The notes below the pieces were generated by a model. That model had not been told where the DNA came from. It saw nothing but the letters and a program-made list of their open reading frames with translations, and did no database searches. A program made the translations under genes and the position numbers. Below, piece after piece: positions 1-64,000 of a DNA stretch of 64,000 bases. The stretch's first letter is position 1, and each line of letters starts with the position of its first letter. This stretch comes from Sphaerodactylus townsendi (Eukaryota). The stretch covers positions 73,098,001 to 73,162,000 of the forward strand of contig NC_059425.1 in the NCBI RefSeq assembly GCF_021028975.2, written 5' to 3'.

Positions 1-784
1 TAAGGTAGGTCACCAATGGACACCCATACAGGAAACTGAGGCTCCATGTTTTACAATATGGAAGACTGACAGTGAGTTTATATTGTACCTGGGCTCAGTA
101 AACAAGTTTATTGAGCTTCACACACAAAAGCTAAATGCCATTAGCAAGTTCTGGTCAATAATCCTTTTTAGTCAAACATGTAACAGTTTGCAGATTGATG
201 AAAGAAGAATGGATCTATTTCAACTGTGATTTTCAGTACATGTCGAAGAACAGCTCATACCACAAGCAGAAGCAAAAACTAGTGTATTTGCAGTGTGAGC
301 AAAAGTGGGAATCTGAGCCCTGTATAAACAATTCTAAGTGTTGTAACAGAACATCAGCAGTTGCCAGCAGATGATGAAGAAAAAACAGCTAGAATCGAAA
401 TTTTTTTGCTTTCTGTTGCTATTCAGTTCTGGCTAGGCTGCTGTTTCTCAAACTGTATCAGTCACAATATGATACACCAAATACTGACAGATCATTATAC
501 AGTATGAAAACATCAGAATCTATGGCTTTGATCAGCTTGTCAAAATATTCAGGCTTTTGCTATATGAATGAAGCTGACTGTGCTGTAATCTACCACAGGT
601 TTGAGTGAGGAAGGCAGAGCCCAGCAAGATAACCAATACAAAATATTCCTCTGAACCCAGCCTTACAGAATTCAAATGAAGCTTCTCTTAATTCCAGAAG
701 AGGATAGAAAAATAAAGAGCTAATACTTTTTTGGCTATTTTTAAATAAGATGGCTATCAGTTTCCATATTACTGCCAATGATTG

Positions 785-965
785 TTGAGGGATTTTAAGT
801 TAAATCCCCATGGCCATGAAACTCGCTAGGTGAGTGTGGGTCACTCATACAAGCTCAATCTAAGCTACTTCACAAAGGCGTTGTGAGGATAAAATGGGGA
901 AAGTAATTACAAACATCACCCTGAGTCCTTTGGAGAAGGAGCAAGATAAAACACAACAAACAAAC
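785..965 (+). mobile_element. Degraded tRNA-derived SINE, 3' part
   Basis: Similar to the SINE copy at 12535 (ctacttcacaaaggcgttgtgaggataaaatggg). Confidence 0.55.
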
Positions 966-1019
966 AACTGACAAGGGGTAATTCACTGTAGTCCATATGC
1001 AAACACAAAGTTCAGTGGT

Positions 1020-1530
1020 TCAAATGTCAAGGGCTGGCCGCTGGGAATATATGCTGCCCATTTTAAAACAGCTACATTGGCTGCCAGTTTGTTTCCAAAT
1101 TCAATTCAAGATGCTGGTTAAGACCTTCAAAGCCCTCCACAACCTGAGACCCATATATTTGACAGATCATCTCCTTCCACATGTCTCTGTGTGCCAAGTC
1201 ATCAGGCAGCCATCTGCTGACCATCCCATTCCTTAAGTTGGCTCATCTGGCATCAACCAGAGCCTGGACTTTTTCTATTGTGGCTCCGGCTCCTGAAGAG
1301 GTGAGTCGCCACCCCTCACACTCCCTGGACATTATCAGGAAGCACTGCAAGGCTTGTCTGTCTGACAGAACTTCTGAGGGGTTTAGATGGCAAGCATTGG
1401 GGGGGAGGGGGCTTAGGGTGTGCTATACTATCTCTGGTTTTGGCTGGGGATGTTTTAACTATTACTGCAAGCCACCTTGAATCAAGAGGAAAGGCAGGAT
1501 AGAAATGCTTTAATTAGTTAATTACATTTT
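1020..1530 (+). mobile_element. L2-type LINE 3' end
   Basis: PILKQLHWLPV..I.FK motif of the L2 ORF2 C-terminus plus typical tail. Confidence 0.8.
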
Positions 1531-1980
1531 AATTTTAAAAATCATGGTGCTTTCCCCGTTTACACTTTATGTTATTTCCTACCCAGTTATTTTAATAATG
1601 TTTACTGAATAATATTAATATTATTTTGAGCAATGTTGATTTTTGTTTTGTCATTCCACTAGAGGAAATACACTCAGAGAACACTAGTTCTCTACAGTGC
1701 ATTAACATGAACGTCCCCACAACAGTTGCCTAGCCCCACCCTTGCAATTGGGCCCCACAGGTCATTAGATCTTCAAGAACATCATAGGGTTGAAGTCAGG
1801 AATGGCAGTAAGAGGCAGGGGATTAATGAAAGCTGCCCTCTGTCTCCCCTGCAAGCAGAAAAGCCTACTATGAGTAAACAGGGAGCTTAGGATCCTAGGC
1901 AAGGTTTTTCTCCAGAAACATACACATAGTACCTCAGGACTTCAACTTCACATTTCTTCACATTTCTTGTTTCTATATAC

Positions 1981-2073
1981 CTTTCCTATTGTCATCCAGT
2001 CCTTCATTTCCTCAGCATCTGGAATTTCAGTAGTGCATTCTGGGAACCAGTCCACTTGCTCATAAGCACTAGT
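1981..2073 (-). CDS. CMTR1: CMTR1 coding exon 4 ([31 protein letters not shown]); gene continues beyond the left end of the window
   Basis: tttgcag acceptor, AAG|gtatat donor; 93 nt; conserved [11 protein letters not shown]. Confidence 0.93.
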
Positions 2074-2399
2074 CTGCAAACACATAAAAGGAGGATTTGA
2101 ATTGAGGGCCATCCATTCCAATAAGATCAACACCCTGACATATGGAAGTCTAACAGCCTGTACTCTGGGGATTCAAAATAATAACTTCAAAGAATATTAG
2201 TGTGTTTTAAATTAATACAGAACAAAATATTTTACTAATACAGAACAAAATATTTTACTTCCAATATGTTTTATTTTAGCCAGCATTCTTGAAATCTGAA
2301 GCCAGCTGCCAAACCATAAACTCTGAAATAGAGGGTTCGTCACCAACCTCACACAAGCAAGTAGCAAGAAAAGGACATACCAGACCCTTTTACTCCTAC

Positions 2400-2558
2400 C
2401 TCTGGTTCATCCTTCCAGTTGACGGTCAACTTTCCATCAAAGCCTTTCAGAGTCAGCCCCAAGCCTCTTCTTCCTTTCTGTTGGGAAGCTTCAACAATGT
2501 CTTGCCTCCCTTGGTTATACTTTCCAAGGCCATCACCTTCTCGAAATCCCATTTTGGC
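2400..2558 (-). CDS. CMTR1: CMTR1 coding exon 3, G-patch domain ([34 protein letters not shown]...DEPE)
   Basis: Canonical G-patch motif; tttatag acceptor, GAG|gtagga donor; 159 nt, phase 0. Confidence 0.95.
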
Positions 2559-3023
2559 CTATAAAGCAATGCACAAAAAGCATTTTGATAGTACCTGGCA
2601 TCAAATGTACACACTTCTGTCCCTGCTTAGGCTGAGAGGCAATTTTGTAGCTTTGGACTACAGGGATTACAAAGTTCTCAGTGGACATCATGCATCTCAC
2701 AGGAGACCTTCTTTACTCCCTGACAAGTTCATTCCACTTACCATGCTACTTAGATTTAAAGAAAACTAGATCCACTGTGCGTAAAGGTAACATTGCAAAC
2801 AAACTAACTGTGGGAAGCCAAGGCGCCACTTGTCATCACCATCACCAGATGTTTTGAAGTACAACTACTTTGGACTGTTGACATCAGAAGCTTGGAACAA
2901 AGCAGGGTATATATTGAAACATATTGAAACCTACAGCAGTTTAGATGAATTGGTCAGACAGTAAATAAGAGAGAATTCTGTCTGCCAGTATCCTTTAGTA
3001 AGAACATGTATTTTCAAACTGTA

Positions 3024-3173
3024 GCCCCTTCCGCATAAGCAGAACAATGCGCTTTCAATCCACTTCCAGTGCACTTTGCAGCTGAATTTTACTGTGCAGA
3101 ATAGCAAAATCCACTTGCAAGCAATTGTGAAAGTGGACTGAAAGTGCATTATTTTGCATGTGCGGACGGGGCC
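3024..3173. mobile_element. PIF/Harbinger-like palindromic MITE
   Basis: TIRs gccccttccgca...tgcggacggggc; same family as 4339-4479. Confidence 0.75.
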
Positions 3174-4284
3174 TGTATATCAGGAAGCCCTGGGATTCTT
3201 GGAAGCTTATCAGGGGTATTAAGTAACAAATAAACAATGGTAAACAAGCTTTCCTGCAAGAGAACATGCCAATGACTGTCATCAGTGTGAAGTTACAAGA
3301 GGGTTGGAGATGTATTATATGTATACTATCAATTCACACAGGGCAATAGTGGCCAATGTCTTATACAAACTGTGTGTAAGTCTGATATGCCCTACAATTC
3401 CCTGGAGACCACTGGGATTCCTTAGCCAACATGCTGACATGAAAGCGGTTCTATAAAAATAAACATTTGGAGACCATCAAGTTACACCCAGTCTCTCCAT
3501 CATTAGATCTAACCTGTTGTATTTTGCACAAAATAATTGTCATTTAACAGGGATCTTGTTATCACAGAGAAATGATCAAGTGACAGGGCAACGAAGTGAA
3601 GATCTGCCTTTGAGAAGATTAACAAATCTCTATTCCTCTTCTGCAATTCAGAAGAATCAAAAATAGCTGAAGTGAAGGCCCAGCTTGTGTCAAACCTCTT
3701 TGAACAATTCACTCTGCAAGACTTGGGTCTCTCTTATTCCCATTCTTTTTAACAGCCTTACCACAGATGCATGCCTGAGTCCTCCCTCACAATGTTAGGA
3801 ATTGATATTTTAATAAGACCACAATTTGGCATATTAACTGAAAGTTTCTTATTTCGTAACCTACAGCAATTTACAGTTGTGCTTTACTGGCATTAGGTTC
3901 TACTGTTTTTATTTATTTGTTGCATGTTACCTTGGGCAACAGAGAAAAGAAGGCTGATTTCAGATTTTATGTGTATCAACTGTTTTCCTTGCTTAAGGAA
4001 AGCATTCATGCTTAACCCTAACACAGGACAGAGAAAACAAATAAAAATAGGGGAACAACAGACAGTCAACTAGAACTGTACTCTGTGTTTGAAAGAAGCA
4101 AAAAGCTACTTTGAAATATAGATGGTTTGGTGCCTATCTAACTTACAGTACCAATTAATCAAAACAATGGGAAGAACTCATTCAGCTACCAGTAATATAA
4201 CTGGTTGATAGCTGATAACACTGAGTCCTCTATTAATGAACATAAAAATATATGCTAATGCAAAGGGAATTTGGAAGGCCATAA

Positions 4285-4662
4285 GAGCAGCAGAGGCATA
4301 ATGGTTAAGAGTAGGTGCACTCTAATCTGGAGAACTGAGGCTCATTCCGCACATGCAGAATAATGTACTTTCAAACTTCTTTCAGTGCTCTTTGAAGCTG
4401 TGCGGAATAGCAAAATCCACTTGCAAATAGTTGTGAAAGTGGTTTGAAAAGGCATTCTTTTGCGTGTGCGGAAGGGGCCTGAGTTTGATTTCCTTCTCTG
4501 CCGCTTGAGCTAGTCACAGCTTTTTGGAGCTCTCTCAGTCCCACCCACCTTACAGGGTATTTGTTTGGGGAGGGGGAAGGGAAAGGAGATTGTAAGCCCC
4601 TTTGAGTCTTCTTATAAGAGAGGAAGGGGGAAGGGGGTATAAATCCAAACCCTTCTCTTCTT
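4285..4662 (+). mobile_element. tRNA-derived SINE interrupted by a MITE
   Basis: A-box-like head, body like the 12535 copy, ctt-rich tail. Confidence 0.75.
4339..4479. mobile_element. PIF/Harbinger-like MITE nested in the SINE
   Basis: TIRs GGC..ttccgcaca / tgtgcggaa..GCC; 3-bp TSD TGA (4336-4338, 4480-4482). Confidence 0.8.
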
Positions 4663-5218
4663 CCTACCAACTGTCCAGGCTTCTTTAGGAAACCCTTCGT
4701 CACAGAATCAGAACCGAGCTATGAATGAAACTTGTTATAACGTAGACCTTGCAATAGGAAGGTAATTACTGAATAAAAAGAATTAAAGCTGTTCAAGGTA
4801 GGCAGGCAGCTGTGACACAAAAAAAGAAATAGTGCCAAGTTATTTTCACAGTCTTAATTTCTTCACTCAGAAGAACCACACCACAGACAACTAGAGTCTT
4901 TAAGCAAACACAGTAGTTGTGTAAACCATGTGTAAACCATGAGGCAGGGTTGTCCTTTAGTTTCATGGTGGAGATTCTGCATTTTTAACATCTCAGTAAT
5001 ATGCTAAAATTCAATGAGCAATGATTTCCTCAGCACTGCATCTCCAAGCTGAGCATATCATCTTTTTCTGCATGCTGCAGGAATGCACATGGTGCCAAAC
5101 AGCAATATGACTTCACTGCCCTAAACTAGGAGTTAAGTATATTTCAGAGTCACTGAACTAAGAAGTCATTTGAAATTCTGATAGCAAATAAGGGGCATTC
5201 TGAGTATAAGGTGTAGAA

Positions 5219-5404
5219 CAGTGGTTCTCAACCTGTGGGTTGCAACCCCTTTGGGGGTCGAACGACCCTTTCACAGGGGTTGCCTAAGACTTTCTGCATC
5301 AGTGTTCTCCCTCTGTAAAATGGATAAATGTTAGTGTTGGGGGACACCACAACATGAGAAACTGTATTAAAGGGTAGCGGCATTAGGAAGGTTGAGAAGC
5401 ACTG
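5219..5404. mobile_element. hAT (Charlie-like) MITE, family 1
   Basis: TIRs cagtggttctcaacct / aggttgagaagcactg; 8-bp TSD GTGTAGAA. Confidence 0.88.
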
Positions 5405-5412
5405 GTGTAGAA

Positions 5413-5560
5413 CAGGGGTAGGGAACCTGCGGCTCTCCAGATGTTCAGGAACTACAATTCCCATCAGCCCCTACCAGCATGGCCAATTGGCCATGCTGAC
5501 AGAGGCTGATGGGAATTGTAGTTCCTGAACATCTGGAGAGCCGCAGGTTCCCTACCCCTG
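5413..5560. mobile_element. hAT MITE, family 2 (148-bp near-perfect palindrome)
   Basis: TIRs caggggtagggaacctg; 8-bp TSD GTGTAGAA on both sides. Confidence 0.9.
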
Positions 5561-5593
5561 GTGTAGAAGAATCCAAAAAGAGAACATAAATAC

Positions 5594-6070
5594 TGGTTGT
5601 GGTGGGTTTTCTGGGCTGTGTGGCCATGGTCTGGTGGCTCTTGTTCCTAATGTTTCGCCTACATCTGTGGTTGGCATCTTCAGAGGTGTATCACAGAGAG
5701 AACACACTGCGTTTTGCCTACATCTGCGGCTGGCATCTTCAGAGGCGTATCAAAGAGAGTTACACACTGTGTCCAGACTTCTCTTATAACAAACTTCTCT
5801 CTGTGATACACTTCTGAAGATGCCAGCCACAGATGCAGGCGAAATGTTAGGAACAAAATCCACCAGACCACAGCCACACAGCCACTTTTGCTCAACACTG
5901 TGGATACTCAATTGTGTGGGTCCTTCAGGGGTCGATTTTGTCTCCCATGCTTTTTAACATCTATGTGAAGCTGCTGGGGGAGGTCATCAGGAGATCTGGA
6001 GTAAACACAGCCCGGAAAACCCACCACAAACAGTTGAATCCGGCTGTGAACGCCTTCGACAATACATAGA
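5594..6070. mobile_element. Penelope-like terminal-repeat element in inverted arrangement, with hammerhead-type cores; interrupted at 5884-6005
   Basis: Arms about 5594-5700 and 5797-6035 are reverse complements; ctgaagatgcc...ggcgaaa cores on both strands. Confidence 0.7.
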
Positions 6071-6334
6071 ACATAAATAGTTGCATGGGATTCAATTTGC
6101 TTCAAAAAAAATCATATCTCAACCTAGGTTAAAGGACTGTAATTCAGATTTCTTTAGGCCAGCATCATTATACTTCCACCTGAAATGCCAACATTAAAAA
6201 CGGAAAGCAGAGAGAAAATCCTCTCTCTAGAATAGTTGGCATTCTGAAGACCCAATTACTGTTACTATAAAAATGACCAAGGCTGCAAAAGACCCAAGAA
6301 CGTAGAAGTCCTGAAACCACAGATGCCTATAGAG

Positions 6335-8215
6335 ATTGATTTATTGATATTTTTATTCTGCTCTGTACCCGAAGATTTCAGGGCAGGTTACAACATAGGA
6401 TAAAACCCATAAAATCCAATAACATAAAAACAATTACGATCAATAACAACAAAACCTATTTAAAATCCATAAAACCTATTAAAAGCTATTAAAGTGCATA
6501 AAACCTAGGCCGTTTCCGCACGGGCCAAAAACGGCGGCCTGGGAACGGTAAAAACGGCAGGCCGCCGTTCGCACAGGCGGCAGCGCCGACCTGGCTCCCC
6601 TTCCCCTCCCTCAGGGCGGTGTCAGGCCATCCTCAAAAACACCCCTTTAAAGGGGTGTTTTTGAGAAAACAGCGTGTTCCCTGCGGCGTGGTGCGAACGG
6701 CACCGCCGGGAACACGCTGTTTCCCCCTTCCCTCGATTACTTGCCTTGTCCCCGTCGTCGCCCTGCTATCTTCCTAAGCCCCGCCCACGCTGTCCTCTGA
6801 CCCCTGGAGGTCGGAGGGCAGTGTGGGCAGGGCTTAGGAAGACAGCAGGGCGACGACGGGGACAAGGCAAGTAAGCGAGGGACAGGGAAGAGGCGGCTCC
6901 ATGCGGAGCCGCCTCTCCTGCGCCGGCCTCTGCTGGGGCCGCTCGCACGCTTGCGTGCGAACGGCCTCCACCCCCACGCCGGCAGAATTCTTGCTGGCGT
7001 GAGGGCGCCCGGAGGCCTGTGCGGAAAGGGCCCTAGTAAAATTCATAAAACTGATTTTAAAAATCATATTACCAGAGGGTGAAACCATCTCTTCAGCCAA
7101 AGGCCAGGGAAAATAGGTTGTGTATCTACCAATTTTCTAAATTATGTAAAGAAGATGCTTGACGCACCTCAGGGGAGAGATTGTTCCATAATCTTGAATT
7201 GGGCTCGGTAGCAAATTGGCAGCTAGCACAATCTTCGAAGACTGGCATGATGTGCATCTGGCCAGCAGTGCCGGTTAGCAGTCTTGCTGCTGCATTTTAC
7301 ACTACCTGCAGCTTCCTACATCTTCAAGGGCAGTCCCACATAAAGCACAATCCAATAGTCCAATCTGGAGGTTACCAGAGCATGAATTCCTGCAGCCAGA
7401 TCATCTATGCCCAGAAGGGGCCATCACTGGCGAACCAGCTCTATCTGAGAATGGGTACTCCTGGCCACTGTCACTAGCTGAGCTTCAAGTGTCATAGCAG
7501 AGTCCAGGAGCACCACCAGATTTCGCATCTATCCCTTCCAGGGCAATGCAGCACCATCAAGTACAGGATATCTACCCAAGACCCACTGAAACATAGCACC
7601 TCCACCTTGTTGGGATTCAGCTTCAATTTCCTGGCCCTCATCCAGCCAATTACTGCCTCCAAGCACTGGTCAAGAACATCAACCACTTCTCCTGATTCAG
7701 ATGGTACAGTGGGACAGAGCTAAGAATCATCAGCATACCGATGGAACTTTACTCCAAATCTCCTGATGACCTCCCCCAGCAGCTTCACATAGATGTTAAA
7801 AAGCACGGCAGACAAAATCGACCCCTGAAGGACCCACACAATTGAGTATCCACAGTGTTGAGCAAAAGTCTCCCATGACTACTCTCTGGTACAAGCCTCG
7901 GAGGTGGGAGTGGAACCATCCCAAAGTAGTGCCTCCAGCTTCCAAGCTCTGTAGCCTTTCCAGGAAGACACTGCGGTCAACAGTATCACAAGTTGCCAAA
8001 AGATCCAGAAGGACCAACAAGGTCGGACTGCCCCTCTCTCTCTCTCCTGGAAAAGGGCATCATTCAGAGTAACCAAGGCAGTTCCAGTTCCATGACTGGG
8101 CCTGAACCCAGACTGAAATAAGACTAAATAATTAGCTTCTTCCAAGCACACCTGCAGTTGCATGGCCACAATCCTCTGTAATATCTTGGCTTAAAAAGGT
8201 ACGTTAACCATTATG
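6335..8215 (-). mobile_element. Decayed L2-type LINE (RT region plus 3' tail) with a nested MITE
   Basis: Minus-strand fragments FQSGFRP.HGT.TAL, LVLLDL.A..DTVD and WM..KLKLNP.K.E. Confidence 0.85.
6508..7032. mobile_element. GC-rich PIF/Harbinger-like non-autonomous element with an internal hairpin (about 6737-6875)
   Basis: TIRs ggccgtttccgcac / gtgcggaaagggcc; 3-bp TSD CTA. Confidence 0.82.
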
Positions 8216-8737
8216 CATTAGTTGTTTAGATCTTCAGGATGATAACAAGACCTAAAAATGTCAGGATCTTTTCTAGCTTTTTTACCGTTTCTACCTATTA
8301 GGCTCTGCTTCCTGACTTTCCAGACTTGCTGTCTATGAATGTATGGAGAATATTAAGGTGATACTGACAGGGCAACAGGTGAGACAAGGCAGGACTGGAG
8401 CCCACAAGGAGTACTAGGTGGTCTACATAGTAAATACCATCTTCTGGCCACTGAACGTCTACCCAAAGTAACCACTCTATGGCCTTGGCTTTTAAAAGCT
8501 TCTTTCCACAGCTGCTGAAAACAGAATCCAGTTCTAAACAATAAAATCAACAACCAAAGCAACATTATCCAGAATCTGCAACATAACCGTGACCATGCAG
8601 ACTGCCAGTTCCCACAACTGAAAAAAAAAATCCCACACTGAAAACATCTTGGGGGTTCTAATAGAGAAGTCAAGGGAATCAGGCATACGGGGTAGAATTG
8701 AAAGTTGGGTTGGGCTTCTGCAGAAGCTCTGACCTAC

Positions 8738-8883
8738 CATGAGCTTCTGAGACACGCTGCTATACATCAAGTAGCGGGCACTTGTGCTCTCCACAAGAGA
8801 GTCTGCTCCAAGCTTATTGCCAATGCCAGGTTGCCTCTCATTGCTCTCGCTGTCAGATTCGCTGCTGCTTGTGGTGGAAGACT
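8738..8883 (-). CDS. CMTR1: CMTR1 coding exon 2 ([18 protein letters not shown]...[23 protein letters not shown])
   Basis: ttatcag acceptor, ATG|gtaggt donor; 146 nt, phase 1 to 0; matches CMTR1 ADSLVE..YxMYxxVSQKLM. Confidence 0.92.
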
Positions 8884-9109
8884 CTGATAATGAAAGAGAG
8901 AGAAGAACCAGTATTTCTCAATCAATATGTGACAACAGTATCCTCAGAGACTTACATCTCCATGGAGGGCTGGAAATTTATTTCAGCATTCTGCAGGATG
9001 CTATGGACAGCAGACGAACTTCCACATTAACAGAAGGCCATTGAGTGACCAGGAGAAAATATCGGACACACATGGATGTTATGAACAAAACAGTGACATT
9101 CAGTGAGGA

Positions 9110-9275
9110 AGAAGAGTTGATTTTTATGCCCCACTCTTCTCTACCTTAAAGAGTCTCAAAGCAGCTTACCATCTCAATCCCTTCCTCTCCTTTGTGAGGT
9201 AGGTGAGGCTGAGAGGGTTCTGAGAGAACGGTGATTGGCCCAAGGTCACCCAGCAGGTTTCATGGGGAGGAGTGA
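9110..9275 (-). mobile_element. SINE 3' part
   Basis: gaagaagagttgatttttatgccc..., reverse complement of the SINE tail. Confidence 0.65.
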
Positions 9276-9282
9276 GGAAACA

Positions 9283-9527
9283 AACCCGCCCACGCTGCCC
9301 TCCGACCCCTGGAGGTCGGAGGGCAGTGTGGGCGGGTCCCTACAGCCCTCCAGAGCGATGCTGGACATGATGGTGAGTGGAGGGGGCTGACTGAGAGGTG
9401 GCTCTGCCTCTCCGGCTGGGGGGGAGTAGGAGCTGCTTGCACGCTAGCATGCGAACGGTTCCCGAGCCTCTACCTGCATAAATTATGCCAGTAGAGGCTT
9501 GTTTCCACCTGTGTGCGGAAAGGGCCT
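9283..9527. mobile_element. Partial copy of the 6508-7032 Harbinger-like family
   Basis: Shared ccgcccacgctg..cccctggaggtcggaggg core and right TIR tgtgcggaaagggcc. Confidence 0.7.
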
Positions 9528-9544
9528 GAAACATAATAATCAGA

Positions 9545-10300
9545 GACAATCTGGCTGCAATAATCCATGCTCTGGCAACCTCCAGATTGGAATACTGTAA
9601 TGCACTTTACATGGGGCTGCCCTTAGGGTTCAGAAGCTCCAGCTAGTGCAGAACACACCATGAGAAGATAGGGGTAGGTACAGCAGCAAGACTGCTAATG
9701 GGTCTGGAACCAGATGCACATCATGCCGGTCTCAGAAGAACTGCACTGGCTGCCAATTCACTACTGAGCCCAATTTAAGCTGCTATATTTGACTTATAAA
9801 GCCCCAAACAGCTTGGGCTCCAGATATCTAAAGGAACACCTTCTCCCATATTGACCTGCCTGTAAGATAAGTAGATGAAGCCCTTCTGGTGGTTCCACCT
9901 GCTCAATGCTAGAAAAGGTGGAGACCCAAAATAGAGCTTTTTCAGTGGTGGCCCCAAGACTATAGAACAATCTCCCTACTGAGGTGGAGATTGTATACGC
10001 ATTTAGAAAACTAATAAATACATGTGTATTTCCCCCTGGCCTTTGGCTGAAGAAATGGTTTCCCTCTTCTTGTAATAGGAATTTTAAAATATGGTTTATG
10101 AATTTTAAACAGATTTTATGAATGTTAATCTTATGAATTTTAATAGGTTTTATGGGTTTTTAAAAAGTTTTATTGGTATATTGTTACATATTGCATTTGT
10201 TTTTAGGTTATTGGTATTTTATAATTTTTATCTGAACCTGCCTTGAGACCTTTGGGTATAAGGCAGGCTAAAAAATACATATTAAATAAATAAATGAATA
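9545..10300 (+). mobile_element. L2-type LINE 3' end
   Basis: SRLEYCNALY..GLP and LHWLPI remnants; aataa-type tail. Confidence 0.78.
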
Positions 10301-12532
10301 AGGAAATGTGATTATTTTAATATACAATATATCATGTGTATATAAATACATTATTGAAAGATCTGTTGCTGTCAATGTCATAAAGTTAACAGAGGCTCCA
10401 ATTAGGGAGAGCACTGCAGCAGGCAAAAAAAGTGAGGAGAACGCAGTGCGGCAGCGCCTCCAAAGGGGCTTCAGGCGGCACAGGAGGAAAGATAAACAAA
10501 AAACCCTCCAGCCACCTGAACTGCCCCATATGCCAGACAGGCTCACGCCACACAAAATCTGCAGGTCCAGAGAATGGTGTTCCCAAGCTGGAATGCTGGT
10601 AGGAACATCCACTTCCCAGGAACATCCCCAGGCCACCCACCTCCACGCCAGAGTCCAAGTGCGCTGCTCTGCAATGGCCCTGACTTCCAGCTTTCACCAC
10701 CACAGAGCTGAGGGGCAGCTGGTCGCAGGCGCCTTTGCCTTCTACACTGGCAAGACTACCACTTGTGCTGGTGGGGAAACATTTTGGCATAGCAATCTGC
10801 CACTACCTATGAGAATCTGGTCCCCCACATCTGGATTGGGCCGCCCCTCAATATTCAAATATGCTGCTGGGTAGGATGCTGGGCAGGATATTACACTGAG
10901 CAGGATTCAAACTAAACCAGACCCCCTCATGTCAAGCCTCAAGCTTCCCCTATCCCCCAGGAGTAGCCTTCTGTGAAAATCAGCGGGCTACAGATGGAAG
11001 GGAAAAGCAATAAAGTTTTGTCCCACTGATAAAAAAAGTTAGTCAAATTCCACCATATGAGTATGCAGGTAACATTTTCTTTTCAGGATATCAGGCATCT
11101 ATGGTGGGATATCTGTCTGTGGTACCCTCATTCTGTCCCGGGTATTTATACTCAGTTTGCTTATAGAAAATATAGTTTAGCATATAAAATTGTACTGTTT
11201 TGCATATTTATAAAATTTAATTTTATAAACATTTTCATATATGCTAAACGACATATGGTGCATTTTCAGCTGTTAAAGTAGTAAAATAAGTTTAGGATTG
11301 ATAAATAAATATTGCATATATTTCACTCCTAACCCCTGCCAATTCTAATTTTTTTCCCCATGGCTTCAATATTTCTGGAAATCTTACATCTCTGATACAG
11401 TATATAGGAACTGCATTCTATAGAAATTAGCAGCAGAGAATTTCAGTGCCACCAGCTGATCTTTGACCCCACTTTATGTCTGAGGCAAGCTGGTCACAGA
11501 CCCAAGGCAACGAAGTTCAGATATAAATTGGCATCAAAGTCAATAACAGACAATGCACAGCTCTGTAAACATAGACTCAGTAATACAAAGAACAAATGGA
11601 ATTAGATCAAACCTTTCTGGTCTACCAGGGTGAGTTTTTCCTACAGTGCTTGTCTTTGGCAAGTCCTGTGAGAAGACTTTGTTCAGATGATGTGACAGAT
11701 CTTTAATCTCTCCAAGAAGCAAAACCTTTTTCCAAGCAACAGAAGATTTTGTTTCCTGATATAAAAAAGCTACTGAGCCAAAAATGAAGCTGAACCTAAG
11801 CTGATATAGAATTCTTAGCTATGGAAAAACTGTGATCTCTCTTATCCAATCACAATTTTCAACAACAGTTTTATTAAAATCTGCTTAGGTGCATAAACCA
11901 TACAATTTATATAAAAACAGAATACCTCTCCAAATATAAGTCAACAATCAGTCCCTTTCAAATAACTACTCTCCACTTCTGTGGGTTAATATAAAACCCC
12001 AGCCTTTGCTATTAAAACAGAACAGCTGAAAAGTGAGAATGGCTCCTAAACTTTCAGCTGGCATCTCGAGACACCAAAAAAACCCATCCCTTTCAACACC
12101 TAGGCTAGAAGCTAACCATAAAAAGTCGACCGTCTTGCGTTTTCAACACCAGGGGCATTCAGATCCACATCATAACAATAATCAAGTGTTTTGGAGTACC
12201 CAGAAGAAGGCAGCCCAGATATCATGTTAGCCTAGCAGTCTAGTCTGAGGGCAATATCTGACTTTGACAGAACTGACAGAACATCCTTGCTGTTTAGAAG
12301 AAAGGCCAAAACCAGTCCATCATCTAGTAGAGCTTAGAAAGGGGGGGCCAATTACGTCATCATAGTGACAGCTAAGATAGTAACATGCTGTGGATTTTGT
12401 CAATTAACTTGCAAAGTTGTGATAACCACATTAATTATTAAGTGCTTGCCCAAAAACACATAAACACTGTATAAAGCACAAATTAAAAGATGTGATTAAA
12501 TATATCATATATAGCGCCAACAGCAATAGAGG

Positions 12533-12850
12533 AGCAGCAGTGTCGTAGTAGTTAAGAGCAGGTGCATTCTAATCTGGAAGAACTGGGTTTGATTCCCCGC
12601 TCTGCCACTTGAGCTGTGGAGGCTTATCTGGGGAATTCAGATTAGCCTGTACACTCCCACACATGCCAGCTGGGTGACCTTGGGCTAGTCACAGCTTTTT
12701 GGAGTTCTCTCAGCCCCACCCATCTCACAGGGTATTTGTTGTGAGGGGGCAGGGCAAGGAGATTGTAAGTTCCTTTGAGTGTAAGTTCCTTTGAGTCTCC
12801 TACAGGAGAGAAAGGGGGGATATAAATCCAAACTCTTCTTCTTCTTCTTC
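12533..12850 (+). mobile_element. Near full-length tRNA-derived SINE with (CTT)n tail
   Basis: Pol III A/B-box-like head (gtagtagttaag...ggtttgattccc) and ctt repeat tail. Confidence 0.82.
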
Positions 12851-13202
12851 TACATCTGCTAGCCTCGTTATCACTTAAATGATTTGTATGAACTGCACCC
12901 CTTTGGAATGCAAGCAGAGGTTCACATCACTGAATGTTCCTCTGTACCCAAAAAACTCCTTCCCTATATATGGCAGGAAGAGGATTCTAGTCCAGCCTTC
13001 TCTATGACATAACAGTTTTCTATGAGTCGGAATGGACGATGGGGTTACTTGTAATCTGCACTGCCCAAACACAGGCTTACCACATTAGTGAAAATTACAT
13101 CAACACCCTTCTCTCCTGAAGTACAAATACAGTGACAGGTACCCATCACAAGAAGTCTCCAATGAGAATCTATCTGATCAGCAGTACCATTTCTACCATT
13201 AC

Positions 13203-13332
13203 CTTGAGCTGCATGATTACTGAGTTGAGTTTCATCATCTGATGTGGAGCTGAGGGTCAGACCCAGCTCCTCTATCCTTTTCTTCTGCCTCTTCTGTGGG
13301 CTGCAGTATTCAGGTTCTTCTCTTCGCTTCAT
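13203..13332 (-). CDS. CMTR1: CMTR1 first coding exon (MKRREEPEYCSPQKRQKKRIEELGLTLSSTSDDETQLSNHAAQ); acceptor gives exon start at 13337
   Basis: Resembles the CMTR1 N-terminus (basic NLS-like stretch, LSSTSDDE); cttgcag acceptor, G|gtaatg donor; 130 nt, phase 1. Confidence 0.92.
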
Positions 13333-14194
13333 ATTCGCTGCAAGAAAAGAAACAAACACTGAACAGTTTCCAATTCACATATAAAGCACTCTATGGCAAT
13401 GCAACAGCTAAGTCTGGGTTTTCATCTGTGCACTGCAAGACAGAAGGAACAACAGGAAGGAAATACCATTCCCAGAGTGTTGAAAAATGAGTGAGGTTTT
13501 AATTCATTCATCAATTTCAAAATACTTATTCAGAGAGTAGACAGGGCCCACATTTTCATTTCAGTGCATTTGTCACAAATATAATCACTTTTGAAGGATA
13601 TTGCTGTTTTCAACAGAACTTGATTACAATTCAGGCCACATTCCTAAGCATATTTAAACGGGAACAAGGCTCACTGAAATCAGTAGGACTAACTTCTGTG
13701 TGCACATAGACTGTCTGGGTCAGGGTTTAAGTGTACTTAAAATGGCAGAAGAGTAAAAAAGAGAGGAACTTGAGGACCATGAATATATAACCGGTTTAGC
13801 AGGCAGTTTTTATTCATAAACCTGCAAGGGGAAGAACCAATGTCTGACTGGTTCTGATTATATAAATAAAACTTGCTATATGAATCCCTGCATATTTGGA
13901 TAATACTACTGATATCCAACACTTTGGTATTAGACTCATATTGGTGCAGTTAGATAATTATGGTTAAAAGATCACTCCTATGCAAGAGCTTGATAATATT
14001 TACTACTAATTTGGAAAACGCTAAAGAGTTAGTAAAAGGCATTTACTATGCTGAATTCAGAATAAGTGAAGAAAACAGGACCTGCACTCTAGTAGCACTT
14101 TCACATATGCTGAATTATCCACTTCCAATAACCTTCAGTGCATTTTAGAAATCATTTGCAAGTGGATTGAAACTCGAACATTGGAAGTTCAAGC

Positions 14195-14385
14195 AGAACT
14201 CACATGAAGCTGCCTTATACCAAGTCACGCCATCTCTTTATGAAAGTCAGTATTATCTACTCTGACTGGTAGCAGATCTCCAAGGTCTCAGACAGAGATC
14301 TTTCACATCTGATCTTTTTGACTGGAGACGTCGGGCACTGAACCGAGGGGACTTTTGCAGGCAAACCAGATACTAACTACACCAA
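14195..14385 (-). mobile_element. tRNA-head SINE with CR1-like tail
   Basis: catgaagctgccttatacc... tail and reverse-complement tRNA-like head. Confidence 0.55.
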
Positions 14386-14970
14386 TGAAATGCGGCGATG
14401 CACTTAATGCAGGGAGATCGAGGACCGAAAACGAAGCGAGGAAAGGCCAGGGCCAGGCAAGCACGGAAGAGCCTGGGACCAGGAAAAGGAATGAGGGGTA
14501 GTAAAGAATACTTGTGTGGGATACAGACAAGAGGGGAGATGGCAGATGAGGGAAGGCAGAGACGAGGGTATTCTCCCATGGTCGCTCTCCCCACCTCCGA
14601 GGGCCCGGCTACACTCACGAGGAAAGCAGAGGGGCTGCGCCACAGGCCGACAGAAGCAGAAGGGAAGGGCACGGCTTTCAGTCAGCCAGAAGCGGCCCTG
14701 GGCCGGAGAGACAAAGGCTGACCGAGCCCTGCCAGTTCTTCTCCGCCACACTTCAGTTTCGTTTCCCGGCAGCTTCACTGTGGGGCGGGACCCTTCCTTC
14801 GCGCCCGGCGCATTCTAATGACCTCAAACGCTCGAAGGGGTAGAGAGCCGTCCGTGCGGCGGAGACAGACCGCAACGCAGGTTTCTCTGAAATGCTGCGC
14901 CCCCTAGTGGACGGCGTCTGGAAACGGTTCTGCGCTGGATATAGCGGTCAATGAGACACGGCCGAGGAGT
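14320..14970 (-). promoter_or_regulatory. CMTR1: CpG-island promoter of CMTR1, with a probable non-coding exon 1 ending at 14723
   Basis: CpG/GC-rich island about 1 kb upstream of the first coding exon; GC box ggggcggga near 14782; candidate donor CG|gtcagc at 14722 (lower confidence). Confidence 0.7.
14897..14910 (-). promoter_or_regulatory. CTCF core motif CCACTAGGGGGCGC
   Basis: Exact match to the CTCF core consensus on the - strand. Confidence 0.7.
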
Positions 14971-15082
14971 AGGCTAGGGCTGGGCTGGCTTGTTTCTCTG
15001 TCTTTCCCTCACAGATAAATGCTATATACAGTTATAATTACGGATGACGCAGAAGGACGCTTACTGATTGATCTTATTCTTA

Positions 15083-15201
15083 GGCAGATTCCGCATGGGC
15101 CAAAAACAGCAGTGTGAAAACGGTGTAAAATGGTTTAAAACGATGTAAAAGGGTTTTACACCGTTTTCGCACCATTGTTTTTGGTCCATGCCGAATCCGC
15201 C
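15083..15201. mobile_element. PIF/Harbinger-like MITE
   Basis: TIRs ggcagattccgcatgggccaaaaac / gtttttggtccatgccgaatccgcc; TSD TTA. Confidence 0.82.
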
Positions 15202-15564
15202 TTAGGGGGAGACTAAAAAAGAATTGAAATCCTAATGCGATTTCATATATGTAAAGGAGAGGGGAAATTGATGTAAAGTGAAAGTCAGCTCAGCAGAAGT
15301 TGTTGCCTTATTTCGTTTCACACATTGTAAATTATTTCTTGAAATATTTAAGTCAAGGGAAATACATAAATAAAATTTTATTTTGTTAAATATAACCCAG
15401 AATCCCACACTAGTAATTTTTTCAGGACCACATAGCCCATTGAATGCTTTAAAGCTTAGACACACTATTTCAGGGGAAAATATAAATAGGTTTGGAATTA
15501 AATTCAGATGGCAGCGAAATATATATGGAGGAAGATATATGGAGAAAGAAATATATATGGAAGA

Positions 15565-15607
15565 TCCTCTGAAGATGCCAGCCACAGATGCAGGCGAAAC
15601 GTCAGGA
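15565..15607 (+). ncRNA. Minimal type I hammerhead ribozyme motif in a Penelope-like repeat fragment (fragment runs to about 15656)
   Basis: Stem I TCCT/AGGA, core CTGAAGA (15569-15575), stem II GCC..GGC, GAAAC followed by GTC cleavage triplet (15601-15603). Confidence 0.65.
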
Positions 15608-16329
15608 GAGAATGCTGCTAGAACGCGGCCAAACAGCCCGGAAACCACACAGCGCCGGAATAAACATCATTTTGCACCTATTATATTTGTGTGAAAAGAA
15701 ATAAGAGCGGGCACTGCAGAGAGGCCTCCCTCAGAATGGAAGGAGGTCTTAGGAGCAACCTTCTGGGGGTATCACTTTGCATTTGAACAAACTTCAGCTG
15801 CTGACTGATCTCTTGCTAGGCTGATCTAACTGCTTCCAACACCAGCAGCAGCAGCCAGAGGGGAAATGGGGACAACACCTACTTTTCTTTCCTTATAGGG
15901 TTGCCAACTTTCACATGAAGTGTGGAGATCTCCTGAAATCGTAATAGGTCTCCCGGTTAAAGAGACTGGTTCTCCCTGTAGGATTGCCAGCTCCAAGTCT
16001 GGGGGTGGAGTCTGAATGGAGTGAGGTTTGGGAAGGAAAATGACATCACCAGGGTAAAATGCCGCAGAGTCCATCCTCCAGAGCAGCAATTTTCACCAGG
16101 GGAACTCATCTCTGTCACATGAAGACAGATATAATGCCAAGTGAACTCTACCTTCCGCTCAGAGATTGAGAATTCTAATTCCTCTGGAGAAAGTGGCTTC
16201 TTTAGAGAATGTAGCCTATGGCATTATACCCTTCTGTGGCTCCCTCCCAGTGTCTACCCATCAAATCTACAGGAATTTCCAAATCTGGAGTTGAGAACTC
16301 TCCTTCACAGCTCCCCAGTGTTAAGCTTG

Positions 16330-16605
16330 GGAGCCAGCGTGGTGTAGTCGTTAAAAATGGTGGACTCTAATCTGGAGAACCCAGTTTGATTCCCCACCCC
16401 TTCACATGAGCAGCAGATTCTTATCTGGTGAACTGAATTAATTTCTTTGCTCCTCAATATGAAGCCTGTCAGATACCCTTGGGCTAATCACAGTTCTTCA
16501 GAACTCTCTCAGTCCCACCTGACAGGTGTCTGTCATGGGGAGAGGAAGAGAAGAAGTTAAGCCAATTTGAGACTTCTTATTGGAGAGAAATGCAAGGTAT
16601 ATATG
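16330..16605 (+). mobile_element. tRNA-derived SINE
   Basis: ggagccagcgtggtgtagtcgttaa head; body like the other copies. Confidence 0.75.
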
Positions 16606-16702
16606 CAAAATCCCCCTCAGCAAACTCTATCCCCTTCTTCCCAATGAGAACCCAAAACAATTTACACTGTTCTCCACCATTTTATCCTCACAACAAGGTA
16701 GG

Positions 16703-17963
16703 CAGGGGTGTAACGAGGCAAACTGGAGCCCTGGACAAAACCTGAGTTAGATGCCCGCCCCCCATGGGCGGCCACCCCACCATGACCAAACATTTTTTTT
16801 TAAACCAGGTCATTGGTGCTTGCAGGGGGTGCATTTTTAGACATATTGCCACCATAATTTCAGCGTATCATCAGGAGACTGTCCTTATGCCACCCTCCAA
16901 GTTTGGTGCAGTTTGGTTCAGTGGGGACAAAGTTATGGACCCTCAAAAGGGTAGCCCCATCTCCTTAGCTCCCATTGGAAAGAATGGGGGATGGGGCACC
17001 CCCTTTGATGGTCCATTACCTTGGCCCCCCTGAATCAAACTGCACCAAGCTTGGGGGATGCCATCAGGACAGTCTCCAGATGATACCCTGAAATTTTGGT
17101 GCCGATATGTAAAAAAATGCGCCCCCTGCAGGAACATCCCAGAAATTTGCCCAAGAATCTTTGTTCTGCATTGAGTTTTCTGCATTGCTGTCAATGGGGG
17201 TTGCAGGCTGTGGGGGGGCACATTTCTGAAGGCACAGTCTCAAAACTTTCAGGGTCTCATCAGGAGACTGCCCTTATGATACCCCCCAGGTTTGGTGCAG
17301 TTTGGTTGGGGGGGGGAGTTATGGACCCTCAAGGGCTACCCTTTTAAGGGTCCATAACTTTACCAAACTTGGGGGGGGTGCCATCAGGACAGTCTCCAGA
17401 TGATACCCTGAAATTTTGGTGCCGATATGTCCAAAAATGCACCCCCTGCAGGAACATCCCAGAAATTTGCCCAAGAATCTTTGTTCTGCATTGAGTTTTC
17501 TGCATTGCTGTCAATGGGGGTTGCTGGCTGTGGGGGGGGGGCATTTCTGAAGGCACAGTCTCAAAGCTTTCAGGGTCTCATCAGGAGACTTCCCTAATGA
17601 TGCTCCCCAGGTTTGGTGCAGTTTGGTTCAGGGGGGCCAAAGTTATGGACCCTCAAAGGTATAGCCCCCATCTCCTATTAGCTCCCATTGGAAACAATGG
17701 GGGATGGGGCACCCCCTTTGGGAGTCCATAACTTTAGACTCCCTGAACCAAACCTCACCAAACTTGGGGGGGGGGTAGCATAAAGACAGTCTCCTGATGA
17801 TACGCTGAGATTCTGGTGTCGCAAGCCTAAAAACTGCGCCCCCTGCAGGCCAAAAACAGAAAATCACTAAAAATACCCAAAAACGAACCCTGCATTTTGA
17901 TGCCCCCAACAAGGTGATGCCCTGGGCAGCTGCCCACCTTGCCCAATGGGCATTACGCCCCTG
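16703..17963. mobile_element. hAT-like non-autonomous element with internal ~300-bp direct duplication, inserted in a SINE
   Basis: TIRs caggggtgtaa / ttacgcccctg; flanks aaggtagg / gaggaagg (6 of 8 match); about 17045-17330 repeated at about 17365-17655. Confidence 0.75.
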
Positions 17964-18262
17964 GAGGAAGGTTAGGCTAAGACTGTATGACTGGTCCTGT
18001 ATATTCCAAAATGGAACACAAATATTTCCTACTCTTCCATTTGGCCTTTGCTGCAAAATAGTTTTTTTAAGATTTGCCAAATTTTGTCATCTGCAAGATA
18101 GTTTGAAACTATTATAGTTTTAGTTTTGAGACTGGGAAATGAGACATCAAACTGTGAAGTTTGTTGCAGTCTCATAAAAAAATATTTTATATACCCATGG
18201 AATCAGATGATAATTTTCTCAAATTGTGTACCTTATGTAACACTTAAAAAAATCTAAGTAGA

Positions 18263-18422
18263 ATTGTAACTTCATCCATCATTTGCTGTACTGTCTTTGT
18301 TTTAGAATAGTCCACTTGGGTCCTGATGCCTACCTAATTCTGTTAGGTAGGCAGGCACTAGGACCCAAGCGGAACATTCTAAAACAAAGACAGTACAGCA
18401 CATGATGGATGATGTTACAATT
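18263..18422. repeat. ~160-bp inverted repeat (old palindromic MITE family, related to 58262-58393 and 59184-59396)
   Basis: Arms are reverse-complementary; shared ctttg.t.tagaat...taggtaggca core. Confidence 0.7.
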
Positions 18423-18592
18423 GGTTCTCAACCTGTGGGTCACGACCCCTTTGGGGATCGAACGAAAGGTCCTAAGACCATCAGAAAACTGTCTTTTTAT
18501 ATTTTATATATACCAATTTTATGGTTGGGGATCACCACAACATGAGGAACTGTATTAAAGTGTGGCGGCATTAGGAAGGTTGAGAACCACTG
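18422..18592. mobile_element. hAT MITE family 1 copy, left TIR clipped
   Basis: tggttctcaacct...aggttgagaaccactg, similar to 5219-5404. Confidence 0.8.
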
Positions 18593-21500
18593 ATAGATCT
18601 TTTGGTGGAAAAGGGTATAACAGTTCTGTAGCGTTAGTAGCCATCTTTGGATTATTGCAAATGCATAATACAAAGGATTTCAGACAATTGTCTCTCATGT
18701 TTTGTAGTTTCTTTCAACAATTATTTCTGAGCTGGTAGAATTTGTTCACCTAAATGCTGCTGCGAGAAGTTCTTTTTTTCAGCTTTATCATAGTTCCTTT
18801 GGTTAGTCATCAGTGCATTGAAAGTATATGCCTAGGGGAGCTGCACCAAGATAGAATCCAGTCTTGTGGAAATGACATATTTCCTGTAGAAATGACACAG
18901 TTGTCACACATCAGAATAGGTGCTTTTTTTAGCAGCTCTTTCAATTGCTGTGTTCATGGATTGGTCCCCAGTAAAACTCACCACCTTGTGCAAATAGCTG
19001 TTTTGGGAATAAACTTTGTTAGCTAAGAGATATTCCTAGCAATCATCATAGACTAGCCTTGCTCACAGGCTGAAAATTTCTGATAAGAACATCAGATTTT
19101 AACCTTCCTTGATTAAATTGTATGTCTGACATGGGAACTTTGCATTCAAATTTTTCTGTTGAAAATGGCCTAGAATTCACTTGTTGGTCTTATCTAATGT
19201 TTTCCTGCACTGGGGTATTAGCTATATAACATGTAAAACCATTACAGTTTTATTGGATCACTTTTTTTGTACACCTCTGGGGCAAAAGATACCAAATCAC
19301 AATCCTGCTAATTTCAACCTACCAAAATATGCATTAAAAGTAACTGTCAAAGCTTGTAACTTTTGTCATGCAGCTACATATGCCCAAATCTACTGCTATT
19401 ATCAAATGCTATAAAAAAGCTAATTTACCGTTAACTTGCTTTACAGTTGCAACTGAAAATGTTTTTACATTTTTGTCGTTGTATATCTTAGTTTGAAACA
19501 CTCTTATCTTGTGTCTGCCAAGCCTGTCCACAACAGCTGTTACACTCTGCTGTTGAACTCTTGTAGGTGTTTCTACTTTGACTATCACCTTCAGTTCTCC
19601 TGGAAGGATGTTAAATGTGCCGGGCCTGCCTTATACTGGTAGTAATGTTAGTTGCTCAAGAACCCAAAGATAACTAAAGCTTTCTCTTTTCTTCTAAGGT
19701 AGAAATCAGAAGAGTCACACATTAGAAAAACATGTAGTGTATATATCTATTAAAACAGAACAAAAAAAAGTGTACAACATGAATACAAAAGTAGCAGGAA
19801 AACCTTTGTGCTCTAGAGCTTCCTGCGTGATAGAGGGGATTGGCTCGTTTTTTCTACAGAAAATACCAAATTGGTGTCTACATGGTTTGTGCTGGGAACT
19901 ATAAGAACTATACACACTACTACAAGCCATGTGATAAGTGTAAGCCTACTATTTTAACTTAAGGCATGCACCAAGAAAACATTTAAATATCAGGACTGAT
20001 CTCGCACTACAGGCCAAATTAGATGCTGCACTTGTTTCCAGCCCTGTCCCCTTTAAACAGCCCTTTTCCCCAGCACTGCTTCCCCCAATCAAATGAGCAG
20101 TTCCACATTACTGTTTTGAAGTAATCGAACAGAAAAGCTACAGGAAATCCTGTTTACTAATCTCCTACATCACACTTAGCTTGGCCCTAAAACCATGGAA
20201 GAACACAGTACATCATCTGATTACTGAAAAGCCTGTATTGATTCCAAGACCAGATGTTTGGCATCTTTTTGGTTATTAAGCTTGCTTCACATATTACAAT
20301 TTCCCTGAAGAACACCAGTTAATTCTACAAAAACAATGTTCTGTGACACTACTATTACTGTGTGTCACATGAAGAGTACATATTAAGAAGCAGTGGCTCC
20401 CAACAACCCTGCACCCTCAGTGAGATAGACAGCTCTGCTTGTCACATAGTGGGAGGAGACGTTTCTGAGTTTTCCTCTGAAGGTAATATCAGTTACAGAG
20501 CAGAACTTTCAAAGAAGCATCCCACCCCCCTTCCTCTCCAAAATAAAGGTTGGTTTTTCCAGTCTATATTTTATACATTCATGTTGTTTCTAATTTACTT
20601 GATCTGGACATAGTGATAGCATCCAGAGCAAAGGTGCTGAATGATATGACATCACTTGTAAGCACTTACAACATAAATAATTTCAAGGACATGCTGACCT
20701 GAATTCTGGAATTTATGAACATGTTCCAATAATTTATTGACAACTGTAAACTCCCAATAGAGTATTTAGTGACACTGAAGTAACCAGTAATCATATTAGT
20801 GTTTGGAACTCAGCCTGAAAACAAAGGGAAAGAGGGTAGCCAGAGAGCAGGGGAGTATGTATCCATTGGTTTTCTAAGCAATCCATATTAGTTTATGAGA
20901 ACGTACAAAACAGAAATAAGAATTTTCTTCCTTCTACACATCTTAAATAACAATCTCTAGTTATCTACATTAACAACCAAATAAAGAAACATTGCCTGCT
21001 TAGTTACTTGGCAGTTACTTGGCAGTTACTTTGAAACTGAAACTATTGAAATGGATTGTGAGTTGCTACGCACTTACTCTGGCAAATAATTTTGAGCACT
21101 GATAGATATGTAATTGTCATATTTCATTTGGTGGAGATACAGCTCCTTCACTCAGTCATCCCACCCACTGAACAACAATATTTCTACAAAAGCCAAACCG
21201 GCCCACCCACACAAATCACTACTGTCATTTTTTTTACTTTTGCTGTTCATCTTGGAAACAGGGCTGAAGGGAAAGGAAGATTCAATATTTTTATGGGCCA
21301 TAACAAGAATTAATCAAATGAGCTTACAATCATCAAAGCAAGTTTATCTTGAAAGATGTGAAACTACACAAGATGGTACTACACAAAAATTACAAAGAAT
21401 TGGGCTGCCAAGCATCAAGTTCCACTCTCCTTTCCATAATTTCTACATTAACACAGGTCACACCACTATGATGTGTTGCTTTTCTCCTGAAAGCAGCAAC

Positions 21501-22457
21501 AAAAGCTCTGGAGAGAGAAACACACATCATAATGACATCAGGACTGGGTTGAAATAGATGGGGACTAAATACTGGACTGCCTGTCTGGCAGCCACATGTG
21601 CTTTGAACTGAATAGTTCAGTTTTGAATAAAAATCTTAGAACAGAACCTTACTACAACTTCAAAATACCAATACATGTAATTAGCTGCAAGACAAGATTT
21701 TTGAAATCTTTCTACTGGTCTCAAAGTTGTATCCAGTCACATAAAATATTTGAACCTGGTTTTGAACACAGGAGTATTTTACGGGAATTTTACTAAATCT
21801 TGCAATGTTAAGTTGATGGCAGGAACTGATGGCCCACTGGCCAAATATGTCCTGGATACATCCCACACCTGGCCTTTCACTACACTTAAACTTGCTGAAA
21901 AGCAAAATGGGAGCCAAAAACATACCAACTGCTCTGGTCACACTATTCCTCTTGCCTACCTCTCGGTTCCAGGAAAAGCAACTGATGGCTCAGTCTTGTA
22001 GCCTGGTCCCACTACGGCTAGGTTTGAGGAAGTGAGGAAAGAAAGTAACGCTGTCCCTCACCACAGTGCTCTGTTTATATTGCCAACTCACTACTATAAA
22101 GTAAAAGCTGCCTTCAAGCTCAGGTGCTCAAGGATCCACAGTTCCTTATTTAACGAGTGACAAAATAGTTACTCAGCTGAGCTGAACTGGTATGTTACCC
22201 TCCTGAAGTAGATAAAGCAAGGACAGAAACAGAAGTTTACAGTCACCACTGGGTTAGGATGAAAAGTGGGTTTTGAGTCACACAGTGTTTGATAATATGC
22301 TTTGGAGATACTATACATCCATTTGAGGGGGGGGGAAACAGGACTCTGCCAAGCCCTTTTAATCCACAATTTAAACTCCAGTCTCTTCACTGTTCCTAAT
22401 GTCTAGTTCTTCCTCCCAGCAGCCTCCAGTCAGCTGCAAAGGCACAGCCCACATTCT

Positions 22458-22654
22458 TCAGATGTTGGAGTCCCCTTCGTAGTCTTCACTTTCATAGCTG
22501 CTCAGTGACAGGATGGAGTTAACAGAGGTAAGGCTGCTGGTCTCGCTGTCTAAGGTTGAGGTGTCTCTACTGCTCTCACTGTCTGAGAAAGATGTGAGAC
22601 TGCTGCTTTCACTTTCCAATGCTGCGTCCTCCAGAGCAACTTTCTTCTCTGCAG
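22458..22654 (-). CDS. RNF8: RNF8 terminal exon candidate, Ser/acidic tail (AAEKKVALEDAALESESSSLTSF...GDSNI*)
   Basis: gtgtttttag acceptor compatible with phase 1; open 65-codon frame ending in TGA; spliced CDS totals 1653 nt (550 aa). Confidence 0.7.
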
Positions 22655-22849
22655 CTAAAAACACACAACCAAAAAGTGATTAGGTGAAAACAGTGCCAAT
22701 GCTTTATACAGGAGAGCAGCTGGCAAATGAGAATTTTCTGTGGCAATCCCACCCTAAGACACTTTAGTATTGAAACGCCTAAAAACTGAGGCCTAAGTCA
22801 CTTTCACACGATGACGAATTCCAGCTGTCAATGGTGGGTATACCATTCA

Positions 22850-23092
22850 GAGCCAGCATGATGCAGTGGTTAAGAGCAGTGAATTCTCATCTAGAGAACA
22901 TGGTTTCAATTCCCCACTCCTCCATGTGAAGCCTGCTGGGTGATCTTGGGCCAGTCACAGTTCTCTCAGAACTCTCTCAGTCCTTCTCATAATTCTCTCA
23001 GGTGCCTGCTCTGTCTGTTGGGGGAGGTAATTCTAAACCACTTTAAGACTCCGGATGGCAGCGAAAAGTGGGATAAAAACCAGCTCTTCTTC
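22850..23092 (+). mobile_element. tRNA-derived SINE
   Basis: agccagcatgatgcagtggttaagagc head, ctcttcttc tail. Confidence 0.72.
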
Positions 23093-23373
23093 ATTCACAA
23101 CTTATAATGCCCTGGCTCTATTTTGTCCTTTTAATTTCAGGTACTTTTTCTAAAGTATAAACCCATACCCTTTCCATTCCAAACAAAGATGACTTCCACA
23201 ATCTTTTGGGCTGCAGAAAACAAAGCAATAAGATAAGAAAGCAGCAGCATTCAACTTCTGGTGTGATTTTCTACCAAAGGCAGGTGGTGTAGGAGTCAAC
23301 ATGCCACCACACCCATGTCTCTGCTGCCCAGCTCAGATGCTGTGTGCATTATGGGATGGCACATGAGGAGGTA

Positions 23374-24805
23374 CAAACTTACTAGAGTTCTTTGAGGGTG
23401 TAAACAGACATGTGGATAAAGGGGAACCAGTGGACATTGTCTACTTGGATTTCCAAAAGGCTTTTGACAAAGTTCCTCACCAGAGACTGTTGAGAAAACT
23501 CAGCAATGAAGGAATAAGAGGGGAAGTCCTCCTATGGATTAAAAACTGGTTGAGGAACAGGAAACAAAGGGTGGGTATAAATGGGAAGTTCTCACAATGG
23601 AGAGATGTAGGGAGTGGTGGTCCCCCCCAAGGGATCCGCTTTTGGGACCAGTGCTCTTTAACTTTATTCCATAAAATGACCTGGAAGTAGGGTAAGGGTA
23701 GTGTGGTGGCCAAAGTTTGGCAGGATGATACCAAATTATGTAGGGATTGGTAAGAACCACAAAGGATTGGGTGAAGAGCTCCAAGCCGGACCTTGATAAA
23801 TTAGGTGAGTGGAGCTAAGAAATGGCAAATGCAGTTCAGTATGTAGCCCGAGAAAATGTAAAGTGACGTGCACGTAGGGGCAAAAAAAAATCCAAACTTC
23901 ACATAACACGCTACAGCAGGGTCAGTGCTTATCAGTCACAGACCAGAGGGAAAGGGATTTAGGCGCCTCTTAGTTGATAGTTCCATGGGAATGTCAACTC
24001 AATGCATGGCAGCTGTGAAAAAGGCAGAACTCTATGCTGGGGATAATTAGAGGAAAGGAATTGAGAATAAAACTGCAAAGATTGTCATGTCCCTATATAA
24101 AGCATTAATTCGTGGTGCACCGCACTTGGAGTACTGTGTGTTCAGTTCTGGTCGCCCACATCTCAAAAAAAAGGATATCGAAGAGATAGAAAAAGAGATG
24201 CAGAGGACAGGGCAACGAGGGATGATTAGAAGGATTGGAGCACCTTCCTTATGAGGAGAGGCTTCTGCATGCGTTTGGGACCTCTTTAGTTTTGGAGAGG
24301 GAGACGTCCTGAGGGGGGGGGATATGATTGAAGTCTATAAAATTATGCATGGGGTAGAAAATGTTGACAGAGAGAAATTTTTCTCTCTTTCTCACAATAC
24401 TAGGAACCAGGGGGGGCATTCATTGAAAATGCTGGGGAAGAATTAGGGACTAATAAAAAGGAAAACACTTCTTCACGCAACGTGGTGATTGGTGGTTTGG
24501 AATATGCTGCACACAGGAGGTGGTGATGGCCACCAACCTGGATAGCTTTAAAAAGGGCTTGGACAGGATTTATGGAGGAGAAGTCAAATTCTATGGCTAC
24601 CAATCTTGATCCTCCTTGATCTCAGATTGCTAATGCCTTAGCAGACCAGGTGCTCAGGAGCAGCAGCAGCAGAAGGCCATTGCTTTCACATCCTGCATGT
24701 GAGCTCCCAAAGGCACCTGGTGGGCCACTGCGAGTAGCAGAATGCTGGACTAGATGGACTCTGGTCTGATCCAGCAGGCTAGTTCTTATGTTCTTATGTT
24801 CTTAT
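23374..24805 (+). mobile_element. 5'-truncated CR1 LINE with (TTCTTATG)n tail
   Basis: RT motif VDIVYLDFQKAFDKVPH; CR1-type octamer tail at about 24783-24806. Confidence 0.92.
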
Positions 24806-27322
24806 GAGGTGCAGCCAGCCACTCTCAAAGCTCTGTTCCCCAACCTGGGTTCAAGATGGCTGAAGGAGGAGCTGCCTTGTGGTCAATGGAATGGAGGGGG
24901 GTTTGGAAGAGGCTTGGGGAAACAAAGCACCATGAATCACCCCTGCATATTAATCACTTGTTGTGCATCATCAGGAAGAATGACTTGATCCATGTTCTGA
25001 TTGCAAAATTTGAGAACTAATATAATACCCTCAGGGGCATGATTTAGGACTTTTCATCAACAGTTATTACTTCTCCCTCATTTCTCTAAAAAAGATCTTC
25101 TCAAACCATATTGGAGAGTAGACTTTCTAGCTCGAGACATCTTTTACAAGACTCACTTTTATGCTTCTAAATGTATTGTGCTGCTTTTATGCTGTGACTG
25201 AATGCCACAGTTTTTTTCAACTTTACCATGTTTTACGTTTTACTATGTAAGCCGCCTCCAGCAGGTTCTCCAGAGAGGTGGCATAGATATTTTCTAAACA
25301 AATATATACACTTCTCCAAATAAAATAGGAAAAGCCTCCCTCATACATTTCTTCTGTTAAACAGAACAACTATCCCATGGACACATAGGACATCAGAGAA
25401 AAATCAAGGGCCAGACCATGGCTCCCTATGCACCTAGCAAGGTTACCTCCGATGAGAGGCACTGGCTTGCCTTCTACTTCTTGGTCCAATGATCAAAGTG
25501 ACAAACGCCTAAGAAAGCCTGGCCCATTCTAGAACATCACAGCAAACTAAACTATTAAAGTCTAAATCTGTCAAATATATTCCAGGTAGCAAATCATACT
25601 ACTAAGTTCCTCTATAAAGTCGTTTCATGAAGTTTGGCAGTTTCCCTGATCAAGATCACTAACTGCAAATGGTTCCTGAAGCTACAGAGACTCTCTCAAA
25701 GCCCAGCACACAAATAAAGTACAGTCTACTAGGCACACACAGCATCCCTGCTCTACTCAGATCAGTTCCAAAGCTGGAGGAGGAATGAAATGGCAAGACT
25801 GATGTTGAACATACACAATATCTTTCTCTGACGACAACCCATCTGAAAGTAGTCATTCAGTGAAGCTTTTTCATATGGTCAGGAACTTAATTCAGCCTTC
25901 CCTATAGAAACATGCTGAACCTTTAGGAGACTTGATTCTTTTCAAAGATGCTTTGCAGGCAACATTGCTGATGTCTGATCCAGCTTAGATATTGAACTGG
26001 TTGTTAGTTATACACCAAAATTGGTAGGGCTGGTTATAGTTGTTTGGATGAATCTGGTTTTCGGATGGAGGTTGTCTTGTCCCCTAATGTTTATACATTA
26101 TGCATCATGAAAAGGACTGAGGGATCATGTGACTCTACTGATTCTCCTAGATATCTAAGTTGTGTTCAGACTCACTGATCTGGGTATTCTTCAAGAACAC
26201 AACACAGAATTGGGAACAAGGACCTGAAGTAGTTCTACCCTTTCTTCAGGTTCCAGAAGAGGGTCTTGGGGGATGGCTTACCCCATGGGAATTACCCAGT
26301 GGTATTTTTTAGAGGTCTGATTATCACTGCATGCATTTTTTACATGCAACCACTGGCATATTATTATCTGGGGCTAAAATGTAATAGCATCAATGTGCAG
26401 GTAACACCCATCCTCTTCATCTGTGTTATACAAGGTGGTCATAATATACCAGTCCTGGAACAAGTGACCAAGTGTTTCTGGGCCAAGTTCAAGGTGCTGT
26501 CGAGCCTTTAAAGCCCTAAATCGAATGGGAACTAGGTATTTCAAAGGGTATTTACTTCCCATATGACCCTCCCTATGATCTAAGGAAAGGCCCTTCTCCA
26601 AATTCCATCACTCAGTTATATTAGGATGATCTCCATGTATATCATAGCTTGGTCAGTGATTGCCTGAGAGCTCAAGAACACACTCCCATGTGAAATCCAC
26701 CTTGCTTTATCCCTAGAGACAATACAGAATCATCGGCAAACCTTTCCATTCAGGACAGCCTCTTCAAGATGTTTCCTGATTTTTGCATTTTCCTGCTAGG
26801 ATTTATTATTTTTACAAATATTTATATTGTTTTTATTTTTCTCTTTATGTCACTCTGAAATGTTTGAAGAGATGTAGAAGTAAAATACAGTGATCTTTTC
26901 AGTTCTTAAGTTTCTAGATGTGAGTGAAGTGAACACTGGAGAAATGTCTATATCAGAAGCCTCAAGATAAGAATGCATACAATTTAGGGTACTTTGCAAA
27001 AAACACAGCCTCCCCTTGGATCACCTAAGTTAATTTTAATGTGAACACAAAGGAGACAGCTGGATTAGCTGGTCCACCAAAATACAATAGTTAACAAAAT
27101 CTGTAGAAGAAGTGTTGACTGAGATATCTTCTTGTATAAACATTTTTTAAATACTGAACCCAAAGCAGTCTTTGAAACTGTACTTGGACATGTTTTTAAA
27201 TTTAAACAAAGCTCTACAAGTGGACAGAAGCCTTTGCCACTGATACATTTCTAAGGGATCACTATGATAAAAAATGGTTGTGCAAAGTTTAAATATGTAA
27301 AAACAGAAGACCCACCTCTCAC

Positions 27323-27527
27323 CTTTTCGTTCTTTGATGAGTGCCAGGCGACGTTGCTTTGTCTCATTATCTAGATTTTCCACCATCCTATCAATACAGT
27401 TGTCTAGAACTAGGGATCGTGTCTGGGATATTATTGACCTCCTACAGATTGGACACTCCATCTTGCGCTTCATCCATTCTCTGACACAATAGGAACAAAA
27501 GCTGTGTGCACAGTTTAGAGTGACAGC
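27323..27527 (-). CDS. RNF8: RNF8 exon 7, rest of the C3HC4 RING (AVTLNCAHSFCSYC...CPICR...KERK)
   Basis: RING ligands intact; 205 nt; G|gtgaga donor, phase 1. Confidence 0.97.
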
Positions 27528-28409
27528 CTGCAAAAACAAAAATTGGACTAGTATCTCAGCGCTCTCTCACTGAAAAAAGTGAGGTGTTTATGTCCTTGCT
27601 TGTGCAGAGGAAAGTATAATTTTAGAAAAAAAATACAATGGGAAGAAAATGATTAATATAGTCTAGTATTAACATTTTGTGTGGTTATTTCTTTCATGTA
27701 AAGTGATGGGTTTTAAATTTCTTTTGGTGTGCATATTCTGTGTGTAGGTGACACTTTGGTTTGAGTATTATTAGATAACAATTTGTGATTTGTATCCTCC
27801 CACTCTATTTTTTATTTTAAAATAATAAAAACAAAGCTTGGTACAGAAGACTGTTTCTCTCTCCCTCCTACCCCCCCCCCCAATGGAAAAACCTATGGTC
27901 TGAAAGGTGTTGTGGGCTAGATGGGCTTGTATACACTTTCTTTTTCTCTCTCTGTAAATTATCAGTTAAAAAAATACAATGTCATTATCAATACCTGCGA
28001 TTTTATCTTATCCTATAAAAATGGGGGAGTCAGACTGATGGCAGGGGGGACTCACACCACTTCTGGAGACCGGTGATCAGGCTGAAGCCTGCATTTGGTG
28101 TCCTTCCCCATTTATTTATTAGTATAAAACTATTAGCAGACCATTCATTGAAAAACAAGCAAAGAACGACTATGTTATGGAATATTATGCAAAGCTAGAT
28201 ATGACATTGTTTAAAATATATGGCCCGAATTACTTTTTGAACTAATGCTAGAATGACTACAAAAAGATGAATCCATCGGTAGTTTATCTGTAAGGTGCCC
28301 TATGCTACTGAAAACTGCATTTTAAATAAACTCTAAAAAACAGCACTTACCCATTTATCAATAAGACTCTCTTTGTAATAGTTGAAAAGCAACAGCTCAA
28401 GTTGCAGAG

Positions 28410-29353
28410 TGCAACACATTCCTCTCCCTGAGGAGAGGCAGAGGCCCAGCAGGGGGGAGTGTGTAGGGGTGGATGTTGATAATTATTGTTGGCCTAGGTA
28501 CGCCCCACTCACACACAAACAAGCCCTTTAGTCAAAAATCCTGTCAGCAAACATAAGCTGCCACTAGTTCTGAGGGAAACATGGGACTTTGAGAGGCTTT
28601 TAAGAAATAAAACAAAACTAGATTTTATTTACAAGCTTTCGTCTCAGTTTGATGTTACAGAGAGATTTTTAAGCATTTCTGGTTCTTTAGGCAGATATTA
28701 CTTAATTGTTACAGATCAAATGCAGTTTCACTTAAATGGCTGTTTCAGTTTCAGCTTCATACACACTCAGGTGTCACTGTTTAAGGCAAAACTTTCCAAC
28801 ACAGTCTTGAACACTCTCCTAAAACACCCACCCTTAACTCCAATGGGATTCACACTACCTTGGGGCAGAGTAAGTTCTGGGGTTTCTCCAAACCCGCACT
28901 TAACTCTACCAGTTAAGTTAACACACCCTCATGAACTCTCCAGTCCAGTATCTAGGTGTGGTTTCCTCATGAAATAGCCACGCCCTCTGTGAGGTCTTAG
29001 GAGTTTCCCTCCTGTCTTCCACCAACACCTGGTGAAAACAAGGATCTGTCCCAGTCAGTCTTTGAGATTTCTTAAAAAACACTAAATACTATCTCTTGAC
29101 TGGATCTGAGGACTGACGCGATCTGTGTCTCACTCTCCATTTGACAGGCACAATCTCTGTATCACACAGTCTCCCAAGTTGCTCTCTGACAGGCTCTCTC
29201 TGATTTATAAAAGGCAAGCACGCCCTCTCTGTGGCTCCTGGCTACTGCATCTTAGCTGGCCAATCAGGTTGATCTCTGGTTAACTCTTGGTGCTCCTACT
29301 CTGAGTGAACTGCACCATTTTAAATTAAGTATTTTAAACCCCAATTTGTCACA
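28410..29353 (-). mobile_element. Solo LTR (944 bp) in RNF8 intron 6
   Basis: TG...CA termini flanked by 5-bp TSD CAGAG (28405-28409, 29354-29358); TATA-like tttataaa, CCAAT and minus-strand AATAAA inside. Confidence 0.72.
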
Positions 29354-30066
29354 CAGAGCTTCCTAAATTTATTAAGAAACTGCATATTCAACTGATGTAA
29401 AAAAATATAATCCAGAATTATAACACAATGTTTTGATATTACTTCAATTACCCATAAACTCATAGCCCTTCTTCCCCTCCCTTCTTGTTTTACGGCAAAC
29501 AAACCAGAGCTTTCTGTTAGTGTGAACTGGCAAACTATGGTTTGCGCTTGCCCTCCACATCCCTCTTGGAATCAGAACACACCAGGGGAGAAATACTCAT
29601 TTCACATCAAGGCTTACTCATGTAGTGCCAAATCTGGCATTAAAAGTAAACCAAGCAAGCCTCTCTGTACTTCTGTCTTGAAAAGTTTTACCAGCAACTG
29701 CACTTCCAGTAAAGGGAAGTAACCAGTCACATTGCCAAAAATTCAGAAAAAATTGTTCTCAGATAACAGCCTCAACATATCCTAATATTTCACAAAAAAC
29801 TCTTTAAAAGAATTCTATCCACACTGTTATAGCCAAACAGCACCAAATGTAGCAATACAGTCTGAACAGGAAATGGGCCTTGCAGAGAGCTACAGAGAGG
29901 AATCCATATCTTGTAAACATACAGGTCTGGAGAAGAGACCCATTAATTAAGTTGGGTAGAACAACTTCAAGAATGGATTCCATAAGGAGCAAAGTATTTG
30001 TGCTAGTATACTGCTTCTTGAAATATTGCTTCCATTCAATCTCATGTGTTTTAAATTATATTTCAC

Positions 30067-30174
30067 CTCAATAAAGTGTTCAGAGCAGATTGTACACTGC
30101 AACTCATTCTCCAGCACATCATTCATGTGACTCAAAGCCTCTTCCTTTTGTGCTTTTGCCTTCTCTTTCTCCTC
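30067..30174 (-). CDS. RNF8: RNF8 exon 6 (EEKEKAKAQKEEALSHMNDVLENELQCTICSEHFIE)
   Basis: 108 nt; start of the RING (CxxC). Confidence 0.96.
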
Positions 30175-30452
30175 CTGTAACCAAAACACACACAAAATCA
30201 AGAACTGTTGACAATGCCCTGGATATGAGAGACTAAGTACTGGATGTGAGAAACGTACTTTCTTAACAGTAAGAAGTAAGAAGATGTCAACAATATGAAG
30301 ATGCCTCTGAAGCCACACCCATCCCAAACTCAGCCCCACCAGCAAGCAGCTTCCTTAAGATGCAAAACACATGCTTCAAAGAAGACAGCAATCTTGTAAC
30401 AAAGCCTGAAACAACTTATCCCATAATACCACATTCTACTTCTTTTCAATAC

Positions 30453-30542
30453 CTTGGTCTCCTTCAACTCCCTATCCTTGGCTTTAATTATTTCTTCAAA
30501 GTTCTTTCTGCTACGGCTCAGTTCTCCCATCAGAGCATGATG
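30453..30542 (-). CDS. RNF8: RNF8 exon 5 (HHALMGELSRSRKNFEEIIKAKDRELKETK)
   Basis: 90 nt, canonical splice sites, conserved coiled coil. Confidence 0.94.
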
Positions 30543-31541
30543 CTGCGAAATCAAAATGAAATATAACATTTGAATTAACAGCTCTGAATCACAGAATTCT
30601 ACTTGACACCCCGCCATCTGTCACCTCACTAATCAATCTCACGACATAAACGTACCCCTTGAAATGGGAGAAAGATTTTAATGTTTTTATACTGGAAAAA
30701 TGAAGAGAGATATTATGGCCCATGGACCAATACAGAGGAAAGACATGACACAATATCTTACAAATAAATTCTAGTAAGGAAAGATGCTGAACAGGCCTTT
30801 TGGGCCACTAGTAACTGTAGCTTCAGGGTGTAATCCAAATCCGCAATCAAAGACATCTACTATGTTATTATCAACCAATTTAGAATGCATAATAGCTTAG
30901 CATTACTTCTTAAGGGTACCACTAAAACAAACATTCAGACTGCAGGTTAAACATATGATCAAAACACTCCTCCATGCTAAAAAGTTCCCCACACAAATAT
31001 CAGGATAAAGGATGCTCCCTGGTATGTCAAATTTCTATGTGCAGGGAACATTTCCCACAAATATCAATGCTGCACATTCCAGTAGGGTACCTTCCAGATA
31101 CAGATTTACTCTTTCATCTGACCCAGAGCAGCACTTCCACAGCTCTCATTCATTAACACCCCACATGTTCCTGAAACTTGTTTATTTAATTATGACATTT
31201 TCATCACTTGGACAAATTGGAAAGAAGCACTGAAATTTTTTTAGCAGGCCTTCAGAACTTCCATCCCATTATCAACCTGATCTGAACCAATCCACATAAG
31301 AAGTATATTTTCTAGACACAACTGTACAAATCCATAGTGGAAACACAATAACTATGTTATATTGGAAATGTACTGCTCTCCAAACCTACCTATTCGCCTC
31401 TAGTCATCAACCCAAAGACACCAAATGATCTACAATCCCACCTTTCCATACATCCTCTTGTTATGTGAATGTTTTAATCTGCACTCTTGTGCTAAGTTCA
31501 GAATTAGGTATATGGGAATAGCCTAGTACTGTCTAAGTTAC

Positions 31542-31601
31542 CTGCACCAGGACTTGGGCCAGTTGTTCTTTCAGTTTCTCTTCTCCTGGTTCTTCTGCTC
31601 C
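31542..31601 (-). CDS. RNF8: RNF8 exon 4 (GAEEPGEEKLKEQLAQVLVQ)
   Basis: catttag acceptor, CAG|gtaact donor; 60 nt, phase 0; resembles RNF8 GEKxLKxQLAQ. Confidence 0.88.
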
Positions 31602-31977
31602 CTAAATGACAAAAAGAGGAAGCCAGTCAAGTATAAAAAGAACATGTTGGATATCAGGAGAATCCAAAGCAACTAGGTATTTGGGTTTTTTCTAGCAAAA
31701 ATAATGAGCGGCAACAATAACTGTGAAACTCCAGTGGCTTTCTTTTTGCTCAGAAAGAGATGCTCTTCTCCACAAGCAACTGAAATGCCTGCTGGAACTT
31801 CAAGTTACAGGGAGGCTTCTCTAAACTGTTTATTAGGTTCTTCCATGAACAGTCTTTTAAAAAGGCCAGTTTATAATGTAAAAAGTTTTGCTGAATACAG
31901 ATTTCAAAAAAATTCTAAAAAAGAAAAACGGTTGTGTGGAATAATTATGGAACTGTCAGATTATGTTGTTCTACTTA

Positions 31978-32064
31978 CCGTATATACTCGAGTATAAGCT
32001 GACTTCTTCAGCACATTTTTTATGCTGAAAAAGCCCCCCTCACCTTATACTTGCGTATACACGG
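31978..32064. mobile_element. Short Tc-mariner (Tigger/Tc2-like) MITE
   Basis: TIRs ccgtatatactcgagtataag / cttatacttgcgtatacacgg; TA on both sides. Confidence 0.78.
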
Positions 32065-32732
32065 TAATTCCAAGATGGTGGCCAGAGCTGGGGCTGCTGT
32101 GGGGATCCAGTAAGCATGTTGCTGCTTTTTTTCTAACTCACCAGAGAGCCGTAAAAACAAGCTGTAAGGACAGCCTGCATAGCATTACAACTAGGTTGTG
32201 TGTGCGTGTGTGTGCGTGTTAAAATAACCCGAGGCATTTCTCTCCTAAGGGTTATTGGTGCATTGCATTCTAGATTAATACAATTCTTCATACAGTAGTT
32301 TACTGCCAAATACTGATGTTGCTGAAGACAAAGACTTTCTTTGGAGCAAAGTTTAGGCTGGCATGTCTATGAATCCCAGACTTATTCTACATTTGGAGGG
32401 AAACAGTGGTTTATTTGTGTTCCTAGAGTGCTGGAAAGCTGCACATCCCTAATTCAAACTCTGTTAAGCAACTCTATCTCATCTTGTTCCCAAATCTTCT
32501 GTTTTTAGCTGCTACCAGACCAGACAAAGATAAGGGGTACTGTCGTTCTTTGTTTATTTAAGACCAAAGCAGGTCTGCTTGCAAAGACCTGTCTGTGTTA
32601 ACTTCTTTGTGTTAAGATAGTCCAATAAAATGTCTAGTATTTGCCTACATTATAAACTGCCAATCAAAATCTGCCACTGTTACAATGCAGAAGGAGGGAC
32701 ATTATAGGACATTATACAGCTTTCCGAGCCCT

Positions 32733-33020
32733 CATAAGAACATAAGAACAAGCCTGCTGGATCAGACCAGAGTCCATCTAGTCCAGCACTCTGCTACTCG
32801 CAGTGGCCCACCAGGTGCCTTTGGGAGCTCACATGCAGGATGTGAAAGCAATGGTCTTCTGCTGCTTCTGCTCCTGAGCACCTGGTCTGCTAAGGCATTT
32901 GCAATCTCAGATCAAGGAGGATTAAGATTGGTAGCCATAGATCGACGACTTCTCCATAAATCTGTCCAAGCTCCTTTTAAAGCTTCCCCCCAACATTTTC
33001 AATGTATGCCCCCTGATTGT
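32733..33020 (-). mobile_element. CR1 3' end
   Basis: cataagaacataagaac tail; near-identical to the reverse complement of about 24540-24800. Confidence 0.88.
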
Positions 33021-33522
33021 AGCCTGGTTAGGGTTATGCCAGCTCCACCCCACTCTCTAAGGCTCCTGAGGGTTGCTGATTGTGGCTTGGCCAAGGCTGT
33101 GCTGCCTATAACCTGTTTTCTGGGACTGCTCAGGCTTGCTTCTGCTGCTCAGGCTCTCCTGACATTTCTCTGCTATTCCTTCTTGCAGCTGGCTTCCTGG
33201 AGGTCCCTGCATAGTAAGTCCAGGGATGGGGCTAGCAGTTGTGGGGTGCTGCAGGGTTCCTGAGTGGGCATTTGTACAAGGAGGCAGCCCCATCCCTGGA
33301 AACAGATGACAGGAGATTTTACTCTTGAAATCTTATAGCACAAAATCTGGTTGGTCTCTAAGGTGCTACTATACTAGAATCCAGTATGATAAGAGTCTTT
33401 GCCCTGGTAAAAGAGGCCAACCGCTTTTCCAGTCATTTAGTTTGGCTTACAGCTGTCTTTAAAGATCATTTTCAAATAGTACAGTTCAAGAAGACTGGGT
33501 AATTTTACCTGGCAGAGCTTAC

Positions 33523-34263
33523 CTCTAGCTCTTCATAGAAGGTCTTTTCCAACTGTTCCACCCTCTGCTGTTGTTGCTCCTGCTCATTGTATATCTGGTC
33601 CTGCAAGTCTTGCAGCTCCCGCTGTAAAACCTGCATGTCTTCTGGAGTACAGTTCATATTGTTCTGTCTCACATTCAAGACAGCTGTCTGCTTTTCCTGC
33701 ATCTTGGCTTTTAACTTAGTCATTTCCACCAGCGTTTTCATTATTTCTTCCAAACCACTTTGAGAGTGGGCCAAATTGAGAGCTTTTGGATCCTTGGAGA
33801 GGGGAGATGCAGCACTCCCAACCTGCACAATGCTACAGTGATTTTTCTTCTTCTCCTTCTTGTGTAGTCTTGGAGGAAGTAGCACTACATCCACGTTTTC
33901 TGTTGATGGCTTGGACAGTTCTGTACTGATGGTCTCAGATTTCCCTAAAGAATCAGCATCAGAAGACAGCCTGTCTCTCTTAGACCTGGAATTGGAAGGT
34001 CCTTCCGCACCAGGAATGTCTACTTCCTCCACGCTAATTTTACGCTTAGTCCTCGTATCTTTCATTTTCTCCGTCAGCTGGTCATTTTTCAGTGCTAAAA
34101 AGGGACTAACTTTCATCCATTCATCCTTTATTAAAGTATATTCATATTCAGCTGTTTCTTTGTGCTTTAAAGGCACTCCTAACTGAACAAAATCACCTTC
34201 TTGTAAAAGATAAGCCTTTGATGGATCAATGCGTTCAAAATTTAGCCAAACACCATTCAGACT
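33523..34263 (-). CDS. RNF8: RNF8 exon 3 (SLNGVWLN...end of FHA, linker, coiled coil ...LEKTFYEELE)
   Basis: SLNGV FHA motif; 741-nt open exon overlapping ORF 33505..34176; cctcag acceptor, gtaagc donor. Confidence 0.94.
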
Positions 34264-36387
34264 CTGAGGATGGAAGGAGAGAAAAGAATTGTGTTTATTT
34301 TATTTTTTGTGGGGGGAAACCCTACATAAGTTTAAAAAATTGCAAAAATAAAATACTTCCAGGAAAAAGATGCAACACAAACTGGCATCCCTTAAATAAT
34401 ATCAAAACTATAAGTGCAGTGATCCAGTGCACTCATAGCTCCAGCACATTTGAAACACAGGACAAGTTGATTATTTGTTTTACAAGCAAAGAGGAAATAA
34501 CTGAATAAGCTACTAGTGAAGATTTTAAATCATACTAACATATATAGTCCATATAAAATGATACATTTTGTCTGAAAGGCTAAATATTATTATTGGTTAT
34601 GTGAGAGTCTGACAGAAAATATATTTTTAAAGAAACAGATGGAGAAAACACAGCAATACAAATTCCTGTCAAATCAAAGAGTACAGTCTTGTACTCAAGA
34701 CATGCTGTGTATCTTGACATCAATGGCATCATATACATGTATAGCAATCAAAAACAAATGGTGAAAGACTTAAATGCACAAAACATTATTTGCATTCAAA
34801 ATGTATGAAGTAATGTTATTATCCAGCCACATCCAACACTACAGAAATGAGTTCCTCATGGGAAGTAAATTCTGGCCAAGGAGAAAAATCAGGAACAAAG
34901 GAAAAATAGGGAACCCAAAGAAGTTTACATCATTCTGCTCTTCTCCATTTTATCTTCACAACAATCCTGTCAAGTATGTTAGGATGAGTGGTCCAAGGTC
35001 ATCCAGTCACCTTCCATGGCAGAATGGGGATTTGAACCTGGGTTTCTCAGATCCTAGTCCAAAACTCTTACCACTAGATCACACTGTGTGGGATGACTGC
35101 TGTTGAACAGCAGCAAGCAGCCAGGCTTCAGTGTGTCATGAACATCGGTTGGCAGCAAGCAACCCAGTGGGTTTGCCAGGCCTAGACCCAATTTCTACCT
35201 TAAATGCCAAAATAGTCTGGAAATGGCCCCTCCCCAGCCTTTTACTGACAGCTGCCAAAATTGGGAGATTAATCCCCTCCCCAGTGTACCTGTGGTTTTG
35301 CTCAGGTTTGTATAAAGACATGTTTTGTGTGTCTATTGCTCCAGTTTTGGGATTTATGAATCCACAGATTTGACCAAATTGAGAATTAAATATACTTAGA
35401 TTCAGAAAATACATACCACAATAGGTCATGATGTGGCTAGAAGGTACACAATACAGTTCCCTTAGTGAAACTAAGCAGGCTTGAGTCTGGCCTGGGCCTA
35501 GATGAGGAACATCTCTGGAAGCTCACATTCACCACCTCAGCTTCCAGGATAGAAGAAAGGTAGGACACAAATATAGCAATGCAAATACTGCATGGCAGGC
35601 ACCCTAGTGACAGAAAGCAACATACATGACAAAATATCCGACTAGCAGCAGAACGACATTTTAATATGTCATTCAGCCAAGCCAAATCCAATTCAAACAT
35701 AAGCAGTGGTCTAGAAACCAAAAATCTACTTCCCTGCTCATGAAAGACATGGCTGAGCACATCATACTCCAAAGAAGGCAAAGTGATGGAACACGTGAAG
35801 TGCTAGTTCCTTGCTAGTTCCTAAGCTGCATTTGACTAGTGCTTAAGAAAGAGATGCATTAAACGTCCTTATTTGGCAACCATTATAAAGTTAAGTGGAA
35901 ACATTAGCCTTTCATTTTCACTACCAAAACCGCTGGAAGGAAACTTCAAAGAAGTCCTAGTGCTTCAGAACACCGTACCCAATAATTCACAATAACATGC
36001 AATGAGCAAGTGCCCCTAACCTCACCAAGAAACCTGAAGCACTGCCAAGTCCTACTAAATATGGCTTCCGCAAGAACCCCACCTCCTGGGGCTGAAAATA
36101 CTTGCTGGCACACAGAAACAAGGAGAGAAAGCACACTGTGGCTGGCAAACCTCTTCTAGACATCTGTAAAATCATCATGTCTCCACAACTTACTTCCACT
36201 GCTGATTGGCTGACTGTAAGATTACAGCCATTATGAACCGTACCATGAGCGCACAGAAAGTCATCAACAGTGATAATTATGGGTAAGAAGCAACTCTGAA
36301 TATTTATACTGATGTCATCTAACAGCTGGTCAAGTTCTCTTTTTTTCAAAAAATATTGGCCATTCTATATTTTACCAACACTGAGAA

Positions 36388-36590
36388 GACCCTGGATGGG
36401 TCAGGCAAGCTTGATCACATCAGATATTAGAAGCTAAGCAAGATTATGGTTAGTACTTGGATTAGAGACCATTGAGGAAGTCCAGAGTTGCTATAATCAG
36501 GTAGTGGCAAACCATCTCTCTGTCTCTTGCCTTGAACACCCGACAGGGTTGTCATAAGTTGGCTGTGACTTGATGGCACTTTCCATCACC
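36388..36590 (+). mobile_element. 5S rRNA-derived SINE with RTE/Sauria-like tail
   Basis: gaagctaagca..tggttagtacttggat..gagacc matches the 5S internal control region; tail tctcttgccttgaa...gtcataagt. Confidence 0.68.
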
Positions 36591-36844
36591 AGACAAACAG
36601 GTATCCTATTGCCCAAACAACTTATAACATACTTAAAGGCCCACATGGGGTTTTTTCATATTATCTGTTGCAGAAGAGGTGCTAGAATAGAAAATGGAAC
36701 TCTTTAATACCTTTATGGGCATTTCCTTTTACATTTGTGATCAAAAACCAAAACAAGATTTAGCAGACAGGCTCCTGTATACATTTACCTGGAAAAAAAT
36801 TCTAGAAGAAAATCTAAGCTGCATTCTTCCATCTTCCGCTACAA

Positions 36845-37700
36845 GGGCCCGGCCGAGCTGGCTCCCTTCCTCTCCCGCGCAAGAGACTGACTCCGGCTTT
36901 CACGGTGATCCCATTACAGCGGTCACCTCCAGGTTGGACTATTGTAACTTCGCTTCTGGCGGGCCTACCTCTTGCGCTTTGATCCGGAGGAGTTACAGCT
37001 GGTCCAACATCGCGGCAGCCCGTCTACTCATACTATTAGGAAGCGCCTTTCGTGATCATATCCAACCTGTGCTGCGCCGCCTGCATTGGCTCCCAGTTGA
37101 GTTCCGGATCATCTTCTGCAAGGTATGGGTGCTGACGCTTTAAGGCGCTTTTATTGCGGTCTGGGGACTCCTTCTTCGTACGCTTCGAGGACCGCGATAC
37201 TCCCATATGTCCCTTCCAGGCCCCTCATGCGTTCGCAGGCAGAGGCCAATTTGCACTGCTAGTCCCCGGCCCCTCCTATGATGCGACTAGGCCTCCACCC
37301 GGGACCCAGGAGGGGCTTTTTCACCGGCCTCTGGCTCCCCTGCCTGGTGGAACACTCTCCCTCCAGCTGTCCGGGCCCTGTGGGATGTTGGGTGAGTTCC
37401 GCAGGGGTCCTGTAAAGGCCGAGGAGTTGTTCGCTTGCCGGGCTTTTGGAGTGCCCGGCCGCTGATGTGTGCCCCCCCCCCCCCTCCCGCCCCTCTACTC
37501 TAGTTCTTGTTTACAGGGTCCCTCCCACTCATCTATGGGGACTCCCTCCCCTCCTTTGTGGGAGGTTTTTAAAAGTGGATTTTGTTGCTGACGGCTGTTT
37601 TATATGTTTTTATAATGTTTTAAAAGCGGCTGTATCTATTTTAAATGGACTTGATTGTATGTTTTAAACTGTTGTTCACCGCCCAGAGCCCTTCCGGGGT
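36845..37700 (+). mobile_element. L2-type LINE 3' part, indel-rich, running into the gap
   Basis: VTSRLDYCN and DHIQPVLRRLHWLPVEFRIIF motifs. Confidence 0.85.
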
Positions 37701-37881
37701 NNNNNNNNNNNNNNNNNNNNNNNNNNNNNNNNNNNNNNNNNNNNNNNNNNNNNNNNNNNNNNNNNNNNNNNNNNNNNNNNNNNNNNNNNNNNNNNNNNNN
37801 NNNNNNNNNNNNNNNNNNNNNNNNNNNNNNNNNNNNNNNNNNNNNNNNNNNNNNNNNNNNNNNNNNNNNNNNNNNNNNNNN
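37701..37881. other. Assembly gap (181 N) in RNF8 intron 2
   Basis: Run of N. Confidence 0.99.
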
Positions 37882-38299
37882 AACTCCCCTTTGCCTTTGA
37901 ATTAACAAATCCAAAGGTATTTGTTTACAACCATATGCACTGTCAAAGGAAGACACTTGCTTTAGAATCTAATTCTTATGTTAAGTTGAGACATGTCATG
38001 CTGCCCTGCTCGCCAGCTAAGACACAGAAACATCAAAGGGTTTGGTTAGACGCAGTTCTCCAAAACAAGTCAACACTTATCATTTATATGAAAATCAGAA
38101 TGATTCCTCCAACAGCAATTCAAAATACTTTCCAAATCAGTATGAGAATACCACATGAACAGACAATAGACAGCTCTCTCTATGTAAGGGGCCTCACATA
38201 GTCAGTGGTGATGCTCACACTATTTAATTTGTTCACATAGATTTGGAATTGGGAGTGAGTAGTGTAATGGCCAAGTTTGCAGATAACCAAGGCTGACTG

Positions 38300-40080
38300 C
38301 CAAGCATTGCAGAAAGGCCTCTGCAAACTGAATGATGCAACAATGTGGCAAATGAAATTCAGTGCTCGTAAATGTTAGGTGAAGCACATTCACCTTACAC
38401 TTATCTGGACAGAAGGGACCTGGCCATAGCACTGCATGCCCTGGTAACCTCCCATACAGATTACTGCAACATGGGGCTTCTGTTGAACCTATGCCCATAT
38501 TAGCAGGGAGGCCCTCTTAGTGATTCCTTCTGCTGCCGAGGTGCAGCGGGAGGGGGCGCATGGGTGGGCTTTTTCTATGGCAGGCCCCAAGCTGTGGAAC
38601 AGCCTCCCTGCAGAAATTTGCCAGGCGCCGACACTTTATCGATTTTTGTGCCTTTTTACCCTCTTTACCCTCTTTTGCGCCTTTTTATCCTCTTTACCCA
38701 GGCCTTCAATGTGTGACCCCCAGGGTCCCACGTATCGATGCCAGCTGAATGGTAGGGGAAGGGAGGGGTGGGGATTTTAATGGATGTTTTTATTGACTGT
38801 TTTAAAGGACGTTTTAATGTTGGCTTTTAATGTTTTATGTTTTAACAGGGCTTTTAACCCCATTATGTAAGCAGCCCTGGGACTTTGGTGTAGGGCGGAG
38901 TATAAATGGAACAAATAAACAAATAATCCCAATGTTAAGTACATGCTAATGGGATCTGAACTTGCTGAGACCTAGAGGCAAAGAGACCTTGGAGTCATAA
39001 CAGATAACTCAATGGAAGTGCTGACCCTATATGCTGCAGCAGTGAAAAAGGCAAACTCAGTTTGGGGAAAGGGGCTGAAAATAAGACAGCCAACTATATA
39101 ATGCCCATGTACATAACTATGCTGAGGCTTCATATGGAATACTGTGCGCAGTTCTGTTTACCATAACTCAAAAAGGACATTTGTGAACTGGAAAAAGTAC
39201 AGTAGAGGACAATCAAGATGATTAAGAAGTGGGGGCATCTTTCCTATGAGGAAAGGCTGAAGAGCTTGGGATTTTTATGTTTAAAAATGAGAAAACTGAA
39301 GGGGGGGCATAATAGAGAATTATAAAATTATGTTTGAGAAAGAGACAGTGGTTGTTGGGTGAAATCAAACCTGAACTCTCCTTGGAAGCTAAAATGACCA
39401 AACCAAAGCTATCATTCTTTGGTTACATTACAAGAAGACAAGACTCACTGGAAAAGACAATAAGGCTAGGAAAGTTGAATATGGCAGAAAAAAAGGAAAA
39501 CTCTGCATGAGATGGATTGACTCCATAAAGGAACCCACAGCCCTCAGTCTGCAAGACTCAAGAAAGTCTATTAACAACAGGACATTTTGGAAGTCATTAA
39601 TACTTAGGGTTAACATAAGTCAGAAGCTAATTGACAGCACTTAAACCAAAGAGAAAGAAAGACACTGGGCAGAAAAAACATTGTTCCTCTCCCAAAAAAC
39701 TACAACTCGGGACAGTCCATTAATTTGATGGACACTAGATTCAGCACAGACAAAATACTTCCTTATTCAAGGAGTGGTTAAAATTTGAAATTCGCTGTCA
39801 GAGAATACAGTGATGGTCACAAGCATAGAAAAATTTTAAAAATAATTTGATAGATTCATGAGGATAAGTCTATCAGTGGCTTCTAGCAAAGATGACTAAA
39901 GGGAACGTTCCCATTTAGAAGCAGAAAACCTAAATATCAGCGCAAGGAGGCAACATCAGGAGAAAGATGTGGCCACTGTGCTCTTTGCTGGCTCTCCAGA
40001 GGAACTGGTTGGCTATTGTGTGAAACAGGATGCTGGATTAGATGGGGCACTGCTATGATCCAGTAGGGTCTTATGATTTT
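38300..40080 (+). mobile_element. Old CR1 carrying a nested L2 3' end (about 38403-38925) and a nested RTE/BovB 3' end (about 39345-39645)
   Basis: CR1 ORF2 C-terminal remnants resume after each insert; L2 tail ends in aaataaac; RTE fragment LEAKM.K.KLS.FG.I.RRQDSLEK. Confidence 0.72.
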
Positions 40081-40376
40081 ATGCCAATTTAATGAGGTGA
40101 ATAATGTTGGACTCAGAACAAGAAAGAGCTGACTTCTCATCCTAATTAAGCCCCAAACCCCATACCAACTAATCGTTTTCAATTAACCAATTCCACACAT
40201 TTAGTGTGTGGATAAAACAAGATAGCATCAACGTATGCAGCACTGACCTGCGTGAAGGAAAGACCAAATGCTCTTTTATCCTCAGAATTTCCACTTTCTG
40301 GAAACCCCACTCTTTCAAATTGGATTCCACATTCAGCATCTTTCAATTCATAACCAATTACAATGATTTTCTGTAC

Positions 40377-40505
40377 CTTGTTATCTGTCACTGTCCACTG
40401 GCCATCAGAATTCTGCCTGAACACACAATGGTTCCGCGAGATCATTAATGGGCAGGATCTTGACATCAACTGGTATGTGACACCAGCCCCTCGACCTATG
40501 GTCAC
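40377..40505 (-). CDS. RNF8: RNF8 exon 2, FHA core (VTIGRG...ISRNHC...WTVTDNK)
   Basis: FHA motifs GR and SRxH; canonical splice sites; 129 nt. Confidence 0.96.
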
Positions 40506-41728
40506 CTGAACATAAAAATAGACATTTCTAATAAATTCACTTCAGAATAATCTGCCACGGAAAAGATGCTCACTCTGAATTAATTACTTTTTTATCATAA
40601 TTCAAGAAAATACAGTAACACACCATACAAAAGTCCTCTAGGAACAAGACTTCATTTTAAGTGCAGTTTTTTAATCTGATAGTCAAAACATAGAAAACCC
40701 TTGACCACTTTGTAAATGAGATAAATTTACAAATAGCACAGTCTATTTGAGATTATGCTGAATAACAGACAACCTAGTTAGCCATTTGCATTGATGCAAG
40801 TAAAAATAGCAGAAAGTAAGTATAAGAGAATTGTCATTACACATTCTCCAGATTGCAAATTAATTTGACTGGAGACTTATCAGGTATTTTGACATTGATT
40901 CTCTTTTTCTATAACAAGACATTAATTTTTGTTTTCTATAACAATTATAACAATTCAATCTGCATCAGCATAGAATGTTAATACCTGAACTGTGATGCCC
41001 AAATATTTTCACTGCACTCCCTTCGGGTCTCATGACATGTTCCATTTTTTCCCCTTCCCCAAACGCCGCTGTTGACACAGCTTCCTAATGGCTCACAAAA
41101 TCTTGAATGAGGCCAGAATCCTCAAGGTCCTCTGCGGCTGTGTCGTCCCTCTGCAGGCTCAAGGATCCTCAGAAAATCTGCTTGGTCACTTCTCATAATA
41201 AGAATCAGCCTCACAACCTTGTAGCTTTTGAGATCACCATGCTTCATGTGTGTAGGAGAGTTCTAAGCAATAGTCACAGTTTCCAAGTCATAAACTTTCC
41301 CAGCTGCCCTGTGACTTCAATGTTCTTCACGCTGTTTGCACTAAAATTATACAAACTTTTGAAGAAACTTCTGACATTTTTAATGTGTCTTAAATGTTTT
41401 AATTTCAGAAGTATAACCAGACTTTATCAGGTCTATATTAATTGTGATTCATCAAGTCCACTGCAACTATTTATTGTGACATGTCACATACCTGATAATC
41501 TTCTTGCTTTTACCATCCTAAGCAAAGGGCAAAATAAAGTATATTGAGCTCAATAGTTTATGCCATTGCTGTATCCAAGCTGTCAGAACCCAAATAGAGT
41601 GTGTACTACGTAAGAAATGGGAAAACAATGATGTGCGTAGTACACTGGCTGGCCAACAATTATAATTCTTATTTTAGTTTTTAAATTTCTATAAGGACAT
41701 TTAAGTCATATTCATCTTACTACTCATA

Positions 41729-42185
41729 CAAAACTTAATAAACAGCTTATATATCAGCTTTCAAAACACAGGACTTGCAATAATACTTCAAATCATAGAA
41801 CACATGTATGCATATAAATCAGTCTTCCATGAGACTTGCAAGAGAGGTGCAAAACCAAAATCTTCCAAAATACAAGTCCTCCATGAGAGGACGGAGTCCC
41901 AGTGACATTGCTGACAGGCTCCGTGGTTGCTATCCAGATAAAAACTTAATAAACAGCTTATATATCAGCTTTCAAAACACAGGACTTGGAAAAATGCTTC
42001 AAACCATAAATTATGTTTGCATTTAAATCAGTCTTCTGTGGGACTAGCTGAATTCTTCCAAATCAGTCTTCTGTGGGACTAACTGAATTCTTCCAAATTA
42101 CAAGTCCATGCAAACCGGAGTTCCTGTGATGTCGCTGACAGGCTGCAGATGGGAAGCCTCTGTAGTTGCTTGAATCCAGAAAAAA
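41729..42185 (+). repeat. Local tandem duplication, unit about 210 bp
   Basis: aaaacttaataaacagcttatatatcagctttcaaaacacaggacttg at about 41730 and 41941, with downstream similarity. Confidence 0.8.
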
Positions 42186-42629
42186 GAACGCCTTTGCATA
42201 TAATAGTTTTCGAATGATATCTTCATCATAAACAAGTTTTCCAATTTTATAACATTGCCATATTGAAGTTATGGTCCTCTGTTCATTTTTTTTTACCTCC
42301 TTCAATGGCTAATACCAATCCTGTATCCAAGCTGTGCCTAGCAATCTCATGTAGAACACCTTCAAAGAAATCTACTGTTAACTAGAACCAGCACAGTGCT
42401 AGTTGAATGAGCCCAATCCTAATTCACATCTGCTTCGTTTTGTTTTGCACTGTGATACATATTTACAAGAAAAACACAATTAAGAGGAAGTCATTTCTAG
42501 CAATGCGTCAGACCACAGTTTACTTGGAAAAAATATAGTGAACAGCCCAAAATGTGCATAGCTACTAACTTTAGTTGGAAATGTTTCACACACCTTAGTA
42601 AGTTAAGACTGGTGAAACTCAAGACTCAA

Positions 42630-42852
42630 TGTGCTGTAGTGGTTAGTATCAGCCAAGGATCAGAGAGACACAGGGCCATAGCCCATTCCGCCATGCCATG
42701 CAAGTATAATGGTTAAGCTTGGACTGCTGACATGCTCTCAGCCTAATTTACCTCACAGGGTTATTGTGAGGATAAAATAGACAAGGGGAAAATGATCCTA
42801 GCTGCTTTAGGTCCCCATTGAGGAGAAAGAGAGAACACAAATGAAGTAAATA
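42630..42852 (+). mobile_element. Degraded tRNA-derived SINE
   Basis: tgtgctgtagtggttag head; ctctcagcctaatttacctcacagggttattgtgagg body. Confidence 0.65.
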
Positions 42853-43297
42853 CACTAACAGAGAAAATACTAACCTATTCTCCACATACTTTTACAGTTC
42901 AGTTCAGGGAAAGAACTGCATTGACAGCTGCGTGCAAATGTATGAGGCAGCGCAAAAGACAAAATGAGAATAGGAGAATTTAACATTATACCACTCTTCG
43001 GCGTTGGTTTCCAAAAAAATAAGTCAACATAATAAAACAAGAGCAATCCCCAAGGGAGCAAGAAAGATGCATTACGATTTAGAATAACAGCGGTAATGTA
43101 AAACAGCAGCAGAAGCTGTTAAGAGAAATCAGAAATTAAGACAAACAGCGCGACTCAAGGTACAGGAATCCTAGAGCTGGAGTTACAATTATGGCTCAAT
43201 GGCCGTAAAGCTAAAAAGCTCTGTAAAGAGGACAGCGGCGGCCATGGCCAATGTCCCAAACCCCCCAAGAGGAGGAGGGTTGCAAGTCGCCCTGCAC

Positions 43298-43311
43298 CCT
43301 CCAGGGGGCGC
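43298..43311 (+). promoter_or_regulatory. CTCF core motif CCTCCAGGGGGCGC in RNF8 intron 1
   Basis: Close match to the CTCF consensus. Confidence 0.6.
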
Positions 43312-43417
43312 TGCGTTTTCCCTCCGTGCACTCTGTCTCGCCGTCCCCTCATCCTTAGCCTACTCCTATTCCTCCCTCAAACCCCGGGGATGACAAGCAG
43401 TCCCAACACGCTCTCAC

Positions 43418-43540
43418 CTCACCGCCGGCCTCCAGCAGCAGCCACTCTCCGCTCATGCCCGCTCGCTTGAGGCACCAAACCTGGCCCGGGCCCCCTGAGG
43501 GAAGGGGCACTCTCTCGCCGCCGCCAAAACCTTCCGCCAT
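43418..43540 (-). CDS. RNF8: RNF8 exon 1 (MAEGFGGGERVPLPSGGPGQVWCLKRAGMSGEWLLLEAGGE)
   Basis: Kozak aagATGG; WCLxRxGMxxxWLLLE matches the start of the RNF8 FHA domain; GAG|gtgaga donor; 123 nt. Confidence 0.93.
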
Positions 43541-44184
43541 CTTCAACGACCTCCAGGCCGAAGCAATCGCTCATCTCGAGTGAGCGGTCCACAAGCACCG
43601 CCCAACTGAGGGCAGGAGGGAAAACTGGCACGCGCTCCAGCGCTTCAACCGCCCGTCACAATGATGGCGTCTCACAGCCCCGCAGGCGTGAACGTGATCA
43701 AGCGATGACCGGGTATGCGTTGAAAGGATGGTGCAGCATCTGGTATCTTGAGAGGGCAGGAAGCAGTCTATGGAATGGTGCTCATAGTTCTGGACTGGGA
43801 TACCTGGCTGATATCCCTCTCTGCCACGAAGCGCGCTGGGTGACACTGGACCTATCATTCTCTCTTCATCCAACCCACTTCCTGGGATTGCTGTGAATGA
43901 GGAACAGAGTCGCTCTGAGCTTCCTGGAGGAAGTCTGGGATAAAATGTTATAAATGGATGGGAATGTGAACTACCGTATGTGAACTACCACCAATCTTTT
44001 TTCTTATTATTATTTTCTTTGTTTTCATTCTGGTCTGGATTCTTCCCTTTTGCTCTGAACATAGACAGCAGCACTTTTGAGGGAGTGCATTAAGAGCAAT
44101 TGCTGATTTTATCATCTGTGAGCAGAGGTGGATTTTCCTAAATCCTTTTGCTCAGAGTCTGCCCAACTCTGCAATGCCCTAGAA

Positions 44185-44640
44185 CAGGGGTGTCAAACAT
44201 GCAGCCCAAGGGCCAAATCCAGCCCCTTGAGAGGGCTTATCAGGCAAATGAGCTTGTTGAGGGAATTTCCCACACAATCCCTATCTGGCCTGGCAAGCCT
44301 CCTGTGGGTTTACTAATCCAGGCAAACACCCACACCATCCCAATCTGGCCTGGTGAGCCTGCTGTGGCCTCACCAGCCCAGGTACCCACTCACCCTTCTC
44401 CCAATCTGGTCTGGTAAGCCTACCACCTGCAGCAGCCACCCCCAAAGGGCCGACCACTTCCCCCATTCCCAATCTGGCCTAGTGAGCCATCCCCCCCCCC
44501 CCCCCGCCAGTGCTACTCAGCTGAAGCAGCCACTCCTCTTCACCACCCAGTTCTAATACAGACTGGCGAGCCTGCAGGACCTAGCCTGAACAAGTATGTC
44601 AAATCCAGCCCTTGTAACAAATGAGTTTATCACCTCACCC
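44185..44640. mobile_element. hAT-like element with internal ccaatctggcctgg repeats
   Basis: Left TIR caggggtgtcaaac, degenerate right TIR gtttatcacc; flanks ccctagaa / ccctagag. Confidence 0.65.
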
Positions 44641-45330
44641 CTAGAGTGCTTGGAAATCAGCATATAAATGATGTGGACACCTTGATACTTTGATATTTGT
44701 CCTGGCTAGGATATCGCCAGCTCATAGGCATTGTTTGTTTCCTATCAGGGCACTAACCAAATAGAGCTATTCTGTCTGTATTATTTGAAAGCAAGAAAAT
44801 ATGAGTGGGTTTACGAATTTAGTTTGCAACTTATATATTGTGATTTATGTACCTGTGTGTCTGTTAGCTTTAATAAAACTACTCTGAAGTCTGTTTCATG
44901 TATTATGGGATGAAGGTCAGCTTAACAATTCTAGTACTAAAAATCCAACATTACCATAAAGATCAGAAGCAGCGTTACTGAACAAATTACTGCCATAGTA
45001 CACTGAAACTCCAATTTAATTCCCATATCATGCACTTTGAATAAAAGTACAAAAAATACATTTGGGAAAGTTTTGAACTGAAAAGGACTTGGATTTGTCT
45101 TTTCATAGTTATCTGTGTCTATTTATAGGCTTAATGATATATGTCCCAGTTTTCTATGTACATATATAGCCTCTCTGCATTCTACCATATGAATTATTCT
45201 TTATAACAGAAGGACCACTCAATATAACCCACCACCCATTTGGTACAATTCTAGAGTTACTGTGGTTAAAAGATCGGTGGATTCAAGAAAACATAATCTT
45301 TGCTGTCCACCAGGGGCAAAATTCCAGCTA

Positions 45331-45564
45331 CCCTGTTTCCTCGAAAATAAGACATCCCCTGAAAATAAGACATAGTAGAAGTTTTGCTGAAGTGCTAAAT
45401 ATAAGGCCTCCCCCGAAAGTAAGACATAGCAAAGTTTTTGTTTGGAAGCATGCCCGGCAAACAGAACACCTGGAAAAATAAGACATCCCCTGAAAATAAG
45501 ACATAGCGCATCTTTGGGGGCAAAAATTAATATAAGACACTGTCTTATTTTCGGGGAAACACGG
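45331..45564. mobile_element. Tc-mariner (Tigger/Tc2-like) MITE
   Basis: TIRs ccctgtttcctcgaaaataagac / gtcttattttcggggaaacacgg; TA flanks; internal aaaataagacat repeats. Confidence 0.85.
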
Positions 45565-46168
45565 TATGTAACTGTGTTGAGGAATTCAAGAAAAATCTTA
45601 TGCTAAGTGGTTTGCCATGTGTATAGGTTGGATATGACCTATTTCCAGCACTCTGGTGTATATTGGAATTATCAATTATAATGTTCTCACAAAAGTGTAC
45701 TCCAGTATTATAATGTTATTCCAAGCCTAACCAACACTATTTGCCAAGCAAGGCACATAGATACACTAGAAAATCTATCCAAATGATTTCAATTCAGTTC
45801 TGTATAGTTTGCAGAAGCCCAGGAGAATGGGAGCTTGCCTGACATTCTTGAGCAGGCCATTCCTCAAGGCAGCAACCCCAACAGTGAAAGCACATGTATG
45901 AACAGTTGTTGATTTTGCCTATTTGCCGGTTGCCACCTCAGAAGCCCCTGCTGAGATGAATGATGTTATCATGGTAGAACATAGGGAAATAGGTGGTCCT
46001 GCAAATAAGATGGGCCGAGGCCATGAAGCACTTTGCATGTGATAGCCAATAAATGAAGTCAATGGAGCATCTGCGGAATGGAAGTAATATGCATGCTGCA
46101 TCTAGTTTCTGCTAATAGCCAAGGCATTCTGGACTTGAGAAAGTTTCTAACTGATTTTGAGGAGAGAC

Positions 46169-47220
46169 TGTTATCGCCCAGGAAAATAAACAGAATATTT
46201 TCCTGAGTCAAGTTACCTGACTACACTGGCTCCATGCCCGGACGCGGAGACTTGTGTGGCTCAGAAGCCTCCATAAGGTTCACAGAGAATGTATATGTAT
46301 GATTGTGCCAATGTCATATGGTTTCCCTCTTGTTTATGCCCCTCTAGGATGTAATAAAAGCCCCTTTAGAGTTTAATTTATGATTTTCTTACTGCTTAGG
46401 ATTTTAGTTTGACTGGGTCCCCCAGTTAGTTTAAGGTTTTGTTATTGTTAATTTAGGAGAGTCTTGCCTATAAGCATATGTATTTATCCCTTAAGGTTTC
46501 CCTAATGTTTAAGTTTAGAAATGTTATTTTTGAAATTTGTGTCTGTCAGCAAAAGCAGTAGCCTGTAAAGGCTGATATTAAGGGACAAGAAAGTTGGCTC
46601 TGGAATGCAGTTTAGGCCAACACCCAGCCGACTCCTTAGCAAAGACAAAGACCCTCTTTGGACTTGCAAATCAAATCTGTTGCCAGCACCCAGAGGTCCC
46701 CAGCCGTTGGAAGACGTGCAGAGACCACCATTGGACAGTTTGAACTTTTCTTTGTTGCAGAGATGAGAAGTGAGTGCATCAGGGCATTACTGAAGGAAAC
46801 AGCCATCTGATAAAGAAGATAGCTGGGTGCAGTAGCGAGCCCACCTGGATTTCCTGAATGGACTGTTATCTGTTCTCCCTTCAGCACCATTGTGAGATCC
46901 AGCAAGAAGACGTTTGACAGCGGGATTTTGTAATTCCATTCAGAAGTTGTAACTGTATCTTGCTTTTGTATTGTTGTTTTCTTATTGGTGTTTGGTGAGG
47001 GACTTGCCCCCTCACCTCCCCTTTTACCTGCCCCTTTGAAGTTGGGGAATAAAAGTTCTTGCACTGGGTTGCAAGAGTGCGATTCTCCTGCCCGAGCTGT
47101 GACCATCACTTCAAAATAAAATCTTTTTGCTTTGAAGACCGTAGGCTTCCTGCGCCTCATTAAGTTGCTGAGCTGAAATCACTTATTGTTACCCGAGCAG
47201 CAGCGGTAACAGCGGTAACA
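46169..47220 (+). mobile_element. Probable solo LTR just upstream of AARS2
   Basis: tgttatcgc...gcggtaaca inverted termini; AATAAA at about 47048 and 47114; no clean TSD. Confidence 0.55.
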
Positions 47221-47459
47221 AGTAGTCTAGCCTTTATGTACTGTAGCACAGATCCAGGTGAGCCATATCAAGTTAGGAATCATCTTGCAGGCTAGGCTGA
47301 ATCGGTAGTAATCCTTTTTTTACTGCAGCATTAACTGGCTTTACCAGAAAAAAAAGCTGGATCCCGTTCAAAACGCATCCCTGTTACCTACTTCCGATTC
47401 CATTTAGACGCTTATTTTTGTCTTCTTTTTTACGCCTCATTTTATATTTACGTCTTGTT

Positions 47460-48090
47460 GGTTCAATTTTTAACCTGGCGGGGGAAGCGGGGCCTCAAAA
47501 GTTGGAAGTGGTCCGGGGAAACATTGTGTTTGAACGACAGGCATGGGAGGAGGATCACCTCTTGTACTGCATCTGTCACAGTCCCACCATCCTCTGCGGC
47601 CAGAGGGATCGCTTCTGCAGTCTCGAATCCGCGGTTCCCCAGTTCCGCCCACAGCTAAGATGGCAGCGGCGGCCAAGCGGTCCGCGAGGCATGTTCTCCG
47701 GTGCTGGCACGGTGGTGCGTGCCTTGCTCGCTCTGCTGCTTCCTTCTCCGCTGCGCGGGTGCGACAGACTTTCCTTCAGTTCTTCCAGGAGCGGTATGGG
47801 CATGAAGTGGTGCCCTCGGCCCCTGTGCGACCGCGGGGAGACCCCAGCCTGCACTTCGTCAACGCTGGCATGAACCAGGTACGACCCTGAGAAGGAGGTG
47901 GCCGGCCTGGGTTGAGAGGCACCCTTGGAAAGGTTCCTGCACAGATACTGATCGGTCCCTGACTTTTCCTGATTTATGGATTTCGATGCTGCACCGTTTC
48001 ACGTGCTGCCTCCTAAAGAGAGGTGCCCAGCCGCTGTTTGCAAACTCGCCGAAATCCAAATTCAAACAGGCAATCCTCCAGCCGGGGTGG
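47460..48090 (+). promoter_or_regulatory. AARS2: CpG island and promoter of AARS2
   Basis: CpG-rich region around exon 1; aagATGGcagcggc start context. Confidence 0.72.
47660..47878 (+). CDS. AARS2: AARS2 exon 1: Arg/Ala-rich mitochondrial presequence plus AlaRS motif 1 (VRQTFLQFF...[23 protein letters not shown])
   Basis: AlaRS signature NAGMNQ; N-terminal transit-peptide-like extension distinguishes it from cytosolic AARS1; CAG|gtacga donor; 219 nt. Confidence 0.95.
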
Positions 48091-48389
48091 GGAGGATGTA
48101 TTAAGACAAAATTATTTTTTAAAAAAATAGGACGCCCAATGCATTTAAATTTAAAATCTGAACAGGGGCAGTTTTTAAAGAACTTTCCCGGGTCCTTTCT
48201 CGAGCGAGCGTCTATCAAAACCGTGAATTCCACTCCTAAGATGGAAGATTTTAAAATAAAATACACGAGAGCCCATTTGATTTTTATTTTGCTGTAATAA
48301 GCCATCAGCAGCAACTTGAGATTTACCTTTTCTTGTGTAGAAAGGACCATTCAGATTGTGGAGCATCACATGTCCTGTGTGTGCCGTTG

Positions 48390-48832
48390 CCTGAGTGCTG
48401 AGGGGGGTGGGGGTGTCTGCTGGGCGTCTCTTGCCTTCCCCCTCTAAAGTGAGGAGGGGAGAGGCTGCACAGAGGGACTTCTTTGCGATAGCCCATTGTG
48501 GAATGCCCCTCCCATTAGAGGTCCAACAGGCACCAACACTATACACCTTTCAGTGCCTGGTTAAGACCATCATTTTTGCCTGGGCATTTGACTGATTGAT
48601 ACCATCTACCTCAAACCACTGGACTTATTTGGAACTTGCCCTCTACCTGCACCTGGGGAGAGGGGGGTTAGAGAGCGGGTGGTTAATTGCTTTTAGGTAT
48701 GATTTTAGGAATTTTTATCTGGTTATGATGGTGTTTTTTGGTGATGCGAAATCACTTTTAGATTGTTGTAACCTGCCCTAGGGTGTATTTGAAGGGAAGG
48801 ATAGAAATCAAATAAATAAACAAACAAATAAG
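48390..48832 (+). mobile_element. L2 3' tail
   Basis: Similar to the other L2 tails; ends in aaataaataaacaaacaaataa. Confidence 0.65.
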
Positions 48833-48852
48833 AATGCCAAAAACATTGGAAA

Positions 48853-49055
48853 TGCCCTGACTTAGATGTCCAAGGATAGCCAAAACTTGCCAGAGGTCAA
48901 AAGGTAAGCAGGGTCAGCCCTTGTTTATATTTGTGATGGGAGTGCAGGGTTGCTTTGGAGAGGCAGACAAGGGCAAACCAGTTCTGTTCATCTCTTGCCT
49001 TGAAAACCCTATGAGGTTGCCATAAGTCGATTTCAGCTTGATGACCCTTTCACGC
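48853..49055 (+). mobile_element. Degraded 5S-derived SINE
   Basis: taagcagggtcagccct..gtt..atttg..atggga head; same tail as the 36388 copy. Confidence 0.55.
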
Positions 49056-49239
49056 TAAATGCTTGGGAATTTCAAAACTGTATGGAATCCTTTGAGAAAG
49101 TCTCCATACAATACTTTGACAAATTAGTAGGTAGAGTATAACTTTAGATGCTGGGTTGTAAAATGGTTTGTTTTAAGTTTAGCAATCATTAAGAATTTGA
49201 TTGAGGCAAGCTTCTTCATTATGAATGTTAATGTTCAGA

Positions 49240-49253
49240 GCGCCATCTAGTGA
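49240..49253 (-). promoter_or_regulatory. CTCF-like motif TCACTAGATGGCGC in AARS2 intron 1
   Basis: One mismatch to the CCACTAGATGGCGC consensus variant. Confidence 0.45.
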
Positions 49254-49456
49254 ATCAAGACCCTTTTCTCTTTAATTAACCAAAGCAAAACAAAGTAAGC
49301 TACAGTTTCTATCTACAGATTGAGTCTCACACAATACTCACGGCTTACTCCCTGTTCAGATCAGGACTATTACAATAATAGTTTTATATGCTGGGCAGTA
49401 CTACAGTCCTCATCAGACCTCTGTGGAATGTGAAATTTGTTGGGTGTTCCTTTTAA

Positions 49457-49684
<228 letters not shown>

Positions 49685-51056
49685 TGACGCTGGGTCAGTC
49701 TGTTTGTGCCACTGTAGAGACAATCTTACATTTCATACCTTGGGGTTTCTTTTTGATAACTTTTGTTGTAAACCACTGACCCATTAAAGTCAGCTCAAAC
49801 ATTCAAAAATGGAATCTGATCGAGCCCTTCTTACACAGGACCACTTCAGATTAAGACAGGCAACTGCATGTTTGAATACTCCTTCATGTCAAGAACTATC
49901 TGCATGTGGGAAACTAGCATGTGGAAGTGAATAATTTTAGCTGAGTCACTTCTCCATGGTGGGTTAGCCATCTCCCTACAGGGAACTTTGTATGTGCAGC
50001 CAAATAGTTCCCTGTCTGAAATAGTCCAGACCCAGTAGGGCAGTGTCATGGACTACTTCCATGTGTTTGAATTGGTCTTTAGAAAGCTATCTTGGGGGCT
50101 GGAGGAGAGGTGGGGGAGAGAATGAGCATCCATTTTCTGTAACAAGGTTTAAAATGTAGAGTGCTGCTTGTAGAGTGTGTTCATAGGTATCATCTCAAGA
50201 ACTGGCACTGACTGTTAGATCTGAGGAATGAATGTCCGTAACTGTGGTTGCCACACCAGTAAAAATAAGATTTGCTTGCTTTTTCTGAGAGCAGGTATAA
50301 TGTCACTGTTATAATCCTTGTTGTGAGAACAGTAAGTCAGGGGGACCTTGAAGTTCAGGACATGTACTAATGAGATTCTAGTTTTGTTTGCACTGTTTTG
50401 TGGAAATTTGGGTTTATGAGGCTTTCATCTTGCTTAACTGAGATATTTGTGAATGAGAGAATCATTTAGATTCTCCCTCTGTTGTCAATAGCCGCATGAA
50501 TGGCCCAGGCTCATGACAGTTTGAGAGTTAAGCAGGTTGGCCTCTGTCAGGGTGGGAGGCCTCCAAGAAAGTCTGGGGCTGCTGCGTGGAGGAAGGCAAT
50601 GGCAAAACCACTTCTACTCATCTCTTGCCTGGAATGCTCAGTGGATGGGGTTGCCATGAGTCCTTTGCAATTTGATGACACTTCCTTTCTCTTCTTCCTC
50701 TTCCTCTGTTGTTTATGGTGTCCTTTATCTGGGCGGGAGAGGGGGTTACCTTCAAAGAGTATGTGGTGTTATTTATCTGGAGTTCTTCCTTCAAAGAGTA
50801 CAAGTGGTTTTATCCCCATAGTAACTCTGTGAGGCAGTTTAGGTTGAAAAACCTAGGTTACCCAGGAAGTAGGGTGACTGAGTAAAAGCATAAATCAAGC
50901 CTCTCCATTCCTACAATATCGCCCACATTGTCCTTCAATTCTGAGATAAAACAAAGGTTATCCAATGCATCCCCTCCCATCCCCTGTAATGAAGCAATTT
51001 CTTTCCTATTACATTGGCTTACTTTTTCCCATTGCTGTTTTCCATTTCCTGTTCAG

Positions 51057-51202
51057 GAGGAAGCATGCAGCATGGCATGGGAGCTCCTCACACAGGTCTA
51101 TGAGATCCCAAAGGACCGTCTCTATGTTACTTATTTTGGAGGCGATACAAAACTTGGGCTAACTGCAGATGAAGAATGCAGGGAAATATGGCTAAGTTTG
51201 GG
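51057..51202 (+). CDS. AARS2: AARS2 exon 3 ([30 protein letters not shown]...CREIWLSLG); last AARS2 exon detectable in the window
   Basis: gttcag acceptor, GG|gtaagt donor; 146 nt, ends in phase 2. Confidence 0.96.
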
Positions 51203-51779
51203 GTAAGTAAACAAGAAAAGCAGGCAAAAAACAGAGAGAGAACTGAGCTTTTTGCATTTATGTTCCACATTGCATGTATTCTGTCGTGAAGTTTACTGTC
51301 CGGAATACCATCTTTCACTTAAGAGAAAGTTTCCAATTTTTACAGAAGAAGAGCTTAAAAATGTGCAAATATTGTTGGTTTGATAAAATGTTGGAGAAGA
51401 GAATGATGTAAGTTGCACTGAAAAGAGAGGTGGGGTATAAATGAAGTTAGTTAAAGAACTGAAGACTTGCATTGCAGTCCTAAGCAGTTGCCCCCCCCCC
51501 CCCTTAAGTTCATTTAAAGAAGAGGGTATAATTCTGGATAGGATTGTATTGTTGGAAAGTATAGACCTTACTTGCTGTTTCCAATCAACAGCCACCAGGT
51601 ATCTGTACACTGCATAGTTCCCTGTTCCCTCCCTGTTCCCCTTCTCTCTAACCCATTGTGAAGGTATTCTGATACATACAAAGAACTTAAATACTGTGTT
51701 CGTTTATGTAAAGTGAGTGTGTTTGGACTGTTAGCCTTACCCTGACAGTGAATGGATTTTCTTCATTATTTGTATAGTG

Positions 51780-51927
51780 CAGGGGTAGGGAACCTGTGGC
51801 TCTCCAGATGTTCAGGAACTACAATTCCCATCAGCCCCTACCAGCATGGCCAATTGGCCATGCTGACAGAGGCTGATGGGAATTGTAGTTCCTGAACATC
51901 TGGAGAGCCGCAGGTTCCCTACCCCTG
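51780..51927. mobile_element. hAT MITE family 2 copy with non-matching flanks
   Basis: One mismatch versus 5413-5560; left flank GTATAGTG, right flank CCTTAGAC. Confidence 0.92.
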
Positions 51928-52220
51928 CCTTAGACAATAATGTCTAAGTTTTAAAGTTATTCCCTTGTCAAATAGATGCTCTGGTTTTGATCAGAGCTAA
52001 TGGCTCATTGGGCCCTGCTGTAAACATGTTTAAATAAAAGGGTTAACAATACAAAGCCTGTTATCAGGAAGATGGGTGTTAGAATCCACACTCAACCCCT
52101 CCTGAGTAACTTAGAGACATCTTGTCACCCTGTGCATTTCCTCCATGGTATAATAATGCCAATGTTGCTTTGATCAGCACTTGAAAGATGGAATAAACAA
52201 GGTTTAATATGGGGTTGAGC

Positions 52221-52343
52221 CAGGGGCGGAACGAGGGGGAACTGCGCCCGGGGTGTGCGCCTTGCACCCCTGCTGCAGCACCGCCCACCCCGCCCCGAAA
52301 CGCCCCCGGGATGCCCCGGAACACCCCCGCCCGAGGCGTCGCT
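52221..52343. mobile_element. Truncated GC-rich hAT-like fragment
   Basis: caggggcggaacgaggggg terminus; CpG-rich in an AT-rich context. Confidence 0.5.
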
Positions 52344-53575
52344 TAACAGATCAGGACCATATGATATAAGGAGTTATATTGTTCTTATACATTAAGTTCT
52401 TGTTTATTACATAGTCTATTAATGACTAGAGATTGGAGGAAAGCAACTGGGCTGAAATGTGTTTGGGTTTTTGCAAGGTACTCGCTTGTACATTGGTTGT
52501 TTGCTTGTACATATTGTTATGTATATATTTTTGTTCATTATTGTGGAGAATGTATTTGTGATTTATTGATATCTGTATTATTGTATGATATGCTTATTTA
52601 ATAATAGCTTTAATGTGAGACATATTAGTGAAGTAACTCAGATATGCTCAATTAAATTGCATTTTTGTAGATTTTTTGGGGTGTGTGGAGTTTGCTCTCA
52701 GCAGATTTACTTAATTTGTTAAATTTGAGTTGCCTCCCTATTTCTTTGCAGTTGGATCCCAAATTGATTTCAGAAACCAGTACTTGTCCCCTGCCCCCAT
52801 CATCTACAGATTGCTATTGCTGAGCATGCATAGATCCCTTTTCCTCTGTGTGAGTCACAGCCAGTCTTCTAGCATCTGAGATTAAAGGACAGGAATCCCA
52901 GTTCAAAAGCAGGCATGAACTGGTGTTCTTAATACATAGGGAATCCTCCCAAGATTTCACTTACTTGAAGGTAAGGCCTAATTAACATAGTAGACTTTCC
53001 TGTAAACATATATAGGATTACATTGCGCAGATTCTACTTGGCCATTCACAAGTACTACTAAGGACTTTTCAGATGTAGATTCAGATGTGTTTTAGTGTAT
53101 AAGTTAGCATTAACTTGTGTGGGATAAAGTACAATTTCCAGTTCCGTGTACAGATATGGTAGATTTGCTGAAGGAAAGAATAAGTCCTTTCTTAAAAGTG
53201 GTGTAAGAATATCCTTGCACTATGGTGTAAGAATATCCTTGCACTAGATATGGGAAATACCTTTTTTTTTAAAGGGAGGCAAATCTAACCAAATTATGGG
53301 TTATCTATCTCATTTGTCCTGCTGTTCATTCAAAAATCTGTGCATATGGGGTTATCAGTACTGAGGATGTTGTGGAGGAGATATGGTACATAATCATACA
53401 GCCTACCTTAAACATATGGGCTGGAAGTTATATTAGATTGTCAGTTACATTTAAACTAGGCCTTATACTTTTGGAACTTTCAGATCCCTCCCAGTGGCTT
53501 GTTGTTCTAAATCACCACCTGTCACAAGTTCTGCTGACTCTTGGGAGCTTTTGTTTGCTGCCTGTCTCCTGCTAG

Positions 53576-53802
53576 GACAGTCTTTTACTTGGAATACAAA
53601 CTGGCAAAGCTGCTGATATGTCCACTAGATGAAAACTACCCAGAGAGCCGCTATGAACTTGGGGGCTACAGTCGCCAATCTGACAGTGCTGCAGTCTCCA
53701 GTATTCCCAGTCATCCATCAACAGCTAGGCAGCCCACTGGGGTCCCAAGTCATGTGCGGCTGAGACTTCCTAGTCAAACTCAGAGCAGCCCAGCTTGCCT
53801 AG
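53576..53802 (+). CDS. RGS22-like gene, exon A (xTVFYLEYKLAKLLICPLDENYPESRYELGG...SSPACL)
   Basis: ctcctgctag acceptor, G|gtaaat donor; phase 2 to 1; YLEYKLAKL resembles YFEYRLAKL of the RGS22 N-terminal region. Confidence 0.8.
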
Positions 53803-55745
53803 GTAAATTTCTTGCAACCACTCTGTCACTCTGTGCTTACCTATTCACCTTTATAATGAGGCTATCAGCATGTCTCTTTCCATTTCCCCTTCTGAGAAAT
53901 GGCCTACAAATCTCATTGTGTGATGCTAGGGTTGCTGTTTGGTTGAATGTAAAGCCACCTTTCTTTCTTCAACTTTCTTGGACCTGATTATGTCATGAAC
54001 TTCAGCCACTTGCATTTTTGTTGTAATATGTACTTGCTTGCAGTCTTTCATGTCATTTAATGAATTTAGCAAAGCCTTGAGTCTATGTAAGTTAATGTCA
54101 CAATACATGTATTAATATCTGTGTGGTGGTGTTTTATGAAGTCTGGGTGTAAGGGTGGCCCTCAACGAACTGGGAAATAATATAGGTAGTATTTTACAGT
54201 ATAAGAGGCCTGTTAATTCTGTTGCATATGGCATGGTAAATATAACTCTTGGGGCTGAAAGTTTCACGCATCCATAAACTACTAAGAATAATTTTGTTCC
54301 ATCACACCAAATGGCCAACTAGTCCAGCAGTCTGTTTTTCAGCTGTGATCAAAACCATACAACAATAAGCAAATGGTGGTACCTAGACAATCCCAAAACA
54401 CTTTTGAGTGAATAAATATTCAAGTATTTAATGTAAAGTGCTTAAAGCATATGTGAAAAATTTATAAGTGAGTAGGCACATGAATAGTAAATCAGTCCAT
54501 GCAAAACAAGAGCTGACCTGTTTTATTGCTCATTTTGAGGGTTAGTAACCACTGCTTCAGTTCATTCAGTCTGTTTGCTTATGGGACATGGTACACCTTT
54601 CATGCAAATTCTATATAAATTTATCATTATACATGAATGCTATAATTCATAAGCATATATTACAATCCATAAAATATGCTTAGCAGTATCAAATACATAC
54701 TTCAATATATTTGCAAAGATAATTGCTGTATAAATCCAGATACTTACATCACATTATACAAATTTAAACACTAATTCTTTGATCTGTTCTAAAGGTGTAC
54801 GTCAACAATGTGATGCTAGAAATAAAAGCTGTGCATCTTAGTTTGCACTCCAGTTTCCTGTATAATTGGGATTTTAATATTTTACAGCTGGAAGTAACTT
54901 GTATTGAAGGCTTTATATACGAACTACTTCTAATTTCCTCTTATACAGATTCATTTTCTCACTTACAACTCCCAAGAGTGAGCCTGACCTAAAACAGTGC
55001 ACAGCCTCAAAGAGCACCTGCAGTAACATGCATGTCAGATGCTACAGAAAATAGGAATAATCGATTAACATATTTAATTCTAAGGGTGTGTGTGTCTTGA
55101 GTCTGTCGATCCAATGTGCCTCCATCTGCAGCAGGCACCTTTTGCCATCCATTTTATTATAAGTGTAAGGTGTAAATTTTGTTTTGTTGCATGGTTCTGG
55201 ACTTTGGTGGAGTGCTGTTTGTTTTGGTTATTCAGCTGTGATCAGACAGATCGTTGCAGGATCTTTAGAAGAGGCTATGAAGGCAACACATTTCCCATGA
55301 TGTTTCTGTCCCCTGAATTCACTGTGAAACTGTCAACATGGAATTTTTGTTTACCTACTGTAACTCATCATTCTATCCTAAATGAATTAGTTTTTTTAAA
55401 AAATCATTAACACACACACACACCCCAATCTAAGTGAAATTCCTAAGGAATGTTCATAATTTTTTAGGGAAGGAAAGAGGGAAGGTGATTTTCTTTAACT
55501 ACATGAAATTGACATAGTAAAATAATCTCTGATGACTGAACCAAGTGGAAAGTGATATTGGGAACAATCTGGAAGCTGCTTTGGAAGGGTTAGGAACACA
55601 GCTGGGATGTTGCCTTGTGACCCTGCTGGGCCTTTGTGTCCTGTTCACACTCAAGGGGGAAACTCAAGGCTCATTCTCCAGACACTTATGCATAGGTGAC
55701 TTTATTTCTGATCTCTCTGACCTTCCGCTTGTTGTCTTTTTGCAG

Positions 55746-55886
55746 GATTCTTTACACGTTTTTCTGGGCAAATCCCCGTGGAGTTCCCTAGCATCTTGAG
55801 CTGGGACCAGTTTCCAGTTACAGAATGTATAAGCAGGCTGCAGCTCCAGAGTCTTCTGGCTGACTCCAGTGCAGAAAGGACAAATG
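55746..55886 (+). CDS. RGS22-like gene, exon B (FFTRFSGQIPVEFPSILSWDQFP...SAERTN)
   Basis: Strong ttttttgcag acceptor, G|gtgaga donor; the only open frame is phase 1 to 1, matching its neighbours. Confidence 0.68.
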
Positions 55887-57088
55887 GTGAGAATCCCCCA
55901 GCTAGAAGAAAACAAAACAAAGGCTGGGTACCAGCAGAAAGAATTTGTTTTCTGAACCCGTGCAGAAGGAGTCCATGGATGGATACTTTCTTATGAATGC
56001 TGAAGCCAGTGGTGTAATTTAGGAAGAGTGGAAATTGATTGCTACTTCTTGAAGCTGTTCTTAGACGTTTATTTCTTGGCAAAGTGTAGGGAATTGCTTC
56101 ATGGTTGTCCAGAGATGACATCCTTCTATTTTCTTTAACAGGTCAGATTATTTTTTACTATTGTAAAGGAGTGTTATTCAACCCCAGATAAGGATGCCTA
56201 ATAATAAAGATAATGTTGTTTAGACTGAAAGTAGATACCCAGGTTTTCAATTTTTCCCCATTTCCTCAGTCACAAGATAATGTAACATGATCTGTTTTTG
56301 AGTTGGGTGATCCTCATTCAGTAGTGTCACACTCCTGTTTTGTGGGGGTGGAGAAAGGCGGTTCTCCACCCCAAGGCATGATAAGTGCTGAATATGTCAG
56401 AGAACTAAGTCAGATAAAGGGAAAGAAAATGGAAGGTGAGGGGAATCTGGCCTGCTTATGGCTGTAAGAGGTTATAGGTTTTGGAAGGAAGCCTTTGGGT
56501 CAGGAGGAGTTCTCACTTGTTCCCCCTTCTGTAATATTTCTTGTGGACTCTAACCTGTTCTGTAACAGTTCTGTGTATTGCAAGCCAGTGTGGAAAAGGC
56601 AATAATGAAAGTCAGCGCTGATGACCACCAAGAGTGCTCCATCTTGTTCTGAGTCTGCATGGGCTTCAGTCACATGGACTATTTTAGACATCTTGCCTTT
56701 TAGTGAGCTCCCATATTACAGCCCAATTCATGTGTTACCTTTGTGGACAACATTAAGATGTCATATTAAAGACCAATTCATATGCTACCTTGTGGCAGCA
56801 GTTATACCTCACAGGTGATACATGAATACAGTGTAAGATGTTCTGTGATAGTCACTAAGGAACAGCAGGTATTTTACAGACTGTTGACAGGGTTGCCACT
56901 GGAGATCAGTATTTGATTCTCCAAAAGAGTTCTTAAAGTTTAATTTAGACAAAGTGGGTCCTATCAGTCTTCAGCAACTGTCAGACTTGCTGGCAGAATG
57001 ATTACTCTTCCAACAGTCAAATGTATTCCTGCTCAGACCCATTAATAACTTGGGTAGTAGATAGATGAGAAAAGGGACATTGCTTTGG

Positions 57089-57570
57089 TGTTAAATCTTG
57101 GAAACTTCAGTAAATGAACCCCGAAATGATATTCAGCAATGTTTATTGATGAGGTAGTCAAGTTTAACACTTGCCAAAGCCAGTTCTAATGAAACTGGCA
57201 TCTCAGGTCCCAGATATCCCCCAAGGATCCCCCCTCCTGAGTTCCCAGAGACAGCATCTGGGGTCTGAGACTGCGAGTGTGGTCAGCCCCAAGGTTAGCA
57301 ACAGATAGCAGACGAGCCACCTGGTCTCCTGCTCACAACAAGGTAGCAGTCACAACTCTTTTCTCATGGGACAGGCAAGGCAGGGGAGGCCTACTTCACT
57401 ACAAAGCATGCAAAGCCATAAAGCATAGGTCAAAAGAATGCATAGTTGGCTGTGGTTACATATAACAGAGCTAGTTATATATATCAAAAGAGGTATTGGG
57501 TTACCGCATATAATTGGTTACATTGATTCAAGAGTCTATCCATCTCTCTCAGATAAGCACCCTCCTGACA
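57089..57570 (-). mobile_element. Solo LTR (482 bp)
   Basis: TGTTA...TGACA termini with 5-bp TSD TTTGG (57084-57088, 57571-57575); minus-strand CCAAT, TATA and AATAAA in the expected order. Confidence 0.78.
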
Positions 57571-57643
57571 TTTGGCCACTGAATGGAAGTTCCTTCAAGG
57601 CTCAGACATTTGATTTTGGTTCCGATGTGTGTCCTCATTACAG

Positions 57644-57761
57644 GAAGGCTCATGAGTGGCTCTACCAATGTGGATGAACCAGTGGGCTCTCCAGTTCCCC
57701 TGAGCAGAGGTGCTCTTGGTTCCTTGCCTGATGAAGAGCTCCCTGAGCTTCAAATTGATTG
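57644..57761 (+). CDS. RGS22-like gene, exon C (RLMSGSTNVDEPVGSP...DEELPELQIDW)
   Basis: cattacag acceptor, TG|gtaagc donor; phase 1 to 2. Confidence 0.7.
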
Positions 57762-59009
57762 GTAAGCTTAATACATCTACTTCTGCTGATGTAATTTCAG
57801 CTGACCTGAACTCTGCAGCTATGTGCATGTTGGACAGAAACTTTCTACATCTGCTCATTACAGTGTGGTATGAGCTGTGACTCTGGAAAGAATGCCAATA
57901 TCATTAATTTGCAATGCACTGATTTCATCACGTGTCAAGGTTGATATTCCATGTCAGCACTGATTCTCCTTCTATCTATTTTGCTGTTTGACGGGTCTGC
58001 TGGATTCTCTTATAAAATTTACTGTTTAAAATACAAAACGCTTTGTGCCTTTAAGGACAAGTGAAATTGACTCTTATACAGAAATGAGACACACCAACTG
58101 TTTTGTATGATATTTATTAATGCACTTTATTCACGGTGATTTTATGCACTTTGGTTCACATAAAGAGCGGTTGATGCAACGTGACTTCCTTTGTATTGTG
58201 GTTACATATGTTGCATCATTGTAGAAACTTATACTTTATACCTTTTTCAACACAAAAATGTCAGGAGATTTGAGAATTCATCTGGCATTTCATGGACCAT
58301 CTTTGATCTAGAATGCTCCATTTGGGCCTTAGTGCCTTGGACTCAGAACTAGGTAGGCACCAGAACTCAAACAGAGCATTCTCCTGTCATTTTTGTGTTG
58401 AAAAAGGGTATAGCCCCAAATCACCCAGCAGGCTTCATGGGTAGGAGTGGGGAAACAAATCCAGTTCACCAGATAAGAGTCTGCTGCTCATGTGGACGAA
58501 TGAGGAATCAAAATCTATTCTCCAGATTGATTCCACCACTTGTAACCCCCTACATTGGCTTTTTATTTTTTTTATTGGTTTTCAATGTCTTTTAAGTGAA
58601 TTTTATCACATCTTAATGGATTTTTTTTATTGTGTTGTAAACCATCTTGTGGACTTCTTGTTGAAAGGTGGCTCTATAAACCAATAACACTAATTTAAGA
58701 ATGGTCCCCCCGTCCCCGATCAATAAGATGGATTCAGGGATATGTAATCTTTTTTGGGGGTTTATTTTTGTGAAGTTGTGTTGTGTACATATCAATGGTA
58801 AAATCTGATGTCATCTTCATATTGCATATAACACAGCTCACCTTTAGTAGTGAATGCAAATCCCCTTTTCCAGCCTGGGAAGTTGTCTCATGTTGCTCAT
58901 TGTAATGAAACAGGAGAGTCTCAAATAGATCCACAAAGAGGTATGCCCCCCTTGTATTGTCTGATTTTAACACACTGAGCACTTTAATCTGTTCTGTCTC
59001 TTTCTACAG

Positions 59010-59163
59010 GAGTTGCGAGAAGACATTCTCAGAACCCAGGAAGGTTTTGCAATTTGACCTGAAGGAAGTAAATAACCCTAAGGAAGAGCAGCTGGATCCT
59101 TGTTTGGCTTATGGCTTTGGAAATGCTGTTCTGCAGCAGCTAAAAGAAGATGTCCTAGGGACT
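59010..59163 (+). CDS. RGS22-like gene, exon D (SCEKTFSEPRK...NAVLQQLKEDVLGT)
   Basis: tctttctacag acceptor, ACT|gtaagt donor; phase 2 to 0. Confidence 0.8.
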
Positions 59164-59183
59164 GTAAGTAATGTTGCCTCTTA

Positions 59184-59396
59184 CTATACTCTTTTTCACC
59201 TGAAGATGACAGGAGATTTGTGAATTAATTTGCCATTTCCTGGAACTTCTTTGTTCTAGAATTCTCTGCTTGACTCCTGGTGGAGACAGAACTAGGTAAG
59301 AACTGGAAATCAAGTGGAGCATTCTAGAACAAAGAAGGTTCAGGAAATGGCAGAGTAATTCACAAATCTGTCATCTTTTGGTAAGAAAGATTATAG
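59184..59396. repeat. ~210-bp inverted repeat (palindromic MITE) starting about 20 nt after the exon D donor; related copy at 58262-58393
   Basis: agatttgtgaatta..tgccatttcctg..cttctttgttctagaat mirrored as attctagaacaaagaag..caggaaatggca..taattcacaaatct. Confidence 0.75.
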
Positions 59397-60642
59397 AAAC
59401 TTTGCAGATCTTGGCTTTGTGCGGCTTCCAATCTTTTTCTAGCTCCCAGTTCCTATCTTTAAGATATTGTGTGGTAACTATCAAAATCACCATGTTGTTG
59501 GGAAGGGGGGGGAAATGATTGTTTAAAGAAGTGCCAGTAGAGGGTCACTGTCTTGCTAGACTAGGTATTCCTTTTTAGGAGGTATAGCTACTTCTTAGAG
59601 GAAGCCAGAAGGGGTCAGTTACCAAGGTGTTAACAGGATGACACAGTTTAGCAAGAACAATGACAAATTGCTTATATCTAAGCCCTCATTTGCTGAGCGA
59701 GTTCCCTTGCAACCCCACCTAGAGATGTAAAATGTCCAGACATTTTGAAGCCACAGGGAAAAAAAGATTTTTATTTTTTTTCCTGGAAAAAAATGGCACG
59801 CTTGGGAAAATATACACCATACATACTGTCCTGTCAAACCTAAACTAATTTTACTGCTTTAACAACATAAAAAGCACAATTTACAACTTACTCAGTATAT
59901 AAAGTTGCAATATTTGACAATGTATGGAAATTAAACATTCTAAATGCCTTCATTTGTTACAAGCAACATTACAAATACATGTACCTTATTTTTTGATGTC
60001 TGAAAGATAAATAAGAATTAAATAGAAAACAAAAGCTTTGTGGTAAATAACACAAAATATATTATCAACCTACTGTGACTAAGCCACAATGTCAAACTCC
60101 AGCATTGGGCTGGTTGTCTCCTCATTCAGGCTTCCATTAGTTTGCCTTAAGGGAAGAACCTTGGAAAAGAGCGAGGAGGGGAAGTTTTACTGCACCTTCT
60201 TCTGTTCTTGCCAGTAACCTCTTCCTGGTTGACTTACATGAAATCTGGCCCTTCCTCCCCCTGGTTCTCCCAGGGAATGCCTTTTGAAGAAGGGTTTGTG
60301 TGTGGTACAACTTCAGGCTCAGCCACTCACTTTATCCTGGGGGATGGGCCTGTGGGAGTGACAGGTCTTGAGCCCAATGGGCAGCTGACTGCCTGGGATC
60401 CCATTTCCCCAGCTCTTCCTCTCTAGGAGGTCTTACAACACTTCTACTATGAACTAAGGGAGGTTGCTTCAGCCAGTTCCCTGTCCTTCCAAAGAAGCCT
60501 GCCTATGTTTATAACTAATTCTTTTCCTCCTGTCTTAAGTGAGAGCAATGAAGTGAGTAAAGGAGAGTAGGTAATACTCCTGTCCTCTTCCAAGTACCTA
60601 CACCTGTGCAATACTGTTCTTTCCCTTCCTCTTGTTTTGCAG

Positions 60643-60803
60643 AAAGCTGGTATGAATTGTTTCAGGGAGTTCCTCCATGGCACATTAGGGATCTATCTCT
60701 TAGACTTCTGGATTGATTGTGAGGACTTCATGGAGCACACCAGGCACTTGGAGGCCACAGCTACACCACAAGAGACCTGGCTATTCTCTTTTAATGCTCT
60801 CCG
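60643..60803 (+). CDS. RGS22-like gene, exon E, RGS-domain helices (KAGMNCFREFLHGTLGIYLLDFWIDCEDF...FNALR)
   Basis: RGS signature GxxxFxxFL...LxFWxxCExF; resembles RGS22 FKKFIKGTLG..W; long pyrimidine tract acceptor, CG|gtaacc donor; absent from the ORF track. Confidence 0.88.
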
Positions 60804-62094
60804 GTAACCATGCAAATGAATTTATTGAGCTAAGTATAGGATCCAGTGGGTCACTTAGTTTGCATTGCCCATTTCTCAGTCACTCCGGAATGATGAAGTA
60901 CCTGTCAAATCACTGTGTTACAGACTGCTAATTGCCTTTTGCCAGTATGCTGTGTTTATAAAAACAACACCGTACATCAGGAAAAGCAGCATAAAATATG
61001 TGAATTAGTTCGTTTGTTTGCATAATTTCTTCTATTGCTTCTAATCTAGAGGAGGGGCATAAAGCTGATGAAACCATTAGAAGCCAGCTGTTTGACTGCC
61101 AAAAATGGATCTCTTTACTGTCCCATTGCTGTCCCATTTGCTGTCAAGCCATTATGTCCATCGTCACTTTCTTAATAGCCTCAAAACTGTTCTTTGAATG
61201 AATGCTGACTTTCTCAGGATGATGAATTTTCTGGCCAGTTTCTGCAGAATTGTGCTTTGAAATAATTTATCCTCTGAGAAGACGCTTACACAGAAGTCAT
61301 TAGGGCAGTGATGATTAAATGTATTCTCTCAGCATGTCTGAAGTTTATAGAACATTTGACCAGATGAGCATGTTTTGGTCACACTCTTTCCCACAAGGCA
61401 AAAGGGGCCCATAAGGAGACTTTGCTATACACTTGCACAGCCCAAAGTACTATGTCAATTCTGTTGTACAATTTGAATCTCCTTTTTTTTCTTGAAAAAG
61501 CTCTCCTGAACTTCAAGTGTAGCACCAAACTGAGAATCATCACAATGTTTATCTGTGCTATGAAATGTAAGGAACACACAGATCCAGGGATTTATGCTTG
61601 TGATGCACCTCGGGTCTAGACTACCCTGATGTAACCACAAAACTGCCTATTGTTAAGTTTAGCCCAACATGAACACAAATATTTTGGCTGCAGTTTTTCA
61701 TAACCAGTGTGGGAATGTAAGAGCAGTAGCTGCAGAGGGAGAGACCAAGCATGTTCTATTTTTCCCTGTTATTTTGTAGCATGGCAGACTTTTCATAATA
61801 CCATTGTACTCTTCCCTATCTACAATTATTTTTGCCTGGTTTTGGAGTAGAATAAAATTGCATATCTTCGCAATTTCTTTCCCCTAATTTAGACATTTTC
61901 TAAAAGAGGGCCAGATATGATACAAGTTTGGAGCAAAGGTTGGTTGGAGGGCTTCAGTTTCTGCTACTGAGTGAGCTCTGTTGTAGAGTGAGCATGATCG
62001 GTAGCCTTTAGCTGCAAAATCTGACAAGCTTGAGATTAGACCTTTGGCTGTTCCAGTTCATTTTGGAGTTGAGGATACTGTTTTTCATTGGCAG

Positions 62095-62140
62095 GAGCAT
62101 TCAGGCCAAGTACAAGTTGACCGTGCCTCCTGCTTCTCAA
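62095..62140 (+). CDS. RGS22-like gene, exon F (SIQAKYKLTVPPASQ)
   Basis: tttttcattggcag acceptor, CAA|gtgagt donor; phase 2 to 0; IxxKY fits the RGS helix pattern. Confidence 0.8.
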
Positions 62141-62539
62141 GTGAGTAATGCTGGGCAGGTGCCCCTTCCTTAACCTGAGACACAGAACGTTAGCACTAAA
62201 TCCTTGATCTCTCTGGGGAAATTGATGCTGCTGCAAGCTAAGCAGCTCAGAAAACAGAATCTTGGGGACTAACCTTTTCCTACCACTTTTGTCCTTGCTG
62301 AACTAACTGGAGGCAAAATCCAGGAGTATGTTAATTCCAGCAACAAAGCTTCCAACAGACTGCCTCTTTGTACTGTTTCTAAGCTCATGATTTTGCCTAC
62401 CTTGTGACTGTGATATCAAAATAGTCCTCATTATTGCTAGAGAAATGTTTGCTTTCCCCTCTGTATTACCTTGAAATAGAGAATTCTGGGGTTGGCAGAC
62501 CACTGCTTGATAGAAATTGTCTAACGACTGCAAAAGACA

Positions 62540-62660
62540 GGCTGTTGTGGGTTTTCTAGGCTGTGTGGCTCCTAGGAGCTAAAACCACCAGAGCATAGCC
62601 ACACAGCCCAGAAACCCACAATGGCAGTTGATTGTGGCTGTGAAAGCCTTTGACAACTAC
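62540..62660. mobile_element. Internally deleted Penelope-like inverted-repeat remnant
   Basis: ttgtgggttttctaggctgtgtggc / gccacacagcccagaaacccacaa; same family as 5594-6070. Confidence 0.6.
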
Positions 62661-63411
62661 AATAAAATATACAATATATAATCTGAAGAAAGAAAAATAA
62701 CACTGATACCTTGAAAAATTTATGGGGAGAGGTAATTTTGGACTGGGTTTTTATTAAGTTCAAATGAGGAAAGAACTGTGGAAAATAAAATGTATTGTTT
62801 AGATTCCTCATTGTCAAATAATTATTTAAATAAATATTGATTTTATATAGATTTTGTATTGATGGCCTCAAGCAGAAATATAAACATTTCCATTTACAGT
62901 TGGAGGCAAAATAGTCAAGACAGGCTAAATCTATGGACTGAAAGTGTGTAAAGGCTTCAGTTAGGTTTGTAATGTGAAGAGCTATATTGGCAAGAGCCTT
63001 CACTTACTGTTGTGCCACTATCTGTGCTTTTTCTCCTGTGTGTACAAGAATCAGACACTGCAGTGGGTCACAGGTGATTTAAGCCTTACTTGTATGTGTC
63101 AATGCTATGAAGTCCCATTTATATGGATCCCCCAAAGGCCTGGTTCCTGCTGCTTTCTGTTTGAAGGCTTCCCACTACGTGGCTCCTCAATGTTCAGCAT
63201 GCCCATGAGCAACACTGAATACGCCCCCCCCCCCCCCCACCTCCAGTGGCATGCTCTGTGCCGAAAATAATTCAGGACTAGATAGGTGGAAGACTATCTG
63301 GACTTGTTCAGTGTGAAAGCAACCAGGGAAGGGATGGCAGTTGGTACTTGTAAAGCCAGTCAAAGTTTCTGTTTCTATAATGTTGCAGCCTTGCTGTTCC
63401 TCTGCTTGCAG

Positions 63412-63551
63412 GAGCCATTTGGTGAACCTGCAGGCACTCAGGAGACAGCTTTTGTTGCCCTGAGCAGGAAACAATATGATGCTTTGAGACGCTTGCGCTC
63501 TTACTGGGTCCCTCGGTTTCTCATCCACCATCAGAGGACACAGCATCTCAG
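63412..63551 (+). CDS. RGS22-like gene, exon G (EPFGEPAGTQETAFVALSRKQYDALRRLRSYWVPRFLIHHQRTQHL); gene continues beyond the right end
   Basis: cttgcag acceptor, AG|gtttgt donor; YWVPRFL resembles RGS22 YWAPRF and the end of an RGS domain. Confidence 0.87.
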
Positions 63552-64000
63552 GTTTGTGTTGTGAGGGATCATGAGGTTGGGCATACCACAAGGAACTAAC
63601 TTCCTCTAAGGGTGTGTACCAGCAGTTGGAGGGGCCTTTAACTGGAGGACAAATGGACCTCTAGCAATTTGAGCAGGTAACCAGGAGCTGGGATTACAGC
63701 TGGCTTTCTTTGGTTCTGGTGAGAGGTGAATTCTGCAGTCATGCCATTCAGAAAAACCAACTTAGGGACAGGTCATTGCAAAGGTGTAACCAAGTTGGTC
63801 TGTTATAGCAGATTAAGACAAAAGTCCAGTAGCACCTTACAAAGCTAACATTTACTACATGAAAGCTCAGGTTGACCTCATTTGCTGGATGGTTGCAACA
63901 GAGCAGGTTAAAACTGAATCCATCAAAGACGGAGATCCTTTGGCTGGGCCGCAGGGGGGAGGTGGGGGATTTCCAACCGCCAGAGTGGGAGGGGGCTTTA

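Follow-up and report, generated by a model that had tools for sequence, protein, structure and literature searches.

Swapped flanks of a palindromic hAT-type MITE at one junction of an apparent inversion between AARS2 and an RGS22-like gene

Comparison of a 64-kb stretch of genomic DNA (referred to below as the window) with other squamate loci showed that a short palindromic MITE, copy B in Table 1, lies at one end of a segment that is inverted with respect to the gene order ancestral to squamates. The alignments place the breakpoint at the edge of this MITE, between positions 51779 and 51780. The inverted block would therefore consist of the tail of an RGS-like gene together with AARS2 exons 22 to 4, with its two ends in AARS2 intron 3 and in an intron of the RGS-like gene, respectively; judged from the corresponding distances in Heteronotia and Podarcis, it would measure ∼50 kb (about 47–53 kb). 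As to the origin of the flip, we infer, as the weakest step of the present interpretation and with a chance that we put at about even, that it was made by the assembler between two identical palindromic MITEs.

Table 1. Coordinates of the genes, repeats and MITE flanks discussed in the text (positions of the window).
Feature	Position	Strand	Basis or remark
Copy A of the MITE (5413–5560) including its GTGTAGAA duplications	5405–5568		Within a CMTR1 intron
CMTR1	Below 13.4 kb (start near 13.4 kb)	−	Beyond RNF8
RNF8	27150–43540	−	FHA and RING motifs in its open reading frames; AARS2 adjoins it head to head
AARS2 exon 1, coding part	47660–47878	+	
AARS2 exon 2, limits approximate	49463–49654	+	tblastn; Pfam tRNA-synt_2c, 110.7 bits
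AARS2 exon 3, phase 2 end, last AARS2 exon in the window	51057–51202	+	Splice sites; Pfam tRNA-synt_2c, 32.9 bits
AARS2 intron 3, proximal part, single copy	51203–51779	+	Relatives stay colinear with it until the MITE begins
Left 8-mer GTATAGTG, native AARS2 intron 3 target site	51772–51779	+	Heteronotia intron 3 homology runs through it
Copy B of the MITE, hAT-type, palindromic, 148 bp, junction element	51780–51927		17-nt terminal inverted repeats; near-identical copy A
Right 8-mer CCTTAGAC	51928–51935	+	Read as reverse complement of GTCTAAGG, the putative duplication around another MITE copy within an intron of the RGS22-like gene
Older dispersed repeat(s) abutting the MITE; MIR-like SINE core from ∼52064	51928–52220	+	Depth 500–17000
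G+C-rich repeat piece opening with the hAT-like end CAGGGGCGGAAC	52221–52345	+	High depth
RGS22-like exon, first in the window	53576–53990, 3′ limit approximate	+	Acceptor at 53574–5; opens with the third codon base
RGS22-like exon with RGS-box signature	60637–60804	+	Pfam RGS, 22.3 bits, just below the cut-off of 23.9
RGS22-like exon, orthologue of the Podarcis minus-strand exon downstream of AARS2	63377–63574	+	blastn

Analysis of the coding content of the window revealed two incomplete genes, one on each side of the MITE. When full-length AARS2 proteins were compared with the window, only residues ∼38–189 were matched, and the remaining ∼800 residues, from residue 190 onward, were not encoded in any frame of the 64 kb. 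A profile made of hagfish AARS2 and the three window exons, entered as separate rows and never joined, recovered squamate AARS2 proteins, among which those of the geckos Euleptes and Heteronotia were nearest to the AARS2 exons of the window. No full-length AARS2 protein of the same species was returned by this search, which was weighted toward the window's own exons, and word searches with two fish AARS2 queries (pipefish, P0020; Astyanax, P0023) returned fish only. The RGS22-like gene of the window lacks its 5′ exons, and the window ends inside it. The phases of AARS2 exon 3 and of the exon opening at 53576 fit each other, so that the two would be read in frame. A single run of N was found in the 64 kb (37701–37881) and none at the MITE junction. 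An exact look-up of five open reading frames of the window, two of them crossing junctions, gave no record in the contig collection; one of the five starts with TTG, for which a gene caller might write M where the translation used here has another residue. At the other end of the window, the position of CMTR1 after RNF8, both on the minus strand, is also found in human, whereas the head-to-head pair RNF8–AARS2, common to Heteronotia and Podarcis, is one that we take to be absent from the human map.

Copy B and its sister copy A are distinguished by one base in 148 bp, position 51797, where a CpG has undergone a C to T transition. Four matches to the 17-nt terminus CAGGGGTAGGGAACCTG were found in the window, at both ends of the two copies (chance expectation 0.23), and within the 64 kb ends of this type belong to copies A and B only. 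The terminal inverted repeats of copy B are perfect over their 17 nt, and the arms of its hairpin are 92% self-complementary. Summed contig depth across the MITE reached 0.8–6.6 million in four sequencing runs, with contigs in the thousands. Length, terminal inverted repeats, the 8-bp target-site duplication of copy A and copy number all fit a short non-coding MITE of the hAT superfamily. The family is evidently active, as the two copies are one nucleotide apart and the insertion of copy B is missing in two close relatives, organisms B and D, whose contigs are described below. The duplication of copy A is perfect, GTGTAGAA being present on each side, whereas copy B has GTATAGTG as its left and CCTTAGAC as its right 8-mer, which are identical at three of eight positions. 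As the copies have diverged by a single base in 148 bp, mutation of an originally perfect duplication cannot account for mismatches at five of eight positions. The preliminary description of this DNA, which had reported a very young MITE one base away from the copy at 5413–5560, a perfect duplication around that copy, unequal flanks around copy B and a location between the last AARS2 exon and the first RGS22-like exon, was thus borne out in each of these respects.

In order to define the ancestral arrangement, the window was compared with the corresponding loci of Heteronotia binoei (L001) and Podarcis lilfordi (L002), which span the deepest squamate split among those sampled. Both loci showed the gene order RNF8(−), AARS2(+), RGS-like(−), the last gene giving a faint RGS hit and lying tail to tail with AARS2. 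As this order is common to the two sides of the deepest sampled split, it represents the ancestral squamate arrangement. Positions 40002–51779 of the window are colinear with L001 5086–16607 by tblastx, and blastn aligned 50922–51723 with L001 15730–16527 at 77.6% identity. In a MAFFT alignment inspected by eye, homology to Heteronotia passes through the left 8-mer, the window reading TTTGTATAGTG where Heteronotia reads TTTGTACAATT. The MITE site is empty in Heteronotia, whose own intron sequence continues, with exon 4 following ∼400 nt beyond. No significant match was obtained on either strand between the right flank of the MITE and this continuation of Heteronotia intron 3 (L001 16608 onward), in a comparison in which the left flank, used as control, scored far above all shuffles. 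A right flank representing the direct or the inverted continuation of the ancestral intron is therefore unsupported by the comparison of both strands with L001.

On the far side of the MITE, the RGS22-like exon at 63377–63574 aligned with L002 51768–51571 in reversed orientation (blastn, 79.3% over 198 nt, E 1e-43), and the matching Podarcis exon is a minus-strand exon of the RGS gene, ∼9 kb from the 3′ end of that gene. As the orthologous exon lies on the AARS2 strand in the window and on the opposite strand in Podarcis, the rearrangement is read as an inversion and not as a deletion. A deletion starting from the MITE end, caused by transposase or by recombination of direct copies, with loss of AARS2 exons 4–22 and of the head of a gene on the same strand, would explain the lost duplication as well as one gene without a tail and another without a head. 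It is nevertheless very improbable, because the RGS-like gene lies opposite to the AARS2 strand in both Heteronotia and Podarcis and the copy in the window is its flipped orthologue, a change of strand that deletion cannot bring about.

The region around the junction was further compared, over positions 50400–54399 of the window, with short-read contigs, the form in which all nine runs found were available. Organism A shared 0.95–0.96 of the sampled words with the window and was without differences over 3.6 kb of single-copy sequence. Organism C, covered at shallow depth, was likewise identical to the window, whereas organism B was ∼0.5–1% and organism D ∼3% diverged from it. A contig of organism A spanned 50400–51802 with 0 differences, thus taking in the left flank and the first 23 nt of the MITE with the T at 51797, and the insertion and its left junction are therefore real in organism A. 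A contig of organism B (3146 nt) matched 51491–51779 and then continued with 2855 letters that fitted neither the MITE nor 51928–54399, and a contig of organism D matched the same 289 nt (51491–51779) and then carried 58 letters that likewise fitted neither. Unique right-hand sequence was found in organisms A, B and D from positions 52156, 52262 and 52232 onward, respectively, and in B and D it extended to 54399. Among the records listed, none bridged the MITE: the contigs break inside it and only the left half-junction was confirmed.

Since homology of organisms B and D and of Heteronotia ends at 51779 in each case, the breakpoint lies exactly at the MITE. An ordinary MITE insertion whose right target-site duplication was lost locally, with the true breakpoint elsewhere in 51.9–53.6 kb, might be argued from the repeat-rich segment 51928–52345, which could not be followed in the contigs of the relatives. 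Against such a coincidence, which we regard as highly improbable, colinearity with three relatives stops at the first base of the MITE, and L001 16608 onward, where the ancestral intron goes on, gave no match to the right of it on either strand. The proposal in the preliminary description that the flanks come from two separate insertion sites fits these results. In keeping with that proposal, the relatives (contigs of B and D; Heteronotia) are not colinear across both flanks, and the switch in synteny lies at 51779/51780 and not elsewhere in 51.2–53.6 kb. Among the mechanisms that it had offered, adjacent deletion fails on the change of strand, whereas ectopic recombination and assembler error stand, the latter as a flip in orientation rather than as a jump to an unrelated locus. 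What had been missed is the type of rearrangement: in the ancestral squamate state AARS2 and the RGS22-like gene are neighbours lying tail to tail, and from this state the window differs by an inversion.

Contig depth to the left and right of the MITE was 20.8 and 22.4 in organism B and 38.2 and 36 in organism D, respectively, thus agreeing within 7%. In organism A (run X1) depth was 34.2 on the left and 26.4 on the right, an unexplained ratio of 1.3 that possibly reflects a copy-number or heterozygosity effect. The near-single-copy depth on either side of the MITE indicates that there is no spare AARS2. The same values bear on a more complex event, in which a partial RGS-like duplicate or a MITE-bounded macrotransposon was inserted into AARS2 intron 3, leaving exons 4–22 beyond the window, or in which the assembler jumped to another locus. 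Such an event would agree with the window ending within the RGS22-like gene, and the left 8-mer, which has no partner within the window, might in that case have arisen as the target-site duplication of a composite element. It is improbable, as right-hand unique sequence was present at single-copy depth in all runs, leaving no room for a duplicate, and as a simple inversion of neighbours explains all features at once. A composite longer element with its own duplication was also sought directly, and no GTATAGTG-like 8-mer was found behind a hAT-type end downstream in the window.

The proposed inversion would have started from near-identical palindromic MITE copies at both sites, one with the duplication GTATAGTG and the other presumably with GTCTAAGG. 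Copy B would then combine the left flank of the first copy with a flank of the second in reverse complement, a combination that is the signature of exchanged duplications. The partner junction is predicted to read CACTATAC–MITE–GTCTAAGG and to lie ∼50 kb downstream, beyond the window, and AARS2 exons 22 to 4 would have been sent onto the minus strand, likewise beyond the window. One inversion of adjacent neighbours would account for every feature described here.

When the 16 nt to the left of the MITE were compared with the reverse-complemented 16 nt to the right, both anchored at the MITE ends, 12 positions matched with one gap (CATTATTTGTATAGTG against CATTATT-GTCTAAGG; 51763–51779 and 51928–51942), a value with P ∼5e-4 relative to random window positions. 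The part of this match contributed by five of eight duplication positions fits a GTnTA target preference, and the CATTATT part is without explanation. No significant inverted symmetry of the flanks was obtained by free local alignment of 200 nt per side.

The MITE is in effect its own reverse complement and is present in very many identical copies. A block between two such copies therefore joins seamlessly either way where no single read or pair bridges all 148 bp. As the four half-junctions exist in either orientation, k-mer or half-junction searches cannot decide between them. AARS2 is essential and indispensable, and it is known to be the only mitochondrial alanyl-tRNA synthetase of vertebrates. 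At single-copy depth and with only AARS2 exons 1–3 contiguous, the assembled state is biologically untenable, the essentiality of the gene being taken from established knowledge. A flip made by the assembler is favoured over a real, probably heterozygous, inversion because the assembled orientation splits this single-copy essential gene. Against an assembler flip, the join contains no N and the window is nearly gap-free, and an error at a 148-bp repeat would be very unlikely with accurate long-read contigs, in which case the inversion would be real and heterozygous. Moreover, nothing speaks directly against the assembled orientation in the records listed.

A real inversion of ∼50 kb in this lineage, by non-allelic recombination between MITE copies or by hAT alternative transposition, is a serious possibility, though we rate it at less than an even chance. 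It draws on the same structural evidence as the assembler flip, and the seamless junction without N, the evident activity of the MITE family with an insertion missing in organisms B and D, the compatible phases of exon 3 and the exon at 53576, and the depth ratio in organism A, which indicates that the locus is incompletely understood, would all agree with it. An inversion of this kind would destroy AARS2, and the sequenced animal would consequently need to carry it in the heterozygous state or under some other shelter, such as that of a clonal or hybrid lineage; it would create an in-frame fusion of AARS2 exons 1–3 with the RGS22-like gene. Weighing against it are the breakage of a single-copy essential gene, the shortness of 148 bp as a substrate for homologous recombination, and read evidence in which the half-junctions are alike in both orientations and nothing favours the inverted one. 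As a more specific version, with much the same chance, the flip may have been produced by two copies of an active MITE, inserted after the split from the nearest sampled relatives, that recombined or served the transposase jointly, yielding a heterozygous fusion of the mitochondrial-targeting head of AARS2 with the body of the RGS22-like protein.

A block between inverted repeats can be assembled either way round if the repeat is longer than the reads that cover it, the flip-flop of the plastid inverted repeat being the textbook case. The present junction resembles such cases in its seamless join with swapped flanks. The repeats concerned are usually kilobases long, whereas here, with 148 bp, an error needs reads or overlaps shorter than ∼250 bp. 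If the flip is an artefact, segments of tens of kilobases can be turned round in this assembly with no visible seam between identical palindromic MITEs, the apparent AARS2–RGS22-like chimeric gene should not be treated as biology until spanning reads are checked, and mismatched MITE duplications would serve as a cheap flag for such flips. If it is real, a very young hAT MITE family is reshaping a vertebrate chromosome with both the ancestral state and the signature of the mechanism preserved. An in-frame fusion gene would then have been produced and an essential gene knocked out on the same haplotype, giving a freshly caught case of MITE-driven inversion and gene fusion in a vertebrate in which both parental sites can be identified.

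Exchanged duplications are an accepted signature of transposon-mediated inversion, as Delprat et al. (2009, PMC2775673) described for the Galileo-mediated inversions 2j, 2q7 and 2z3 in Drosophila buzzatii. As in those inversions, a foldback-like cut-and-paste transposon is found at the breakpoint with exchanged target-site duplications; non-inverted chromosomes there carry one copy of each target (PMC2775673), and here the proximal site of the non-inverted relatives is one unoccupied target. The systems differ in that Galileo belongs to the P superfamily, generates 7-bp duplications and is kilobases long, as opposed to the 148-bp hAT-type MITE of the window. Furthermore, both breakpoints and chimeric copies were sequenced for Galileo, whereas one junction is seen here and the copies resemble each other too closely for chimerism to be visible. 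The Galileo inversions are also viable polymorphisms, whereas the present one would kill an essential gene (PMC2775673). Among hAT elements, inversions are produced by alternative transposition in maize (PMC8225341). The reversed-ends inversions of Ac/fAc at p1/p2 of maize likewise involve hAT termini of two elements, breakpoints at element ends and 8-bp target sites, and such events also lead to gene fusions or altered expression. Reversed-ends events place one of the breakpoints at a new target site and leave the rearranged segment between 8-bp duplications (PMC8225341), whereas here one junction is seen. For vertebrates, inversions mediated by L1/Alu recombination are reported to distinguish human and chimpanzee (PMC2603318), and they resemble the present case as inversions through inverted copies of a dispersed repeat. 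The elements concerned are retrotransposons in true inverted orientation, whereas any two copies of a palindromic MITE are direct and inverted repeats of each other at the same time.

The sequence to the right of copy B was examined for its repeat content. Copies of the repeat that starts at 51928 were 10–14% diverged in all runs, with the match starting at 51927 and unmatched letters to the left of it. No tRNA head was found for the SINE-like repeat at 51928–52220, and neither flank of the MITE has another copy in the window. Positions 51929–51948 form a 20-nt near-perfect palindrome (CTTAGACAAT and AATGTCTAAG as its two halves, 9 of 10 pairs) inside this older dispersed repeat. In organisms A, B and D, bases 51989–52050 appeared to be missing; contigs drop rare repeat variants, and hence this absence carries no evidential weight. 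Within the adjoining G+C-rich piece, 52221–52272 is bounded by CAGGGG...CCCCTG. Joints of 51927 to 52221 and of 51857 to 52221, that is from the end and from the centre of the MITE, were present in contigs of three organisms, which suggests that elsewhere in the genome the G+C-rich piece sits inside or beside MITE halves. To the left of the junction, in a run of ∼13 C at 51490–51502, the contig of organism A was one C shorter than the window, and the contigs of organisms B and D break there.

A different hAT-type left end, CAGGGGTGTCAAAC, occurs at 44185 between the RNF8 and AARS2 promoters and is preceded by CCCTAGAA at 44177 (44177–44210). This 8-mer had been cited as a further example of the target pattern of hAT insertions, yet it occurs once in the window and thus represents a flank and not a demonstrated duplication.

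The core of the MITE gave 70–84% matches in AARS2 introns of Podarcis lilfordi (for example L002 25723–25779, 16958–17012 and 26672–26765), which indicates that the hairpin core is old and widespread in squamates, whereas the exact copies of the window are very young. Below the Rfam threshold, the hairpin at 51804–51902 also matched several families of microRNA precursors, with mir-5408 scoring highest at 51.8 bits relative to a gathering score of 90, suggesting that some annotated lizard microRNAs derive from such MITEs.
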